Shown here: positions 1-64,000 of the stretch, one piece after another
How positions within the stretch are numbered: the first letter of the stretch is position 1
How the letters are laid out: each line of letters opens with the position of its first letter
DNA from: an uncultured Candidatus Saccharibacteria bacterium
GTDB taxonomy: Bacteria; Patescibacteriota; Minisyncoccia; Phycocordibacterales; UBA2100
Length of the DNA stretch: 64,000 nucleotides
Assembly: GCA_964545165.1 (NCBI GenBank)
Contig: CAZJEQ010000001.1
Coordinates: 65,971 to 129,970 of the forward strand
Direction of reading: 5' to 3'
The notes under the pieces: model-generated
Seen by the model: only the letters and a program-made list of their open reading frames with translations
Told to the model about the DNA's origin: nothing
The model's database searches: none
Made by a program: the position numbers and the translations under genes

Positions 1-459
1 TCCAAGGAGTCCGAATTCGCTGCCGCGAAGCGGCAAAAGAGTGAGAAGACTTACCCCGAGAGTGGTGCCAATGAGTGACGTCACGATAAGTGAACCACAT
101 GCCGCACATCCGACACCAAGTGCGCCAGTGACTATGCCCGACAATCCAATTGCGGCACCACCTCCGAAGACTGCTCTCGTGCGAATGAGATGAGTGATGA
201 GAGCGACGTTAATGCCCACAAGAACGGCAATCAGAATCGTATACGTCGCAGATAAGGGTGTGAAGTTGGTTGCGATAGACGGGATGAGACTCAGAGACAG
301 TGCAATTTTATCTGCAAGCGACACCGAGACGTCCGTCCATACCGAGAACAGTAAGGGTAGATTAGGGAGCCATACCGCAAGAACAAACACAATGATTGCG
401 ACCGGTAGCGCAATAGCTACCGAACCTGCAGTAGTGAGTGTTTTCAGCACGGCTCGCAT
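1..459 (-). CDS. partial (3' end off window) multi-pass membrane protein with CxxC (GCAAC) motif; candidate DsbB/VKOR-like partner of adjacent DsbA
   Basis: Manual translation of minus strand from ATG at 457-459: MRAVLKTLTTAGSVAIALPVAIIVFVLAV...GALGVGCAACGSLIVTSL..., open to window edge. Absent from ORF track because it runs off the edge. Lies 4 nt downstream of the DsbA-like gene. Confidence 0.35.
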   Translation of the reverse strand, partial: MRAVLKTLTTAGSVAIALPVAIIVFVLAVWLPNLPLLFSVWTDVSVSLADKIALSLSLIPSIATNFTPLSATYTILIAVLVGINVALITHLIRTRAVFGGGAAIGLSGIVTGALGVGCAACGSLIVTSLIGTTLGVSLLTLLPLRGSEFGLLG

Positions 460-463
460 ACGA

Positions 464-1246
464 CTAATTGTCTTTGAGGGCAACTTCAATAAGTTGTTTA
501 ACCGCCTCGTACGGCTGAGCACCCGAAAGCGGGTACTTCTTGCCACTTTTCGTCACGACAATACTCCATGGCGTGCCATTGCCACCGGTAGCAACTGCGT
601 TTTGGACGTCGTCCTCAATATGCTTGGTGAATTTTTCGCCCGCAAGACAGGTGTTGAATTTCGTCATATCGAGACCGACGTATTGTGCGATGTTGTGGAG
701 CTCCATAGGATCAAGGCCGTCATTTGATGGCGTTACTTCGTAGAGACGATCGGCATATATCCAGAACTTGTCGTTGCCTCCAAGATCACCTGCGCATTCG
801 ATAGCTGTCGCCTCATTGCGCGCTTTCTGATGGAGTTGGTCCAATGGGAAGTTGCGGTAGACCCATGCAACTTTTCCATCCTTACCGTACTCATCCATGA
901 CTTGCTTCATGGTGTCGTGGAATCGTTTGCAGAATGGACACTCCGGATCCGAGTATTCGACAATTTTAACCGGCGCGTCGGGATTACCACGAATGTGATC
1001 GTCCGCACTAATAGCTTTCATCTGTTCAAGATCACCTGTTTGTTGCGTTGCGGCTTGCGGTTGCTGCACGTTCGCTGTGCCGCCGGTGCTCGTGCCCAGG
1101 TAGACAGCTCCGGCAATGAGGGCACCTGCAATTACTATCGCAACAGGAGTCGATAGAGACAGCGCACTTTGTTTTGCTTCTGGTTCCATATTTTTTAATT
1201 GTTCAATGTTGAAGAAATAAACGAATAGCAAAAACCACCTTTCCAT
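464..1246 (-). CDS. DsbA-like thiol:disulfide oxidoreductase (thioredoxin fold, CPFC active site), N-terminal membrane anchor/signal; alternative start at 1189 (MEPEAKQ)
   Basis: ORF track 260 aa. CPFC motif with surrounding thioredoxin-fold pattern (YSDPECPFCKRFH). Confidence 0.7.
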   Translation of the reverse strand: MERWFLLFVYFFNIEQLKNMEPEAKQSALSLSTPVAIVIAGALIAGAVYLGTSTGGTANVQQPQAATQQTGDLEQMKAISADDHIRGNPDAPVKIVEYSDPECPFCKRFHDTMKQVMDEYGKDGKVAWVYRNFPLDQLHQKARNEATAIECAGDLGGNDKFWIYADRLYEVTPSNDGLDPMELHNIAQYVGLDMTKFNTCLAGEKFTKHIEDDVQNAVATGGNGTPWSIVVTKSGKKYPLSGAQPYEAVKQLIEVALKDN

Positions 1247-1271
1247 TGGATGAAGGCAACATAAAAACTGT

Positions 1272-1721
1272 TTAGAAAAGCTTCGGGTTTAGGATACCGC
1301 TCGAAAAAAGTTCCTGAAGCGGAGACGCCGGAGGTATATAATCCCTCCGTACAAAGAATCGAGAAGGTGTATACGTGCGATCAATCGGGGGACGCCGCAA
1401 ATGAGTACATAGAAACGCAAGAGCAAGTGCGGCTAAGAGCATCAAAATAAGCGTCGAACCTGTTTGCGATGGGATGCTTGTGAACATGCTCTGCCACGCG
1501 GCAATATGTTCAAGCGGATCCATATTGCACACTACCGCCTGTCCGGACATGAATGGGCAATTCGACGTGGTCATATTCCCGTCCCCACCCATAGGCATAC
1601 TTGAGTGGAAAAGACCAAAGAAACCGATCAAAAGAAAGGCGATGAGCCCGAGAACGAGCAGTATTTTACCGACTTTTGACAACGAAACGGTCATTACAAG
1701 TAGTATAGCTGATTTGGACAA
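1272..1721 (-). CDS. hypothetical small membrane protein (2 TM helices)
   Basis: ORF track 149 aa with two hydrophobic segments. Co-oriented directly upstream of the DsbA-like gene. Confidence 0.4.
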   Translation of the reverse strand: MSKSAILLVMTVSLSKVGKILLVLGLIAFLLIGFFGLFHSSMPMGGDGNMTTSNCPFMSGQAVVCNMDPLEHIAAWQSMFTSIPSQTGSTLILMLLAALALAFLCTHLRRPPIDRTYTPSRFFVRRDYIPPASPLQELFSSGILNPKLF

Positions 1722-1830
1722 AAGGAAAAACGCTCCCGAAGTTTGAGAGTTTTAAGAGGCTGGGTTACCAACTCCGAGGCCTTTCGGGCGCTCTGGACTC
1801 CTGCCGCCATTGCGTCATTCCTTGAGGTGT

Positions 1831-3153
1831 ATGGAAACAACAGCCACAAGGGCACCGGGCGGCATTAACAGGCAGGCCACCCCCGCGCCCGTAAAGATCA
1901 GATACTGCCTGTATGCGAGAAAGAGCACCGAGGAAGAGGACAAGCAGGCGCTCTCTATAGAGTCGCAAGTGAGGGAGATGACCGCGATCGCCACGCGCGA
2001 AAACCTCGAGATCGTCGAGGTAAAGCGTGAGTCGCACTCCTCCAAGGAGGTTGGCCAGCGGGCGGTGTATAACCAGCTGCTTGAGGATATCCGGCAGGAA
2101 AAATTCAACGGCATCCTCACGTGGGCACCGGACCGCTTGAGCCGCAATGCCGGGGACCTCGGTGCGGTAGTGGACCTACTCGACCAAAAGAAGCTGGTCG
2201 AGATACGCACATTCACGCAGACTTTTACCAACAACCCGAACGAGAAGTTCATGCTCATGATTCTCGGGAGCCAGGCGAAGCTCGAGAACGACCAGAAAAT
2301 TATCAACGTGAAGCGCGGCCTTCGAGCGCGGTGCGAGATGGGCCTGCGGCCATCGACCGCGCCGACTGGCTACCTCAGCGAGAAGCGGACAGATCGCAAA
2401 TGCGAAGTCGTCATCGATCCGAAATGTGCCGGGACCATACGGAAGATATTCGAGAAAATCGGCAACGATGGGTGGAGCGGGCGGCAAACGCACCGATGGC
2501 TCACGAAGAACGGCTTCAAGACCCGGACCGGCAAGCGACTCTCGCTCGGGAATCTCTACACCGTTATCCGCAACACCTTCTACTACGGAGAATTCGAGTA
2601 CCCGCGCGGGAGCGGCAACTGGTATCAGGGTAAGCACGAGCCGCTCATCACCAAGGAACTGTTCGACAAAGTGCAGGAGTCAATCCAGGACCAGTACATC
2701 CCCAAAACCGAAAGCAAGGAATTCGCATTCACAAGGCTGATTGCGTGCGGCGTGTGCGGGAGCGGCATCACCGCTGACGAGAAATTCAAGAAGCTTAAGG
2801 ATGGCGGTGTGAACCGCCATGTCTACTACCGCTGCACGCACGCGAAGGACACGGAGTGCAAGAATCCGCCCGTGAACGAAACTGATCTCATCGAAGAGCT
2901 GACTAAGCTACTCGACACCATCGACATCGACGAGATTGGCATGAAGGAAAAAATCCGCGATGAGATATCCCGCTATAACAAATTTCGCACCGGCGTCTTA
3001 GGTATGAAAACCAAAGAACGCAGTAGCGATGTAGACCTGCGCGACTACGCCAAGTATCTCCTCAAAGAGGGTACAATCGCCGAGAAGCGCGAGTTGCTAT
3101 CTTGCCTCAAGAGCAAGCTGGTGCTCAAAGCCCGACAGATCAGCTTAAGCTGA
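1831..3153 (+). CDS. large serine recombinase (resolvase-type catalytic domain + recombinase domain + Zn ribbon)
   Basis: YCLYARKSTEEEDKQALSIESQ catalytic-serine motif. Zn ribbon CGVCGSG...YYRCTH. ORF track opens at 1810 with TTG; first ATG at 1831. Confidence 0.85.
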   Translation: METTATRAPGGINRQATPAPVKIRYCLYARKSTEEEDKQALSIESQVREMTAIATRENLEIVEVKRESHSSKEVGQRAVYNQLLEDIRQEKFNGILTWAPDRLSRNAGDLGAVVDLLDQKKLVEIRTFTQTFTNNPNEKFMLMILGSQAKLENDQKIINVKRGLRARCEMGLRPSTAPTGYLSEKRTDRKCEVVIDPKCAGTIRKIFEKIGNDGWSGRQTHRWLTKNGFKTRTGKRLSLGNLYTVIRNTFYYGEFEYPRGSGNWYQGKHEPLITKELFDKVQESIQDQYIPKTESKEFAFTRLIACGVCGSGITADEKFKKLKDGGVNRHVYYRCTHAKDTECKNPPVNETDLIEELTKLLDTIDIDEIGMKEKIRDEISRYNKFRTGVLGMKTKERSSDVDLRDYAKYLLKEGTIAEKRELLSCLKSKLVLKARQISLS

Positions 3154-3376
3154 GAATACCGACAACGAGACTCGCAATCGCGAGAGGGACGCCGAGTATT
3201 GTCGCAACTGCGGCCCAGAACATAATCGGGTGTTCGGCTTTGAATGCACCGATGCGCGTCCGGATCATGCGCGTTCCCGAGCCTGCGATTCTTACACCTC
3301 CCGCAATGTGGCTATCGATAAAAGTATTGTCCTTTGCGTCCTTCGTTATTTCCAGTACTACCCGTTCTTTTTCCAT
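3140..3376 (-). CDS. hypothetical small tail-anchored membrane protein
   Basis: ORF track 78 aa with C-terminal hydrophobic helix (IMFWAAVATILGVPLAIASLVVGILSLS). Co-oriented with 3386-3997. Confidence 0.3.
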   Translation of the reverse strand: MEKERVVLEITKDAKDNTFIDSHIAGGVRIAGSGTRMIRTRIGAFKAEHPIMFWAAVATILGVPLAIASLVVGILSLS

Positions 3377-3385
3377 ACAGATATA

Positions 3386-3997
3386 TTACTCTGATTCAAG
3401 CTCCTGCATCGCCTCATACTCGTCTGCACGAATTTCGGTTCTCGCATCAGCGAACCAAATAAAAGTCTCTCCTGCCTCCTTTCCGGATTCATAGATGGGC
3501 TGAATATTTATCTCGATATACTCCTCAAGATATTTACCCCGCTTTAGATCCTCAGGGAAACGGAAAGCTTCTCCGCTAGGGTCGGCCATATGCAACCGCG
3601 AAATAAATTTATCTAGTTTCTTCAGAGCTTTCTTTTCGGTTGGCCCGCCATACTGGTCTAGCATAGTCTCAATTTCGGGGCGTGCCTGCTTCCATAGGGC
3701 TTCCAAATTATGATTTCCGCGAAGCGGAGTGGCGTTTGGTTTGTCATATATAAAATGCTTCAGCATCAGCTCTGTTCCTTGTCGATACAGATACACGACG
3801 GGATAGATGGCAACGTCTAAAACAAGTTCGCCGCTCGCGTCTCTCGTTTCAATAATGTGCTTGGCTAGAAAATTCCCTGCATCAAAATAGCCGCTGCCGT
3901 AAGCAGCGAAGTCGTTCGTACCACCGCGCCATACGTTTAAGAACGGGCTTGATCCTCGCCCGAACGGAAATTGCCTCTTTCTCTTCTTACGAACCAT
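3386..3997 (-). CDS. hypothetical protein, AT-rich relative to surroundings, basic N-terminus (MVRKKRKRQ)
   Basis: ORF track 203 aa. No recognisable motif. Local GC is visibly lower than flanks. Confidence 0.45.
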   Translation of the reverse strand: MVRKKRKRQFPFGRGSSPFLNVWRGGTNDFAAYGSGYFDAGNFLAKHIIETRDASGELVLDVAIYPVVYLYRQGTELMLKHFIYDKPNATPLRGNHNLEALWKQARPEIETMLDQYGGPTEKKALKKLDKFISRLHMADPSGEAFRFPEDLKRGKYLEEYIEINIQPIYESGKEAGETFIWFADARTEIRADEYEAMQELESE

Positions 3998-4072
3998 TAC
4001 TATCCACTATGCCTCAACAGGCGTCGACATTAAAGGCGACCCCGCTCGGTCACTTGAATTAGCACTAACCTG

Positions 4073-4144
4073 TGCCCTCGGTAGGAATCGAACCTACATC
4101 AAGACCTTAGAAGAGTCCTGCACTATCCATTGTGCTACAAGGGC
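4073..4144 (-). tRNA. tRNA-Arg (anticodon TCT)
   Basis: Reverse complement folds as a cloverleaf: acceptor GCCCTTG/CGAGGGC, D-arm GCAC-AATGGATA-GTGC, anticodon stem GGACT/GGTCT with loop CTTCTAA, T-arm GTAGG-TTCGATT-CCTAC. CCA not encoded. Confidence 0.8.
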
Positions 4145-4289
4145 ATCAGAGGAGGAAGGGCAGGTCAATCGTAGCCGTCACTGCCCGTACGGTCAAACGT
4201 GCTGTCGGCACACGACTTGCCAAGTGCGTATAATTGTTGTATTGATTTCTGACGATCCACTGCCGGATCGAGCAACGAAGGAGTCTGAG

Positions 4290-4481
4290 ATGTCCGAGAG
4301 CCATGATGAGATGACGCCCGAGAGCGTGAAGAAGCGTGTCGATATGCTCAAGCCCGTCATGGGCGACATCTGCGAGATGGCCGGGCTGGTCATCGCGAAG
4401 GGCATCGACCCGCGGAGCGCGTTCTCCATCGTCGGCGCCTTGGTGTCCGGCAACCTGGGCAACCGTCACGGCGGCCACTAG
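4290..4481 (+). CDS. hypothetical small protein (63 aa) with extreme GC3 codon usage
   Basis: In-frame ATG at 4290 preceded by GGAG Shine-Dalgarno. Followed by rho-independent terminator. Nearly every codon ends in G/C, unlike neighbours. Confidence 0.4.
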   Translation: MSESHDEMTPESVKKRVDMLKPVMGDICEMAGLVIAKGIDPRSAFSIVGALVSGNLGNRHGGH

Positions 4482-4509
4482 AGCCAGGGACACCCCCCAA
4501 CCAAAGAAA

Positions 4510-4538
4510 GGGCCGGACCACGTCCGGCCCTTTTTCTA
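4510..4538 (+). terminator. rho-independent terminator
   Basis: GGGCCGGACCACGTCCGGCCC followed by TTTTTCT. Confidence 0.6.
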
Positions 4539-4583
4539 TTGCCGTTTAAAGAACTCAGTGCTATAGTGCCGCGACTCAGATAT

Positions 4584-5021
4584 ATGGCAGTCACACATTC
4601 ACCGGTAAACATGGAGGAGCGCAAGACCCTGGATATTCGTCCGGGTGACACCGTGCGTGTCCATCAGAAGATCGAAGAAAAGGGCAAATCGCGCCTCCAG
4701 GCGTTTGAAGGCCTCGTTCTCGCGCGCAAGCATGGTACGGAGGCAGGTGGCACCTTTACGGTCCGCCGTGTCGCCTCGGGTGTCGGTGTCGAAAAGATCT
4801 TCCCGCTCTACTCGCCGATGATCGACCACATCGAAATCGTGAAGCGCGCACGTGTCCGCCGCGCGAAGCTCTACTTCATTCGCGAGAAGGTCTCGCGTGA
4901 AGCGCGCCGTCAGCTCCGCCGCTCCAAGATGATGATCAACGTCTCTGGTGTGACCAAAGTCGTCTCCGTCGAGGAAACTCCGGTAGAGGAGGTCGCAACC
5001 GAGGAAGCGAAGGCAGAGTAA
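4584..5021 (+). CDS. rplS: 50S ribosomal protein L19 (start uncertain: 4584 or 4611)
   Basis: RPGDTVRVHQKIEEKGKSRLQAFEGLVLARKHG...KLYFIREK matches bL19 along its length. Confidence 0.9.
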   Translation: MAVTHSPVNMEERKTLDIRPGDTVRVHQKIEEKGKSRLQAFEGLVLARKHGTEAGGTFTVRRVASGVGVEKIFPLYSPMIDHIEIVKRARVRRAKLYFIREKVSREARRQLRRSKMMINVSGVTKVVSVEETPVEEVATEEAKAE

Positions 5022-5040
5022 TTTCCAAGCAAACAAAAAA

Positions 5041-5079
5041 CACAAAGCGCCCCGAAAGGGGCGCTTTGTGTTTTTATTT
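5041..5079. terminator. bidirectional rho-independent terminator between rplS and convergent gene
   Basis: CACAAAGCGCCCCGAAAGGGGCGCTTTGTG followed by TTTTTATTT. Confidence 0.7.
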
Positions 5080-5646
5080 CCGTGCTGGCTTCGGATGTGA
5101 GATGTCTCTGAGTTTGTTGCGCGCATCGTTGAGGTGTGTGCGAATCTGCTCAGCCTCGGCGTTGAGACCAGTAGCGCGAATATTCGCGGCCTCTTTCGTG
5201 ATGAGGCCCCCGACGTGCGAGAGCACATTGGTTGCATGCGAGAGCGCTCGGACAGGGTGCGCGTCTACTGGATTATCATCATAAAAACTAAACAGCTCAC
5301 GAAATTCAGCGACCAGCGCTCCGGTCGTGGGTTCTCCCGCCTCACCCCGACGAGCTTTTTCAAAAAAATCCGCATACGCTTTCGAATTCCCGGTATTCAG
5401 CTTCCGCAAAAAGGGGATGATGGTCTCGGAGAACTTTTTCGACACGACATCGCGCACCGCGACGGTCTTCTCGTACTCCTCTTTGGTGAGTTGGAGTCGT
5501 TCCCATGCGGGTTTTTGATTCATCGTAGCCTGTTCTTGGGTGGTACGTGTCTGCGCCTCAGCGTCTGTGCTCTCCAATGCGGTCGCGGCGAGCGCGGCTG
5601 CACCCAATATAAGTCCGCGTCGATTCAAGTCCGGGCCTTCTTTCAT
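5074..5646 (-). CDS. hypothetical secreted protein with twin-arginine-like signal (MKEGPDLNRRGLILGAAALAATA)
   Basis: ORF track (263 aa) trimmed to internal Met so it does not overlap tRNA-Leu. TAAAAT box lies 7 nt before the ATG. Confidence 0.45.
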   Translation of the reverse strand: MKEGPDLNRRGLILGAAALAATALESTDAEAQTRTTQEQATMNQKPAWERLQLTKEEYEKTVAVRDVVSKKFSETIIPFLRKLNTGNSKAYADFFEKARRGEAGEPTTGALVAEFRELFSFYDDNPVDAHPVRALSHATNVLSHVGGLITKEAANIRATGLNAEAEQIRTHLNDARNKLRDISHPKPARK

Positions 5647-5876
5647 TCGGAGAATTTTACCATCAACAAGAACGCAAAAATCCGGTTGTATACCGGATTT
5701 TGCATTGGTGCGCAGGGCTCGGCCACGCGCTCGAAATTTTGCCGTCGCAAAATTTCTCCGCTCGGCCCTGCTTGGACATCCCCATCTTCTGATGGGGCCC
5801 CAGTCCGCGCTTTCGAGTCCTCTCCTGCGCCACAAAGACGAATGACCAGGACATGTCCTGGTCATTCGCTATTCTG

Positions 5877-5960
5877 TGCGCAGGAGAGGACTCGAACCTC
5901 CACGCCCTTGCGAGCACTACCACCTCAAGGTAGCTTGTCTACCAATTTCAACACCTGCGC
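5877..5960 (-). tRNA. tRNA-Leu (anticodon GAG), class II with long variable arm
   Basis: Reverse complement: acceptor GCGCAGG/CCTGCGC, 3-bp D-stem, anticodon stem CTACC/GGTAG with loop TTGAGGT, 15-nt variable arm, T-arm GGAGG-TTCGAGT-CCTCT, discriminator A. Confidence 0.8.
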
Positions 5961-6024
5961 GACAGCAGCATCCTAGCAAAGAATCTGCAATTCGCGAATA
6001 GCCACGCTTTGCTATCATTGGGGC

Positions 6025-6582
6025 ATGGCGTTCTACACGGGCAAAGGGGATGACGGGACGTCCAAGCTTTTCGATTCGGGCAAAGGTATCCGACTCACGA
6101 AATCATCGCCCATTTTTGAGTGTCTCGGGCAGCTCGATGAGCTGAATACGCTTGTCGGGTGGTGCAAAGCCGCGAGTGGAGAGCTCTCGGCCTATGATCG
6201 CTCGCTCAAGCTCATCTTGCATGATGTGCAGGACCACCTCTTTACGATCCAGGCAGAGGTCGCGGGTGCACAGAAGTCGGTGCCACTCTCCAATGTTGAG
6301 CATTTGGGAGAGTTCATCAAAGATATTGAATCAGTCTTGCCGCCGGTGACCTCCTTCCTCGTTCCGGGCGGGACCGAGCTCTCGGCACGCCTCGATATTG
6401 CGCGCGCTGTCTCGCGTCGTGCTGAGCGGCGATTGGTCATGGTGCACGAGAGCGGTGAGCGAGAGATTTCCGCATCATCGCGCGCGTATGCCAACAGGCT
6501 CTCCTCGCTTTTCTATGCGCTCACGCGACTCGTCAATCACTCTGCGGGTGTGGATGAAAATCCGCCTGTCTATAAAGCATGA
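6025..6582 (+). CDS. ATP:cob(I)alamin adenosyltransferase, PduO/MMAB type
   Basis: N-terminal YTGKGDDGTSKLF and ECLGQLDELNTLVGW match the PduO-family signature. TATCAT box 6 nt before the ATG. Confidence 0.7.
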   Translation: MAFYTGKGDDGTSKLFDSGKGIRLTKSSPIFECLGQLDELNTLVGWCKAASGELSAYDRSLKLILHDVQDHLFTIQAEVAGAQKSVPLSNVEHLGEFIKDIESVLPPVTSFLVPGGTELSARLDIARAVSRRAERRLVMVHESGEREISASSRAYANRLSSLFYALTRLVNHSAGVDENPPVYKA

Positions 6583-7676
6583 TCAGAAGATATTTACCCA
6601 AGTCGACCGAGCAGCTCATTCATTGGTATGAGCGGTATATTTCGCCGCTCGCACTCTTGGTCGGGTTTCTTCTCGATAATTTCGTCTTTCTCGACCGTAT
6701 TGATTCGCCGCAGAGCTACGCGCTCATAAGCAGCTACCTCACGATTGCGGCGATCGCGATTGCGCTCCTCAATGTCATCGAGGAGGGGAGACTCTCGCAC
6801 CCGCTCGTCCTCAAAGTCGCACCATTTATACCTGTCGTGATGCAGTTTGCCTTCGGAGGCCTCTTCAGCGCCTTTCTCGCACTCTACGCACGAAGTGCCT
6901 CGGTCTTGGTGAGCTGGATCTTCGTGGTCGTCGTAGCAACACTCCTGCTCTCAAATGAGCGCTTCCGAAGTCGCTACACTAAGCTGCCGTTTCAGGTCGG
7001 CATTTATTTCATCGCGCTCTTCTCGTTTCTCATTTTCCTTTTGCCGATACTTTTCCACCGCATCGGGTCGCTGGTATTTTTCCTCAGCGGTGCGGTAAGC
7101 GTGGCTCTCATTACCGCGCTGCTCTTCGGGCTCAAGCGATTGATTCCTGAGACCTTTCAGCGAGAGCGCACGAGCGTCGCACGCACGGTGGCGATTATCT
7201 TCGTGCTCTTCAACGTGCTCTATTTCTCCAATGCCATTCCGCCGCTGCCGCTTGCCCTCAAGGATGCCGGCATCTATCACGCGGTCAATCGGCAGGGAGA
7301 TACGTATGCGATACGCGCGGAAAAACAAGCGTGGTACCGCGAATATTTGCCGATACGAGAGCGCATTCACCTGGTGTCGGGCGCAGGGCTCTATGCGTAC
7401 ACGGCAGTGTTCGCGCCGACCGGACTCTCGACGCGACTTCTTCACGAGTGGCAGTACTACACGCCAGGTGAAGGTTGGACGACGCGCTCGACCGTCGGCT
7501 TCCAAATTGCCGGCGGGCAAGATCGTGGCTTTCGCGGCTACTCGGTAAAAATCGCACCCGAAGCGGGCAGGTGGCGCGTCAACGTGCTGACGCCCTCACG
7601 ACAAATTATCGGTCGGCTCAATTTTGAGGTGATCTACGTGTCTGACCCGGTTGAGACGACGGTGCTTACGCGCTAG
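6579..7676 (+). CDS. hypothetical polytopic membrane protein with C-terminal soluble domain
   Basis: ORF track 365 aa with many hydrophobic helices in the first 250 aa. ATGA overlap with the upstream gene. Confidence 0.5.
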   Translation: MIRRYLPKSTEQLIHWYERYISPLALLVGFLLDNFVFLDRIDSPQSYALISSYLTIAAIAIALLNVIEEGRLSHPLVLKVAPFIPVVMQFAFGGLFSAFLALYARSASVLVSWIFVVVVATLLLSNERFRSRYTKLPFQVGIYFIALFSFLIFLLPILFHRIGSLVFFLSGAVSVALITALLFGLKRLIPETFQRERTSVARTVAIIFVLFNVLYFSNAIPPLPLALKDAGIYHAVNRQGDTYAIRAEKQAWYREYLPIRERIHLVSGAGLYAYTAVFAPTGLSTRLLHEWQYYTPGEGWTTRSTVGFQIAGGQDRGFRGYSVKIAPEAGRWRVNVLTPSRQIIGRLNFEVIYVSDPVETTVLTR

Positions 7677-7743
7677 CGTGAGCGGTCACAGGAGCCACTG
7701 AAACGGCAGCGAGCCGGATGCGTATGCATCCGGCTCGGCCCCT

Positions 7744-7818
7744 TGGGCGATCGTCGGGAATCGAACCCGAATCGAGAGCTCCACAAACTCTAGTGTTAAC
7801 CGTTACACCACGATCGCC
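7744..7818 (-). tRNA. tRNA-His (anticodon GTG) with genomically encoded G-1
   Basis: Reverse complement: extra 5' G before acceptor GCGATCG/CGATCGC, D-arm GTGT-AACGGTTA-ACAC, anticodon stem AGAGT/GCTCT with loop TTGTGGA, T-arm TCGGG-TTCGATT-CCCGA, discriminator C. Confidence 0.85.
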
Positions 7819-7872
7819 ATCAAACGCGCTAGTTATAGCATCAAACAACTCGGTCGACCAATAAACGTGATG

Positions 7873-8334
7873 CTATTGCAGCGATCCCCAAAAGAGGAGC
7901 GCTGAGAACGCGAGTCCCACGTAGTAATCGCGTGGCGCGATAATCCACCAGTTGTCTTTGTGCCAGGAAATTTTATCTTTTTTGAATTTCCGGATCCCGT
8001 ATGCCGGATTGACGATAAACCAGAGGAAGTCTTCGCAGACCGCGATAAACAAGAAGAGCGCAAAGATCTGCATTTCCATCGCATAGGAGAAAGGCACAAA
8101 GAGGTAGACGGCATGGAGCATCGAGAGAATCGATGTCTCAAACCATACGTGGTACCCCGTGATCGGACGAGCGCCGAGCATGAGGCGCAGCACGATGCTT
8201 TTCGGTGCGAATCGCCAGGTCGGGAGTTTTGCCGCCCAACCATTGGGCCCTTCGATCGCGACTTCAAGTTTGGCGAGACAAAAAGCGATCCATAGTCCTA
8301 CTGCGTACAGCACCCACGCATCGGTTACGAGCAT
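7873..8334 (-). CDS. hypothetical polytopic membrane protein
   Basis: ORF track (TTG at 8355) trimmed to first ATG at 8334. Hydrophobic throughout. Repeat module copy A lies immediately upstream, with TATACT 7 nt before the ATG. Confidence 0.45.
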   Translation of the reverse strand: MLVTDAWVLYAVGLWIAFCLAKLEVAIEGPNGWAAKLPTWRFAPKSIVLRLMLGARPITGYHVWFETSILSMLHAVYLFVPFSYAMEMQIFALFLFIAVCEDFLWFIVNPAYGIRKFKKDKISWHKDNWWIIAPRDYYVGLAFSALLFWGSLQ

Positions 8335-8340
8335 GTCACA

Positions 8341-8424
8341 CAGTATAACCTTCAAATTCTCAGCAGAGAATTTGAAGAGTTACACCCGGACGCATTCCTG
8401 CAGGAATGCGACGTTGGGTGTCAC
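8341..8424 (-). promoter_or_regulatory. copy A of ~82-bp double-palindrome promoter-proximal module (sense to gene 7873-8334)
   Basis: In gene sense: GTTACACCC...palindrome centred on CTGCAG, then perfect 12-bp IR CTTCAAATTCTC-AGCT/A-GAGAATTTGAAG, then GTTATACTG, 6-7 nt, ATG. 50 of 51 outer positions are identical to copy B at 63075-63156. Confidence 0.6.
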
Positions 8425-8443
8425 CTCTCACTGAGCCAGTGCG

Positions 8444-9181
8444 CTACGGTCGGATATCCTCGTGCGCTTTTGTGTGCGGCTTCCCGAATATGTGTACCCA
8501 AAAATGATTGAGTGCGTACACGAAGCCCGATCGCACGAGCCCTTCGTGCAGGAGTCGTCGGCCGGAGGCGTGGATGGGAAGTGCAAAGGTCCACTTCACA
8601 CCACCGATCTTCGTGAGCTCATTCGCAAGCGCTGTATCGTCGCCATAAAATTCGATATGTGTGTCGTAGCCACCGGCCTTTTCAAGTGCATCGCGGCGGA
8701 TCAAGACATTGCCGCCCTGAATAAACGAACCATGACGCAACAGAAAGCGGTTGATCACGTATACCAGCCAACCGCCCGCGTAGAAGAGCTTCACCATCGT
8801 GCGTGCGGGCGCTGAAAGGTCGTAGTAGTGAAAGGGGCCACTCACCGCGACCAGGCGCGCATCGCGCTCAAGTATCTGCAGGCCTTTTTCAAGCCAGCCT
8901 TCGGGCACCATCGTGTCCGCATCGATACTTGCAATGTAGTCGCCAGTGGACGCGCGAAATGCGGCCTGTCGTGCAGCATTAGCGCCTTTGATGGTGTGCT
9001 CTTCGACAACCCGAGCACGCTCGAACGATCGCGCAATCTCGCAGGTACGATCGGTTGAACCGTTGTCACCGATAACGACTTCGTAGGATATGCCAAGACG
9101 GTCACATTCGCTTGCTGCCGAAGCGATGCAGGCGCGAATATTTTTCTCCTCATTGAACGCGGGGATGACAAATGAGACCTT
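8444..9181 (-). CDS. family 2 glycosyltransferase (GT-A fold)
   Basis: MKVSFVIPAFNEEKNI...GDNGSTDRT...IDADT motifs. Track ORF extends to 9220; 9181 is the internal Met that gives the canonical GT2 N-terminus. Confidence 0.75.
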   Translation of the reverse strand, partial: KVSFVIPAFNEEKNIRACIASAASECDRLGISYEVVIGDNGSTDRTCEIARSFERARVVEEHTIKGANAARQAAFRASTGDYIASIDADTMVPEGWLEKGLQILERDARLVAVSGPFHYYDLSAPARTMVKLFYAGGWLVYVINRFLLRHGSFIQGGNVLIRRDALEKAGGYDTHIEFYGDDTALANELTKIGGVKWTFALPIHASGRRLLHEGLVRSGFVYALNHFWVHIFGKPHTKAHEDIRP

Positions 9182-9239
9182 CATGGATGACATGCTGCGT
9201 GAGAAAGCTCGTTTTGCCAAATGCTACCATGTATCCATG

Positions 9240-10028
9240 GAACGTTTCGGGAATGCAGAGCGACTCCCCGCAAACATCGATATTGACACTCAGAGTCTCG
9301 AGATTCTAAGGGCTATTGCGCACGAACAGCGGGATCCTGCTGGGAAACGCTATATATTTGCACCGAATCACGTCGAGCCAGCTGCCAAAATCAGACAGCA
9401 GACCGGTGTCGCTGATGATTTTCCGGTACTGAAAAAGGTGCTCAATGCGGTGGGCGTGCGCGATGTCCGGCCAATCGCACGCGGTGATACCGACATGCAC
9501 ATCACGGGCCCAGCGTCCGAGAAGCTGTATCACGCGCATCGAGCCGTGTGGTCCAAAGCAGGGGAGCTTGTCGCAGACGCACTGCCGGTCAACATCAATG
9601 CACATGAAAGCAGCCGCAACATGCAGAGCAATGTCGGAAACGTAATGCGCATCGTTGATGTACTCAAAGACAAAGAAGCAAATATTGCGCTGTATCCGTA
9701 CGCGAAATGGTTTACCTCTGGAACGCAAGATATATCCGAAGACACCGCTCTCCCTGAGGGAGGATTTCTCCGTGCCGTTGATGAGGGAGATCCAGCGTAC
9801 GAGACGTGGCGCAACAGCTTAAAGCGTGGTGCATTTGCGCTCTCACGACTCACTGATGCACCCGTGGTTCCTGTGTATGTTGAGCAACGCGAAGGGAAGT
9901 GGAGCTTCCGTGTCGGCGAGCCGATTACACTGTCGCACGAACAGGCTGACAACGGCGAAGAGGAGATGGCGCGCAATTACGTGCACGCAATGCGTGCACT
10001 CAAAGCGAAAGCGGCAGGGCGGGGTTAG
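9240..10028 (+). CDS. putative PlsC-like acyltransferase (LPLAT superfamily), degenerate motif I; start uncertain (track ORF from 9090; MDDML at 9182 would abut the divergent GT2 start)
   Basis: FAPNH (motif I lacking Asp), LPEGGF (FPEGTR-like motif III), VVPVYV (motif IV). Confidence 0.35.
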   Translation, partial: ERFGNAERLPANIDIDTQSLEILRAIAHEQRDPAGKRYIFAPNHVEPAAKIRQQTGVADDFPVLKKVLNAVGVRDVRPIARGDTDMHITGPASEKLYHAHRAVWSKAGELVADALPVNINAHESSRNMQSNVGNVMRIVDVLKDKEANIALYPYAKWFTSGTQDISEDTALPEGGFLRAVDEGDPAYETWRNSLKRGAFALSRLTDAPVVPVYVEQREGKWSFRVGEPITLSHEQADNGEEEMARNYVHAMRALKAKAAGRG

Positions 10029-10747
10029 CGGATCGGAGTCCACTCTTCGGCGTGTGCACGATCGCGTAGTGAGACTGAGATGCCATTGATGATCCACACG
10101 TACCAAAATTTCCACATGCCGAATGCGTGGATGCGGCGCCCGGAATGGTATGCAGTGAGCGAAGAGAGGAAGCGCGTTGATCCGACTTTCGCGACACGAC
10201 GGAAGAAATCGTAGTCCTCGCCAAAGACGAGATTTTCGCGGAAGCCGCCGACGGCGTCGTATGCAATTTTGCGCACGAGGATGCACTTGCCGCACGCCCA
10301 CCCACTCTTGAGCACGTTGTTGCGAAAGCGATTTTGCAGGTTGTCGATGCCAAAGACGATTTTGTCTCCCACGCGCTCGGTCTCGGGGTAGACGCGCTGC
10401 GGACCTGTGAGCCCGACGAGGGAAGGGTCTTTTTCAAATCGCTGCAGTGCGTCTGCGAGTGCCGCGTTCATATTGTGAATACGCGTATCAGCATCGAGGA
10501 AGAGGAGGTATTCGCCACGCGCCACCCGTGCACCGTCGTTTCTCCCGATGGCAGGACTGTGGAATCTGCCGCCCGGGAATACGACGACCTGATCGGCAAG
10601 TGTCCGTGCGATTTTGACCGTGTTGTCGGTGCTCGCACCATCGGAGATGATGACCTCGTGGGGCAGCGTGAGTTCGCGCTTGATGTAGTCGAGCGTGTCA
10701 CGGATATACCGTCCTTCTTGCCGAGTCGGGATGACAATAGAGATCAT
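10025..10747 (-). CDS. family 2 glycosyltransferase
   Basis: MISIVIPTRQEG...ISDGASTDNT...LDADT...GEDYDFFRR. Start ATG overlaps the DedA stop (ATGA). The longer track ORF is an out-of-frame upstream extension over DedA. Confidence 0.8.
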   Translation of the reverse strand: MISIVIPTRQEGRYIRDTLDYIKRELTLPHEVIISDGASTDNTVKIARTLADQVVVFPGGRFHSPAIGRNDGARVARGEYLLFLDADTRIHNMNAALADALQRFEKDPSLVGLTGPQRVYPETERVGDKIVFGIDNLQNRFRNNVLKSGWACGKCILVRKIAYDAVGGFRENLVFGEDYDFFRRVAKVGSTRFLSSLTAYHSGRRIHAFGMWKFWYVWIINGISVSLRDRAHAEEWTPIR

Positions 10748-11340
10748 GAGCGGGAAGCGTTGAATAGCTTGGTACCTGCATAGTGCCCGAGCGCAAGCAG
10801 CCCTGCAACAACGAGGAGTGCGGTGCCGATGTAGGCGAGTTTGCCGAGCACATCGTCTACTTTCAGATAACCCTCGCCGAGATAGTAGCCAATCGCCAAC
10901 ATGACCGGCGACCAAATGACTTGCCCGATCACGTTCATCAGCATGTATCTGCGGAAGGGGACGCGCGAGAGTCCGGCGGTAAAGAAAATAGCCGGCGCGA
11001 TGCCAAACCCTGCCGTGAGCTTGGAGATGAGAATAATGGAATCGTGATAGCGGTGGTATGCCGCGCGCACTGCAACGATGCGCTCGTGCGTGATGCCGAA
11101 GTGTTTCCCAAAGCGCAGGCCGAATCGTTCGCCATAGCGCGCGCCGAGCGCGTACCAGAGGACATCTGCCAGAAGCTCGGATGCCATGAGCGCAATGAGG
11201 GTCGGGATGAGCTCGAGTGTGCCGAGTCTGAGGAGGGCACCGGAGAGCAGTGTGACGATAGGGCCAACAAACGGCGCTGAGATAAAGATGAAGGCGTATT
11301 TGTAGTGGAGGATCAGCGCAGTCAATGTTTCGATACCCAT
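10744..11340 (-). CDS. DedA/SNARE-associated family membrane protein
   Basis: ORF track 198 aa. DedA-like hydrophobic pattern with GxxYxxG-type segment (YALGARYGERFG). Confidence 0.75.
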   Translation of the reverse strand: MGIETLTALILHYKYAFIFISAPFVGPIVTLLSGALLRLGTLELIPTLIALMASELLADVLWYALGARYGERFGLRFGKHFGITHERIVAVRAAYHRYHDSIILISKLTAGFGIAPAIFFTAGLSRVPFRRYMLMNVIGQVIWSPVMLAIGYYLGEGYLKVDDVLGKLAYIGTALLVVAGLLALGHYAGTKLFNASRS

Positions 11341-11419
11341 CCGGACAGTATACCGGCAGGGGCGTCGCTTTCACGCGGACTATCATTAGCAAGGGTCGCA
11401 GTATTATACTGAGGCACCT

Positions 11420-12076
11420 ATGGGAGATTTTTCACCGCGCACGATTGTGCACCGCTACCAAGCATTCTTTGCGGAGCCGGGTGCGCTCTCGAGCGTGGCC
11501 GTTTCTCTCTTTTGTCTGTTTATCGCGTGGTGGGTGAATTACTTTGCAATCGTGCTTGCCACGGAGCGGGCGAGCAATGCGGTGACCGACCTCGTCTTGT
11601 CGAATATCCCGGTCTTTGAGGTGGATGGGTTCTTTGTCTACGGGACGTTTGTCTTCGCCATCGTCACCGTCGGCATCATCCTGGCGCGCCCGCGACGCAT
11701 TGCCTTCGCGCTCCTCGCGGTGTCACTGTTTTGGGTGATCCGATCGCTTTTTACGTCGCTCACGCATCTTGCTCCCTTCGAGCATCACTACGTATCTGAC
11801 TTCGGCCCGGCGATCAACAAAATGTTTTTCGGGGGTGACCGCTTCTTCTCGGCGCACACGGGCATGCCGTTTCTCGGAGCGCTCGCGTTTTGGAAAAACG
11901 TTCCGCTGCGTATTTTTTATCTATCAGGCTCGCTGTACTTCGGCGTGGTGGTACTGCTCGGGCATCTCCACTATTCCATTGATGTTGCGGCAGCCTTTTT
12001 CATTACCTACACGATCTACCACCTTGCCATCTGGGCCTTTCCGCGCGCCTATCGACGTTTCCACGATGAGAGCTGA
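11420..12076 (+). CDS. PAP2-superfamily membrane protein (putative lipid phosphatase / phosphotransferase)
   Basis: Multi-TM, with FFSAHTG (PSGH-like) and GHLHYSIDVAAA (SRxxxxxHxxxD-like) motifs. Confidence 0.5.
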   Translation: MGDFSPRTIVHRYQAFFAEPGALSSVAVSLFCLFIAWWVNYFAIVLATERASNAVTDLVLSNIPVFEVDGFFVYGTFVFAIVTVGIILARPRRIAFALLAVSLFWVIRSLFTSLTHLAPFEHHYVSDFGPAINKMFFGGDRFFSAHTGMPFLGALAFWKNVPLRIFYLSGSLYFGVVVLLGHLHYSIDVAAAFFITYTIYHLAIWAFPRAYRRFHDES

Positions 12077-12105
12077 CCTGTCCTTTGGTAGGGTACACTG
12101 ATGCT

Positions 12106-12309
12106 ATGGACGATGAACTACGTACGCGGCTTGATACGATCGAGCAGAAGGTCGAAGCAGCCCGAGTTGCGGCCGAGACGGCGCGCACATATCTCTTTTG
12201 GACCGGTGTGGTGACGATCGCCCTGATTGTGCTCCCTGCGATCGGGCTCCTCTTTGCCGTTCCGTCGCTTGTATCGACCTACTCGCAGACCTACGAGCTC
12301 TTGCAGTAG
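12106..12309 (+). CDS. hypothetical small membrane-anchored protein
   Basis: Track ORF starts at TTG 12085; first ATG at 12106. Single C-terminal TM helix. Confidence 0.25.
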   Translation: MDDELRTRLDTIEQKVEAARVAAETARTYLFWTGVVTIALIVLPAIGLLFAVPSLVSTYSQTYELLQ

Positions 12310-12378
12310 GGAAGCAGCACGGTAAGGAAGTGTGGGATACTACGTCTATTTGGTAATCATTAAATATTCATTAATTCT

Positions 12379-13203
12379 ATGATGGATGAACAATCAGTGC
12401 GCGAGTTTACTAGTGCCACGAACATTCGAGCAGCCGGCTTCGCGGTACTCGCCATGCTCGCGCTCTTTCTCCTGGTCTCTACCTTGAGCGAATTCAAGAG
12501 CCTGCGCTTTATTGGCTCGGGTGTCACTGCCACCAACACCATCTCGGTCTCTGGCGAAGGTACCGCCTTTGCTGTCCCGGATATCGCGACGTTCTCAGTC
12601 TCGGTCCGCGAGACGGCAAAAGATGTTGCGACTGCCCAGAAAGCAGCTACCGAAAAGAACAACAACATCATCGAATACCTCTCAGAAGCAGGTATTGCCG
12701 AGAAGGACATCCAGACGACTGATTACAGCGTGAATCCACAATACGATTACTCCAGCACCTCGTGTGCAGGCGGCTACTGCCCCCCGTCGAATCCGAAACT
12801 CGTCGGCTACGAGGTCGCACAGACACTCACCATTAAGGTACGCGAGACAGACAAGGCAGGGGATGTCCTCTCCGGCGTCGGCTCGCTCGGCGCGTCGAAT
12901 GTCTCCGGTCTCTCGTTTACGATCGACGACGAAGATGCGGTGAATGCCGAAGCGCGCGAAAAGGCGATCGCGGATGCGCGCACCAAAGCTGAGAAGCTCG
13001 CGAAAGAGCTCAACGTGCACCTCGTGCGCATCGTCGGCTTCAGTGAGAATGGTAACTATCCGTACTACGCCAAAACCATGCTCGAGAGCAGTGCCTCATA
13101 CGGTCGTGGCGGTGCGATGGACGCCGTTGCGCCTGCACCGCAGCTCCCGGTCGGTGAAAACAAAATCGTCTCCACCGTGTCGGTGACATACGAAATCCGA
13201 TAA
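12379..13203 (+). CDS. SIMPL/DUF541 family periplasmic protein (YggE-like)
   Basis: ISVSGEGTAFAVPDIATFSVSV...IAEKDIQTTDYSVNPQYDY is the family signature. N-terminal signal/TM. AT-rich promoter-like region upstream. Confidence 0.7.
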   Translation: MMDEQSVREFTSATNIRAAGFAVLAMLALFLLVSTLSEFKSLRFIGSGVTATNTISVSGEGTAFAVPDIATFSVSVRETAKDVATAQKAATEKNNNIIEYLSEAGIAEKDIQTTDYSVNPQYDYSSTSCAGGYCPPSNPKLVGYEVAQTLTIKVRETDKAGDVLSGVGSLGASNVSGLSFTIDDEDAVNAEAREKAIADARTKAEKLAKELNVHLVRIVGFSENGNYPYYAKTMLESSASYGRGGAMDAVAPAPQLPVGENKIVSTVSVTYEIR

Positions 13204-13212
13204 GTAATTCAT

Positions 13213-13256
13213 GAACGGCGCTCGCATCTTTTTTTGATGCGGGCGCCGTTTCTGTT
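13213..13256 (+). terminator. rho-independent terminator after SIMPL gene
   Basis: GAACGGCGCTCGCATC-TTTTTTT-GATGCGGGCGCCGTT hairpin. Confidence 0.6.
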
Positions 13257-13269
13257 AGACTATCGATCT

Positions 13270-13566
13270 ATGGCTATTTCAAAAACACAGAAGTCCAAAG
13301 CAGATACTATCGCAGAGATTTTTTCGCTCGTCTCATCGACGACACGCGTGATGATTCTGACGACGCTTATGAAGAAAAAGGAGTTGCCGGTGCAAGACAT
13401 TGCAGAAGAGCTCGGTATGACGCACTCTGCCGTCTCGCATCAGCTCGGCCTCCTCTCATCGCACGACATCGTGAGCTCCAAAAAAGACGGACGCCTCGTG
13501 TACTACAAGGTTTCGAGCAGCAAAGAGGCAAAAGCGCTCACCAAATTCCTCTCGACACTGGCATAA
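13270..13566 (+). CDS. ArsR/SmtB-family wHTH transcriptional regulator
   Basis: LPVQDIAEELGMTHSAVSHQLGLLSSHDIVSSKKDGRLVYYKV is typical of ArsR HTH and wing. Track ORF trimmed to MAISK. Confidence 0.65.
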   Translation: MAISKTQKSKADTIAEIFSLVSSTTRVMILTTLMKKKELPVQDIAEELGMTHSAVSHQLGLLSSHDIVSSKKDGRLVYYKVSSSKEAKALTKFLSTLA

Positions 13567-13645
13567 CGGTGCTCGTTGCTCTCGCTGCTGAGGCGAGCTA
13601 GTATCGAGGTCGAGAATAGTGTTCAACCAGAGGAGGATTGAGTCA

Positions 13646-15313
13646 ATGCTCAAGCAATTGGTTAAGCGTCCTGCGTTTGATCCGCAGGCGGCACTCGAGC
13701 ATCTCGCTGGTCTCGGCCGTAGTGACGGCAAGATCCCGAATGAATTCGCTGATCCACCCATCGGCCGTATGGCCGGCGCGTTCACCCACGAAGCGCTGCG
13801 TACGCGCCGCGGCATCATGTGCGAATTTTTCCGAATCGCACGATCGATGCCGCGTGAGTGGTGGCGCTCGTACACGAGCGCGCTCGGCACATTCGTCTTC
13901 GAGGTCATCGGGACAGAAGATGGGCCAGCAGTCACCGTGCTCTCTCATGCGGATTCCGTTCGCAATGGCGGGAAATACGACGGTTTGCTCGGCCTGATCG
14001 CGGCGCTCGTCATCGTGGATCAGATCGCCATTACTCGCCGGCCGCGTCGGACACTCCGGGTCATCGTGTGCATCGCCGAAGAGTCTGACTTCACCGGCGT
14101 GGCGTGCCTCGATAGTCGTTTCTTGGTCGGCTCTGTCGATCCGGACACGATTGCCAAGGTCAACTACGGAGCGGTAACGCTTGCCGAACACCTCGGTGCG
14201 GAGCGCATGATGCGGATCCGCACCGAATGGAACACCACGAAAAGGTTCTCGGTCGAGGACACAGATCTGGCCACGGAGTTGCACATCGAGCAGAGCAACT
14301 TGCTCGCGGCGCTCGGATACGACGTTGGCGTCGTCACGCATATCGGTGGCTCATGGCGCGAGAAGCTCTCGGCCGAAGTGACACCGATGCGCGTCGAGAG
14401 CCATGATCACGTGCTCGCTCGTCTGCGATTCGTCGGCAAGCGTGCACATACCGGTGCGATGCCGCCGAATCCGCGCGTGCGAGGCGGACAGCTCTTCCGC
14501 AAGGACGCGCTCGTTGCGTCGAGTCTCTGTGCCAAGGAGCTCTTGCGGCAAGACAGCGTTCGGCTCGTGAGCTCTCGCTACCTCTCGCCGAGCGGCTACA
14601 CCACCGTGCCGTACGACCAGGAAGTCGTGCTGCTTGTACGCACCGACATGCGTGATCTGCACGAGCTCGCGCTCGCCGCAGCCGCAGTGCGCTCACAGCA
14701 AGATTTCGGCGTCGTCATGACGTACGAGATCACGCCGTGCGACGCACAAGAAATCATGACGATCGAGCATCGCTCAGCGCTGCGTGCCTTAAGCGTTGCA
14801 CCGGCGGTCGCGCACGCGACGCGCAGTGCCTTCGCGAGGGAGGGGGTGCAGCTTGGGCTGACCCGCGCGACAGTCACCGACATGGTGCTCGACGAGCACG
14901 GTCTCCGTGCGCTCCTCGATGGTCGGGAGATCGATCATGAGGCAGGCACACGTTTGCAGAAACAGCTGCATGGCGTCCTGGAAGTGTGCAGCGTCACGGT
15001 CACCTCGGTGTCGCGCTCGCTCTCGACGCCGACTGACCCGATCGAGAGCGAGCGCCTCTTCCGTCTCGCCGAAGAGACGGTGATCTGGGACGGGGATGTG
15101 CGGCGACCGCTCAAGGTGCTGCGCATCGCATCCTTCCCGGGACATGATCTGCGGCCCTTCCTGGAGCAGGGTATCCGCGGCGTACTGCTCTTCGTGCGGC
15201 AAGCCTCCGAGGAGGAGACCAGCCACTCGCCCCGCGAGACGGTCGAGTGGCAGGATGTCTTCCGTGCGTTCCGCGTGTTTGCGCTGTTTATTCGCAACGC
15301 CCTGCACGCCTGA
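13646..15313 (+). CDS. M20-family amidohydrolase (allantoate amidohydrolase / N-carbamoyl-amino-acid hydrolase-like) with extra C-terminal region
   Basis: TVLSHADSVRNGGKYDGLLGLIAAL matches the GSHxDSVxNGGxxDG metal-binding motif. AGGAGG SD lies 8 nt before ATG 13646. Confidence 0.6.
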   Translation: MLKQLVKRPAFDPQAALEHLAGLGRSDGKIPNEFADPPIGRMAGAFTHEALRTRRGIMCEFFRIARSMPREWWRSYTSALGTFVFEVIGTEDGPAVTVLSHADSVRNGGKYDGLLGLIAALVIVDQIAITRRPRRTLRVIVCIAEESDFTGVACLDSRFLVGSVDPDTIAKVNYGAVTLAEHLGAERMMRIRTEWNTTKRFSVEDTDLATELHIEQSNLLAALGYDVGVVTHIGGSWREKLSAEVTPMRVESHDHVLARLRFVGKRAHTGAMPPNPRVRGGQLFRKDALVASSLCAKELLRQDSVRLVSSRYLSPSGYTTVPYDQEVVLLVRTDMRDLHELALAAAAVRSQQDFGVVMTYEITPCDAQEIMTIEHRSALRALSVAPAVAHATRSAFAREGVQLGLTRATVTDMVLDEHGLRALLDGREIDHEAGTRLQKQLHGVLEVCSVTVTSVSRSLSTPTDPIESERLFRLAEETVIWDGDVRRPLKVLRIASFPGHDLRPFLEQGIRGVLLFVRQASEEETSHSPRETVEWQDVFRAFRVFALFIRNALHA

Positions 15314-15354
15314 TCATTTGAAGGGGACCTGTCGCCAGCGCGCGACAGGTTCCC

Positions 15355-15384
15355 CTTGACTTATGGGGGAGCGGCGGTACAATC
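15355..15384 (+). promoter_or_regulatory. sigma70-like promoter candidate upstream of secE (TTGACT-16-TACAAT)
   Basis: TTGACTtatgggggagcggcggTACAAT, followed at 15392-15412 by hairpin AACGCCGCAAGGCGTT plus T-run. Confidence 0.3.
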
Positions 15385-15449
15385 CATATATCAAACGCCG
15401 CAAGGCGTTTTTAAAATGGCAAAATTAATCGCTTAAAACCGCATATTGT

Positions 15450-15728
15450 ATGGCAGGTATCGGACAATATTTGAAGGATACGCAGGGTGAATTGCGCCAT
15501 GTCGCATGGCCGACGCAGACGCAGACCATTGTGTACACGGTGCTCGTCGCGATCATCTCGATCGGTGTCGCGCTCTACCTTGGCTTTTTTGATTATCTCT
15601 TCACGGCCGGCCTTTCGCGCGTGATCGGCGTCGAGGCGGCGCCCGCGCAAGAGGAGCAGACGATTCCAGCGCAGGAAAATACCCAGGCAGATTTCTCGCT
15701 TCCGGGCACTGAAACTAACACCCAATAA
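15450..15728 (+). CDS. secE: preprotein translocase subunit SecE
   Basis: ELRHVAWPTQTQT followed by a single TM helix. Confidence 0.85.
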   Translation: MAGIGQYLKDTQGELRHVAWPTQTQTIVYTVLVAIISIGVALYLGFFDYLFTAGLSRVIGVEAAPAQEEQTIPAQENTQADFSLPGTETNTQ

Positions 15729-15730
15729 TT

Positions 15731-16276
15731 ATGGCTAAACAAACGTACGGACAAGAACGCCAGTGGTACGCCATCCACACGTACTCGGGCTACGAAGATG
15801 CGGTCGCGCGCAATCTCAAGCAGCGCATCGAATCATTCGGCATGGGTGAGCAGATCTTCAACGTCGTCGTTCCGATCGAGAAGAAGATCAAGATTAAGAA
15901 TGGTCGCAAGACCGAGATGAAAGAGAAGATCTTCCCAGGCTACGTGCTCGTCGACATGGTGGCGACGGACGACGCGTGGTCGGTGGTGCGCAACACGCCG
16001 CAGGTCACGGGATTTGTCGGTACCGCCAATCAGGCAGTCCCGCTTTCGCAGGAGGAAGTCGACAAAATCTTGAAGCGCTCCGAGGGTGATACGGTCCGTC
16101 ACGCGATCGATCTTGCACCAGGGGACGCGGTCGTGATCATCGACGGACCCTTCAAGGATCTTGAAGGCAAGGTCGGGGAGATTGACGAAGAGCGTGGAAA
16201 GGTTAAGGTATTAGTCCCGATGTTCGGTCGCGAGACTCCGGTGGAGCTCGAAGCTGATCAGGTACAGCGCGTATAA
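15731..16276 (+). CDS. nusG: transcription termination/antitermination factor NusG
   Basis: WYAIHTYSGYE NGN domain and C-terminal KOW (GDAVVIIDGPFKDLEGKV). Confidence 0.95.
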   Translation: MAKQTYGQERQWYAIHTYSGYEDAVARNLKQRIESFGMGEQIFNVVVPIEKKIKIKNGRKTEMKEKIFPGYVLVDMVATDDAWSVVRNTPQVTGFVGTANQAVPLSQEEVDKILKRSEGDTVRHAIDLAPGDAVVIIDGPFKDLEGKVGEIDEERGKVKVLVPMFGRETPVELEADQVQRV

Positions 16277-16282
16277 ACATCT

Positions 16283-16699
16283 ATGGCAAAAGAAATCACA
16301 AAAATCATCAAATTGCAGATCGAGGCCGGTAAGGCCACGCCTGCTCCGCCGGTAGGTACCGCGCTCGGCCCAGCCGGCGTGAATATCGGCGAATTCGTCA
16401 ACCAGTTCAACAACCAGACGCGTCCGCTCATGGGCTCGATCCTCCCGGTACTCCTCACCGTATACAAGGATCGCTCCTTCACCTTTATCGTGAAGAAGCC
16501 GCCGGCCTCGCGCCTCATCCTCAAGGCACTCGGTATCGAGAAGGGATCTCCGAAACCGCAGACCAAGATTGCCAAGCTCACCAAGCAGCAGCTCGAAGAT
16601 ATCGCCAATGAGAAGATGGAAGATCTCAATGCACCGGATCTCGAAGCGGCCAAGAAAGTGATTGCAGGTACGGCCCGCTCGATGGGCATCGACGCATAA
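16283..16699 (+). CDS. rplK: 50S ribosomal protein L11
   Basis: [34 protein letters not shown] is the canonical uL11 sequence. Confidence 0.95.
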
Positions 16700-16716
16700 A
16701 ACGCACCAGCAAGCAC

Positions 16717-16746
16717 AAAAGACCGCCGACAGGCGGTCTTTTGTTA
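16717..16746 (+). terminator. rho-independent terminator after rplK (no rplA follows)
   Basis: AAAAGACCGCCGACAGGCGGTCTTTTGTT. Confidence 0.7.
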
Positions 16747-16773
16747 TGAGGGAATCACTGGTACAACTCATCT

Positions 16774-17403
16774 ATGAAGAAGGGAAGCCTAATCGTATTT
16801 GAAGGCATCGACGGCGCCGGCAAGGCGACGCAGGTGAAGCTCGTGGCAGCAAAGCTGCGTAAGCAGGGCCACACCGTGACGGTCTTTAGTTTTCCTGATT
16901 ACTCACGCCCGGTCGGACAGTTTATTCACGACTCCCTCCACAACAAATTCGGCAATCATCGTGCCGTCGATGCGTACCATGCGTCGTTTCTCTATGCGGT
17001 CGATCGTGCGCTCGCGCGCGAGAAGATCGTCGCTGCGCTCAAGAAGGGAATCGTGATCTGCGATCGTTATACGACCAGCACGCTGGCCTTCGGCGCTGCC
17101 AATTGTGCGCCGAAAGATCGTGCGAAATTTCAGGCCTTTTTTGAAAAGTTTGAGTTTGATGATTTCAAGCTGCCGCGTCCGACACGCGTGATCTATCTCG
17201 CGCTGCCAGTCGCACTGACGCGCTCCCGTATTGCTCAGCGCGGCAAAAAGTTGGATGCCAACGAGCGCGATGTTTCGTATCAAAAAGCGGTCGCCGCTGA
17301 GTATGCGAAGCTCGCGAAGAGGAAAGAGTGGCGCACCGTCGTCTGTAAGGAAGGGGAGACTCCGAATGCTGTCGCAGAACGCGTAGAGGACGCGCTTGCC
17401 TAG
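16774..17403 (+). CDS. tmk: thymidylate kinase
   Basis: LIVFEGIDGAGKATQ P-loop. DRY motif (ICDRYTTS). Confidence 0.9.
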   Translation: MKKGSLIVFEGIDGAGKATQVKLVAAKLRKQGHTVTVFSFPDYSRPVGQFIHDSLHNKFGNHRAVDAYHASFLYAVDRALAREKIVAALKKGIVICDRYTTSTLAFGAANCAPKDRAKFQAFFEKFEFDDFKLPRPTRVIYLALPVALTRSRIAQRGKKLDANERDVSYQKAVAAEYAKLAKRKEWRTVVCKEGETPNAVAERVEDALA

Positions 17404-17425
17404 GCGTACTACAATACCGATACCT

Positions 17426-19081
17426 ATGAAGGAACAGCTGTCCGCATGCCTCATTGATGCACTGAAGCGTCTCGATATCGAGGCGACTTCTGTCGTGATC
17501 GAGCATCCAGGCGATCTAAAGAATGGTGATTATGCGACGAGCGCTGCGCTCCAATACGCGAAGCACGCGGGTACCAATCCGCGAGCACTCGCGGAGAAAA
17601 TCGTCGAAGCACTGGGTAGCGTAGATGGCGTCGCCAAGATCGAGATCGCAGGACCGGGCTTTATTAATTTCTATCTCGCGGCCGAGACGGTGGCTGCGAC
17701 GATCGAAAAAGCGCGCGCAGAAGATATGTGGGGCGCTAATACCACGCAGGCAGGGAAGAAGATCATGGTGGAGTACACCGACCCGAATCCCTTTAAGGAA
17801 TTCCACATTGGGCACTTAATGAGTAATGCGATCGGTGAGAGCATCTCACGTCTCTCTCAATTTTCCGGTGCTGAAGTAAGGCGCGCCAATTATCAGGGTG
17901 ACGTGGGACCGCACGTCGCCAAAGGCATTTGGGGCATCAAGAAGCTCGGTGCAGATCCGCATGATGCAAAGGCGCTCGGCAAGGCGTACACGACAGGTTC
18001 CGCCGCGTACGAGAGCGATCCCGAAGCCAAGGCTGAGATCGATGCCATCAACAAAAAAGTGTACGACCGCTCCGACGAAGAGATCAATGCCCTCTACGAT
18101 GCAGGGCGCACAGCGTCACTCGAGCATTTCGAAGAGATCTATGCATTGCTCGGTACGAAATTCGATCATTACTTTTTTGAGAGTGCGAGTGCACCGCGCG
18201 GCGTCGAAATCGTGAAGGCGCATCCCGAGGTCTTCGAGGAGAGCGAAGGCGCGGTCGTATACAAAGGGGAGAAGGTAGGGCTGCACACACGTGTCTTTCT
18301 CACCTCCAAAGGGCTCCCGACCTATGAGGCAAAAGATCTTGGTCTCACGCAGCTCAAGGCGGAGACCTGGGATTTTGATACATCGGTTATCGTCACGGCG
18401 AGCGAACAATCGGGATATTTCGAGGTGGTGCTCGCCGCGATGCGCGAGATTTTCCCAGAAATTGCCGCTAAGACGCAGCACGTCTCGCACGGCATGATGC
18501 GCTTTGCGGACGGCAAGATGTCGTCGCGTACTGGCAACGTCATCACCGGTGAATCACTCTTGCAGGATCTCGCGGAGGCAGCTACCGAGCGTGCTGCCGA
18601 GAGTCGTGCACATGATAAAGATGCGCTCGCACAGGAGGTCGCCGTCGCTGCGGTGAAATATCAGGTGCTGAAACAAGTCTCCGGCAAAGACATCATCTTT
18701 GATCGTGAGCGGGCGCTCTCGCTCGAAGGGGACTCTGGTCCGTATCTCCAATACGCTCACGCTCGTACGCATGCCATCGCCGAGAAAGCCAAGGAACAAG
18801 GCGTCGTTCCCATATATGGGCACGTAGATATTAACGATTTGGCACGTCTGCTAAATCGCTTTCCGGAGATCGTGGAGTACGCGAGTGAGATGCGCGAGCC
18901 GCATCTGCTCGCGACCTATCTGGTCGCCGTCGCCTCAGGATTTAATTCGTGGTACGCGCAGGAGCAGATCCTCGACGGCACACCCGCCGCTGCGCACAAA
19001 GTTGCACTCACCGACGCGGTGCGCAAAACCCTCAAAAACGGTCTCTGGATCCTCGGCATTCCTGCACCCGAGAAAATGTAA
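17426..19081 (+). CDS. argS: arginine--tRNA ligase
   Basis: Class I HIGH motif FHIGHLMSNAIGES. Add-1 N-domain. DALR anticodon-binding C-terminus. Track ORF from 17396 overlaps tmk. Confidence 0.9.
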   Translation: MKEQLSACLIDALKRLDIEATSVVIEHPGDLKNGDYATSAALQYAKHAGTNPRALAEKIVEALGSVDGVAKIEIAGPGFINFYLAAETVAATIEKARAEDMWGANTTQAGKKIMVEYTDPNPFKEFHIGHLMSNAIGESISRLSQFSGAEVRRANYQGDVGPHVAKGIWGIKKLGADPHDAKALGKAYTTGSAAYESDPEAKAEIDAINKKVYDRSDEEINALYDAGRTASLEHFEEIYALLGTKFDHYFFESASAPRGVEIVKAHPEVFEESEGAVVYKGEKVGLHTRVFLTSKGLPTYEAKDLGLTQLKAETWDFDTSVIVTASEQSGYFEVVLAAMREIFPEIAAKTQHVSHGMMRFADGKMSSRTGNVITGESLLQDLAEAATERAAESRAHDKDALAQEVAVAAVKYQVLKQVSGKDIIFDRERALSLEGDSGPYLQYAHARTHAIAEKAKEQGVVPIYGHVDINDLARLLNRFPEIVEYASEMREPHLLATYLVAVASGFNSWYAQEQILDGTPAAAHKVALTDAVRKTLKNGLWILGIPAPEKM

Positions 19082-19120
19082 AACCGGCGCGTCGGAGACG
19101 CGCCGGTCGTGGCCTTTCCT

Positions 19121-19321
19121 TCACCTTGTTGATTTGCGAATCGACACGCTCTCTTGGCAGTGGAGCGAGCAGAAGTAGTGCGGCACGCCGTCGACGATCT
19201 TCGGCGGAAGTGCAGTGCGGAGTCCACATTTGTCGCACTCGTGCAGCTCGGGCGAATCATTGGCAAGCGGCGGGATTTTCGAGCCAAACGAGCCATACGT
19301 AGGCATCGCATCGTCTGTCAT
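19121..19321 (-). CDS. hypothetical small Zn-ribbon protein (HECDKCG...HYFCSLHC)
   Basis: Track ORF trimmed to MTDDAMPTYG. Four Cys/His arranged as a zinc ribbon. Confidence 0.35.
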   Translation of the reverse strand: MTDDAMPTYGSFGSKIPPLANDSPELHECDKCGLRTALPPKIVDGVPHYFCSLHCQESVSIRKSTR

Positions 19322-19422
19322 GACGGCCTCTTGTTGGTGAGGGGTGGTGGGGTAGCTTCGGGCAGCATACTCGCCAGTCAGTGGCATGCAACTCGCGCCG
19401 GAGAAGATGTAGCGCAGCTCTA

Positions 19423-20448
19423 CTATGAGCGTTTTCTGAACAGATTATCAGCTGCTTGCCGATTCGGCATAGCATCGAGTATGGGTGCAAATTCTGCCAA
19501 GGCCGCTCTGCGATCTTCTACTGCGTCAATCAGCTTCATAGTATTCGGAAATCTGGATTTCATACGTGCGCCGAACATTTGCTCCTCGAGGATGAACTCC
19601 CTTACCCCCATCCGCAGTCTATTGGCTAAATCCTCCAGCCCCATCCCACGCAAGAGCTCCGGCTTATCTCCAACCTGTTCAAGTGGCCGCAGGACCCTGA
19701 TGAGGTAGTGCTTCATGCCCTCCAATAGGGTGACCTGTTCGGCTTCAAACTTCTGTATTTCGGCGTTGATCTCAGGCGATCCATTAATCGTATTTCTCAG
19801 CGATGATCGCAACCATTTCTCACTCAGCGAATCGATTTTGCCACGTAGTGTTTTAAGCACATCAAACGGACGTTCCCAAGCGGATGCATCCGGGAAAACG
19901 TTGAACATACTGCTTTGGCTCAGTGGATTTTCTACAGCACCAAAAATGTCGGCACGCATCGCACTCATCGCTTCAGCCTCCTGTGAAAGCGCCGTTTGTT
20001 TTCTGAGGTCGGAAAGGAATTGCCATTCCTGCGCGCGGCATGCTACGGCAGCATCCAAGAGCTCATAGCCGCTTCGAGCCACGTTTCTTTTCCGGATAGC
20101 CGTGTCCGCGCGGCTCATTCCTCGGCCTTGTACTTCTTGCACGATTTTCCCGAGACCGCTCTTGATGAATATAAATCCCTGCAATTGATCGTTCTCGAAT
20201 CTTTTGATCTTGTAATCGATCTCCGGAGTCGCCTTTATGACACTAGAGAGCAACTGGACGGATAGATCCTTCGAGAATTCGTTGGCCTTTTCCGCTGCGC
20301 TTTTCAAGTCTGCAAGGTCAGGATTCGGAGGCGCGCTTGGTTGAGCGAGCGCCTCACCGCCGATTGCCATAGTCGTGCCGGCGGCAGCGGCACCTTTCAT
20401 AAACAACCGTCTGCCCATCTTTTCCGGACCGTCGAGACCCTCTTTCAT
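19423..20448 (-). CDS. hypothetical secreted protein with twin-arginine-like signal (MGRRLFMKGAAAAGTTMAIGGEALA), alpha-helical, lower-GC
   Basis: Track ORF 426 aa trimmed to MKEGLDGPEKMGRRLF. Divergent from the helicase gene. Confidence 0.5.
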   Translation of the reverse strand: MKEGLDGPEKMGRRLFMKGAAAAGTTMAIGGEALAQPSAPPNPDLADLKSAAEKANEFSKDLSVQLLSSVIKATPEIDYKIKRFENDQLQGFIFIKSGLGKIVQEVQGRGMSRADTAIRKRNVARSGYELLDAAVACRAQEWQFLSDLRKQTALSQEAEAMSAMRADIFGAVENPLSQSSMFNVFPDASAWERPFDVLKTLRGKIDSLSEKWLRSSLRNTINGSPEINAEIQKFEAEQVTLLEGMKHYLIRVLRPLEQVGDKPELLRGMGLEDLANRLRMGVREFILEEQMFGARMKSRFPNTMKLIDAVEDRRAALAEFAPILDAMPNRQAADNLFRKRS

Positions 20449-20514
20449 ATGAGAGCAATCATACACCCGTGGTGTAAACCGTTGGGGAAAAGGTGGCTGG
20501 GGTAGAATGGCTCG

Positions 20515-22083
20515 ATGAAGCAGGAAGATGCACTCACGATACTGAAGACCGGGATGAATGTCTTCCTCACCGGCGAGCCGGGGAGCGGCAAGACGCACAC
20601 CATCAATCGCTACATCCAATGGCTGCGCGAGCGGGGTATCGAGCCTGCAGTCACCGCCTCGACGGGCATTGCGGCGACGCACGTCGGCGGACACACCATC
20701 CATTCGTGGAGCGGTATCGGAGTGAAGAGCAAGATCACGGATTGGGATGTGGAGATGATCGAGCAGCGCGAGAAGACGGCGCGAAGGATTATTGATGCCA
20801 AGGTCCTCATTATCGACGAGGTCTCGATGCTCGACGCCGACACACTCGCGAGCGTCGATAAGGTGCTGCGCATCCTTCGCCGCCGACCCGCGAGCGAGGG
20901 CCAGCCATTTGGCGGACTGCAGATAATTTTTGTCGGCGACTTCTTCCAGCTGCCACCAGTTTCCCGTGGATCACGCGCGGTCTTTGCATTTGAGAGCCCG
21001 GCATGGCGCGAAGCCAACCCGGTGGTGTGCTATCTCTCTGAGCAGCATCGCCAGGAGGACCCGGATTTTCTCGATCTCCTCGGCGCGCTGCGCAGTGGCG
21101 AATTCGGCATCACACATCTCAATCGTCTCAAATCACGCATGGGTATTTCGCCGAAGCAGGAAGTAGCGACGCGACTCTACACGCACAATGCCGATGTGGA
21201 TCGCATCAACGCCGATTCGCTCCGTGCTATCACGGGCGAGGGCAAGCGCTACGTGATGACTTCGCGCGGCGCATCCGCGCTCGTCGAGACGCTCAAGAAA
21301 AATTGCCTCTCACCGGAGACGCTCGATCTCAAGGTCGGCGCGGCCGTGATGTTTACGCGCAACAATTTTGAAGAAGGGTACGTCAATGGCACGCTCGGCG
21401 AAGTCGTCGGATTTGCCGCGAGCGGGTACCCCATCGTGAAGACCAAGGCAGGGAAGCGCATCGAGGCAGTGCCCGGCGAGTGGAGCATCGCCGATGGCCC
21501 GAAGATTCTCGCGCAGGTAAAACAGGTGCCGCTGCGCCTTGCGTGGGCCATCACCGTACACAAATCACAGGGCATGTCGCTCGATAGTGCGATCATCGAT
21601 CTCGGCTCGGCATTTGAATTCGGACAGGGCTATGTGGCGATCTCGCGCGTGCGCTCGCTGCAGGGTCTTTTTCTCGAGAGCTTCAACGAGCGCTCGCTCC
21701 AGCTGCATCCCAAAGTCGTCGGCAAAGATCATCTCTTCCGCCAGGCAGCAGCGGCTGCGCGGCAAAAATTCGCATCGCTCACACGCGAGGAGAAAGCCAA
21801 GCTGGAAGAAAATTTCCTCCGCGCGATTGGTGCACGCGAACCAAGCGTTGTGACCAAGGTGAAAGAGGCTGCGCGATCGAGCATAGAAATACTGCGCGAA
21901 AAATATCCCAACGTCGGCAAGCCCTGGAGCAAGGCCGACGACGACCTCCTCACCGCGATGCACAAGGCGGGGAAGGTGACGGCAGAGATCGCCAAACAAT
22001 TTGGCAGAAAGCCCTCTGCCATCACCGCGCGCCTCGGCCACCTGGGGCTCATCGAGACCTTTTGGAAACCCAAAAAGAAGTGA
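20515..22083 (+). CDS. PIF1/RecD-family ATP-dependent DNA helicase with C-terminal HTH-like tail
   Basis: GEPGSGKT Walker A, IIDEVSM, FVGDFFQLPPV, VHKSQG motifs. TAGAAT box 6 nt before the ATG. Confidence 0.8.
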   Translation: MKQEDALTILKTGMNVFLTGEPGSGKTHTINRYIQWLRERGIEPAVTASTGIAATHVGGHTIHSWSGIGVKSKITDWDVEMIEQREKTARRIIDAKVLIIDEVSMLDADTLASVDKVLRILRRRPASEGQPFGGLQIIFVGDFFQLPPVSRGSRAVFAFESPAWREANPVVCYLSEQHRQEDPDFLDLLGALRSGEFGITHLNRLKSRMGISPKQEVATRLYTHNADVDRINADSLRAITGEGKRYVMTSRGASALVETLKKNCLSPETLDLKVGAAVMFTRNNFEEGYVNGTLGEVVGFAASGYPIVKTKAGKRIEAVPGEWSIADGPKILAQVKQVPLRLAWAITVHKSQGMSLDSAIIDLGSAFEFGQGYVAISRVRSLQGLFLESFNERSLQLHPKVVGKDHLFRQAAAAARQKFASLTREEKAKLEENFLRAIGAREPSVVTKVKEAARSSIEILREKYPNVGKPWSKADDDLLTAMHKAGKVTAEIAKQFGRKPSAITARLGHLGLIETFWKPKKK

Positions 22084-22117
22084 TAGATTGGGGACCGCTA
22101 ATCACGAGAGGTGGCGA

Positions 22118-22444
22118 ATGGTCGACAATCAATTGCGTGCACGAGTGGAGCGTGAGTTGGGACTCCTCTTCGATGAGGTGCTCAAAGGCAACGAGCAGTA
22201 CGGGCTCTACGAACGTCGGGACAAGCTCTTCAGGAGCCTGGAAGGTGTTGTGTTCTTCCGCAAGACGATACAGCACACGACCCCGATCGACATTGATGTG
22301 GTGGAGCGCGGCGACAAGCTCTTCCTTGTGGCCCGGTACTTCGACAAGGTGGGGACGTTCATCCCGACGCCGAAGGACATCGAGGCGACGCCGACGAACA
22401 TCCGCAGTCTCAAGTCCCACCTCGCCTATGCACTGACGTGCTGA
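22118..22444 (+). CDS. hypothetical protein (108 aa)
   Basis: ATG at 22118 with GAGGTGG SD. Followed by terminator hairpin at 22466-22506. Confidence 0.45.
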   Translation: MVDNQLRARVERELGLLFDEVLKGNEQYGLYERRDKLFRSLEGVVFFRKTIQHTTPIDIDVVERGDKLFLVARYFDKVGTFIPTPKDIEATPTNIRSLKSHLAYALTC

Positions 22445-22522
22445 TGCGCACGGAGGTGACGAACAAAAAGCCCGGCTAGATCCATGCCGGGCTTCGTCTT
22501 TTGTGGTATCGTACGGACACAT

Positions 22523-25372
22523 ATGGCAGAGAAGAAGGGGGCTGATTTCTCCCGACCCACAGATGCAAACTCCAAGTCCTCAGTAGCGCTTCGCGAAGAA
22601 GCGACGCAGCAGTGGTGGGAAGAAAACCGCATTTTTGAAAAGTCGGTCGAGAAGCCCGCCATCCACGGCGATTACGTCTTCTACGATGGGCCGCCCTTTG
22701 CCACGGGCCTCCCGCACTACGGGCACATCGTCGCGAGCGTGATCAAAGACATCGTGCCGCGCTACTGGACGATGCGCGGCTATTCGGTGCCGCGTGTGTG
22801 GGGCTGGGATTGTCACGGCCTCCCGATCGAAAACATCGTCGAGAAGATGCTCGGCTTTAAACACAAAAAAGACATCAAGGAGTACGGCGTCGAGAAATTC
22901 AACGAGAAGTGTCGCGACCAGGTGCTGACCTATGCGCACGAGTGGGAGAAGATCATTCCGCGTATCGGCCGCTGGGCGGATATGAAAAACGCGTACCGCA
23001 CGATGGACAAGCCATTTATGGAATCGGTGTGGTGGGCATTCAAAGAGCTGTACGACAAGGGTCTCGTCTACGAGGATTATCGCGTGATGCACGTGTGTAC
23101 TCGCTGCGAGACGACGCTCTCACAGACAGAGGTCTCCGAAGGGTACAAAGATGTGAAGGACATCGCGGTGACGGTGAAATTCAAGGTAGTTATGGAGGGT
23201 CAAACGCTCGGCCTTAATTTGACGCCAAATACGTACATTCTTGCGTGGACAACAACGCCGTGGACGCTGCCGGGCAACGTCGCTCTTGCTGTGAACTCGA
23301 GCATTGAATACGGTGCTTACGAAAAAGATGGCGAGACGTTCATTGTTGCTGTGAACAGAGCATCTACCTATGGGTTCGAAAATCCAAGAGTTACATGGCC
23401 GGGAAGTCAGTTACGCGGCGTCGCGTACGAGCCGATATTTGATTATTACGCCAAGGACGAGACGCTGAAAAATCGTGAGAATGGCTGGAAGGTCTATGCA
23501 GCGGACTTTATAACCGACGAAAATGGTACCGGCATCGCGCATGAAGCACCAGCATTTGGTGGCGAGGATTGGGAATTGGCCAAGCAGGTGAATCTACCGT
23601 TTGTGCAGCACGTCAACTACGACGGCACCATGAAAGCAGAGGTGACAGATTTTGCAGGAATGGACGTAAAGCCTCGATCCGATGACGACAAAGAGCGCCT
23701 TGGCACCGACATCGCTGTTTTGAAATACCTCCAAGAGCACGGATCGTTCTTCGCCAAAGAAAATATCGTGCACTCGTACCCACACTGCTGGCGATGCGAC
23801 ACACCACTCCTCAATTACGCGACCTCGTCCTGGTTTGTAAACATCACCAAGATGAAGAGCGATATCTTGGAAAATGCCAAGCCGATCAATTGGTCGCCAG
23901 AAAACATCAAAGAGGGTCGCTGGGGCAAGTGGCTCGACGGCGCGCGCGATTGGTCCATCTCGCGTCAGCGATTCTGGGCGTCGTGTATCCCGCTCTGGGT
24001 GTGTGAAAAGTGCAAAAAGCAGCGTGTATTTGGCTCAGCCAGCGAGCTGGAAGAGGCGAGTGCGCAGAGCGTGGACGACCTGCACAAGCACATCATCGAT
24101 AAAATCACCGTGCCGTGTGAGTGCGGTGGCACCATGCATCGCATTCCAGATGTCTTCGACACGTGGTTCGACTCGGGTTCCATGCCGTACGGCGAGAAAC
24201 ACTACCCATTTGAGAACAAAGATCGATTCGATGCGGGCTTCCCGGCGCAATTCATCGCCGAGGGGCTCGATCAGACGCGTGCATGGTTTTACTACATGCA
24301 CGTACTCGCGACCGGCATCTTCAATAAAAATGCGTTCCAGAATGTGATCGTCAACGGCATCGTCCTTGCAGAAGACGGCAAGAAGATGTCGAAGAAACTC
24401 CAGAATTATCCGGACCCGATGCTCATCGTAGATAAATACGGCGCAGATGCGCTGCGCTATTACCTCATGAGTAGCCCGGTGGTACAGGCAGAGAATTTGA
24501 ATTTTAGTGAGAAAGAAGTCGATGAGGCGCTCAAGAAAAATCTCGGCCGTCTCAACAACGTGCTCGCGTTCTACCAGCTCTATGCGAGTGACACACCGCG
24601 CGACTTTAGAAGTAGGAATGTGCTTGATCAGTGGATCGTGGCGCGCACCTCTGCGCTCATCGGCGAAATGACTGCTGGATTTGAGGCCTACCGCCTCGAC
24701 GAGGCAACGCGCCCACTCGCGCTCTTCATCGACGATCTCTCGGTGTGGTATGTGCGCCGCTCGCGCGATCGCTTCAAAGAAGATGGCGCAGACAAGCAGG
24801 CCGCACTCGCGACGCTCCGCTATGTGCTCCTCACACTCTCGAAGCTCATGGCGCCCGCGATGCCGTTTTTTGCCGAGCATCTCTTCCAGGCGGTTAAAGA
24901 AGGGGAGGATGAGGAGAGCGTGCACCTCGCCATGTGGCCCGAGCAGCCGAAACTCGATTTCGAGCCGGCGCAGGTGCTCGCCTATATGTTTACGACTCGT
25001 GCCATCGTCTCCCAAGCGCTCGATCTGCGCGATCGTGCCAAGATCAAGGTCCGCCAGCCGCTCAATTCGCTGACGCTCCCCGAGGATCCGGGGCTCGCCG
25101 ACGGGTACGTCTCCATCATTCGCGATGAGGTCAATATTAAATTTCTCTTGATCGGCGATACGCTCGATCTCGATACTACAATCACTGAAGTCCTTCGCGA
25201 GGAGGGTGTCGTGCGCGATACGATTCGTGAAATCCAGGCTTACCGCAAGGAGCAGGGGCTCGCACCAGGGGACACGACGACCTATCAGTATGTGGGCGAC
25301 GAGGTCGCTGTCGTGAAGAAGCACCAGGCAGAGATAGAAAAGGCCACCTCGACTGAGATACAATTCGGCTAA
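22523..25372 (+). CDS. ileS: isoleucine--tRNA ligase
   Basis: HYGH (HIGH) and KMSKKL motifs. WCISRQRxWG-like WSISRQRFW editing-domain features. 950 aa. Confidence 0.95.
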   Translation: MAEKKGADFSRPTDANSKSSVALREEATQQWWEENRIFEKSVEKPAIHGDYVFYDGPPFATGLPHYGHIVASVIKDIVPRYWTMRGYSVPRVWGWDCHGLPIENIVEKMLGFKHKKDIKEYGVEKFNEKCRDQVLTYAHEWEKIIPRIGRWADMKNAYRTMDKPFMESVWWAFKELYDKGLVYEDYRVMHVCTRCETTLSQTEVSEGYKDVKDIAVTVKFKVVMEGQTLGLNLTPNTYILAWTTTPWTLPGNVALAVNSSIEYGAYEKDGETFIVAVNRASTYGFENPRVTWPGSQLRGVAYEPIFDYYAKDETLKNRENGWKVYAADFITDENGTGIAHEAPAFGGEDWELAKQVNLPFVQHVNYDGTMKAEVTDFAGMDVKPRSDDDKERLGTDIAVLKYLQEHGSFFAKENIVHSYPHCWRCDTPLLNYATSSWFVNITKMKSDILENAKPINWSPENIKEGRWGKWLDGARDWSISRQRFWASCIPLWVCEKCKKQRVFGSASELEEASAQSVDDLHKHIIDKITVPCECGGTMHRIPDVFDTWFDSGSMPYGEKHYPFENKDRFDAGFPAQFIAEGLDQTRAWFYYMHVLATGIFNKNAFQNVIVNGIVLAEDGKKMSKKLQNYPDPMLIVDKYGADALRYYLMSSPVVQAENLNFSEKEVDEALKKNLGRLNNVLAFYQLYASDTPRDFRSRNVLDQWIVARTSALIGEMTAGFEAYRLDEATRPLALFIDDLSVWYVRRSRDRFKEDGADKQAALATLRYVLLTLSKLMAPAMPFFAEHLFQAVKEGEDEESVHLAMWPEQPKLDFEPAQVLAYMFTTRAIVSQALDLRDRAKIKVRQPLNSLTLPEDPGLADGYVSIIRDEVNIKFLLIGDTLDLDTTITEVLREEGVVRDTIREIQAYRKEQGLAPGDTTTYQYVGDEVAVVKKHQAEIEKATSTEIQFG

Positions 25373-25944
25373 TGTATCAGAAGTACCACACCGAAGCGCT
25401 CATCTTGCAGGCGCTTGAAATCGGCGAAGCAGATAAGACCTTCGCGCTCTTTACACGCGATTTTGGCCTCGTCCGCGCTCGCGCGAGCTCGGTGCGCTCG
25501 GAAAAATCCAAGATGCGCTACGCGCTCCAGAATTTCGGACGCGCGAACGTCTCGCTCATCAAGGGGAAGCGCGGGTGGCGCTTGGCAGGTGCGAGTGCAC
25601 TGCAGAGTGCGACCGAGCTCAAATCCATTTCTGTCTTCGCGCGCGTCTCGACGCTCACACTACGTCTCGTACATGGTGAAGAGAAAAACGATTACCTCTT
25701 TGCGGCGCTCGCCGAAGCACACGAGGCCCTGATGCGTCGTGACGCGGAGATCCCGCACGCGACGATCGAGATCGTGTGCGTGGCACGTATCCTCTTTGCG
25801 CTCGGCTACCTCTCGACGGAAGCGCTCCAGAGCACACTCTTCACCCACACCGCCTACTCGATGGAGCACATTCTCGAAGCCGAAGAGATGCGCGAGGAAC
25901 TCCTCTCTTCGATCAACAAAGCCATTGCGGAGACCCAGCTCTAG
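25372..25944 (+). CDS. recO: DNA repair protein RecO (short form)
   Basis: N-terminal OB-fold pattern EALILQALEIGEADKTFALFTRDFGLVRARASSVRSEKSK...LQNF parallels E. coli RecO. TAATG overlap with the ileS stop. Confidence 0.55.
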   Translation: MYQKYHTEALILQALEIGEADKTFALFTRDFGLVRARASSVRSEKSKMRYALQNFGRANVSLIKGKRGWRLAGASALQSATELKSISVFARVSTLTLRLVHGEEKNDYLFAALAEAHEALMRRDAEIPHATIEIVCVARILFALGYLSTEALQSTLFTHTAYSMEHILEAEEMREELLSSINKAIAETQL

Positions 25945-25959
25945 CGGTACGCTCTTCAA

Positions 25960-26550
25960 ATGAACGAGCCGCTGCCGCTTTTTTCGACACAGAAACTCGA
26001 CACGATCCTCTCAAAAGATGAGGAGGCGTTTACGATTATGCTCGGCCTGGACGAAGGACTGGTTGCGCAACTCAAACAGCGCTCTTCAGATATTGCTGAT
26101 ACCGACCTGCAAGAAAATACGTCTGATTTTCAGCGATTTGGCGAGGGCTCGTATGAGGAGTGGTATGCCAAAGATCGCACCCCGTATGCCCTCACCGACC
26201 AGGCGGGGAAGCTTGCGGCGCTCGCGTGGTTTGGCCCCAAGCCACTCGGCAGAAAGTCGTTGCGGTATCTCTCAGCTGATGAGCGAGCCAAAGAATCCGA
26301 ACAAGAAGCAGGGGATTGGCACACGATTGTGTATCGCTCGTACAACCCGTTTCGCGGCAAGGGACTCATGACGCCGTTTATGAAATACGTGATCGCCGAC
26401 TACAAGCAACGGCATCCCGGTGCGAAGCTCTGGGCAGGCGTGAGTACAAAAAATGCGGCAAGCATGGCGCTGGCAACGAAATTTGGTTTTGTTATATCAG
26501 AAGAACATTCTGATCCGGATGCCGCGTGGTGTGCGATGATAGAAAAATAA
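25960..26550 (+). CDS. GNAT-family N-acetyltransferase
   Basis: Motif A FRGKGLMTPFMKYVI. TACGCT box 6 nt before the ATG. Confidence 0.5.
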   Translation: MNEPLPLFSTQKLDTILSKDEEAFTIMLGLDEGLVAQLKQRSSDIADTDLQENTSDFQRFGEGSYEEWYAKDRTPYALTDQAGKLAALAWFGPKPLGRKSLRYLSADERAKESEQEAGDWHTIVYRSYNPFRGKGLMTPFMKYVIADYKQRHPGAKLWAGVSTKNAASMALATKFGFVISEEHSDPDAAWCAMIEK

Positions 26551-26551
26551 T

Positions 26552-27700
26552 ATGGCGCGCGTAAAACTGAGCGAATACAAGGCGAAGAGTATATTGCTGG
26601 GTGATCAGTACCAGGGTTTGCAGCTGCGCTCGGGGGAGGTGTGGAATATGCCATCGCCCCCTTCGGTCGCCAAAGTCGATCAGGGTATCAAAAAGCGCAT
26701 GAAGCAGGGGCTCGTGGTCATCAACAAATCTGCGAGCGAGATGGAAAGCGCGATGCACGAATGGGAGGGCAAGGGCTTCTCGCAATTTCTCATTGAGCCA
26801 CTTCTGCCGCATGAGGGCAGCGAAGAGCAGTACCTCTCGCTGGAGCGCGTGCGCGAAGGAATCCGTGTGCTCCATGCTGCGGGCGGCGGTGTAGACATCG
26901 AAGAGCACCCTGAGAAGGTCGGACAGTACCTTATTCGTGAGTCGGCGGATCTCGCCGCGGTCGCCACGCAGATGCAGCTACCCGAGGATTTTCTGACGAA
27001 TCTCTATGAGCGGTTCAACAAAGATTTTTTCGCGTTTCTCGAGATCAATCCGCTCGTCGTGAAAGATGGTGTGGTGCATCTGCTCGACGCGGCAGTGCTC
27101 GTTGATAGTGCGGGAGAATTTTTCACCAAAAGCTGGGGAGGAGACGACGTGGTTCGTGCTGCCGCCAAGCACGAGGCTGAGGCGCGTGTGGAAGAACTTG
27201 CTGCGACGACACCCTCCTCGCTCAAGCTCTCGGTAATCAATCCCGACGGCGCACTCTTTTTCCTGCTCTCGGGTGGTGGTGGCTCCATCGTGATTGCCGA
27301 CGAAGCGCAGCTCGAAGGTGTCGGGGATTTGATGGGCAATTATGGCGAGTACAGCGGCGGACCGACTCGTGAGGAGACGTATCTGTACGCCAAAGAGGTG
27401 ATCGGCCTCATGCTCGGCTCGAAGGCCTCGAAAAAGGCGCTGATCATCGCGGGAGGCGTCGCGAATTTCACTGATGTGAAGAAAACTTTTGCGGGGATTA
27501 TTGATGCACTGAGCGAGGAGGCAGATGCGCTGCGCACTCAGGGCATCAAGGTCTTCGTGCGTCGCGGTGGTCCCAACGAAGCAGCAGGGCTCGCCTTGAT
27601 GAAAGACTTCTTGGAGAAAGAGCAGCTCCTCGGCTCTATGGCAGGTTCTGACGCAGTGATCACGAGCGCCATCGACGAGGCAATTCAATTCATCAAATAG
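26552..27700 (+). CDS. aclB: ATP-citrate lyase beta (small) subunit, ATP-grasp/SucC-like
   Basis: Blocks FLIEPLLPH, FAFLEINPLVV, NYGEYSGGPTREETYLYAKE, IIAGGVANFTDV, VFVRRGGPNEAAGL closely parallel the eukaryotic ACLY N-terminal region. Confidence 0.8.
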   Translation: MARVKLSEYKAKSILLGDQYQGLQLRSGEVWNMPSPPSVAKVDQGIKKRMKQGLVVINKSASEMESAMHEWEGKGFSQFLIEPLLPHEGSEEQYLSLERVREGIRVLHAAGGGVDIEEHPEKVGQYLIRESADLAAVATQMQLPEDFLTNLYERFNKDFFAFLEINPLVVKDGVVHLLDAAVLVDSAGEFFTKSWGGDDVVRAAAKHEAEARVEELAATTPSSLKLSVINPDGALFFLLSGGGGSIVIADEAQLEGVGDLMGNYGEYSGGPTREETYLYAKEVIGLMLGSKASKKALIIAGGVANFTDVKKTFAGIIDALSEEADALRTQGIKVFVRRGGPNEAAGLALMKDFLEKEQLLGSMAGSDAVITSAIDEAIQFIK

Positions 27701-27701
27701 T

Positions 27702-29483
27702 ATGACGGTCATCGAACAGGCACGAAAAGGCGCAGACGGCATCCTGGTCATCGGGAATCATCCGGTGATGGTGCAGGCGATTTTGGATTTTGATTTTCTC
27801 GCCGGCAAACAAACGCCGTCGATCATCGGTATGATCGCGGGGACGCGTAAGACACAGAAATTCTTTTTTGGCACCTCAGAGATTCTCGTTCCGTGCTTCA
27901 AATCGCTCGCCAAAGTGCCAGCAGGATTGGATGCTCGGGTGAAGTGGATGCTCAATGCACAATCCGGTCGCCGTACATTTGAGAGCACGGTGCAATTCTT
28001 CGAGCGTTTCCCAGAAGCCCTCGGCGGACACCTCTTTGCAGAAAATGTGCCCGAGAGTCACGCGACGGAATTAATTCGTCGCTTCGGCTCTCGCTATGTC
28101 ATCGCCGGTCCTTCGGGTGTGGGGATTCTCGTCTCGGGCCACCTCAAGCTTGGCGCCATCGGCGGCGTGGACCTCGCGCAGATCGAGGCGGGCAAGCTCC
28201 ACACGCCGGGTACCATCGCGGTTGTCTCGACCTCGGGGGGTATGACCAATGAGCTCATTCGCGCTGTCTCAGCGCGCGGCAAGCGAGTCTCATTCTCCAT
28301 TTCTATCGGCGGCGATCGGTTTCCCGTGACGTCGCTCACCGATGTACTCTCGCTTGCAGAAGCGGACGAGGAAACGAAAGCGATCGTGTACTTCGGTGAA
28401 TTGGGCGGCTCAGATGAGTATGAAATCGTCGAGATGATCAAGGGAGGGAAGCTCACCAAGCCCATCCTCTGCTACATCGCGGGTGTCATCGACGAGGCCT
28501 TCGACGAGCACATGCAGTTTGGTCATGCCAAAGCGCTCGTCGCACGCAAAGACGAAAGCGCGCGTGCCAAACGCGATGCGCTCTCGGCGGCAGGTGCGAT
28601 CGCGCCGGCGTCCTTCCCGCAATTCCTCACCGAAATCGAGAAGCTTCCCGGCGAGAGTCGTGATAGAGTCGTGGATGTAACACCGCTTATGAATCGCAAG
28701 GCAAGCATTCTTTCGACCCGTAAAATCGTCGATCTCGAGGCGGTCCCGGTATTTGTAAAAGACGGTGCGCTCGTGAAGCAGCCAGAAAATGCCTTCGCGG
28801 CAGCAGCGATCAAGGCGATGATCGGCAAGGAAGTTTCTCCCGAAACCGCCGCACTCGTCGAAAATATTTTTGAACTCCTTATTGATCACGGCGGTCATGT
28901 CTCCGGTGCGGTCAACACCATGATCACTGCTCGTGCCGGCAAAGACATGGTCTCCTCTCTCGCGACCGGACTTCTCACCGTAGGTCCGCGATTTGGTGGC
29001 GCGGTGAACGAAGCTGCGCGTGCGTGGCACGAGGGCGTGCAGGGCAAGAAAGATGCCGCCGTCTTCGTCGAGGAGAAAAACCGCGCCGGACAGCTCCTCT
29101 CGGGTATCGGCCATCGCAAATACCGCGTCGGTATCCCTGATCCGCGTGTCGCCGCGATTGCAGAATTCTCCACACTGCTCTCTGCGCATCCGCACTACGA
29201 TTTTGCGCGCGCCGTCGAAGGTGTCACGACTGCCAAGAACGGGAATCTCATTCTGAATGTCGATGGTGTCATGGCCGCGCTCATACTCGATATGCTTGCC
29301 GAGAAAGACGGCTTTACGGATGCAGAGCTCCAGGAGCTGATCGACGCGGAATTTTTCAATGCACTCTTTGTCATCCCGCGCACTGTCGGTTTCATCTCGC
29401 ACTTCATCGAACAAAAAAAGAATGACGAGGGACTCTTCCGCTTGCCGGACGAACTCCTCTTCGAGCAAGGGGATAGTGAGTAG
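27702..29483 (+). CDS. aclA: ATP-citrate lyase alpha (large) subunit: CoA-binding/SucD-like + citrate-synthase-like domain
   Basis: MVQAILDFDF, EILVPCFKSL, GGDRFPV, QFGHAKA (phospho-His), HGGHVSGAVNTMITARAGKDMVSSLATGLLTVGPRFGGA, GIGHRKYRVGIPDPRV, LILNVDGVMAALILDML all parallel ACLY blocks. Confidence 0.85.
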   Translation: MTVIEQARKGADGILVIGNHPVMVQAILDFDFLAGKQTPSIIGMIAGTRKTQKFFFGTSEILVPCFKSLAKVPAGLDARVKWMLNAQSGRRTFESTVQFFERFPEALGGHLFAENVPESHATELIRRFGSRYVIAGPSGVGILVSGHLKLGAIGGVDLAQIEAGKLHTPGTIAVVSTSGGMTNELIRAVSARGKRVSFSISIGGDRFPVTSLTDVLSLAEADEETKAIVYFGELGGSDEYEIVEMIKGGKLTKPILCYIAGVIDEAFDEHMQFGHAKALVARKDESARAKRDALSAAGAIAPASFPQFLTEIEKLPGESRDRVVDVTPLMNRKASILSTRKIVDLEAVPVFVKDGALVKQPENAFAAAAIKAMIGKEVSPETAALVENIFELLIDHGGHVSGAVNTMITARAGKDMVSSLATGLLTVGPRFGGAVNEAARAWHEGVQGKKDAAVFVEEKNRAGQLLSGIGHRKYRVGIPDPRVAAIAEFSTLLSAHPHYDFARAVEGVTTAKNGNLILNVDGVMAALILDMLAEKDGFTDAELQELIDAEFFNALFVIPRTVGFISHFIEQKKNDEGLFRLPDELLFEQGDSE

Positions 29484-29614
29484 CCCCGGGCTTCCCGCAT
29501 GTGCTCCGGGGTCGGGAATTTATTGCTATAAATTTCCTCCGTTTCGCGCCGACGCGCTGCAAAGACCCCGTCACACATACAGGAAGCCCGGGTCTTGGTG
29601 GTAGAATTATTTGA

Positions 29615-31627
29615 ATGCCTCCTTCGGATCATGAACAAGAGCGTGTCGAGCGCTTGAAGCGCGCAATGTATAGCCGCGACCTTTCGGGCAAGCTGAAAGA
29701 GCGCCCGCGCCATGAGCTCGACGATGGGAAGGCGCCGGTAGGAGAGGACTGGGTGCGCCCTGAGCCGAGCATCGCCGGTGTCCCTGTCGCACCCAAGGTC
29801 TTGCACATGACACGATCACTCCTCAAATGGTTTCTCATGATCGCCGTCCTGTTTTTTGTCGTGGCGGTTGCGTTTTTCGTCTACTTCTTTGCATTTGGCT
29901 CCGGATCGCACCCGGCGTCGCCGAGCAACATCGACATTACCGTCACCGGCCCGCCGACCATTGCGGGGGGAGAAATATCAGAGTTACAGGTGGTCATCCA
30001 GAATCGCAACAATGTCCCGCTCGAGCTTGCTGATCTGGTAGTGAACTTCCCATCGGGAACACGTTCGCCGGCGGATTTTGCAACCGATCTGCCATCGACC
30101 CGTATTCCACTCGGCACCATTCCTCCTGGTGGAAAGCGACAGGGGACCATTCCTGCCGTCTTCTCCGGTGCAGGCTCATCGAAATCGAATGTGTTGGTTC
30201 AGTTGGAGTATCGTGTCGGCGGATCTAATGCAATTTTCCTGGCCAAGCGCGATTACGCGATTACCTTCCGCACCTCACCGATCGTGATATCGATTGACGG
30301 CAATACCGAGACGGTCTCGGGTCAGCCCGTGCGCTTTACCGCCAATGTCGTCTCCAATGCGAGTGCGCCGCAAAAAGATATCGTGCTTCATATCGACTAT
30401 CCTTTTGGTTTTTCTCTTACGGGTGCTGATCCTTCGCCAAACGCTGCGAATACCTGGTACTTGGGAGACTTTGCGCCAGGCGAAGTAAAGTCGGTGGAGA
30501 TCAATGGCACCGTGCGCGGTGAGCCAGGCGACGCGCGCGTGTTTCATCTCACGGCGGGCACGCGCAAGAGTCCGCAAGCATCGACGATCGACACCAAGCT
30601 TGCCGATAGCACGCACCCGATGCGCATCTCAGACTCTTTCCTCGGTCTCTCGATTGGCATCAATAGCGGATCGAAAACAGCGCCGGAGTCAGATCCGTTT
30701 ACGACCGTGCTCTCAACACAAGGTGCGGCGATCGTTGGTCCTGGTGAGACGGTCGCGGTCACCGTCTCATATGTAAACAATCTTTCGACCGCGATTACCG
30801 ACGCCATTATCGTAGCCCGGCTCACGGGGCTCCCGATAGATGGCTCAACCGTACGCACTACCGACGGCTTCTATCGCTCGAGCGATGGCGTGGTTCTGTG
30901 GGACAAAACGACGACCAAAGGAAAGCTCGGTACGATTGCTGCGGGTGCGCATGGGACGCTTTCCTTCACCTTCAAGGCACCGGACATTAAAGCGATCAAC
31001 GGCAGTGCCGCGGTGGACATTAGCGTCAACGCGGCAGGTAAGCGCGCCTCGGAGACAAACGTCCCGCAAAATCTGCAGTCTGCCGCCGTAAAGAAAGTGC
31101 AAATCGCATCCAATCTGCAGCTGTTTGCGCAGGGCCTGTACTACACCAATCCCTTCCTCGAAAATCGTGAAGGTCCTATGCCGCCGAAGGCACAGATCGA
31201 GACCAACTACGGCCTCCTCTTTACCATCACCAATACGACAAGCCGCATAACCAATGCACGCCTTACGGCGCATCTGCCGTCCTATGTGCGCTGGCTCGGC
31301 AAATATGCTCCTGGCTCGGCTGCCATAACAGTGAGTGCGGCGGATGGGACCGTGACGTGGAATGTGGGCGATATTGCGCCCGGTACCGGCATCACGGGGA
31401 CGGAGCCGCTCCAGGCAGCAATCCTGGTCGGCTTTACACCCTCAACCTCACAAATCGGCCAGGTCCCGGTCTTGCTCGAAGATATCGTGCTCACTGGTAC
31501 CGATAGCGCGACCGGTCAGAAGATCATATGCGGCGAGAGCACGACCAGCTGTGCCGCCAAGGACATTACGACCAATCTCTCGGGAGATGCGGGCTTCAAT
31601 CCGGGCGATGGCATCGTTGCGCAATAG
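29615..31627 (+). CDS. hypothetical single-pass membrane protein with large extracellular beta-rich repeat domain (DUF11/CARDB-like)
   Basis: ORF track 670 aa. TM helix at ~70-95. S/T/G-rich repetitive beta-type sequence. TAGAAT box 7 nt before the ATG. Confidence 0.55.
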   Translation: MPPSDHEQERVERLKRAMYSRDLSGKLKERPRHELDDGKAPVGEDWVRPEPSIAGVPVAPKVLHMTRSLLKWFLMIAVLFFVVAVAFFVYFFAFGSGSHPASPSNIDITVTGPPTIAGGEISELQVVIQNRNNVPLELADLVVNFPSGTRSPADFATDLPSTRIPLGTIPPGGKRQGTIPAVFSGAGSSKSNVLVQLEYRVGGSNAIFLAKRDYAITFRTSPIVISIDGNTETVSGQPVRFTANVVSNASAPQKDIVLHIDYPFGFSLTGADPSPNAANTWYLGDFAPGEVKSVEINGTVRGEPGDARVFHLTAGTRKSPQASTIDTKLADSTHPMRISDSFLGLSIGINSGSKTAPESDPFTTVLSTQGAAIVGPGETVAVTVSYVNNLSTAITDAIIVARLTGLPIDGSTVRTTDGFYRSSDGVVLWDKTTTKGKLGTIAAGAHGTLSFTFKAPDIKAINGSAAVDISVNAAGKRASETNVPQNLQSAAVKKVQIASNLQLFAQGLYYTNPFLENREGPMPPKAQIETNYGLLFTITNTTSRITNARLTAHLPSYVRWLGKYAPGSAAITVSAADGTVTWNVGDIAPGTGITGTEPLQAAILVGFTPSTSQIGQVPVLLEDIVLTGTDSATGQKIICGESTTSCAAKDITTNLSGDAGFNPGDGIVAQ

Positions 31628-31664
31628 GATTCTATTTCGGACTGTTCTACGGTAGACTCTTCTC

Positions 31665-32990
31665 ATGTCGGACGTAACGATGGACAAGATTATCTCGCTC
31701 TGTAAGCGCCGTGGCTTTATCTACCCGGGCTCTGAAATCTACGGGGGACTCTCCGGCACCTGGGATTACGGCCCGCTCGGCATCGAGCTCAAGAACAACG
31801 TTAAGCAGCTCTGGTGGCGCATGTTTGTGCATGATCGCGAAGACATGGCAGGCGTCGACGCGGCGATTTTGATGAATGCAGACGTCTGGAAGGCCTCCGG
31901 CCACGTCGCAGGCTTTTCTGACCCACTCGTCGAATGCTCCAACTGTAAGAATCGTTTCCGTGCTGATCATCTCGAGGACGCAGATGTGTGTCCGTCGTGT
32001 GGCAAGAAGGGTACGATCGGTGAAGCACGACAATTCAACATGATGTTCCAGACGCAGATCGGTGCGACCGAAGACGCGTCGTCGGTCTCATACTTGCGCC
32101 CCGAGACAGCTGGAGGTATCTTCGTGAATTTCAAAAACGTCGTCGATTCGCTCCATCCGAAGTTGCCGTTTGGTATGGCACAAATCGGTAAGGCATTTCG
32201 CAATGAGATCGCGCCGCGTGATTTTATCTTCCGCTCGCGTGAATTCGAGCAGATGGAAATCGAATATTTCATCAAGCCATCGGAGTGGGAGGGGAGCTTT
32301 GAGGAGTGGCGCCAGCAGGTGCATGCCTTTATCGATGCGGTTGGTATCGCGCGCGAAGGAGTGCACGAGCTGGAGGTCGCCGACGATGATCGCGCGCATT
32401 ACTCCAAGCGCACGATTGATTTTGAATTTGATTTCCCGTTTGGTCGCAAAGAATTGTACGGACTCGCATACCGCACGGATTTTGATCTCTCCGCACATGC
32501 TGGAGCGTCCAAGCAGGAGCTCTCGATCATCGTTGATGATGCCACGGGTGAAAAAATCGTACCGCACGTGATCGAGCCGTCGTTTGGCGTCGATCGCACT
32601 ATCCTCGCGATTCTCGCCAGCGCATACACCGAAGATGAGCTTGGTGGGGAAGTGCGCACCTATCTGAAATTTGCTCCCGCTGTTGCGCCGATCAAGGCAG
32701 CGGTATTTCCGCTCCTCAAGAACAAACCTGAACTCGTGGAGAAGGCGCGTGAGATCTATGCGGCGCTCAAGCGCGAAGTGCCGCAGATCATGTGGGACGA
32801 CAACGGCAACATCGGTAAGCGCTATCGTCGCCAGGATGAGATCGGCACGCCGCTCTGTATCACCATCGATTTCGATACGCTCGGAGAAAATCCAGAATTG
32901 CTCGACACGGTCACCGTGCGCGACCGCGACAGCGGAGCACAGCAGCGCGTCCATGTGAGTGAGTTGACAAAACTGCTGAAATTTGCATAA
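31665..32990 (+). CDS. glyQS: glycine--tRNA ligase, alpha2 (eukaryote/archaeal-like) type
   Basis: RRGFIYPGSEIYGGLSGTWDYGPLG and class II motifs. 441 aa. Confidence 0.95.
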   Translation: MSDVTMDKIISLCKRRGFIYPGSEIYGGLSGTWDYGPLGIELKNNVKQLWWRMFVHDREDMAGVDAAILMNADVWKASGHVAGFSDPLVECSNCKNRFRADHLEDADVCPSCGKKGTIGEARQFNMMFQTQIGATEDASSVSYLRPETAGGIFVNFKNVVDSLHPKLPFGMAQIGKAFRNEIAPRDFIFRSREFEQMEIEYFIKPSEWEGSFEEWRQQVHAFIDAVGIAREGVHELEVADDDRAHYSKRTIDFEFDFPFGRKELYGLAYRTDFDLSAHAGASKQELSIIVDDATGEKIVPHVIEPSFGVDRTILAILASAYTEDELGGEVRTYLKFAPAVAPIKAAVFPLLKNKPELVEKAREIYAALKREVPQIMWDDNGNIGKRYRRQDEIGTPLCITIDFDTLGENPELLDTVTVRDRDSGAQQRVHVSELTKLLKFA

Positions 32991-33057
32991 TATCGCGCAG
33001 GTTAGCGTACGCCGCTCCCTCGCGGTGTCACCAACCGTCAACAGACGGAGAACAAGA

Positions 33058-33507
33058 ATGTCAAATCTGGTGGTGCTCATCAGTCGTCCCACGAGACGAG
33101 GTACGGTCAAGTGGAGTCTGATCAACAGCGTGATGCTGGTTGCCGTTGGCGAACGGGCTCGCTTCGCCATCATCTACCTCCCTCATCTGCGCAAGCCGCT
33201 GAGTCACGAAGATTTGCGTGTCATCAGCGCCTATCACGATGGGTGGCCAACGGGTGAGATCACGGCCGATGGTCGAACCGTCTTCATGGCGGTACCGCTT
33301 GAGCAGGTAGGGCGAGGTGATCTCGCACGCCTGCGCCGGCTGCTCGAAGACATGATCGGCGACGATATCGTGGAACTGAATGCCTCGGTCGACAACTTCG
33401 ACGTCTTGTACGAAGAGATTCTCGACCGCGTCCATGCGCCGCGGCTGCCGCGGATCACCAGAACATTGCCAAAGCGCGTCCGACAAAAGCGCGCGGCAAC
33501 TAGTTAA
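33058..33507 (+). CDS. hypothetical protein
   Basis: Track ORF trimmed to MSNLVV. No motif recognised. Confidence 0.3.
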   Translation: MSNLVVLISRPTRRGTVKWSLINSVMLVAVGERARFAIIYLPHLRKPLSHEDLRVISAYHDGWPTGEITADGRTVFMAVPLEQVGRGDLARLRRLLEDMIGDDIVELNASVDNFDVLYEEILDRVHAPRLPRITRTLPKRVRQKRAATS

Positions 33508-33592
33508 GCGGGAGCTGTCTCCGCTGTCGACCTCGTTTTTCCCTGGGAAGGAGAAACGAGGTCATCTTTTTTATAAAGCCGTACATGCTACG

Positions 33593-34666
33593 ATGCGCCG
33601 TATGAGCGAGCGGATCATGAATATTTCCATCACTCCTGGTACGGTCGTCAAAACGATCGTTATCCTCGGCCTGGCCGCCCTCTTCTACAAAATCTTCGAT
33701 ATTGTCCTCATCGTGCTCGTGGCGATTACGATTGCCTCGGCGATTGAGCCAGGCGTCGCCGGTCTCGTCGCGCGCAAAATTCCACGTATCTTGGCGGTTA
33801 TTTCGATCTACTTGCTGATGTTTAGCGTGTTTTTTGTGATGTTCTATTTCTTCCTCCCGTCTGTGCTGGAAGATTTCGCGACGTTTATTTCGCAGCTGCC
33901 ATCCTATCTTGAGAACTTCACGCGCAGTGGTGCATTCGATACGTATTCCAAGATTCTTGGACTGCCCGCGCCCACTGATGCATCCGCCGAAGAGATGATG
34001 GCGGGTATTCGAGGATTTTTTGATCTCGGTGCGGCCTTCGGCAATCCGATTGCTGCAGCAGGCGCTATTTTCGGCGGGCTCTTCTCCTTTATGATCATCG
34101 TGATCTTTTCGTTTTACTTTGCGGTGATCGATACGGGTGTCGATGATTTCCTCCGCATCGTGACGCCCAAGTCGTATCAGTCGTACATCCAAGGACTCTG
34201 GAAGCGCTCACAGAAGAAGATCGGTCTGTGGATGCAGGGGCAGCTTATCTTGGCAGTCATCATCGGCGTACTGGTCTTCCTTGGCCTCACGATCATCGGA
34301 GTGCCGCATGCGCTCGTGCTCGCGGTGATTGCGGCGTGTTTCGAGCTCATCCCGGTATTCGGCCCAACGCTCTCGGCAGTGCCGGCGATCATCATCGGAT
34401 TCGTCTATGGCGGTCCGCTCACGGGCCTCGTGGTGATCGGGCTCTACGTGGTCTTGCAGCAGTTTGAAAATCATTTGATCTATCCGCTCGTCGTGACCCG
34501 CGTCGTCGGCGTCTCGCCGATCCTCGTGATTCTCGCACTCATTATCGGCGCCGATCTCTTCGGCTTCGCCGGTGTTATTCTCTCGGTCCCTGCTGCGGCC
34601 GTCCTCCAGGAATTTGTGCGCGATCTGCAGGCAGGGCGACTGCCGTTTCAGCAGCAGGAAGCATAG
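33593..34666 (+). CDS. AI-2E family transporter (UPF0118/PerM-like permease)
   Basis: Eight hydrophobic helices. GxxYGGPLTGLVVIGLYVV...PxLVI pattern typical of the family. Track ORF trimmed to MRRMSERIMN. Confidence 0.7.
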   Translation: MRRMSERIMNISITPGTVVKTIVILGLAALFYKIFDIVLIVLVAITIASAIEPGVAGLVARKIPRILAVISIYLLMFSVFFVMFYFFLPSVLEDFATFISQLPSYLENFTRSGAFDTYSKILGLPAPTDASAEEMMAGIRGFFDLGAAFGNPIAAAGAIFGGLFSFMIIVIFSFYFAVIDTGVDDFLRIVTPKSYQSYIQGLWKRSQKKIGLWMQGQLILAVIIGVLVFLGLTIIGVPHALVLAVIAACFELIPVFGPTLSAVPAIIIGFVYGGPLTGLVVIGLYVVLQQFENHLIYPLVVTRVVGVSPILVILALIIGADLFGFAGVILSVPAAAVLQEFVRDLQAGRLPFQQQEA

Positions 34667-34668
34667 CT

Positions 34669-36105
34669 ATGGCAAAGCCTCTCTACCTCACCACGACCTT
34701 GCCGTACGTAAATGCTGATCCGCACATCGGCTTTGCGCTCGAGATGGTGCAGGCTGATATCCTGGTGCGCTATCGCGGATTGCTCGGTGATGATGTGTTT
34801 TTCACCACGGGCACCGACGAGCACGGCCAGAAATTGTACGAGGCTTCGCAGAAGGCAGGGAAGAGCCCGCAGGAATACGTCGACGAATACGCCGCCAAAT
34901 TCCGCTCACTCAAAGACACATTGAATCTCTCGCCGGATCTGCATTTTATTCGCACCACTGATCCGCATCACATGGCAGCTGCGCAAGAAATCTGGAAGCG
35001 CTGTGCAGCCAAGGGTGATATTGAGAAGCGTACCTACAAGGGTCTCTACTGCGTGGGCGACGAAGCGTTTATGAAAGAGAACGACCTCGTGAATGGTCGC
35101 TGCCCCAATCATCCAAACATGGACCTCGTCGAGCTCGAGGAAGAGAATTATTTCTTCAAGCTCTCGAATTACCAGGAAAAAATCCTCGCGTATCTCTCCC
35201 GCGAAGGCGTGATCGTACCGGAATGGCGTCGCCAGGAGGCGATCACATTCGTCGAGAAAGGGCTCGAAGATTTCTCCATCTCACGCGTGAAAGAGAAGAT
35301 GCCGTGGGGTATTCCGGTCCCAGGCGACGATACGCAGGTGATGTACGTGTGGTTTGACGCGCTCACCAATTACATCTCGACGCTCGGCTGGCCCGAAGAT
35401 CACGACGGTAATTTCAAAAAGTTTTGGGAAGGAGGTGAGGTCATGCAGATGGCCGGGAAGGACCAGGTGCGATTCCAGTCGATCATGTGGCAAGCCATGC
35501 TCATGAGCGCGGGGATCAAAAACACCGATCGCGTCTTCTATCATGGCTTTATCACGAGTGGCGGGCAGAAGATGTCAAAATCGCTCGGCAATGTGATCGA
35601 TCCGATCGCGATTGCTGAGGAATATGGCATCGATGCACTGCGCTTTTTCTTGGCGCGCCACATTCACCCGTTTGAGGATTCCGATTTCACCATGGAGCGC
35701 TTCAAAGAGACGTACAACGCCGATCTCGCCAATGGGCTCGGCAATCTTGCGGCGCGTATCATGACGCTCGCCGAGACGCATCTTGAGCAGCCCATCGAGC
35801 GGCCGGAGCCGACGGGCCTTCCCGACGCCTACACGGGTGCGCTCGCGATCTACGACTACAATCGTGCGTTTGAATATGTCTGGAGCCGCATCGCCGCGCT
35901 CGATCAGCGCATCGCCGAAGAGAAGCCATTCTCGCTGGTGAAGACCGATGTGGAGGCAGGGAAGCGCATGATCGCGGAGCTTGCGGCTGAGCTCTACGCC
36001 ATCGTGCGATTGGTGACGCCGGTGATGCCTGAGACGAGTGCGAAGATCAAAGCGACGATTCTTGCCAACAAAAAGCCGGAAACCCTTTTCCCACGTAAGG
36101 AGTAG
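34669..36105 (+). CDS. metG: methionine--tRNA ligase (short form)
   Basis: PYVNADPHIGFA (HIGH-type) and KMSKSLGN motifs. Confidence 0.95.
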   Translation: MAKPLYLTTTLPYVNADPHIGFALEMVQADILVRYRGLLGDDVFFTTGTDEHGQKLYEASQKAGKSPQEYVDEYAAKFRSLKDTLNLSPDLHFIRTTDPHHMAAAQEIWKRCAAKGDIEKRTYKGLYCVGDEAFMKENDLVNGRCPNHPNMDLVELEEENYFFKLSNYQEKILAYLSREGVIVPEWRRQEAITFVEKGLEDFSISRVKEKMPWGIPVPGDDTQVMYVWFDALTNYISTLGWPEDHDGNFKKFWEGGEVMQMAGKDQVRFQSIMWQAMLMSAGIKNTDRVFYHGFITSGGQKMSKSLGNVIDPIAIAEEYGIDALRFFLARHIHPFEDSDFTMERFKETYNADLANGLGNLAARIMTLAETHLEQPIERPEPTGLPDAYTGALAIYDYNRAFEYVWSRIAALDQRIAEEKPFSLVKTDVEAGKRMIAELAAELYAIVRLVTPVMPETSAKIKATILANKKPETLFPRKE

Positions 36106-36107
36106 GT

Positions 36108-36980
36108 ATGGATACAACGGTCTTTGCGTGGACTATTGCTGCGACTATTTTTGCTGGTCTCCAGACATTTATCGGCAAGGTTGTTGCGCATGAACGACGC
36201 GATTCTGCGTTCAACGGTATATTCATGTACGGAATTTCCGGCGTGGTCGGTGTCGCGTGGCTCGCGACGATGACCGAGGTACCCGCCGCATGGCTCGCCG
36301 TTGCAGCGTTTAGTTTTGCTGGTGGTGGTGTGCATGCGGTGGGAAATTTCTTTCGCATCGAAGCGCTCAAGCATGTCGATAGCGTCATTTTCTTCCCTAT
36401 AAACAAAATACTTGGACCGGTATTAGCGGTACTCGCGGGCGTTTTTATTTTTACGGAGTCGTTGACCCCGACCCAGTACATCGGCATCTTCCTCAGTCTC
36501 ACCGTACCGCTCCTTTTGGTCTCGCAAGCTGAGCATCATCGTCAGAACAATTTAAAAAAGGGAGTTGTCTATCTTTTGTTCGCGACAGCACTCTCGGTAA
36601 TCTCACTTGTCGTGTCAAAAGGAGCCTTTATCTACGGGGGCGACGTCATGTTCGTTATGTTCGGGTCCCAGGTGGCGGGCTTTCTCGTCTCGGTGACAAT
36701 CTTCAAACTCACTCGGGGGAATTTCCACTCCGCATTTTCGATGCCACGACGAGATTTGTGGCTCGGCGTGCTCTCGGGCGTGTTGGGATTCCTGTCGTAT
36801 TTCACCTTCCTGCAGGCTATCAGTGGCGGGTATTTGAGTCTCGTCTACGTCATTCACGCGCACTATATTTTGATCCCCATCGTGCTTGCTGTATGGCTAC
36901 ATCGGGATCATATCGACGCACGTAAGCTCTTTGCCATCGTGGTTTCGTCACTCGCGGTTATTCTTCTGTATAAGGCATAA
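36108..36980 (+). CDS. EamA/DMT-superfamily transporter-like membrane protein
   Basis: Ten predicted TM helices in two similar halves. AAGGAG SD before the ATG. Confidence 0.45.
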   Translation: MDTTVFAWTIAATIFAGLQTFIGKVVAHERRDSAFNGIFMYGISGVVGVAWLATMTEVPAAWLAVAAFSFAGGGVHAVGNFFRIEALKHVDSVIFFPINKILGPVLAVLAGVFIFTESLTPTQYIGIFLSLTVPLLLVSQAEHHRQNNLKKGVVYLLFATALSVISLVVSKGAFIYGGDVMFVMFGSQVAGFLVSVTIFKLTRGNFHSAFSMPRRDLWLGVLSGVLGFLSYFTFLQAISGGYLSLVYVIHAHYILIPIVLAVWLHRDHIDARKLFAIVVSSLAVILLYKA

Positions 36981-36988
36981 GACATTGC

Positions 36989-37318
36989 ATGCTTCCGGAC
37001 ACTGATATTGAAGTGCGGGTGATGAAGAGTGGTTTGCGTGCCGTCTTCGCACTCACCGATTTCATGCCGGGCGCGGTGATCTGTACGTGGGATGCGTCGA
37101 ATACATTTACCGACGAGCAGTATGCGGAGCTGTCGATGGAGCAGCGCGCCTTCGTGCGGCGCTTTGACGATACGTGGACATTTATGACCGAGCCGGTGTG
37201 CTACATGCGCCATGATCCGAAGGGTACTGCTATCTCCCGACGTGGCGCGATCGTGGCGATCAAAGAGATACATGCGGGAGAGGAAATTACCATCAATTAC
37301 GAAGCGGCGCTCACATAA
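36989..37318 (+). CDS. small SET-domain protein (putative protein-lysine methyltransferase)
   Basis: VCYMRHDPKGTA...AIVAIKEIHAGEEITINY matches the SET C-terminal signature (F/Y-x-N-H-S-C-x-P-N ... GEELTxDY). Confidence 0.45.
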   Translation: MLPDTDIEVRVMKSGLRAVFALTDFMPGAVICTWDASNTFTDEQYAELSMEQRAFVRRFDDTWTFMTEPVCYMRHDPKGTAISRRGAIVAIKEIHAGEEITINYEAALT

Positions 37319-37332
37319 GCTATAGTGTTTCC

Positions 37333-38142
37333 ATGAAGTACTTCGACGCCCATACGCACACGAATTTCATCGCGTACAAAGACGATCGCGATGCGGTGAT
37401 GGTGCGTGCTCGCGATGCGGGCGTCGGGATGAATATTGTCGGCACACAGCTCGACACTTCACGCTCGGCCGTGGAGCTGGCACGGAAATATGACCACGCG
37501 TGGGCATCGATCGGCCTGCACCCGGTCCACACTGCACGGTCGTATCACGATACAAAAGAGCTCGGCGAAGGCGGGGAAGAATTTACCTCGCGCGGTGAGG
37601 TCTTCGATTTTGCCGCCTATGAAGCGCTCGGGCAGGATCCCAAAGTGATCGCCATCGGTGAGTGCGGCATGGATTACTACCGTGTCGAAGAGAAGACCAA
37701 AGAAGTGCAGTCTAAAGCGTTTATCGAGCAGATCGAGCTGGCGAATACATTGCATAAGCCGCTCATGCTCCATATCCGCAACGCCTACGACGATGCGATC
37801 GAGATCCTGAAGGCGCATGCCAAGGTGAAAGGCGACGTCCATTTCTTCGCGGGGGATTGGGGAGTTGCGAAACGCTTCCTCGATATGGGTTTCACCTTGT
37901 CTTTCACGGGTGTCGTCACTTTCACAGGTGATTACGACGAGGTGGTCAAGAATGCGCCGCTCGACATGCTACTCTCCGAGACCGACGCGCCCTACATCAC
38001 GCCGACCCCGCACCGCGGCAAACGCAATGAACCCGCCCATATCCCGCTGGTGGTGCAACGCATCGCCGAGATACGCGGCGAGGACGGCGAGGCGGTCGCC
38101 GCACAACTGCTCGCGAATGCACGACGAGTTTTCTCAATCTAA
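37333..38142 (+). CDS. TatD-family metal-dependent hydrolase/DNase
   Basis: YFDAHTHTN N-terminus, with GLHP and GECGMDYY motifs. TATAGT box 6 nt before the ATG. Confidence 0.9.
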   Translation: MKYFDAHTHTNFIAYKDDRDAVMVRARDAGVGMNIVGTQLDTSRSAVELARKYDHAWASIGLHPVHTARSYHDTKELGEGGEEFTSRGEVFDFAAYEALGQDPKVIAIGECGMDYYRVEEKTKEVQSKAFIEQIELANTLHKPLMLHIRNAYDDAIEILKAHAKVKGDVHFFAGDWGVAKRFLDMGFTLSFTGVVTFTGDYDEVVKNAPLDMLLSETDAPYITPTPHRGKRNEPAHIPLVVQRIAEIRGEDGEAVAAQLLANARRVFSI

Positions 38143-38203
38143 ATATTGCCACGCGCTATTTTGCGTGGTATAAATTCGCCCGGTTAACGAGGGAGAAACT
38201 GAG

Positions 38204-38860
38204 ATGGACGACACACTCGATCGGGTACAAGCGTCGACCGCTGTATCGGAGGCGTTCGCATTTGCTGCCGAGTTCTTCGGCTCGATGCCCGTCGTGAAGG
38301 CTCACACGCTTTTGGTCATGCCCGGGCAGGGCGAGAGGTCGCGCGTGGACGCCGCCGTTCGCGAATGGGAACGGCGGCAGCACAGCCGGCTCCTCATCGC
38401 CGGGATCAATCCGAAGGAGAAGACGTTCGAGGAGTACACGCACGCGACGCTTGCCGAGGCGCCGTATCGGCTGCGCTTTAATCCCGATCGTGTCACCGTG
38501 CAGCTCCGAGCCGGCAACACGCTCGACCAAGCCGAATGGGCAGTCGATCGAATCGTGGAGTACGGTCTGCGTGAGCAGGATGCCGTCGCCGTGATCGCAA
38601 CCTGGTACCATGCGCCGCGTGCGTACCTGACCGTCCTGAAGAGTCTGCGCAAGCGCAAGCTACGGATCGGGCTGTTGCCCATGTGGGTGTCCTGTCCGCC
38701 GGCGGACAACATCCCAGAGCCGGATCAGCATGGCGCCTTCCGGACGTACCGGCAGTCGGTCCCCGGTGAGTGGATGCGAATCCTCAAGTACAAGAACGAT
38801 GTCGCCTCGCTCGCAGAGCTGCGCGAGCACATCGACTGGATGCACTCCGTGTTGAGATGA
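38204..38860 (+). CDS. hypothetical protein, possibly DUF218/YdcF-like; elevated GC
   Basis: HTLLVMPGQGERSRVDAAVREWERRQHSRLLIAG resembles the DUF218 core. GAGGGAG SD. Confidence 0.3.
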   Translation: MDDTLDRVQASTAVSEAFAFAAEFFGSMPVVKAHTLLVMPGQGERSRVDAAVREWERRQHSRLLIAGINPKEKTFEEYTHATLAEAPYRLRFNPDRVTVQLRAGNTLDQAEWAVDRIVEYGLREQDAVAVIATWYHAPRAYLTVLKSLRKRKLRIGLLPMWVSCPPADNIPEPDQHGAFRTYRQSVPGEWMRILKYKNDVASLAELREHIDWMHSVLR

Positions 38861-38944
38861 CCCGAGGCCCCCGACGTTCGCGTTGGGGGCCTCCGCTACG
38901 CCTTCTTGCCTAGAGACGGGTCTTTTGATAGAGTGCGCGGACTT

Positions 38945-39457
38945 ATGGCTGACGCAGTCATCGAAAACATGGAAGCCGAGACTGATCTCGGGACCTCTCG
39001 CATTTACGAGATTGGCTACATCATCGTCCCGACCGTTGCTGAAGACGCTGTCGAGCAGGCTGTTGCTGCCATCCGCACCCCGATTACCGATGCTGGCGGT
39101 TCCTTCATTGCTGAGGGTGCGCCGAGCCTCATGCGCCTCGCCTACGAGATGACCGCCCGCGAAGGCGACAAGAACGTCGATTACGACCGTGGCTACTTTG
39201 GCTGGCTCAAATTTGAGGGCTCGACCGAAATTGCTGAGAGCGTCGAAGCATCACTTCGCACCAATGCGCAGGTCCTCCGACACATCGTCTTCCGCACCGT
39301 CCGCGAGGATACGCGCGCCAAGATGAAGGCTCCGCACCTCCGCGAGGTCAAGGCATCGCCAAGTGCCCGCACCGCACCGCGCCGCGAGGAGGAGACAGCC
39401 GCACCGGTCTCTGAAGCAGATCTCGACAAGGCACTCGACGTGCTCACCAACGAGTAA
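38945..39457 (+). CDS. rpsF: 30S ribosomal protein S6 with acidic/basic C-terminal extension (start 38945 or 38969)
   Basis: RIYEIGYIIVPTV...AIRTPITDAGG matches the bS6 N-terminal pattern. Confidence 0.75.
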   Translation: MADAVIENMEAETDLGTSRIYEIGYIIVPTVAEDAVEQAVAAIRTPITDAGGSFIAEGAPSLMRLAYEMTAREGDKNVDYDRGYFGWLKFEGSTEIAESVEASLRTNAQVLRHIVFRTVREDTRAKMKAPHLREVKASPSARTAPRREEETAAPVSEADLDKALDVLTNE

Positions 39458-39459
39458 GT

Positions 39460-39903
39460 ATGTACATCAACAAAGTGATTCTTTTCGGTAATCTCACGCG
39501 TGATCCGGAAATCCGTGCGCTCCCGAGCGGTATGAATGTCTGCAACTTCTCGATTGCGACGAACCGTGTCTACAAGGATCGCGATGGCAAGAAGCAGGAA
39601 CAGACCGATTTTCATAACGTCGTCGTCTTCGGTCGCCAGGCCGACACCGTCAATCAGTATCTGAAGAAGGGCAGCTCCGCATACATCGAAGGTCGTATGC
39701 AGACGCGCAGCTGGGACAAGGACGGGGTAAAACAGTACCGCACTGAAGTCGTCGCTGACTCTGTCCAGTTTGGCCCACGCTCTTCTGGTGGGGGAGGCGG
39801 TGGGGGTAGCCGCCAGCAGGATGAGCCGCAGCAAGATATGCCGCCGGCATCAGGCATCGATTATCCGAAAGACGACATTAACCCCGACGACATTCCTTTC
39901 TAA
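39460..39903 (+). CDS. ssb: single-stranded DNA-binding protein
   Basis: MYINKVILFGNLTRDPEIR OB-fold. Gly-rich linker. Acidic tail ending DDIPF. Confidence 0.9.
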   Translation: MYINKVILFGNLTRDPEIRALPSGMNVCNFSIATNRVYKDRDGKKQEQTDFHNVVVFGRQADTVNQYLKKGSSAYIEGRMQTRSWDKDGVKQYRTEVVADSVQFGPRSSGGGGGGGSRQQDEPQQDMPPASGIDYPKDDINPDDIPF

Positions 39904-39912
39904 GCACACGAT

Positions 39913-40110
39913 ATGGCAAACATTCTCACACAAAATGACATCCAGCACGTCGACTACAAGGACGTCGAATTGCTCAAGCAGTTCGTCAATCCCCACGGTC
40001 GCGTACTCGGTCGCAAGCGCTCTGGCCTCACCGCCAAGCAGCAGCGTGCAGTCGAGGCAGCAGTAAAGCGTGCGCGTTTTATGGGGCTTCTGCCTTTCAT
40101 CCAGAAGTAA
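39913..40110 (+). CDS. rpsR: 30S ribosomal protein S18
   Basis: VDYKDVELLKQFVNPHGRVLGRKRSGLTAKQQRAVEAAVKRARFMGLLPF. Confidence 0.9.
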   Translation: MANILTQNDIQHVDYKDVELLKQFVNPHGRVLGRKRSGLTAKQQRAVEAAVKRARFMGLLPFIQK

Positions 40111-40140
40111 AAAGAAAACCGGCGAAAGCCGGTCTTTTTA
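40111..40140 (+). terminator. rho-independent terminator after rpsR
   Basis: AAAACCGGCGAAAGCCGGTCTTTTTA. Confidence 0.65.
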
Positions 40141-40293
40141 TTTCTGGATGAAGAACGCGAAGCGTTTGTAAGGCAGAAGCGGCCGGAGCTGGGGCCCAAG
40201 CGCGACGGCGCTTGGGATAGCGAGGCGGGCCCGGCGTGCGACCCGCAGCAGCGGGTCGACATGTGGGGTGCTGCCTTTCATCCAGAAATAAAG

Positions 40294-40327
40294 AAAAAAG
40301 CCCGGTCCACTGACCGGGCTTTTTCTT
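40294..40327. terminator. bidirectional terminator downstream of efp
   Basis: AAAAAAGCCCGGTCCACTGACCGGGCTTTTTCTT. Confidence 0.6.
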
Positions 40328-40344
40328 ATGGAGTGTGTTTTCTC

Positions 40345-40911
40345 TTAGAGACGCTCAACGTAGCTACCACTCTCCGTATTCACGCGGACAGTATCACCGG
40401 CCTCGACGAACATTGGCACGGTGAGATTGGCGCCAGTCTCGAGCACGACGACTTTGTCGCCACCCTGCGCGGTGTTGCCGCGATTGTTCGGCGGCGCTTC
40501 CTTAACCTTGAGATCCATCTTGATCGGGAGGCGCACCTGGATCATCTCATCATCAAACCACAGCGTCTGCACCTCGGTATTCGCCGTGAGGAATTTCGCA
40601 GCATCGCCGAGCATATCCTCGCTCGCGGTGAAGCGCTGGGACTTGTCCTTGGCATCATGGAAGAAATACTCGCCATTGCGCTCGTAGATGAAGACAGACG
40701 TCTTCGTTTCTGTTTCGGCCTCTTCGATCTTGTCGGAGACGTGGAAGGTCATTTCGGTGGTCGATCCGGTCTTGAGATTACGGATCTTGGCCTGATTTAC
40801 CGGCTTACGCTGTTGTTTGCGGAATACCCAAGCAGAGACGACCTCGTAGGGCTCGCCATCGACGATAATAAGGCGCTTCGGGAGCACTTCGTTGTATGCA
40901 AGCATCGACAT
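40345..40911 (-). CDS. efp: elongation factor P
   Basis: LIIVDGEPYEVV...three OB/KOW-like domains. Ends GSYVERL as in EF-P. Confidence 0.9.
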   Translation of the reverse strand: MSMLAYNEVLPKRLIIVDGEPYEVVSAWVFRKQQRKPVNQAKIRNLKTGSTTEMTFHVSDKIEEAETETKTSVFIYERNGEYFFHDAKDKSQRFTASEDMLGDAAKFLTANTEVQTLWFDDEMIQVRLPIKMDLKVKEAPPNNRGNTAQGGDKVVVLETGANLTVPMFVEAGDTVRVNTESGSYVERL

Positions 40912-40948
40912 AGTGGGCGTATTTTAGCCAAATAAACGTTCCTGTCCA

Positions 40949-41326
40949 CTAGCCCAGGACTTTGATAAGTGCGTACTTTTCGTTGTGGAAGGTACCGAAT
41001 CCTTGTTTTTCGAAGAATTCCACGGCACCGGTAATCGAGAGGACCTCGTACACCTCCTTTTCTTTGGCCCATGCGACGCAGGTGTCGACGAGCGCACTCG
41101 CGATGCCTTTGCCCTGATGGTCGGCATGGACGGCGAGAGAGCGGATCTCGGCGAGGCGCTGCGAGTAGATCTCGAGCGCGCAGCAGCCGATGATCGCGCC
41201 GTCTTCCTCAGCGACGAAGAATTCGTGCGGCTCAGGCAGGTGATCCTGCACGAGCTGATCAGGGAAGGATCGTATGAGTGTGAGAATAGCGGGCCAGTCC
41301 GCGGGCTCAGCCTTACGGATTTCCAT
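40949..41326 (-). CDS. GNAT-family acetyltransferase (125 aa)
   Basis: HQGKGIASALV motif A. Start ATG 1 nt after the recA stop. Track ORF is an out-of-frame extension into recA. Confidence 0.55.
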   Translation of the reverse strand: MEIRKAEPADWPAILTLIRSFPDQLVQDHLPEPHEFFVAEEDGAIIGCCALEIYSQRLAEIRSLAVHADHQGKGIASALVDTCVAWAKEKEVYEVLSITGAVEFFEKQGFGTFHNEKYALIKVLG

Positions 41327-41327
41327 A

Positions 41328-42398
41328 TTACTCGTCAGCACCGTCAGCAGGGCCCTTGGTAGGGACGCCACCATCTTGGAGACCTTTGCGAATGTCCTTG
41401 AGAAGGGCGTTGAGTACCGGCTTGTTCTCGCGCAGGAAGGTACGCGCCGCATCGTAGCCACGACCCATCTTGGTCTCGCCGATGGTGTACGAGCCGCCCG
41501 ATGATTTCTCGACCAGGCCGAGCTTCTCGCCAAGCGCGATTGCTTCGCCTTCTTTCGAGATGCCTTCGCCGTAGAGCATATCGAATTCGGTCTGGCGGAA
41601 TGGTGCCGCGATTTTATTCTTCACGATCTTGACGCGATGCCTGCCGCCCATGACCTCGTCGCCCTTTTTGATCTGTGCGATGCGGCGGATATCGATACGT
41701 ACCGACGTGTAGAATTTCAGCGCCTTGCCGCCTGGCGTCGTCTCGGGGTTGCCAAACATCACGCCGATCTGCATACGAATCTGGTTGATGAAAATGACGA
41801 TGGTTTTGGTCTTCGAGACGATGGCCGTGAGCTTGCGCAGTGCCTGTGACATGAGGCGTGCCTGCTTGCCGACGTGCTGTGCACCCATGTCACCCTCGAT
41901 TTCGTCTTTGGGGGTGAGCGCTGCGACGGAGTCGATGACGATGACATCGATCTTGCCGGAGCGCACGAGGCTCTCGACAATTTCGAGTGCCTGCTCGCCG
42001 GTATCTGGCTGCGAGACGAGGAGCGTCGAGATGTCGACACCGAGCTTCTTCGCATACTCAGGATCGAGTGCATGCTCCGCGTCGATAAATGCGCAGATGC
42101 CGTTCTTCTTTTGCGCTTCTGCAATCACGTGGAGCGAGAGCGTTGTTTTGCCGGATGATTCTGGTCCGAAGACTTCGATGATGCGGCCACGGGGGAGTCC
42201 GCCGATGCCGAGCGCCCAATCGACGCCGATAGATCCGGTGGGGATCGCATTTACATCCACCTTGGGCGTGGCACCGAGCATCATGATGCTGTCGTCGCCG
42301 AATTTGGTTTTGATATCAGAAAGCGCGCGTTCGATGTCTTTGTCGGTCCCAGTGCCCGTCGTTTTCGGAGGGGCTTTTTCCTTTTTTGTTACAGCCAT
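41328..42398 (-). CDS. recA: recombinase RecA
   Basis: [13 protein letters not shown] Walker A and the full RecA core. TATACT box 6 nt before the ATG. Confidence 0.97.
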
Positions 42399-42513
42399 AG
42401 AGCCAGTATACAGGCCTCAAAATAGGCAGTTATCCCCACCGGTAGACGCCCTCTGAAGACTCTGTTACCGTCGAAAAAGGCCAAACCCCTTGGTCTGAAT
42501 TTCACGGAGGACG

Positions 42514-42867
42514 TTGGCAATGGAGACTTTTGGCATCATCGGCGCGATGTCCGAGGCAGGACAACAGGCGATCGCACAATTGCAGCGCAAGAACGCCCCG
42601 CTCCACCTCGCGCGACTCTTCGAGACACCGGAGCGTTTCGAGGAGAAGCAGCGTCTGCGCGTTCCACACCGGTTCATTCCGGTCGAGAAGTTCGACCCGA
42701 AGGTGTTGCCGACCCTGCAGGTCGCGATCTTCTGCACCACCGGCGAGTTCTACCGCGAACACCTGCACGCTGCGCGTGACGTCGGCTGTGAGGTCTACTA
42801 TGCGACTCAGAACGGCGTGAACCTTGAGACCATCAGCCGACTGCAGGCTCTTGCTCAAAGCGCGTGA
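42514..42867 (+). pseudogene. aspartate-semialdehyde-dehydrogenase-like N-terminal (NAD-binding) domain only; likely gene remnant
   Basis: FGIIGAMSEAGQ Rossmann start and LQVAIFCTTGEFYREHLHAARDVGCEVY parallel the ASADH N-domain. The catalytic Cys/C-terminal domain is absent. The ORF ends at a strong terminator. Confidence 0.3.
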
Positions 42868-42889
42868 ATACGCGCACCCATGTGAAGGG

Positions 42890-42919
42890 GAGAAGCCGCC
42901 CACTGAGGCGGCTTTTTCT
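42890..42919. terminator. bidirectional rho-independent terminator
   Basis: GAGAAGCCGCCCACTGAGGCGGCTTTTTCT. Confidence 0.65.
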
Positions 42920-43346
42920 ATTGCGCAGTCGTTGTGGCGGTCGAGGTGGCAGTCACGTTTGTTTCAACAGTTGTAGTCGCAGTGGGAGCGATCGGCTCGT
43001 CGGCAGGCGTGTAGACGACCTGCATCACGCTCTGACGTGAGCGGCCGTATTTGTCGGTGGCGTCGAGCAAGATGCGATTGAGGCCAGGCGAGAGGAGGTA
43101 GGGTTCGTCGAATTCGCCCTGTTCCGTGACGGGGATTTGCTTGCCGTTGAGCGAGAGGCTGGAGATGCGATCCGCCTTGCCTTTGATGCGAATAAACGGC
43201 TCGTGGACCTCTTGTGATTCTGTAGGAAGATTTATTTTCGGACCAAAGAGAAGTCCTCGGCTCTCGTAGTACGCGTAGATGATCACGACAACGAAAAAGA
43301 CAACGAGTGCGATTTGGGTGAGGCGGGAATCTCGATAGGGAAGCAT
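42918..43346 (-). CDS. hypothetical membrane-anchored protein with Thr-rich C-terminus
   Basis: ORF track 142 aa with one N-terminal TM helix. Confidence 0.4.
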   Translation of the reverse strand: MLPYRDSRLTQIALVVFFVVVIIYAYYESRGLLFGPKINLPTESQEVHEPFIRIKGKADRISSLSLNGKQIPVTEQGEFDEPYLLSPGLNRILLDATDKYGRSRQSVMQVVYTPADEPIAPTATTTVETNVTATSTATTTAQ

Positions 43347-43352
43347 ATCGAG

Positions 43353-45563
43353 CTAATATTGGGTTTCATCGCTCTCCTCAGGCGGTGCTTTGGCCAATTC
43401 ATCTGCATTGCCGGCACCAATGATGTCGCGGGGCTTGGCGCCATCTGCGGGGCCAATGACTCCGCGATCCTCCAAGAGATCCATGAGTCGTGCTGCGCGT
43501 GCGTAGCCGACGCCGAGTTTGCGTTGGAGGTAGGAGGTAGAGGCTTTACCGGCCTCAATGACCGTTTTCTTAGCCCCCGGGTAGAGATCATCATCGTCAT
43601 CTCCGCCTTCAGGATTTCCTTCCATAGATGAGAAGACCGCGTCGATGCCACTGCCGACCTTGGCGGCATCGTTGAAGTCGATTTCGCTCGGTGCCTCTGA
43701 GCCGTTGTGCTTGGCGATGAATTCCACGACTTTTTTGACCTCGTCTTCGGAGATATATGGCGCCTGGATACGACGCGGCTTCGACATTTCGCCCGAGAGG
43801 AAGAGCATGTCGCCCGCACCGAGGAGTTTCTCTGCACCACCGGTGTCCAAAATGGTGCGTGAGTCGATCTGCGAGGCGACCTGGAGTGCGAGGCGCGCGG
43901 GAATGTTGGCCTTGATGAGGCCGGTGATGACCTTGACCGACGGGCGCTGTGTGGAGAGGATGAGGTGGATACCGACCGCACGGCTCATTTGCGCAAGACG
44001 CACGATGCCCGCCTCCATTTCGCGGGGATAGGACTGCATGATATCCGCCAATTCGTCGATGATGAGGACGATATACGGCATTGCCTCGGGGAGTGGCTTG
44101 TCCGAATTCTTGCTTGCCTTGGCGAGTGCGGGCGCGAGGATGTTTTCGTGATACGAAGCGATGTCGCGCACCTTTTCTGCCTCGAGAATGTTGTAGCGGC
44201 GATCCATTTCCTTCGCTGCCCACTTCATGGCGAGGATGGCTTTCTTGGGATCGGTGATGACCGGCGTCAGGAGGTGCGGAATCGGGTTATAGAGCGTGAG
44301 CTCGACGCGTTTTGGGTCCACCATGATAAATCGTAGACGCTCTGGTCCGCAGCGGTAGAGGAGCGAGATGATGATGTCGTTAATCGTGACCGATTTACCG
44401 GCGCCGGTCGTACCTGCGACGAGCATGTGTGGCATCTTCGCAATATCCGCAAAGACCGGCGCGCCGTTGATGGCGCGGCCAAGGCCGGCGAGAAGTGGCT
44501 TGTCGGAGCTTGCAAACTGCTCGTCTGAGACGATCGGGCCCATGCCAAGTGTGGTGCGAGCAATGTTCGGCACTTCGATGCCCACCAGTGATTTGCCCGG
44601 AATCGGTGCCTCGATGCGTACCGGCGAAGCAGCGAGCGCGAGCTCGAGATTGCTCTGAAGTGCGACGATCTTCGCGAGACGCACGCCCTCAGCGGGCTTC
44701 ATGGCGTAGCGAGTGACCGTCGGACCAATCGACGCCTCATCCATTTCGACTTGAATGCCGAAATTCTGCAGCGTGCGCTTGATGATGTTCATGTTGGCCT
44801 TCACGTCGCCCACCTCTGGCTTGCCTTTGTTTTTGGCAAGCAGGTTTGCTGGCGGTGGCACATATGCGCTACCCGTCGCGAGAATGACAGGGAAGCCATC
44901 CTGCGGGGGCGCCTCGGTAAAGCTCTTCACCGGCGCGTCCTTTTTCAGTATCGGCTTTTCTTCCGGCTCCATATCATCGTCGTGCGTATCGAGCGGGAGC
45001 CCGACTACCGGCACGTCTTCGAGCGGCTTTTCGATCAGACCCTCCTCGTCGGTCTTCAGTGCAAACATCGCGCGGATCTTTGTGAAGAGTTCCGTGAGCT
45101 TGATATCAAAAGCGATAATGAGCGAGACGACGATAAAAGACAGAAGGAAGATAACGGTAATCGGGGTGTCGACGGCTGCGACGATCGGGTTCGCTATGGC
45201 AGAGCCGAGCACACCGCCGCGGCCAGCTGCAACGAGATTTACCAGTCCCAATCCAGATAGAAGAAAGATCGCCATCGAGACCCCTTGCACCCACCCGAAG
45301 CTCTTTTCGAGCGCGCGGAAAATAAGGACCGACACCATGATCATCGAGAGCGGGAGCAGCATGTAGCCCAGCCCCAAGATCCAGCTGAGTCCCTCGAATG
45401 TCGCCGAGCCAAGTGTGCCGCCGAGCCCGAAGGCAGCCAAGATCAGCGCCAGGGCAACAGCCGAGAGCAGTATCGCAAAGACGCCTCGAAGTGCTTCACC
45501 GCTCACCGTCTGCGCGAGCGACTCCGTCTCAGGCTTTCGTTTCCCATTTTTCTTTGCAGCCAT
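43353..45563 (-). CDS. ftsK: DNA translocase FtsK/SpoIIIE
   Basis: N-terminal TM segments. Motor domain with GTTGAGKS Walker A. C-terminal gamma wHTH (YLQRKLGVGYARAARLMDLLE). Trimmed to MAAKKNG. TATCAT box 7 nt before the ATG. Confidence 0.9.
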   Translation of the reverse strand: MAAKKNGKRKPETESLAQTVSGEALRGVFAILLSAVALALILAAFGLGGTLGSATFEGLSWILGLGYMLLPLSMIMVSVLIFRALEKSFGWVQGVSMAIFLLSGLGLVNLVAAGRGGVLGSAIANPIVAAVDTPITVIFLLSFIVVSLIIAFDIKLTELFTKIRAMFALKTDEEGLIEKPLEDVPVVGLPLDTHDDDMEPEEKPILKKDAPVKSFTEAPPQDGFPVILATGSAYVPPPANLLAKNKGKPEVGDVKANMNIIKRTLQNFGIQVEMDEASIGPTVTRYAMKPAEGVRLAKIVALQSNLELALAASPVRIEAPIPGKSLVGIEVPNIARTTLGMGPIVSDEQFASSDKPLLAGLGRAINGAPVFADIAKMPHMLVAGTTGAGKSVTINDIIISLLYRCGPERLRFIMVDPKRVELTLYNPIPHLLTPVITDPKKAILAMKWAAKEMDRRYNILEAEKVRDIASYHENILAPALAKASKNSDKPLPEAMPYIVLIIDELADIMQSYPREMEAGIVRLAQMSRAVGIHLILSTQRPSVKVITGLIKANIPARLALQVASQIDSRTILDTGGAEKLLGAGDMLFLSGEMSKPRRIQAPYISEDEVKKVVEFIAKHNGSEAPSEIDFNDAAKVGSGIDAVFSSMEGNPEGGDDDDDLYPGAKKTVIEAGKASTSYLQRKLGVGYARAARLMDLLEDRGVIGPADGAKPRDIIGAGNADELAKAPPEESDETQY

Positions 45564-45738
45564 CGTGATAATGATAGCACGCAAGAAAAGGCAAACGGGC
45601 GCTGAGATACGGGCTTTTTCACGGATTCTAAGACGCGTCAAAATATGCACGGTTGTTGTTGCGTCTGAGCCATGTCCTTATATAATAGACATGTAATCAA
45701 CTCGTCTGAGACGCTAAGGGACATTACATAAAATTACA

Positions 45739-46518
45739 ATGGACGAGATAAAGGACACACAAAAGACAGATTCTATATCCCGCTTTATTGACGGACATTC
45801 AGTCCGTACGAACCCTTTTGGTGACAACAAAGCAGGTGATCGCGCGTATCGTAGGGCAGAGCGCATCACCGCAGCCATCCACCTCCTCACCAATCACATT
45901 GATGGGGATGAGCCTGTCTGCAGCGCCATACGCACGGGTGCCGTTGATCTACTTCAGTACATGCTCGAGCTTCGCAGTGAGATGCGATCATCGCAGTCGA
46001 GCATCTTTACTCGTGTGCAAGCAAAGATTCGCCACCTGATTTCACTCATACGAATCCTCACGGTTTCCGGATACGTGTCTATCCAGAATGCGACGACCAT
46101 GGTCGAGGCGCTTGATGAGCTTGGCAATTTTCTTACGGCATCGCAGCGCTCCATACTCTCGGAGAGTGTCGCACTTTCGCGCGAAGACCTACTTGACGTA
46201 CGTACTTCTGGAAGCAAAGCACCGAGCCGTAGCGTAAAGGACATAAGGGACACAGTGAGTCTGAAAGACGATCATCGTGATCATGACGCTGACAAGTCGT
46301 CTGTTAAATCTGCAGATACTAATGGACTGGTATCGGTCAGAGCGCAAAGTATTGTCGAAACACTCCAGAGCGGGGGCGTTATGGGTATTAAGGACATCTG
46401 CGCCAATTTGCCCGAGTACAGCGAAAAGATGATTCAGCGTGAGCTTGCTGAGATGGTAGAGAGCGGAAAAGTGCGAAAATCGGGCCTCAAACGTTGGAGT
46501 CGCTACTCCGTTGCGTAG
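45739..46518 (+). CDS. hypothetical protein with C-terminal wHTH-like segment, AT-rich locus
   Basis: ORF track 259 aa. C-terminal IKDICANLPEYSEKMIQRELAEMVESGKVRKSG resembles a winged helix. Confidence 0.4.
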   Translation: MDEIKDTQKTDSISRFIDGHSVRTNPFGDNKAGDRAYRRAERITAAIHLLTNHIDGDEPVCSAIRTGAVDLLQYMLELRSEMRSSQSSIFTRVQAKIRHLISLIRILTVSGYVSIQNATTMVEALDELGNFLTASQRSILSESVALSREDLLDVRTSGSKAPSRSVKDIRDTVSLKDDHRDHDADKSSVKSADTNGLVSVRAQSIVETLQSGGVMGIKDICANLPEYSEKMIQRELAEMVESGKVRKSGLKRWSRYSVA

Positions 46519-47095
46519 CACGAGATATCGTGGCCTTATAAGGCTGCGAAATCACATGAAGGTCTCTTGAAATGAAGGGGCCAGTGGCCCGTCTATATTA
46601 TTGACTCCATTGCGGGGCTGGAGTAGGCTAAGGCCTCGCTTGGGTCATAAATGTGGCGGTAATACGCCCTTTTTTGCCCAAGTTATCCACAAAACGCCAG
46701 AGTGCCTAAAGCGCCTTGCGTATTGTGTCACGTATAATTGCGCTTGATGCAGTGAATGCATCTACAAAGCGCAACACGCTTCGTTGTTCATTGACATTTC
46801 AATATTGATTACGATTTCCGGGTGTAGCACACCCAATTCTTCATGAGAGTAAATGCTCATGAATGTTTTCTGCATGGCCGCTTTGTCCGGATACGATAGA
46901 AAGACTGATACGAAAGATTCCCTTCTCGCTGCTAATCCCAGACTCCGCGTCGACATTATTAAAGGAGTAGGGGCTAGCATAATTATTAGTTTTCTTTTTT
47001 CTCACGAAAGAAGAAAGCACAACGCTGACATTTTCACGTCGAATGAATTTGAAAGCGGTCTCGATTTAATCGAGATAACAAGTCAACATCAAACT

Positions 47096-50000
47096 ATGAG
47101 TAAAGCATTAGCAACGAAAAACGTTGCGGCAGTGCTCCTTTCTGTAGCGATGGTTGTCACGTTCGCATTCGCATTTGCCACTCCGGCAAAGGCGCAGTCG
47201 ACGACTGACCTCCAGGCTCAGATCAACGCACTTCTCGCACAAATCGCAGCCCTTCAGGGCAATACGGGTTCTCAGCAGGTAGGGGGACTCAAATGCACCA
47301 CTACCTTCACACAGAACCTCAAACAGGGTTCAACAGGAGGTGAGGTCATGGCCCTCCAGAAGTTCCTCAACAGCGTTGATGGCACGCAAATTGCCACCGC
47401 TGGAGCAGGTTCTCCTGGTAATGAAACATCCTACTTCGGTGCAGCCACGAAAGCTGGCGTAATCAAGTTCCAGGAAAAATTCGCGGCGGACATCCTTACA
47501 CCGGTAGGCCTCTCAAAGGGCACCGGTAATTGGTTCGGTTCCACGCGCGCCAAGGCCAACGCACTCTGCGTCGGTGCAGGCACTGGTACTGGTACCGGCA
47601 CTGGTACCGGCACTGGCACGGCAACGGGCAGCACGACGACTGGTGGCAACATCATGGTCGGTGCTTCTTCGCAGCCGGCTAACTCGCTCGCTCCGGAAGG
47701 TGCAGCGCGTGTTCCGTTCACAACCCTCACTCTCACCAACACCTCGGGTGCTGCTGTCACGATCAACTCGATCGCAGTGCAGCGCACGGGTCTCGGTGCG
47801 GATGCGGTCTTCTCCGGTCTCGTCCTCGTGGATGAGATGGGTACGCAGCTCGGTACGAGCCGCACGCTCAACTCGAACCACCAGGCGAACGTCGGTGATG
47901 CCTTCGTGATCCAGCCGGGCCAGACCAAGACCCTCACGGTCGCTGGTAACATGGCTGCAACGCTCGACAGCTACGCAGGTCAGGTCGTCTCGATCTCTGT
48001 CATCGGCGTCAACACGTCGGCGACGGTCTCTGGTTCGCTCCCGATCTCGGGTGCTTCTCAGACGATCAACGGCACGCTCACGATCGGTGCAATCTCGGCA
48101 GGTCTCGGATCATCCGACCTCAACTCGGCTCAATCGAACACTTCGCTTGGAACGAGCAACCTCATCGGTGGCTCAATCCGCCTCACCGCGGGTTCTGCTG
48201 AAGATGTGTGGGTCAAGTCGATCCGCTGGAACCAGTCTGGTTCTGCTTCGGCTTCGGACCTTGCCAATGTCATGACTGTCATCGATGGTACGAACTATCC
48301 GGCGAACGTTTCGTCTGACGGCAAGTACTACACGACGGTCTTCCCAGGCAACGGCATCATGATCGCCAAGGGCCTCAACAAAGAAGTCACGGTCAAGTTT
48401 GACTCGGTCGGTGGTGCTGATCGCACAATCGAATTCGATGTCTACAAGAACACGGACATCTACGCTGTTGGTGGTACCTTCGGATACGGCATCGGTGTGA
48501 CGCAGAGCCAGAACGGCTCAGTGTCTACTGGTTCTGAATTCACGAGCGGTACGCCGTTCTACTCTGGCTCTGTCTTCACGATCGCAGCAGGTACGGTCAC
48601 GTCCCTCGCTCGCGCTAATGAAGTTCCGGCTCAGAACATCGCAGTTGGCGCTCCTAATCAGGCTCTCGGCGGTTTCGCCATGGACGTGAAGGGAGAGGCT
48701 ATCTCGGTGCAAAACCAGACCTACCACATCACCTACACCAACTCTGCAGCTGACAACGGCGAATACCTCACGGGTGTCCGTCTCGTCAACGAGAACGGTG
48801 CAGTTGTAGCAGGTCCGGTGGATGCAGTCGCTGACGGTAACCAGCAGAAGGTAACGTTCACCGACACGGTGACGTTTGCTACTGGTCGTCACGTCTACAC
48901 CCTCCAGGGTCAGCTTCCGACGACGATCTCCAACGGTCAGACGCTCGTTGCGTCGACCACTCCGGGTGCGGCAACGAATCCGGACTGGAGCAACGTTACC
49001 GGTCAGACGACTGGCAACTCGATCTCGCTCACGGCTCTTACGTCAATCGTTACGGGTAACACCATGACGGTCCGCACAGGCTCTGTCGTCTTCTCGACGG
49101 CATCACAGCCTGCTGCTCAGACGGTAGTCGCAGGTGTCTCTGGTCAGGCTGTTTCTGGCGTCGCATTCGACGCTACGCAGTCTGGTGAGGACGTCCGCTT
49201 CAACTCAGCCAAGTTCAAGTTCAACGAAATCGGTACGTCGTTGAACGCGGGCGAAATCCCGACGAACTGCTTCGCCTTCGATGGTGCAACGCGTCTTAAC
49301 GACACGGCTGTCAACATCACGGGTACAGCTGGCGACGATTCTGCTGACACAAACTTCACCTTCAACACGCCTCTCGTAGTCACGAAGGGCACGGTGAAGA
49401 CCGTCACGATCAAGTGTGATATCCCATCAGGCGCTACCGGCTCATTCAGCTGGGGTGTCGTCTCGACCGCTACCTTCACCGGTACCGGCACGCAGTCGAC
49501 GCAGGGCATCACGCCTACGTCTTCGACGGGTGCTACACAGACGGGTAACACGATGACTCTTGCTTCGGGCGGTAACCTCACGGTCACTCTCGATTCATCG
49601 TCACCGTCGTACAAGGTCGCTGCTGTTGGTGCCAATGGCATCAGCGGTCAGACGCTCTCTGTCCTCCGCTTCTCAGGTACGAACGAAAACATGCGTCTCG
49701 ATCGCGTAGCGCTCGAGCTCGCAGGTGCTTCTTCGTCTCCTGCAAACATCAACCAGGTCACCCTCTGGGCTCCTGTTGATGGTAGCGGCATGTACTCGTC
49801 TTCGGGCACGATGACGCAGGTTGGTACCGCGATCTTCGCTGGTACTGATTACGCTACTTCGACCCTCTCGAGCACGCTCATCATTCCGGCCAACCAGTAC
49901 GCGATCGTGACGGTCAAGGGCGACCTTGCCGGCATCTCGCTCAACGGTTCCGGTACGTCGGGCTCGCTCCTCGCGGTCAACTACGATGGCGGTGATTCCA

Positions 50001-50728
50001 CGGGTACCCGTGCTATCGGTATGTCATCTGGTTCCACGATCAATCAGGGCTCGGCTTCTGACACGGCAGCTGCAGGTGTTCGCACCTTCAAGACCAAGCC
50101 AGTCGTCGTCGCTCCGATCGCACTCAGCAGCAACACGCTTGTTGTCGCTGGTGGCCAGGAGCTCTACCGCTTCTCGATCACGGCTGATGCTGCCGGTGAT
50201 GTCGGCCTCAACAAGGTCACCATCAACGTCGCAACGTCATCTGACTCGGTTGCTGTAGGTTCGACCTCGGTTAGCGGTATGGACTTGTATGCCTTCACTG
50301 ATGCGGCTATGTCGCAGGGTGTTGCAGGCTTCACGTCTGGTCTCATCTCAGACAACTCGGGCGGTGTCGCCAACGGCGATAACGACCTCGTTGTCAACGC
50401 GAGCGGCCAGACCAAGGTCCAGGTCCCAGCTGGCACGACGATCTACTTCAAGGTAGTCGGCGATGTCGCTCAGACCGGTACTGCTTCTGGTACTCGTACG
50501 GGCTCGGTCACCACGAAACTCTCGGGTGATTCGAACTACCCATCGTTCGCTGCCAACGTCTTCATGGGCACGGCAACAACGATTGAGGCTGATGCCAACG
50601 ACAACTTCATCTGGTCGCCGAACTCGACGACCACGTCTCCGACGACCACTCACATCGATTGGACGAACGGTTACGGTATCGACGGCCTCCCGGCTGGTGG
50701 TACGAACTCAGTTACGTTGTCTAAGTAA
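47096..50728 (+). CDS. giant cell-surface protein (~1210 aa): signal peptide, peptidoglycan-binding domain, (Gly-Thr)n linker, tandem beta-rich/Ig-like repeats
   Basis: MSKALATKNVAAVLLSVAMVVTFAFAFATPAKA signal. LKQGSTGGEVMALQKFLN...GVIKFQEKF matches PG_binding_1. GTGTGTGTGTGTGT follows. Remainder is repetitive and S/T/G/V-rich. Confidence 0.75.
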   Translation: MSKALATKNVAAVLLSVAMVVTFAFAFATPAKAQSTTDLQAQINALLAQIAALQGNTGSQQVGGLKCTTTFTQNLKQGSTGGEVMALQKFLNSVDGTQIATAGAGSPGNETSYFGAATKAGVIKFQEKFAADILTPVGLSKGTGNWFGSTRAKANALCVGAGTGTGTGTGTGTGTATGSTTTGGNIMVGASSQPANSLAPEGAARVPFTTLTLTNTSGAAVTINSIAVQRTGLGADAVFSGLVLVDEMGTQLGTSRTLNSNHQANVGDAFVIQPGQTKTLTVAGNMAATLDSYAGQVVSISVIGVNTSATVSGSLPISGASQTINGTLTIGAISAGLGSSDLNSAQSNTSLGTSNLIGGSIRLTAGSAEDVWVKSIRWNQSGSASASDLANVMTVIDGTNYPANVSSDGKYYTTVFPGNGIMIAKGLNKEVTVKFDSVGGADRTIEFDVYKNTDIYAVGGTFGYGIGVTQSQNGSVSTGSEFTSGTPFYSGSVFTIAAGTVTSLARANEVPAQNIAVGAPNQALGGFAMDVKGEAISVQNQTYHITYTNSAADNGEYLTGVRLVNENGAVVAGPVDAVADGNQQKVTFTDTVTFATGRHVYTLQGQLPTTISNGQTLVASTTPGAATNPDWSNVTGQTTGNSISLTALTSIVTGNTMTVRTGSVVFSTASQPAAQTVVAGVSGQAVSGVAFDATQSGEDVRFNSAKFKFNEIGTSLNAGEIPTNCFAFDGATRLNDTAVNITGTAGDDSADTNFTFNTPLVVTKGTVKTVTIKCDIPSGATGSFSWGVVSTATFTGTGTQSTQGITPTSSTGATQTGNTMTLASGGNLTVTLDSSSPSYKVAAVGANGISGQTLSVLRFSGTNENMRLDRVALELAGASSSPANINQVTLWAPVDGSGMYSSSGTMTQVGTAIFAGTDYATSTLSSTLIIPANQYAIVTVKGDLAGISLNGSGTSGSLLAVNYDGGDSTGTRAIGMSSGSTINQGSASDTAAAGVRTFKTKPVVVAPIALSSNTLVVAGGQELYRFSITADAAGDVGLNKVTINVATSSDSVAVGSTSVSGMDLYAFTDAAMSQGVAGFTSGLISDNSGGVANGDNDLVVNASGQTKVQVPAGTTIYFKVVGDVAQTGTASGTRTGSVTTKLSGDSNYPSFAANVFMGTATTIEADANDNFIWSPNSTTTSPTTTHIDWTNGYGIDGLPAGGTNSVTLSK
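47575..47630 (+). repeat. in-frame hexanucleotide tandem repeat (GGYACY)x~7 encoding (Gly-Thr)n inside the surface-protein gene
   Basis: GGCACTGGTACTGGTACCGGCACTGGTACCGGCACTGGCACG read directly from the sequence. Confidence 0.7.
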
Positions 50729-50791
50729 CCTGAATCCTGAAGTCCAGCCTCTGGTTGCGACCTCAGCTCAGTCTCGTGGCGACAACATGAG

Positions 50792-50826
50792 AGCAAAGCC
50801 CCCTCGAAAGAGGGGGCTTTGTGTTT
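50792..50826 (+). terminator. rho-independent terminator after surface-protein gene
   Basis: AGCAAAGCCCCCTCGAAAGAGGGGGCTTTGTGTTT. Confidence 0.7.
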
Positions 50827-50873
50827 GGAATTTTGCATTTGTCCGCACAGACTTTTCATCTATACTGGTCCAC

Positions 50874-51641
50874 ATGAACAATAAACATACCTATATCGCT
50901 GGTGGGATCGCGGTCTTGCTCGTTGCAGGTGGCGCCTACTACTTTTTAAAGGACACGGGTGTCTTGCCGAATTTCCTCGACGACAGCACAGCAGCAAGCA
51001 GCACGGTGCAAGGTGCCAAAGAGACAACGCTTGCGGTTGGAGAGAAGGAAGTACCGCAGCCCAAGAATTTTGATCGCGCGCTCTCGTACCCCGCCAGCAT
51101 CACGGCGGATATCAAGGTCAAGATGCAGGCTGCGTTTGAAGAAGATCTCAAGCAAATCCGTGCGTCCAACGATGTCAATGCGTGGGCCGATCTCGCAGTC
51201 CTCCGTAAAATCACTGAAGATTTCAAGGGTTCAGCAGAAATCTGGACCTACCTCTCGAAGCGCTACACGACATACGTCGGCCCCTACGCAGCGCTCGGTG
51301 ATCTCTACAGCAACAACATCAAGGACTACCCGAAGGCGGAAGCGAATTATCTGAAGGCAATCTCCCTTGATCCGAAAAATACCGATCTCTACACAGATCT
51401 GTACCAGCTGTATCGCGGCCTATACGCAAAGACCAATACTGCTGCGGAAGACATCCTGAAGCAGGGCATTGCGGCAACCGGCGGCGTATACCAGCTGCAC
51501 GTCGAGCTCGCTCGATACTACGTCGGCAAGAATCGCACAGCTGAAGCCAAGACCGAATATGATGCCGCGATCGCCAATGCCAAGGTACAGGGCAACACTG
51601 CAGCGGCTACGCAAATCGAAGCAGAGAAGGCAGCGCTCTAA
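50874..51641 (+). CDS. TPR-like repeat protein with N-terminal TM anchor
   Basis: Track ORF trimmed to MNNKHTYIAGGIAVLLVAGGAYYF. C-terminal half is A/Y/L-rich helical repeats. TATACT box 7 nt before the ATG. Confidence 0.55.
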   Translation: MNNKHTYIAGGIAVLLVAGGAYYFLKDTGVLPNFLDDSTAASSTVQGAKETTLAVGEKEVPQPKNFDRALSYPASITADIKVKMQAAFEEDLKQIRASNDVNAWADLAVLRKITEDFKGSAEIWTYLSKRYTTYVGPYAALGDLYSNNIKDYPKAEANYLKAISLDPKNTDLYTDLYQLYRGLYAKTNTAAEDILKQGIAATGGVYQLHVELARYYVGKNRTAEAKTEYDAAIANAKVQGNTAAATQIEAEKAAL

Positions 51642-51659
51642 CGAGCTATCCCCACAAGC

Positions 51660-51689
51660 AAACGCCCCGCACACTGTGCGGGGCGTTTA
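51660..51689 (+). terminator. rho-independent terminator
   Basis: AAACGCCCCGCACACTGTGCGGGGCGTTTA. Confidence 0.7.
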
Positions 51690-51729
51690 CAATAAAGGAC
51701 ATCACTTAGTAAATTTGTCCGTTTTGTCC

Positions 51730-51828
51730 ATGAAGTACATTAAATCCGCAATTCAGCGCTCCATCCTCCCGATTCTCATCGCTGTCGTCGCCTCCGTGAT
51801 CTTCGTCGTCGCCATGCTCCAGGCCTAG
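51730..51828 (+). CDS. possible 32-aa hydrophobic micro-protein (MKYIKSAIQRSILPILIAVVASVIFVVAMLQA)
   Basis: Short in-frame ATG ORF after a terminator. Overlaps the 3' end of the convergent regulator gene by 4 nt. Weak support. Confidence 0.15.
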   Translation: MKYIKSAIQRSILPILIAVVASVIFVVAMLQA

Positions 51829-52340
51829 CGCCGCCTGAGCTCAAAATGATCGCGCAACGCGCGATCATTTTCCAATTTATCGACCACCATATACAGCACC
51901 TCCTTACCGAGGCGGTAGTCTGTCTTGAGCAGCGCCACCAACTCCTCACAATCGTAGGGGTACACCCATGCCGAATTCTGGAGCTTAAGAAAGCCAATTC
52001 TCCTCAAAGTATCTCTTAGGACTGCGCGGGCAGCTCTTCTTCTCTCTGGTATATCGAAAATGACCATCCGCCATTTGCTATCCCATTTTTGTTGCTCTGC
52101 TGGCTTGAGAGCGTGACGGAGCAAGAAAGCCCGGCCCTCATGTGTAATCTCATATCCGCTTTTGCGCTTGGTGACCAGGCCCTTTTTGATAAGTTTCCCC
52201 AACGCACTTCGGGTCTTCTCGCGCTCGGCACGCACAATGTGCTTTCCAACAAGGCCTGCGAGATTTGGTGCGATTACCACAAGGCTTAGGAGGCCACCGA
52301 CCTGAAGCGTCGTTAAAATAGTCATCCGAATCTTGGTCAT
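51825..52340 (-). CDS. wHTH + Cas2-like domain protein (PaaX-type architecture); candidate transcriptional regulator
   Basis: N-terminal winged helix (RSALGKLIKKGLVTKRKSGYEITHEG). C-terminal WRMVIFDIPERRRAARAVLRDTLRRIGFLKLQNSAWVYP follows the Cas2 core pattern (beta strand, D, R-rich, ..G..QNSVF). Track ORF starts at GTG 52400; first ATG at 52340. Confidence 0.5.
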   Translation of the reverse strand: MTKIRMTILTTLQVGGLLSLVVIAPNLAGLVGKHIVRAEREKTRSALGKLIKKGLVTKRKSGYEITHEGRAFLLRHALKPAEQQKWDSKWRMVIFDIPERRRAARAVLRDTLRRIGFLKLQNSAWVYPYDCEELVALLKTDYRLGKEVLYMVVDKLENDRALRDHFELRRR

Positions 52341-52376
52341 TCTCACTTCTTTCTTCAAATCCGCCTCTAGTCCCAT

Positions 52377-52415
52377 GCAGATATAATTATGCGACCGCAC
52401 ATTTATATCTGCAGC
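52377..52415. repeat. 39-bp near-perfect palindrome, copy 1 (TGCAGATATAATTATGCGACCGCACATTTATATCTGCAG)
   Basis: Reverse complement matches copy 2 at 55817-55855 at 38/39 positions. Lies in the divergent intergenic region between the regulator gene and 52480 gene. Contains TATAAT-like boxes on both strands. Confidence 0.8.
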
Positions 52416-52479
52416 CAGGAAAAGGGGTGGGTGGGGATAAGTTCATGAGGGAATGTGCATACGTGGAATAATTTGAACT

Positions 52480-53079
52480 ATGTCCACGGCTAAGAAAGTT
52501 TGGAGGGGCGTGCGCTGGCCACTCCTCGCATTGCTGATCGTGTGGGCGGGTTTCGTGCTCGCCGAGGTGCATTGGCCGGTGAACAAGGAGCGATCTGATG
52601 CAGCGGTAGCCGCTATCCAGGCGCAGAGGCTAACCATGGCCGATGTAGATGGTTCGAATCTTCCGCCTGAGCCCGATCCGAAAAAGGTGAATGCCACGAT
52701 CGCTGGCATCGACGCAAACGAGAATGGAATTCGAGACGATGTGGAGCTCGCTATCTTCAAGAAGTACCCGAATAACAAAAAAGTCCGCGCCGCTGCCTTG
52801 CAATATGCGCATGCGCTCCAGTCTCGGTTAACGCAAGTAATCGATGAAAACACCTGGCAAGCTTCTGTCTATATGAAATCGCGTGCCTACAGCTGTGTTT
52901 CTAAAGCGACCGATCTCAGTGCGGGCGCAAAAAGACTGGCTGCAATACAGGAGGTGACGGATTTTATTCAAAATCTAGTTCTTAATACTGCATCTCGAAA
53001 AGACAGAGACGTTAAATTAGAGAAATTCGCGACTTCTGCCGAAACTGCAGCGGGCAACAATTGTGATGTGTACGAATAA
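52480..53079 (+). CDS. hypothetical membrane-anchored/secreted protein, lower GC
   Basis: ORF track 199 aa with N-terminal hydrophobic helix. TAATTT box 5 nt before the ATG. Confidence 0.45.
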   Translation: MSTAKKVWRGVRWPLLALLIVWAGFVLAEVHWPVNKERSDAAVAAIQAQRLTMADVDGSNLPPEPDPKKVNATIAGIDANENGIRDDVELAIFKKYPNNKKVRAAALQYAHALQSRLTQVIDENTWQASVYMKSRAYSCVSKATDLSAGAKRLAAIQEVTDFIQNLVLNTASRKDRDVKLEKFATSAETAAGNNCDVYE

Positions 53080-53088
53080 ATAAACTCT

Positions 53089-55809
53089 ATGAAGCGAGCG
53101 CTCAGTCTCGTGGCTCTGACAACAGTCCTCGGTTTCCCAGCTTTACTCTTTGCGGACAGTTGTTCGACACAAGGCTATTCGGTCTTCATAGTAAATGGAA
53201 TTTTTAATACTCAGGAGAAAGCAGACGAAGGTTCCGATAAGCTTAAAGATTTACTGGGGGACAGTTTGAATAAAGAAGCACTGACGGTACGATCCGCCTA
53301 CAATCCGACCCATATAGCCGGTTTGGGCGATGTTGTGCAGGCAGTGACGCAGGCTTTTAACCAACCAGTTAGTAATTTTGACCGAGACACTATTTTACAT
53401 CGTATTCATTCTCAACTTAAGACGCAAAAAATCTTATTAGTCGGACATTCGCAAGGGACTTTTTACACAAACGAGCTCTATAAATATCTGACGACGCATG
53501 GGGTGCCGAAAGAATCTATCGGCGTCTACAATATCGCGACTCCGGCGAGTTATGTGGAAGGGGGTGGTGGGTATGTGACTTCTACCAATGACAAGATTAT
53601 TAATCTTGTTCGCAATACAGAGGTTGATGGAAATCTCAGTATTCATCTCAATTCATACTACGTGCTCGGCAACACGGTGAATTCTGCGCTGCGTGCGAAC
53701 ATTACAGTGCCCAAAGAGCCGGGCTACGACCAGAGCGATTTTGGTGGGCATAAACTCAGTGTGTATCTCGACGGTGCTGCACCGCGAATCATGAGCGATA
53801 TCGATGCGTCTTTGCGTCGACTCAAGGCGAGCGGGGGCTCAAGTAGTGAGTCGTGTTTTGAACCACCTGTCGAGGACATCTCGTATAAAGCCAAGTCTCT
53901 CTTCTATGCGATGGTGGATCCGCTTGCTGAGGGGACCAAGACGGTCGCGGTCGCAACGCGAAATGGTGCCGAAGGATTTACCGACTACGTCGCTGCAGGT
54001 ATCAATGATACAAAAAGCTTTGCGCAATCAGTCTTCAAGAATCTCGCGTCTGCGAACAACAGCTCGACCAATCAGGCGGCCGCAGCCGTGCTCGCGACTC
54101 CAGTTATCACTACAAAGCCCGTGCCGCAAAACGCACCCAAGCCTCCTCCTGCGCCAGTCACAAAAGTAACTGTTCAGACGCCGAGCCAGGCCGATTCGGT
54201 AAAGCTGCCTGTGCAATCGCCCGATATGGAAAAAGCGCCGGAGGAAAATAATCGAGAGCCAGTAGCGCCCGCTGTCGTTTCGACAGCGGGTTTTGGTGGT
54301 GGACAGCCCAGCTCGCCACAACAACAAGATCCTACGATGGTTGCGCTTTCTATAACTGCGCCTGCCAACAACGCCTTAGTAGCGACATCCTCGGTCGTTC
54401 TTGTCGGGACGGCAGACGTGGGCGCGTTAGTCACCGCGAGTTTCAATTCGTTGAGTGCGACGACAACAGCGGACGGGGCGGGTGAGTGGACTGTGCAACT
54501 CACTCTGCTCGAAGGAACCACCACGGTGACGGTGAGCGCGGTTGATGCAGCAGGGAAGAGTTCAGCAGTGCTGTCTCGCGACATAGTGGTAGATACAATG
54601 GCACCCACAGCGCCGACGCTCGGCATACTCGAATGCGCATCGACCATCGTGACAGGGCTCTGCGTCGTTCCGATTACTGCCGCGACGCTCGATTGGTCGG
54701 ATTCTGGCGCGGACCACTATCGCATTTTTAGAGACGGAGGATATGTCGCAAGTTTCATAGCGACCTCGAGCACTCAAGCAATCTCGACCAACGCAACTTC
54801 GAGTTTCGAGGTAGTTGCGTACGATCTCGCTGGCAATGCTGCGACCTCAAGTGCTGTAAATATCTACGCACTGTCTCAATCTGTCATCATCAACGAAATA
54901 GGATGGGGTGGGACCGACACCGGCAGTGTCTCAGGACAGCAATGGATCGAGCTCAAAAATATGTCTGCATTTATGATCGATCTCTCGCACGTGGTGATCT
55001 CGCGCTCTGGCGGAGCGGAGATAGCGCTCGCTGGCGCAAGCATTCCTGCTCACGGCGGGCTCGTCGTCGAGCAAACAGACATTGCATTCACCGGCACAAA
55101 CAAGCTCGTCACTCCTTTCTCAGATCTCTCCACGGTCGCGGCAGAACAACTTGCGATTACCTGGCGTGGAACGCTACTTGATGCGAGTCCTGCGGTCAGC
55201 ACTTGTTCATCGTGGTGTTCGGGAGGGCTCAATGTATCAATTGGCACCAATGTGAGTGGTGTTGCTGGGTTCACTTCGTCACTCTCGATGGAGAGAGTGA
55301 CGAATGCCGCAGATGGAACGCTCGCTTCTAGCTGGCAGAGTACGGATAGCTACAACGCGGCTTTCTGGGGTACGCCCAATGTTGAGAATAGCAGTGGCTT
55401 GCCGGAGAGTGGGGTCATTTGTAGCGCCGGCGGCTTACTGGTGCCAAGTGCAACAACGCGTCCCTACGATACCGGCAATGTTTCGTGCACCTACCTAATG
55501 AAATTTATCTCGAGCGGCACGACTGGCGCACCTCGCTATGCCGGTCTCTACATGGGCACCGTGGGAAGCTCGACCGTGATCAACGCGCATTTCTTCAGCA
55601 AGTCTATGCAACGCGAGAGTACTGATGTGGTGCCGCCGGGGACTCCTGCTGGCACAGAATTCTTCTTTGTGATCTACGAAGCGCCGACATGGATGGATGC
55701 GGTCACGCCATTCGGAATGTATTTCACCAAGGGCTCCGACCCTGCAAATGGCGGTGCTCCGCCGCCGCACGGCAATTACGTAACCATCCCATTCGTCTAC
55801 CAACCCTGA
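53089..55809 (+). CDS. secreted multidomain protein: alpha/beta-hydrolase (lipase/esterase GHSQG) + Big-like repeats + lamin-tail domain (LTD)
   Basis: Signal peptide. LLVGHSQGT nucleophile elbow. Central T/S/A-rich Ig-like region. VIINEIGWGG...QWIELKN...IDLSHVVI matches the LTD signature. Confidence 0.7.
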   Translation: MKRALSLVALTTVLGFPALLFADSCSTQGYSVFIVNGIFNTQEKADEGSDKLKDLLGDSLNKEALTVRSAYNPTHIAGLGDVVQAVTQAFNQPVSNFDRDTILHRIHSQLKTQKILLVGHSQGTFYTNELYKYLTTHGVPKESIGVYNIATPASYVEGGGGYVTSTNDKIINLVRNTEVDGNLSIHLNSYYVLGNTVNSALRANITVPKEPGYDQSDFGGHKLSVYLDGAAPRIMSDIDASLRRLKASGGSSSESCFEPPVEDISYKAKSLFYAMVDPLAEGTKTVAVATRNGAEGFTDYVAAGINDTKSFAQSVFKNLASANNSSTNQAAAAVLATPVITTKPVPQNAPKPPPAPVTKVTVQTPSQADSVKLPVQSPDMEKAPEENNREPVAPAVVSTAGFGGGQPSSPQQQDPTMVALSITAPANNALVATSSVVLVGTADVGALVTASFNSLSATTTADGAGEWTVQLTLLEGTTTVTVSAVDAAGKSSAVLSRDIVVDTMAPTAPTLGILECASTIVTGLCVVPITAATLDWSDSGADHYRIFRDGGYVASFIATSSTQAISTNATSSFEVVAYDLAGNAATSSAVNIYALSQSVIINEIGWGGTDTGSVSGQQWIELKNMSAFMIDLSHVVISRSGGAEIALAGASIPAHGGLVVEQTDIAFTGTNKLVTPFSDLSTVAAEQLAITWRGTLLDASPAVSTCSSWCSGGLNVSIGTNVSGVAGFTSSLSMERVTNAADGTLASSWQSTDSYNAAFWGTPNVENSSGLPESGVICSAGGLLVPSATTRPYDTGNVSCTYLMKFISSGTTGAPRYAGLYMGTVGSSTVINAHFFSKSMQRESTDVVPPGTPAGTEFFFVIYEAPTWMDAVTPFGMYFTKGSDPANGGAPPPHGNYVTIPFVYQP

Positions 55810-55816
55810 AAAACCC

Positions 55817-55855
55817 TGCAGATATAAATGTGCGATCGCATAATTATATCTGCAG
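55817..55855. repeat. 39-bp near-perfect palindrome, copy 2 (TGCAGATATAAATGTGCGATCGCATAATTATATCTGCAG)
   Basis: Begins 8 nt after the stop of 53089-55809. Inverted-orientation copy of the 52377-52415 element. Inner 10-bp perfect palindrome TGCGATCGCA. Confidence 0.8.
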
Positions 55856-55982
55856 GCTGTCTATAAGACGTGGCGCTCATATTATGAAGATGCTAGTCTG
55901 CGAAGAGGAGAGATGATACACGTGGTCTTTCCGACCGCTCACGCGGGTCTTACACGTGTTCTCAAGGACAAAGGACTAGAAG

Positions 55983-56624
55983 ATGACCAAGCTCAAATCG
56001 GGTGCCGACGGCACTCCGGAGACGGCCAACACGGGTCAACACGGCTGCCTGCCGATCGACGTCGTCACCAAGGGCGACAACAACATCGTGGCGATCGTGG
56101 GCGCCGGTTGCATTCCGATCGACCTCTTCCTGATGGAGGGCGCCGCGACGGGCGTGGCCTACCTGCGCGACGACGTGTTCACCCTGGTCAAGACCAAGGA
56201 GAACTTCGACCTGTCGATCATCCATGCGGCGCCGCGCGACAACGACACGTTGCATGCCGACGACTTCGCCATCTCGCGTGAGATGATCGACGTCGACCCG
56301 TTCAACGGCCCGGCGGATCTCGTCCTCAACAACGTCACCGAGCGCTACGTCGGCCTGTTCGGTGCCTCGCGTCGCAAGCTCGCTCAGCCGGAGGCCTCGC
56401 TCAGCGGTCTCGCGGTGTGCGAAGCGGACGCTTTCGGCGATCGCCAGTGCATCAGCGACTCCGCCACCGGCGGTGACGACGCTGATCAGCTCGGCGACGA
56501 CGGCTCGATGCCCGATCTGTTGCAGGCGTGGCCCGAAGGCGGCGACGGCCGCCCCGTTCCGGCCTACATCGCAGCGGCGGCGCTGGGCGCTCACGCTCCG
56601 ATGGGCTTCGCGGCGACGACCTAG
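55983..56624 (+). CDS. hypothetical protein encoded with extreme GC3 (~90%), atypical for this genome; probable horizontally acquired gene
   Basis: ORF track 213 aa. Almost every codon ends in G/C, in contrast to rplL and recA here. Followed by strong terminator. The antisense ORF 55962-56645 is Arg-rich junk. Confidence 0.4.
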   Translation: MTKLKSGADGTPETANTGQHGCLPIDVVTKGDNNIVAIVGAGCIPIDLFLMEGAATGVAYLRDDVFTLVKTKENFDLSIIHAAPRDNDTLHADDFAISREMIDVDPFNGPADLVLNNVTERYVGLFGASRRKLAQPEASLSGLAVCEADAFGDRQCISDSATGGDDADQLGDDGSMPDLLQAWPEGGDGRPVPAYIAAAALGAHAPMGFAATT

Positions 56625-56685
56625 CGGCCTCTCCTCGGCCCACACTTTCGGAGCGATCGTCTCAACGACGAGAGTTCCACAAGAT

Positions 56686-56722
56686 GCCGGCGGACTTCGC
56701 GTCCGCCGGCGTTTCTTTTTTA
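56686..56722 (+). terminator. rho-independent terminator
   Basis: GCCGGCGGACTTCGCGTCCGCCGGCGTTTCTTTTTTA. Confidence 0.7.
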
Positions 56723-56743
56723 TAAAACCTGTATGAGTCAGGT

Positions 56744-57061
56744 GTGGACTGGATTCATGAAGGTGATACCGTGGAGGTAGGGAAGATACATGGCGCGGTC
56801 TTTCCTCACACCGAGTATTTGGTGCGCAGATGCGCCAACGGAGGTGACATGACTACACAGTCAGGTTGGAGGAACGGTGCCTTGGGCTCGGGAGATGTAT
56901 CGCTCCTGGATTCCATCGGCGCGCGAGCCCTCGACGGCTCGATCTCCCTCTCGGAGCGGGAGCTCGCTGCACAGTATGTGCTGGGCGAAGGTGAGACGGA
57001 GCCCGCGCAACTGCTCGGCATCATCGGCGGGCCGGCTGCCAGCATCATCGACTTCGGCTAG
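56744..57061 (+). CDS. hypothetical small protein (GTG start at 56744, or ATG at 56849 preceded by GGAGGTG)
   Basis: ORF track 105 aa. Bounded by terminators on both sides. Confidence 0.3.
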   Translation: MDWIHEGDTVEVGKIHGAVFPHTEYLVRRCANGGDMTTQSGWRNGALGSGDVSLLDSIGARALDGSISLSERELAAQYVLGEGETEPAQLLGIIGGPAASIIDFG

Positions 57062-57120
57062 CCGCAGCTCAGGGCAAGTCAAAGTCAGATCGACACGTGT
57101 CGATCACAGACCTTCTCCTG

Positions 57121-57156
57121 TTGAGAAGTGCGGCGGACCTCCGGGTCCGTCGCCTT
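57121..57156. terminator. bidirectional terminator between convergent genes
   Basis: CGGCGGACCTCCGGGTCCGTCGCC followed by TTTCTTTTTT. Confidence 0.55.
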
Positions 57157-57162
57157 TCTTTT

Positions 57163-57915
57163 TTAGAATCGGGGGCGATTGACCCAATTTTTTAGTGTGC
57201 GGAACACAAGATACAAAAGTACGATTGCGAGTACATAAAAAAGCCAGCGCGTGTCGAATGCAAAGAGTGCAGCGGCAGCGGCGAGCTGAAGGCCTTTGGC
57301 ACCATATTCCTGAGCAGAATCGGTGAGCGATGGTGCGACCGCGCTGTTCATCGGCGGTCGGGTCTCGACTTTCTGCTTGGCGTAGGGCTCGACGAAATTC
57401 GCACCTGCTTCCCGGGCTTTTTCTGTCTGCTCGATGATGGCATCGGCGACGGTGCCGACTATTGGCACGGAGCTCGTCATATCGGAAATGGTGCTGCTCA
57501 CAGTCGACATGGTTTTATCCACGACGCCCGGCTCTTTGGGTGGCGGTGGCAGGGCGGCCGAGATCGTCACCGATATTTTTTCGGTCGATTCCTTCTGGGT
57601 GCCGGAGACAAAGCTGGCGCTGAGCGCGTGCGTGCCTTTGACCGCCGGCCAGCTCGATGTGATAAGTGATGAGCCGCCAGCGGGGAGTGAGACCTCCTTG
57701 GTATCAAATGTGGTACCGTCGGCGAGGAATGCGACGGCACCTTTCATCTCGCTGTCGGAGGCGTTGTACACCGCGGCGTACATGGTGACCTTTTCACCCT
57801 CGCGTGCCGTCGTCGATGAGACCCAGAGCGGCTGGCGCGGGAAGCCAAATGCAGCGGCAGAGACAAGCGACGGTGCAAGAACGAGGATGGATACCAGGAA
57901 AACTCGGGTACGCAT
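57163..57915 (-). CDS. hypothetical secreted protein with signal peptide and C-terminal TM anchor
   Basis: MRTRVFLVSILVLAPSLVSAAA signal. C-terminal WLFYVLAIVLLYLVF helix. Confidence 0.5.
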   Translation of the reverse strand: MRTRVFLVSILVLAPSLVSAAAFGFPRQPLWVSSTTAREGEKVTMYAAVYNASDSEMKGAVAFLADGTTFDTKEVSLPAGGSSLITSSWPAVKGTHALSASFVSGTQKESTEKISVTISAALPPPPKEPGVVDKTMSTVSSTISDMTSSVPIVGTVADAIIEQTEKAREAGANFVEPYAKQKVETRPPMNSAVAPSLTDSAQEYGAKGLQLAAAAALFAFDTRWLFYVLAIVLLYLVFRTLKNWVNRPRF

Positions 57916-57935
57916 GCCTACAGTATAATAGAGAT

Positions 57936-58097
57936 ATGCAGCAGTCTGGGACGAGTGATTTCTTCAAATTCCTCTTCGGCTTCCTCATTTTTATCTGCGT
58001 GAGCTTCGGCGTGACCTTTACCGTCAACAAGCTCGCCATCGCCAAAGACCTCTCCCAAGCCGCCGCGGCGGCGCGCGCACAGACCTTGGGCGAATAA
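57936..58097 (+). CDS. hypothetical 53-aa membrane micro-protein
   Basis: TATAAT 6 nt before the ATG. Hydrophobic FFKFLFGFLIFICVSFGVTF. Followed by terminator at 58101-58135. Confidence 0.4.
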   Translation: MQQSGTSDFFKFLFGFLIFICVSFGVTFTVNKLAIAKDLSQAAAAARAQTLGE

Positions 58098-58100
58098 ATG

Positions 58101-58135
58101 AAAACGCCGGGACCCGAAGGCCCGGCGTTTCTCAG
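58101..58135 (+). terminator. rho-independent terminator
   Basis: AAAACGCCGGGACCCGAAGGCCCGGCGTTTCTCAG. Confidence 0.65.
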
Positions 58136-58144
58136 TGGCTGGCG

Positions 58145-58396
58145 TCACAGGACGCCGTAGTTGCGGAAGATCGTGGCGATCGCTGTGCGGTGGGTGCGAT
58201 GCTCGTCACCCGCGTCTAGCTGTTCGAGTTGCCAGTCGAGGGTCTGGTGGTTGCCGACGAGCGCGGTGTCGAGAGTGGCGATGATCGCCAGGCGACCCTG
58301 CCTATTGGTACCGAAATGCTGCTCGATCGCTGCTTCGATCATCGCCCGCTGTACGACGGCCGCATTGTGAGGTGCCCGTCCTTGAGTTGTTTGCAT
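58145..58396 (-). CDS. hypothetical small protein (83 aa)
   Basis: Track ORF trimmed to MQTTQGRAPHN. No motif recognised. Confidence 0.3.
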   Translation of the reverse strand: MQTTQGRAPHNAAVVQRAMIEAAIEQHFGTNRQGRLAIIATLDTALVGNHQTLDWQLEQLDAGDEHRTHRTAIATIFRNYGVL

Positions 58397-58642
58397 GAAA
58401 GCCTCTACACATTGAGGGGAGCGCAGCGGATTGCTGCGCCAAGGATGCACAGCCTGGTGTGCTGCCGGCATAATGCCACAATTGATTGATTCGTAAAGGT
58501 GGTGTAGGATGCTCCGCACAAGGCCAGAGAAAGCGGGTTCCGAAAGGATTCAAGTCGCAAGACACCTGCCGAGGTCGAACACTCCCACCGCTCCGGCGGA
58601 AAGAGGGCCTTGTAGTCATTAGCAAGGTCCTATTGTCATTCC
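58397..58642 (+). promoter_or_regulatory. long 5' leader of rplJ-rplL (candidate L10-leader autoregulatory RNA)
   Basis: ~245-nt untranslated, GC-rich, hairpin-rich region directly upstream of rplJ. Bacterial rplJ operons carry an L10(L12)4-binding leader. Confidence 0.4.
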
Positions 58643-59137
58643 ATGGCAAAAACAAAAGCACAGAAACAGGTGATCATCACGAAGCTCGAAGATGCATTCA
58701 AAAATGCTACCTCGACTGTCTTCGTGCACTTCAACGGGCTCGCGGTCTCGGATGAGAGCGCGATCCGTCGTGATTTCCGCAAGGACGGAGTGAAGTACTT
58801 CGTCGCCAAGAAGACCCTCATTCTCCGCGCGCTCGCGGCTCTCGGCCACCAGGTCGACAGCCTCGTGCTCGATGGTGAAATCGCCGTCGCATACGGCGGC
58901 GGTGAGGATTCGACCGTTGCGGCACGTCTCGTGCATGCAGCGGGCAAGAAGCTCGCAGATAAAGTCGGCATCGTCGGCGGTATCTTCGAGGGTAAGATCG
59001 TCGACGGCGCAGCAATGCGCGAGATCGCTACGATCCCGTCACTCGACGTACTCCGCGGTATGTTTGCGCAGGTGATCAACTCACCGCGCCAGCGTTTCGC
59101 AGTCGTCTTGAGCGAAGTCGCAAAAACCAAAAATTAA
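58643..59137 (+). CDS. rplJ: 50S ribosomal protein L10
   Basis: KAQKQVIITKLEDAFKNATSTVFVHFNGLAV... matches uL10. Confidence 0.95.
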   Translation: MAKTKAQKQVIITKLEDAFKNATSTVFVHFNGLAVSDESAIRRDFRKDGVKYFVAKKTLILRALAALGHQVDSLVLDGEIAVAYGGGEDSTVAARLVHAAGKKLADKVGIVGGIFEGKIVDGAAMREIATIPSLDVLRGMFAQVINSPRQRFAVVLSEVAKTKN

Positions 59138-59155
59138 TCAGTATCAATTATTGTT

Positions 59156-59512
59156 ATGAACAACGAACAGATCATCGAAGCAGTTGAGAAGATGACCGTC
59201 CTCGAGCTCAACACGCTCGTGAAAGCCATCGAAGAGAAGTGGGGTGTTTCTGCAGCGGCAGTCGCCGTCGCCGGCCCGGCAGCAGCCGCAGCCGAAGAGA
59301 AGTCGGAATTCGACGTCGAGCTCACCGCGACCGGCGAGCAGAAGATCGCCGTCATCAAGGCGGTGAAGGAAGTTCTCGGCCTCGGCCTCGCGGAAGCGAA
59401 GACGATGGTAGAGAGCGCACCGGTCATGATGAAGACGGGTATGAAGAAGGAAGATGCCGAAGCCCTCAAGAAGAAGGTGGAGGAAGCAGGCGGCAAGGTC
59501 ACGCTCAAGTAA
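59156..59512 (+). CDS. rplL: 50S ribosomal protein L7/L12
   Basis: [35 protein letters not shown]...[12 protein letters not shown]. Confidence 0.95.
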
Positions 59513-59531
59513 CCCGAGAAGCCACAAAGCG

Positions 59532-59564
59532 GAAAGCCGATCTCGCGATCGGCTTTTTCGTTTT
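59532..59564. terminator. bidirectional rho-independent terminator after rplL
   Basis: GAAAGCCGATCTCGCGATCGGCTTTTTCGTTTT. Confidence 0.7.
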
Positions 59565-59579
59565 CACGCCGCGTGCGCG

Positions 59580-60056
59580 TCATTCGCGCACGCGATATTT
59601 TCTCGGGAGCTTGGTGAGGTCGACGCGGTATTGCTCGAGCTGCGCCTTCGCCGCTTCGGCGCGATAGTACAGGTGCTTGCTGCATGCAGCGGCGTATGCC
59701 TGCACATCGTCTGCCGAGGCGCGAGCAAATCCTTGGAAGTAGATCTTCTCGACAAGGCGATGCTGCCCGGGGATGCGCGCCTCGATGTGGTTGTCCCACT
59801 TCGTTTCGTGGCCGTCCCTCCCCAGCGCCTTCCTGCGCCAGCGCGTCAGCGACACGCGCAACTCTGGCGAGCCGTCGAAGGTCGTGAACGTGTGCTTCAC
59901 AAGGCTGCACATCTCATCGCCTCCGCGATCCGTGCTCTCGTGTCGGAGAATAATGACGCCGTCCTTTCGGAACAACCGGTCGTTGTCAGTAGGGGGCGCT
60001 TTGGTCGTGATTATCACGAAGCACCCTTGCCCGAGCTTTTGAGGGATGACTTTCAT
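59580..60056 (-). CDS. hypothetical protein (158 aa)
   Basis: The only frame here with protein-like composition and high GC3. Overlapping plus-strand and other minus-frame ORFs are Arg-rich. Confidence 0.3.
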   Translation of the reverse strand: MKVIPQKLGQGCFVIITTKAPPTDNDRLFRKDGVIILRHESTDRGGDEMCSLVKHTFTTFDGSPELRVSLTRWRRKALGRDGHETKWDNHIEARIPGQHRLVEKIYFQGFARASADDVQAYAAACSKHLYYRAEAAKAQLEQYRVDLTKLPRKYRVRE

Positions 60057-60161
60057 CGTGCGCTCCTTATGCCGGCGGGTACTCTAAAGGTGCTCACTCA
60101 TTATTGCAAGCTCGCTTGCAGAGCCGTTTGAGTTTGTTTCGCGCGGCGGTACGATGCTGAC

Positions 60162-60653
60162 ATGAGCGATGTCTTTCTCGGGTTGGGAAGTAATCTCGGC
60201 AATCGCATCGAGAATTTGCGTCGTGCACTCATCGCGCTCGAAGAGCATGTCGCGGTGAGTGAGAAATCGTCGGTCTACGAGAGTCTGCCACATGGCGTCG
60301 ATGATCAGCCCTTCTATTTAAATATGGTGGTCCGTGCGACCACGCCGCTCACGCCACGCGGACTCCTCGCTGCCGTGAAGATGGTGGAGCAAAATATCGG
60401 CCGCGAGCCCAATACCCATCATCTGCCGCGCCCGATCGATATCGACATCCTTATGTACGGCGACGAGGTCGTGCAGGATGATGATCTCTCTATTCCGCAT
60501 CGCGAGCTGCACAAGCGCGCGTTTGTGCTGGTACCGCTCGAAGAGCTCGCGTCATTCCATATGCATCCCACGCTCCGAAAGCCCGTGATTGATCTGCTCG
60601 ATGAGCTCGGCGGATACGAGGGATTGGTATGGCCAGCGGATGACCGACTATGA
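60162..60653 (+). CDS. folK: 2-amino-4-hydroxy-6-hydroxymethyldihydropteridine pyrophosphokinase (HPPK)
   Basis: FLGLGSNLG, PRPIDIDIL, HRELHKRAFVLVPL motifs. Confidence 0.9.
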   Translation: MSDVFLGLGSNLGNRIENLRRALIALEEHVAVSEKSSVYESLPHGVDDQPFYLNMVVRATTPLTPRGLLAAVKMVEQNIGREPNTHHLPRPIDIDILMYGDEVVQDDDLSIPHRELHKRAFVLVPLEELASFHMHPTLRKPVIDLLDELGGYEGLVWPADDRL

Positions 60654-61486
60654 GTTTCGCGTGGGGCAAGTACACCCAGGTCATGGGTATTGTGAATGTG
60701 ACACCCGATTCATTCTCGGGTGATGGCATGTCAGAGATCGACGATGCGGTCGCGCAGGGAATACAGATGGCGCGCGATGGTGCACACCTACTCGATGTGG
60801 GCGGCGAGAGTACGCGCCCCGGCTCCACACCAGTGTCGCTCGAAGATGAGCTTGCGCGAGTCATTCCCGTCATCGAGAAGCTCGCGCGGGAAGTCCCAAT
60901 CCCGATATCGATAGATACGTACAAAGCTGAAGTCGCGCGGCGCGCGATCACTGCGGGTGCGTCCATCATCAACGACGTCTGGTCCGGCGCGATGGACCCG
61001 GCGATGCTGCCGCTCGCAGCAGAGATGCGCGTACCGATTATTCTCATGCACAATCGCTCACGTCCGAAAGACGCGGCCCAAGAGGAGATACTCGGCGGGC
61101 GCTACATCGGTGTCGAGTACGATGACCTGATTGCAGATATCTCCGACGAATTGCAGGAGCGCATTGATGCCGCGATCGATGCGGGAATCGCGCGTGAGCA
61201 TATCATCATCGATCCCGGCATCGGCTTCGGCAAAACAGTCGAGCAAAATCTCACGCTCGTGCGTCGCCTTGGCGAATTCAAGAAGCTCGGTTTTCCGCTA
61301 CTCGTCGGCCCGTCGAGGAAATCCTTTGTCGGGTACACGCTTGCGCTCCCGCCGGACGAGCGGGTGGAGGGGACAGCGGCCGCGGTCGCACTCTGTATCG
61401 ATCGCGGGGCAGACATGGTGCGGGTGCACGATGTGAAGAGTATGGTGCGGGTCGCGGCGCTCGCCGACGCCGTGCGCGCCTCATGA
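60650..61486 (+). CDS. folP: dihydropteroate synthase
   Basis: GIVNVTPDSFSGDG, DVGGESTRPG, IDTYK, pterin-binding barrel motifs. ATGA overlap with folK. Confidence 0.9.
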   Translation: MSFAWGKYTQVMGIVNVTPDSFSGDGMSEIDDAVAQGIQMARDGAHLLDVGGESTRPGSTPVSLEDELARVIPVIEKLAREVPIPISIDTYKAEVARRAITAGASIINDVWSGAMDPAMLPLAAEMRVPIILMHNRSRPKDAAQEEILGGRYIGVEYDDLIADISDELQERIDAAIDAGIAREHIIIDPGIGFGKTVEQNLTLVRRLGEFKKLGFPLLVGPSRKSFVGYTLALPPDERVEGTAAAVALCIDRGADMVRVHDVKSMVRVAALADAVRAS

Positions 61487-61560
61487 ATTAACCTGCCTAC
61501 CGGCAGGCAGGCTATCCACAGGTATACCTTCATCTCCGAAGCAGGTGCTACTATCGAGGT

Positions 61561-62193
61561 ATGGCAATCAAAGAAGATTTTCTCGCATCGTTCATCGGAA
61601 ATAGGGAGCGCGCGCAGCTGATGCGCGTCTTTGTTTTTAATCCATCAGAAGTCGTCAGTCTCGCGACGGCAGCCAAGCGTGCCGGTATCTCAGGCAAAGC
61701 AGCCGCGCGGGAATTGAAGGTCCTCGAAAAGCTCGGCATTGTGAAGCGTGGGCGCTCGTTCTCGGTCGCGCTGGCCAATGGCACCAAGCGCATGGTCCAG
61801 GGCAAGCAGCGCGAAGATCTCTGGGTACTCAATACTGATTTCAAACACCTTCGTGGTGTCTCCGGCTTCATCCACGAGACCTCGCCGGTCAAATTCGACA
61901 ACATCGTCGGGGCGCTTCGCCCCGGTGGGAAGATCTCGGCCGTCATTCTCTCGGGCTCCTTTGTGGGAGATCCGACGCGTCCGGCAGACTTGATCGTCGC
62001 GGCAGATCCGCTCCATGAGCGCAAACTCGAAAGCGCCATTCGTCAGCTGGAGCCGCAGTTTGGACGCGAGATCCGCTTTGCCGCGTTTTCGACCCCGGAA
62101 TTCCGCTATCGCCTCACCATCCAGGATCGCCTCATTCGCGATACCCTCGATTTTCCGCACCTCGTCCTCTTGGACAGAACGCGTCTCCTGTAG
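61561..62193 (+). CDS. hypothetical wHTH-containing protein
   Basis: VSLATAAKRAGISGKAAARELKVLEKLGIVKR wHTH. TACTAT box 6 nt before the ATG. Confidence 0.4.
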   Translation: MAIKEDFLASFIGNRERAQLMRVFVFNPSEVVSLATAAKRAGISGKAAARELKVLEKLGIVKRGRSFSVALANGTKRMVQGKQREDLWVLNTDFKHLRGVSGFIHETSPVKFDNIVGALRPGGKISAVILSGSFVGDPTRPADLIVAADPLHERKLESAIRQLEPQFGREIRFAAFSTPEFRYRLTIQDRLIRDTLDFPHLVLLDRTRLL

Positions 62194-62337
62194 CGAAACG
62201 GCTCAATTGAGCCACCGTACTATCCACACGGCCCCCCTGCGGGGCCGTGTCCTCATGAACGAGTTGTTATCATTACGTTCATAGGGGGTCGAAACCTTAA
62301 GTCCTTTTAAAAATTATTCATTAATACTCTTACTACT

Positions 62338-63024
62338 ATGATAGTTACTCAGTCAGCGGCTTCGGTGCAGGGTTCGTTTTACGATATGTGGTACACCGTC
62401 GCTCAGTACGTCCCGGCAATCTTGGCTGCGGTCGTCGTCTTCCTCATCGGGTGGATCGTCGGCATCATCCTCTACCGCGTGGTAGTGGAAGTCGTCCGCG
62501 TGCTCCGCATCGATGACGCTTTGCGTGCAGCCGGCATGAACGATGCTGCCAAGCAGGCGGGCTTCAATCTCGACACGGGCAAGTTCCTCGGTCGCCTCGT
62601 CGAGTGGTTTGTCATCTTGGTGTTCCTCGTTGCGGCGCTTGATATCCTCAACCTCACGCGCGTGACGGTCTTCCTCCAGACGGTGGTACTCCTCTACTTG
62701 CCGCAGGTCATCGTCGCTTCGCTCATCATCATCTTGGGCGCAATCGTCGCAGAGGTGGTACGTGGTCTCATCTCGCACTCGGGCAAAGCCACGGGTGCTC
62801 ACGGCGCAAATCTCGCTGGCACGATTGCCAAGTACGCGATTCTCGCATGGGCAGTGATGGCCGCGCTCCAGCAGCTCGGCATCGCCGCAGACATGATCCA
62901 GACGCTCTTCACTGGTATCGTCGTCGCTCTCTCGCTCGCATTCGGCCTTTCCTTCGGCCTCGGCGGCAAAGAAGCAGCAGGACGCACCATCGAGCGCCTC
63001 CGCTCCGAAATCGCACACAAGTAA
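62338..63024 (+). CDS. membrane protein with repeated 'conserved TM helix' units (MscS-N-terminal-like)
   Basis: Three similar hydrophobic repeats in 228 aa. Confidence 0.45.
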   Translation: MIVTQSAASVQGSFYDMWYTVAQYVPAILAAVVVFLIGWIVGIILYRVVVEVVRVLRIDDALRAAGMNDAAKQAGFNLDTGKFLGRLVEWFVILVFLVAALDILNLTRVTVFLQTVVLLYLPQVIVASLIIILGAIVAEVVRGLISHSGKATGAHGANLAGTIAKYAILAWAVMAALQQLGIAADMIQTLFTGIVVALSLAFGLSFGLGGKEAAGRTIERLRSEIAHK

Positions 63025-63044
63025 TTTCGGCCTCGTTTCTCGAC

Positions 63045-63075
63045 ACGACCCCGCCCGTGGCGGGGTCGTGTTTTG
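63045..63075 (+). terminator. rho-independent terminator
   Basis: ACGACCCCGCCCGTGGCGGGGTCGTGTTTTG. Confidence 0.7.
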
Positions 63076-63156
63076 TTACACCCGGACATGTCGCTGCAGC
63101 AACATGTCCGGGTGTAACTCTTCAAATTCTCAGCTGAGAATTTGAAGGTTATACTG
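63075..63156 (+). promoter_or_regulatory. copy B of ~82-bp double-palindrome promoter-proximal module (sense to gene 63162-63839)
   Basis: GTTACACCCGGACATGTCGCTGCAGCAACATGTCCGGGTGTAAC, then CTTCAAATTCTC-AGCT-GAGAATTTGAAG, then GTTATACTG, 5 nt, ATG. TATACT -10-like box lies 6 nt before the start codon. Confidence 0.6.
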
Positions 63157-63161
63157 CGCGC

Positions 63162-63839
63162 ATGCAAGCAGTCATTCTCGCCGCCGGTCGTGGTACGCGC
63201 ATGGGTGCGCTCACCGAGTCGACCCCGAAGCCGATGCTCCTCCTCAATGGTCGCCCGGTCCTTGAGTACATTTTTGATTCGCTTCCCGATAGTGTCGACG
63301 AAATTATTGTTGTCGTGGGGTACCTGGGCGGCGTCATACAAAAGCATTTCGGCGGTGTTTATATAGACAAAAAGATATTGTATGTCGAACAGGAGACACT
63401 CAACGGTACTGCCGGTGCACTCTGGGCGGCACAAGAGCTGATTCACGGACCGTTTCTTGTGCTCAACGGCGACGATATGTACGAGCGAGAAGACATGGAG
63501 GCGTGCTTCAAGTACGACTGGGCGGTACTCGTCTATAAGATGGATCACCTGGAAGGCGCGAGTGTGATCTTCGATGCAAACAATGTCGTGACCTCTATCG
63601 AGGAAAACGATGCTCGCGATCGTGAGAGCGGGTACGCGAACGCGGCACTGTACTTTTTGCAGCCAACAATTTTCGAATACCCGCTGATTCCAAAGAGGCC
63701 GGGCTCATCAGAATTCGGGTTGCCACAAACCATCATTGCCGCAGGATTACCGCTTGTGGCAGTACCAGCTACGTCGTGGGTTCGCCTCACTGAACCGAGC
63801 GACATTCAAAAGGCTGAAGAGATACTTGCAGCGCGTTGA
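63162..63839 (+). CDS. sugar-phosphate nucleotidyltransferase (NTP_transferase family)
   Basis: MQAVILAAGRGTRMGALTESTPKPML G-rich pyrophosphorylase signature. Confidence 0.8.
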   Translation: MQAVILAAGRGTRMGALTESTPKPMLLLNGRPVLEYIFDSLPDSVDEIIVVVGYLGGVIQKHFGGVYIDKKILYVEQETLNGTAGALWAAQELIHGPFLVLNGDDMYEREDMEACFKYDWAVLVYKMDHLEGASVIFDANNVVTSIEENDARDRESGYANAALYFLQPTIFEYPLIPKRPGSSEFGLPQTIIAAGLPLVAVPATSWVRLTEPSDIQKAEEILAAR

Positions 63840-64000
63840 CACCACTGCGTATCAGCAGTCTCGCATTCGCTTAACCGCTGCTTCATTGCTGTCGGCGTAC
63901 AACGTATAGGGAGGTCGATTACTAGTTACCAGCTAGTCGTACACATATGGCACAAGAAAACAGCACGACGTCGAAGCGTGGCTTCGCTGCGATGGACAAA

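Follow-up and report, generated by a model that had tools for sequence, protein, structure and literature searches.

We found a clade-restricted, noncoding repeat of approximately 75 to 83 nt in the genome of a Patescibacterium; the repeat belongs to one small clade of these ultra-small bacteria. Its unit consists of two DNA hairpins, which we call P1 and P2, and judging from the copies that we recovered, it has been copied to three or more unrelated loci. The repeat probably has more in common with a small repeated, and probably mobile, element than with an ordinary binding site for a regulator. Our preferred interpretation, which we hold tentatively, is that it represents a hairpin-based, nonautonomous repeat similar to REPINs or MITEs that brings a consensus −10 promoter box with it or is targeted to one.

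Two copies of the element, 81 to 83 nt long, are located in the window, i.e., the entire 64-kb stretch of DNA that we analyzed. Copy A spans 63075 to 63155 on the plus strand and copy B spans 8424 to 8342 on the minus strand, so that they lie 55 kb apart, among housekeeping genes. Both copies are built in the same order: hairpin P1 with the apex CTGCAG, a single T, hairpin P2 with 12-bp arms, the 9-mer GGTTATACT, and a short spacer leading to the ATG of the downstream gene, such that TATACT is 6 nt from the ATG in copy A and 7 nt from it in copy B. The features are as follows.

63041 to 63074, plus strand: terminator of the upstream MS-channel-like gene, with a 13-bp GC-rich stem (63043 to 63071) and then a T run
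63075 to 63118, plus strand: P1 of copy A, a 44-nt palindrome with apex CTGCAG and outer arms GTTACACCCGGAC/GTCCGGGTGTAAC
63120 to 63147, plus strand: P2 of copy A, CTTCAAATTCTC-AGCT-GAGAATTTGAAG, with perfect 12-bp arms
63148 to 63161, plus strand: 3′ tail of copy A, GT, then TATACT (63150 to 63155, the −10 hexamer), then the 6-nt spacer GCGCGC; ATG at 63162
63162 to 63839, plus strand: downstream gene A, apparently leaderless, for a 225-amino-acid sugar-1-phosphate nucleotidylyltransferase (NTP_transferase, Pfam E value of 2e-16)
8444 to 9220, minus strand: gene upstream of copy B and on the same strand as it, for a family 2 glycosyltransferase (GT2), with no separate terminator ahead of P1
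8379 to 8424, minus strand: P1 of copy B, GTGACACCC-AAC-GTCGCATTCC-TGCA-GGAATGCGTC-C-GGGTGTAAC, with a 3x1 internal loop
8350 to 8377, minus strand: P2 of copy B, CTTCAAATTCTC-TGCT-GAGAATTTGAAG
8335 to 8349, minus strand: 3′ tail of copy B, GT, then TATACT (8347 to 8342), then the 7-nt spacer GTGTGAC; ATG at 8334
7873 to 8334, minus strand: downstream gene B, for a predicted membrane protein of 153 amino acids, following the GT2 gene

The terminator lies outside the element and sets its left boundary at copy A, while P1 of copy B begins 19 nt past the stop codon of the GT2 gene. An initial, sequence-only reading had proposed that the two sites are the same element, and our results bear this out. 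A repeat finder paired 8341 to 8403 with 63094 to 63156 as an inverted repeat of 63 nt with 92% complementarity, and the 28-nt palindrome CTTCAAATTCTC-WGCT-GAGAATTTGAAG occurs at these two sites of the window only (0 expected, 100 shuffles). The same reading had described a perfect 12-bp inverted repeat, whose arms are indeed intact in both copies; in copy A, P2 extends to 14 bp when its self-complementary loop is counted. It had also described the outer arms of P1 as conserved. This is true of the right arm GTCCGGGTGTAAC, which is common to copies A and B, but the left arm GTTACACCCGGAC is intact only in copy A, where the 22-nt arms of the near-perfect P1 palindrome are 95% complementary. A covariance model constructed from copies outside the window scored the window copies at 107 bits (copy B) and 85 bits, and an unfiltered covariance-model scan of all 64 kb returned no third copy. 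When folded as single-stranded DNA, the whole of copy A had a free energy of −30.7 kcal/mol (z = −9.4). The downstream genes had been identified correctly as well. The protein encoded by gene B matched no family in Pfam or NCBIfam; its homologs (approximately 50% identity) also come after GT2 genes in other Patescibacteria, and they lack the element.

The TATACT at the end of the element is very probably the −10 box of a leaderless promoter, as had been suggested from the sequence. A TAnnnT hexamer is placed 6 to 8 nt before the ATG in at least 22 genes of the window (4 to 5 nt in two), and TATACT, the commonest −10 hexamer of the genome, is in such a position in 7 of its 10 window occurrences. 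When 22 promoters were aligned, there was no −35 consensus, and 15 of them had a G at −14. In addition, no Shine-Dalgarno sequence is found between the element and the ATG. On this pattern, the source genome appears to rely throughout on leaderless promoters that need only a −10, which means that DNA inserted just upstream of the −10 would be tolerated. The predicted promoter of copy A was TTCTCA-17-TATACT, and P2 spans about −42 to −15. We considered whether P2 supplies a −35 and dropped the idea, given that the leaderless promoters of this genome show no consensus there. We likewise set aside a half-site, AGGAATTTGAAG, upstream of another TATACT promoter (57915, minus strand), which had neither a palindromic partner nor a match to the model.

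Six further copies, four intact and two decayed, were recovered from four related Patescibacteria contigs. Three of these contigs (L023, L024, and L026) carry the locus orthologous to that of copy A (locus A), which is syntenic across genomes. Altogether, the eight copies are found at three different genes: the NTP-transferase gene (four genomes), the gene for the 153-amino-acid membrane protein, and a gene on the fourth contig (L006) whose product starts MEITKLGH. The N terminus of this third product, MEITKLGHCCLLIK, belongs to what we take to be a metallo-beta-lactamase fold; the gene is not obviously related to glycans, and its neighbor upstream of the element is a divergent tRNA gene. The element was extragenic in all cases. 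Each of the six intact copies abuts a start codon, in a single orientation, and ends in the identical 9-mer followed by 6 to 8 nt and the ATG. The right junction (..RG/GTTATACT) was also identical in all six, and many copies scattered away from genes were not seen. Despite their different genes, the L006 copy and copy B of the window were 94% identical over 85 nt; the sequence of the element appears to track the genome and not the locus.

Searches with individual motifs added little to this set. Scanning genome contigs with TCAAATTCTCNNNNGAGAATTTGA returned 12 loci, among which L006 was the only true copy; the others were tRNA-like genes, Prevotellaceae repeats, and similar chance palindromes. 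Metagenome contigs scanned with YTCAAATTCTCNNNNGAGAATTTGAR yielded five loci, none with the element, and no element was found in a scan of viral contigs or by blastn against plasmids and phages. The only P2-like site lacking P1, a palindrome followed by TATATC and an ATG on contig L009, falls within a TatD-like coding sequence and was attributed to chance. To detect miscalled open reading frames, we compared the antisense open frames of the element with a protein database and obtained no matches.

Support for insertion comes from orthologous sites without the element. In two sister lineages, locus A consists of the terminator, a plain −10, and the ATG. The empty site of L027 reads terminator-GGTAGACT-6 nt-ATG, and those of L028 to L030 read terminator...TACAAT-6 nt-ATG. 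The upstream terminator is found ahead of the element in L023, L024, and L026 and ahead of the bare −10 in L027 and L028, and the hexamers of the empty sites (TAGACT and TACAAT) differ from the TATACT of the element. The difference between empty and filled sites is consistent with a clean insertion placed after the T run of the terminator and before the −10, with boundaries that are approximate. Moreover, the element occurs in tandem on two contigs (1567 to 1639 followed by 1640 to 1722 on L006; 757 to 827 followed by 831 to 913 on L026). In each pair, only the promoter-proximal copy is intact, with scores of 94 to 106 bits versus 45 bits for the distal, decayed copy. The empty orthologous sites, the decayed tandem copies, and the REPIN-like architecture lend better support to a small REP/MITE-like element with a promoter, which was one of the two options left by the sequence-only reading, than to an operator.

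The compensatory pattern that had been reported for the inner arms of P1 is true for copies A and B, and the orthologs widen it greatly: when tested on the recovered copies, covariation appears strong in both hairpins. With five sequences, double changes occurred in 10 of 31 pairs, compared to 4.8 ± 1.4 in shuffles, which reached 10 in none of 500 trials; with eight sequences, there were 12 such pairs and 29 cells. Overall, 87.7% of cells were paired, versus 22 to 48% in controls where partners were slid by one to three columns, which had double changes in 0 to 3 pairs. Double changes affected 7 of the 10 pairs of the P1 inner helix; in the outer helix (nine pairs), 82% of cells were paired. 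Within one genome, copies A and B have wholly different P1 inner stems, each of which is nonetheless self-complementary. P2 is identical in both window copies and has three compensated changes relative to the copy at the orthologous locus of L023. Alongside these changes, approximately 47 positions are invariant across copies. The P1 arms CCGGGYRTAAC and CACCC are conserved, and three parts are invariant or nearly so across genomes: the invariant apical core of P2 (ATTCTC-N4-GAGAAT), the apex CTGCAG, and the junction CCGGG..TAACTC. The left outer arm reads GGTGACACCC-MAC-GTC in six of eight copies, including copy B, resulting in a conserved 3x1 internal loop and a T-T mismatch. Because template-switch correction can also keep long DNA palindromes complementary, the covariation is not proof of an enzyme that depends on hairpins.

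The proximal copy has remained intact at locus A in four lineages with 58 to 75% protein identity, while flanking intergenic DNA is only about 50% identical. A selfish element would need repeated reinsertion to be kept in this way, and purifying selection at the level of the host, that is, a function, explains the persistence more simply. It is therefore necessary to consider that the element is a cis-regulatory module of the host, with P2 as the operator of a dimeric protein and P1 as a second, structural, or insulating site, which was duplicated to recruit genes into a regulon. The exact register to the −10 and the ATG shared by six intact copies is consistent with this possibility, as are the near-invariant core, apex, and junction amid diverged intergenic DNA and the survival of the promoter-proximal tandem copy alone. 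P2 is the same within a genome and changes symmetrically between genomes, as expected of operators that track a coevolving protein, and of the three downstream genes, two have a connection to glycan synthesis. Nevertheless, we regard a regulatory module as rather unlikely. P2 was never found without P1, and no other promoter in the 64 kb has it. Between orthologs with 75% protein identity, 3 of 12 arm positions of P2 had turned over with compensation, which is fast for an operator. A protein that binds duplex DNA does not require the P1 inner stem to be self-complementary, and since this stem is wholly different within one genome, no single sequence-specific duplex binder can read P1. No candidate regulator was found; a conserved HTH gene near copy A (61561 to 62193) is also present in L027 and L028, both of which lack the element. 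The third target, on L006, is not obviously an envelope gene. For these reasons, the proposal of an operator that co-regulates envelope glycan genes through a dimeric regulator is not supported in the form in which it was made. Operators of the CIRCE/HrcA type resemble P2 in being long inverted repeats beside a −10 with an invariant core. However, CIRCE-type operators are generally nearly invariant across phyla and found alone, whereas the outer arms of P2 turn over with compensation among close relatives and P2 is always coupled to P1.

The covariation could instead reflect a structured RNA. If the hairpins were transcribed in the sense direction, by read-through or from an unrecognized promoter, they might serve as a 3′ stabilizer or processing signal, as a signal for termination or insulation, or as a 5′ leader. 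Besides strong covariation, both hairpins have loops of tetraloop size (UGCA and WGCU), G-U pairs are present on the sense strand in L023 and L024, and the GT2 gene upstream of copy B is codirectional and without another terminator. Roles in mRNA are known for repeats of the REP and BOX types. However, a canonical intrinsic terminator lies directly upstream of the element at locus A in four genomes, the L006 copy has the divergent tRNA gene on its upstream side, and the genome-wide pattern puts the predicted start of transcription past the hairpins, close to or at the ATG. The lack of a Shine-Dalgarno sequence after the element and of a U tract after either hairpin points the same way. The wobble evidence points both ways, because the sense-strand C-A and A-C mismatches of copy L026b would be wobble pairs on the opposite strand only. 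Within the window, Rfam thresholds were passed by tRNAs only, and the best Rfam matches in 62950 to 63250 scored 20 to 26 bits versus thresholds of 40 to 55 bits. Altogether, a role in RNA seems improbable.

A resemblance to the attC sites of integrons was also weighed. GTGTAAC-T-[P2]-GTTATAC mimics R″...R′ boxes (RYYYAAC...GTTRRRY) with one extrahelical base, which would make the downstream genes cassette-like. Each 7-mer fits the consensus at six of seven positions in the correct orientation, predicted folds pair TAAC with GTTA around P2 with the T bulged, and start codons are a few nucleotides past the R′-like box. Even so, this reading is almost certainly wrong and is largely refuted: the 64 kb contain no integron integrase and no cassette array; the copies are far apart among housekeeping genes, with locus A syntenic; and the R″-like box has changed (GCATAAC in L024 and L026b) without compensation in the R′-like box. 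The span of 43 nt falls below the range of known attC sites (57 to 141 nt), and TATACT is fully explained as the commonest −10.

The same pairing raises the idea that the element is a DNA-structure switch for −10-only leaderless promoters, tied to topology or replication without a dedicated regulator and copied because of the control that it confers. The invariant TAAC that closes P1 has two possible partners in the predicted fold of each intact copy: the 5′ end of P1 or, on the far side of P2, a GTTA whose TA also begins the TATACT hexamer. If supercoiling or a transient single-stranded state made P2 extrude as a hairpin or cruciform, the −12/−11 bases that sigma must capture would be masked or uncovered. 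We consider such a switch highly doubtful.

Under the REPIN/MITE-like reading that we tentatively prefer, a RAYT- or IS200-type HUH/Y1 enzyme would require the hairpins, as single-stranded DNA, in order to copy or insert the element. Dependence on such an enzyme would explain why complementarity has been kept despite drift in sequence. The element would either carry the consensus −10 of the genome or insert directly 5′ of a GTTATAC-like −10 box, which its own 5′ end, GTKACAC, resembles. With promoters that need only an extended −10, an insertion would leave the gene expressed and could survive selection in a compact genome. Regulatory effects, such as occlusion, insulation from read-through, or sensitivity to supercoiling, would be secondary. 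The window contains no transposase genes apart from one large serine recombinase. A gene for a Y1 transposase (Pfam Y1_Tnp, 27 bits; cutoff, 23 bits) is present in the sister genome L027, and the best NCBIfam match of its product is a REP-associated tyrosine transposase. This RAYT-like gene adjoins a family of palindromic repeats, CGAAGGTGWCACCTTYG, that has an 11-mer, AAGGTGACACC, in common with the junction between the P2 end and the P1 start of tandem copies. The repeats of L027 belong to a different family, and the 20 kb sampled from this genome lacked the element. Three other leads gave nothing useful. CTGCAG and CAGCTG were both near expected frequency, so avoidance of restriction sites was rejected; GC skew gave no usable signal in the window for relating copy orientation to replication; and the likeness of the GTTACAC/GTGTAAC arms to parS half-sites was judged too weak.

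Compared with known systems, the element is most like REPINs, of which the published description states that no two spacers are identical and that all can form a hairpin. P1 likewise has conserved inverted arms around a variable spacer that keeps its hairpin, and the element is likewise extragenic and noncoding, with tandem and decayed copies. REPINs persist vertically over very long times, and the element too appears to pass down vertically, occupying one and the same locus in related species. As in REP-RAYT systems, a RAYT-like gene with palindromic repeats of its own is present in L027. Those systems have a single-copy RAYT gene flanked by the repeat that it serves, and no RAYT gene is among the genes of this window. 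REPIN families usually number tens to hundreds of copies per genome (two were present in the 64 kb here) and are mostly 3′ of genes and in either orientation, whereas intact copies of the element are promoter proximal and in one orientation. The REP unit is a short imperfect palindrome, while CCGG is the sole internal palindrome of the 13-nt arm GTCCGGGTGTAAC, and the unit described here includes a second, unrelated hairpin and a −10 box. Finally, the hosts of REPIN-RAYT systems in the papers that we consulted are gammaproteobacterial, whereas this host is a Patescibacterium.

Similarities extend to PATEs and their peel-and-paste transposition; PATEs are miniature elements derived from IS200/IS605 that are also short and noncoding with two hairpins and that insert 3′ of a fixed tetra- or pentanucleotide. 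Like them, the element lacks obvious terminal inverted repeats and long target duplications and has a fixed junction sequence. Its ends, GTKACACC... and ...GGTTATACT, are direct-repeat-like and not inverted, with GTTA at both ends in copy A and L026a only. The newest copy is beside the fixed flank and the older one has been pushed distal, the order that repeated insertion 3′ of a retained target would produce. On the opposite strand, TAAC ends both the flank (ATAAC) and the element (GTGTAAC); it resembles a target or cleavage tetranucleotide of the IS608 kind, which we treat as a lead only. In contrast, the end hairpins of IS200/IS605 elements are alike, whereas P1 (22-nt arms, CTGCAG) and P2 (12-bp stem, WGCW) share no sequence, and the window yielded neither a full-length parent IS nor a TnpA. 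Correia elements of Neisseria, similar promoter-bearing MITEs, and BOX elements of pneumococcus are small intergenic stem-loop repeats that supply or alter promoters, and the element is similarly a small repeated stem-loop just upstream of genes. Correia-like MITEs differ in having terminal inverted repeats, TA target duplications, and large numbers, and the −10 of the element is placed for leaderless transcription.

The genomes of Patescibacteria are tiny and densely packed, and little has been written on their noncoding DNA; in our literature search, neither REP-like repeats nor mapped promoters turned out to have been described for this group. The copies described here indicate that one Patescibacteria clade contains a family of structured repeats that has spread between loci and settled at the one position that its promoters tolerate, immediately before a −10 that works without a −35. 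Should the REPIN-like reading be true, hairpin-based, transposase-dependent repeats would extend well past the proteobacterial groups for which the papers that we consulted describe them, and the element would be a natural example of such a repeat fused to a promoter. If it is regulatory instead, it would be among the first candidate cis-regulatory devices described for Patescibacteria. Genetic systems are now emerging for these bacteria, and the 83-nt unit with its consensus −10 could be tried there as a small native promoter cassette.

The repeated element is 81 to 83 nt long and consists of a hairpin with the apex CTGCAG (P1), a single T, a second hairpin with 12-bp arms (P2), and a tail whose -10 box leads to an ATG. 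The two copies in the window and the genes they precede are as follows, each copy written in the direction of its gene.

63075-63155 (+), copy A: GTTACACCCGGACATGTCGCTGCAGCAACATGTCCGGGTGTAAC-T-CTTCAAATTCTC-AGCT-GAGAATTTGAAG-GT-TATACT-GCGCGC-ATG
63162-63839, gene A: sugar-phosphate nucleotidyltransferase
8424-8342 (-), copy B: GTGACACCCAACGTCGCATTCCTGCAGGAATGCGTCCGGGTGTAAC-T-CTTCAAATTCTC-TGCT-GAGAATTTGAAG-GT-TATACT-GTGTGAC-ATG
7873-8334 (-), gene B: 153 aa, assigned to no family, lying after a GT2 glycosyltransferase gene

A repeat finder paired 8341-8403 with 63094-63156 (63 nt, 92% complementary). P2, a 28-nt palindrome, occurs in the window only at copies A and B, and no site is expected by chance. 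The sequence-only reading had described both segments correctly overall, except that the outer arms of P1 are both intact in copy A only; the left arm in copy B is imperfect and differs from that of copy A. Copy A follows an MS-channel-like gene whose canonical terminator spans 63043-63074. Homologues of genes A and B carry the names Kaiserbacteria, Parcubacteria, Paceibacterota, or Patescibacteria, which places the window in a Patescibacteria genome; its G+C content is 56%.

The window contains other palindromes. One at 5839-5868 is a perfect 30-bp palindrome (CGAATGACCAGGACA|TGTCCTGGTCATTCG) lying 8 nt from tRNA-Leu (5876-5960), and its core GGACATGTCC is also found in P1 of copy A. A second repeat family, CTGCAGATATAA...TTATATCTGCAG (39-42 nt; 52373-52414 and 55814-55855, 97% complementary), brackets the gene pair at 52480-55809, which encodes a 199-aa protein and a 906-aa Ig-like-domain protein, and adjoins a PaaX_M/Cas2-like-domain gene (51825-52400, minus strand). 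In L027, a related contig, a different palindrome family fills the same two syntenic slots.

In at least 22 window genes, including those with ATGs at 1694-, 11340-, 20515+, 29615+, 31665+, 42398-, 50874+, and 57915-, the start codon is preceded at 6-8 nt by TAnnnT (at 4-5 nt in two of them). Among 22 aligned promoters, position -14 was G in 15 and no -35 consensus was visible; of the 10 TATACT hexamers in the window, 7 are placed in this way. Leaderless promoters thus appear to be used genome-wide and to be -10-only. Because the same hexamer placement recurs, the TATACT of the element is very probably an ordinary -10, the commonest of this genome, and the missing -35 consensus suggests that promoter recognition can do without the DNA upstream of about -15. 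A minority of genes have a strong Shine-Dalgarno sequence instead (e.g., GGAGGTGAGGTCATG at 35430-35445 and 47335-47350).

We searched for relatives by scanning one genome per species and the contigs of the closest gene A homologues. The only true relative that the species scan yielded was L006, with the label Candidatus Saccharibacteria, in which a whole element precedes a gene starting MEITKLGHCCLLIK; despite the different locus, this copy is 94% identical to copy B over 85 nt. Three further genomes have orthologues of locus A (MS-channel gene, terminator, element, NTP-transferase, and KGG gene).

L023: gene A protein identity 75%, element in the same register
L024: gene A protein identity 61%, element in the same register
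L026: gene A protein identity 58%, element in the same register

In both L026 and L006, the intact copy (94-106 bits) is directly preceded by a second, decayed one (45 bits). The same synteny without the element was found in L027 and L028-L030 (57-58% identity), where the empty sites read terminator-GGTAGACT-ATCCGC-ATG and terminator...TACAAT-GCACGT-ATG, respectively, and an unfiltered covariance-model scan of these loci gave no match. The element is also absent upstream of gene B homologues at ~50% identity. From these syntenic relatives and gene B homologues, we infer that the element was gained in a sub-clade, and it now stands in front of at least three unrelated genes. Metagenome, viral, plasmid, and phage searches returned no further copies. 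In L009, an unrelated Patescibacteria genome, a near-identical P2-like palindrome (4179-4202, TTCAAATTCTC-TATC-GAGAATTTGAAG) with a (TTGGAAA)n run ahead of it lies within a TatD-like coding sequence and was rejected as a chance match. Two short sequences just before P1, GCGATTCTAT (L024, ~2395-2411) and CTCAGTGAGAG (copy B, 8425-8443), look like P2-arm remnants of an older upstream copy; if they are, tandem copies may once have occupied further loci besides the two where they are seen intact. Downstream of gene A, the non-coding DNA up to the KGG stress-protein gene (63840-63946) is ~56% identical overall to L023 (~2070-2170), with conserved blocks TTGAC..ATCAGC and GCTTAACCGYTGCTTCATTGCT that may be a promoter or leader RNA.

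The structure tested comprised the P1 outer helix, a 3x1 internal loop, the P1 inner helix, apex TGCA, one T, and P2 with a 4-nt loop. Standard pairs filled 87.7% of cells with five copies and likewise with eight, the eight-copy alignment being fitted to the model and hence biased towards structure. Both sides had changed in 10 of 31 pairs across five copies (shuffles, 4.8 ± 1.4; 0/500 reached 10) and in 12 pairs across eight (15 and 29 cells, respectively). Covariation scores were 0.316 against 0.155 for shuffles (five copies) and 0.302 against 0.148 (eight copies). With partners slid 1-3 columns as a control, there were 0-1 such pairs and 23-48% pairing (five copies) or 0-3 pairs and 22-46% (eight copies). 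The compensatory pattern first noticed in the P1 inner arms is real, and the orthologous copies add many more cases of it. The P1 inner stem reads ATGTCGC, GCATTCC, GCAATCC, ACGCCTC, TCATCCC, ACATGCC, or GTATTCC, each with a matched partner and with one internal mismatch apiece in copy A and L026b; the outer stem ACACCC/GGGTGT becomes GTGCCC/GGGCAT in L024. P2 arms at the orthologous locus differ by three double changes (CTTCAAATTCTC/GAGAATTTGAAG in the window versus CCTGAGATTCTC/GAGAATCTCAGG in L023). Six intact copies share 47 invariant positions, including CTGCAG, CCGGG, TAACTC, GAGAAT, and GGTTATACT.

Single-stranded DNA folds of the copies had energies of -15 to -31 kcal/mol (z-scores, -2.6 to -9.4), and in several the invariant TAAC pairs with the GTTA overlapping the -10. 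Wobble pairs occur on the sense strand in L023 and L024 and on the antisense strand in L026b, a pattern compatible with folding of either strand. A structured RNA, as the sequence-only reading had also proposed, is improbable: at locus A the element directly follows a terminator in four genomes, in L006 it is flanked upstream by a divergently oriented tRNA gene, the layout of the promoter implies that transcription begins downstream of both hairpins, and no Rfam family matches. An attC-like site is very improbable.

A plain operator co-regulating envelope glycan genes is disfavoured, too. P2 is only ever found together with P1, its arms turn over fast, two copies in one genome have unrelated yet self-complementary P1 inner stems, and relatives lacking the element still carry the conserved local HTH gene. 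What remains after these objections is most likely a small repeat that propagates by way of its hairpins, because it was gained in one sub-clade at several unrelated loci, the distal one of tandem copies decays, copy sequence tracks genome rather than locus, and conserved inverted arms flank a hypervariable spacer that keeps its hairpin.

More specifically, we tentatively identify a REPIN/MITE-like repeat, at slightly less than an even chance. P1 closely fits the published description of REPINs, which are known to persist vertically over very long periods. L027 encodes a RAYT-like Y1 transposase with an HFH motif (1-543, minus strand; Pfam Y1_Tnp, 27 bits, above cut-off), which in NCBIfam matches REP-associated tyrosine transposase best (35 bits, below cut-off). 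Adjoining it is the palindromic repeat CGAAGGTGWCACCTTYG, with four copies in 20 kb (positions 567, 4109-4140, and 13888), once as an inverted doublet; this repeat has the 11-mer AAGGTGACACC in common with the junction between units of the element. The group therefore possesses such enzymes and repeats. A Y1/HUH enzyme could copy the element via single-stranded hairpin intermediates, and the element would either bring a consensus -10 along or insert directly 5' of a GTTATAC-like -10, which its 5' end, GTKACAC, resembles. If insertion recurred at a target that is retained, the newest copy would adjoin the -10, in agreement with the observed arrangement.

Against the REPIN/MITE-like reading, copies are few, every intact one is promoter-proximal in a single orientation, the P1 arms are not palindromes in their own right, and P1 shows no relationship to P2. 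Template-switch correction of DNA palindromes could also preserve complementarity without selection. The window lacks a transposase: in Pfam searches of ~60 ORFs, the sole hit of transposase or integrase type was a large serine recombinase (1810-3153; Resolvase, Recombinase, and zinc-ribbon domains). This gene lies ~1 kb from tRNA-Arg (4072-4144), with intervening ORFs of no family and lower G+C (0.51 over 1-4000), and the region may be an integrated element. Elsewhere in the window, two adjoining genes with ATP-citrate-lyase-type domains (26552-29483; Citrate_bind plus ATP-grasp, and CoA-ligase plus citrate-synthase C-terminal) form a metabolic module noteworthy in a Patescibacteria genome. 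Finally, four diverged lineages have an intact proximal copy although flanking intergenic DNA is ~50% identical; for this, host-level selection for a function is a simpler explanation than recurrent re-insertion. A host regulatory module is possible but unlikely; it and the REPIN/MITE-like reading are not mutually exclusive. A small share of the probability goes to none of the readings considered.

The repeat is a genuine, conserved, structured element. Its structure and distribution are firmly established, the mechanism is inferred, and the sample comprises eight copies. In the literature, we found neither such repeats nor mapped promoters described for Patescibacteria. The element is akin to known small hairpin-forming intergenic repeats (REPINs, PATEs, and Correia elements), from which it is set apart by its fixed fusion to a leaderless-promoter -10 and by its host group.
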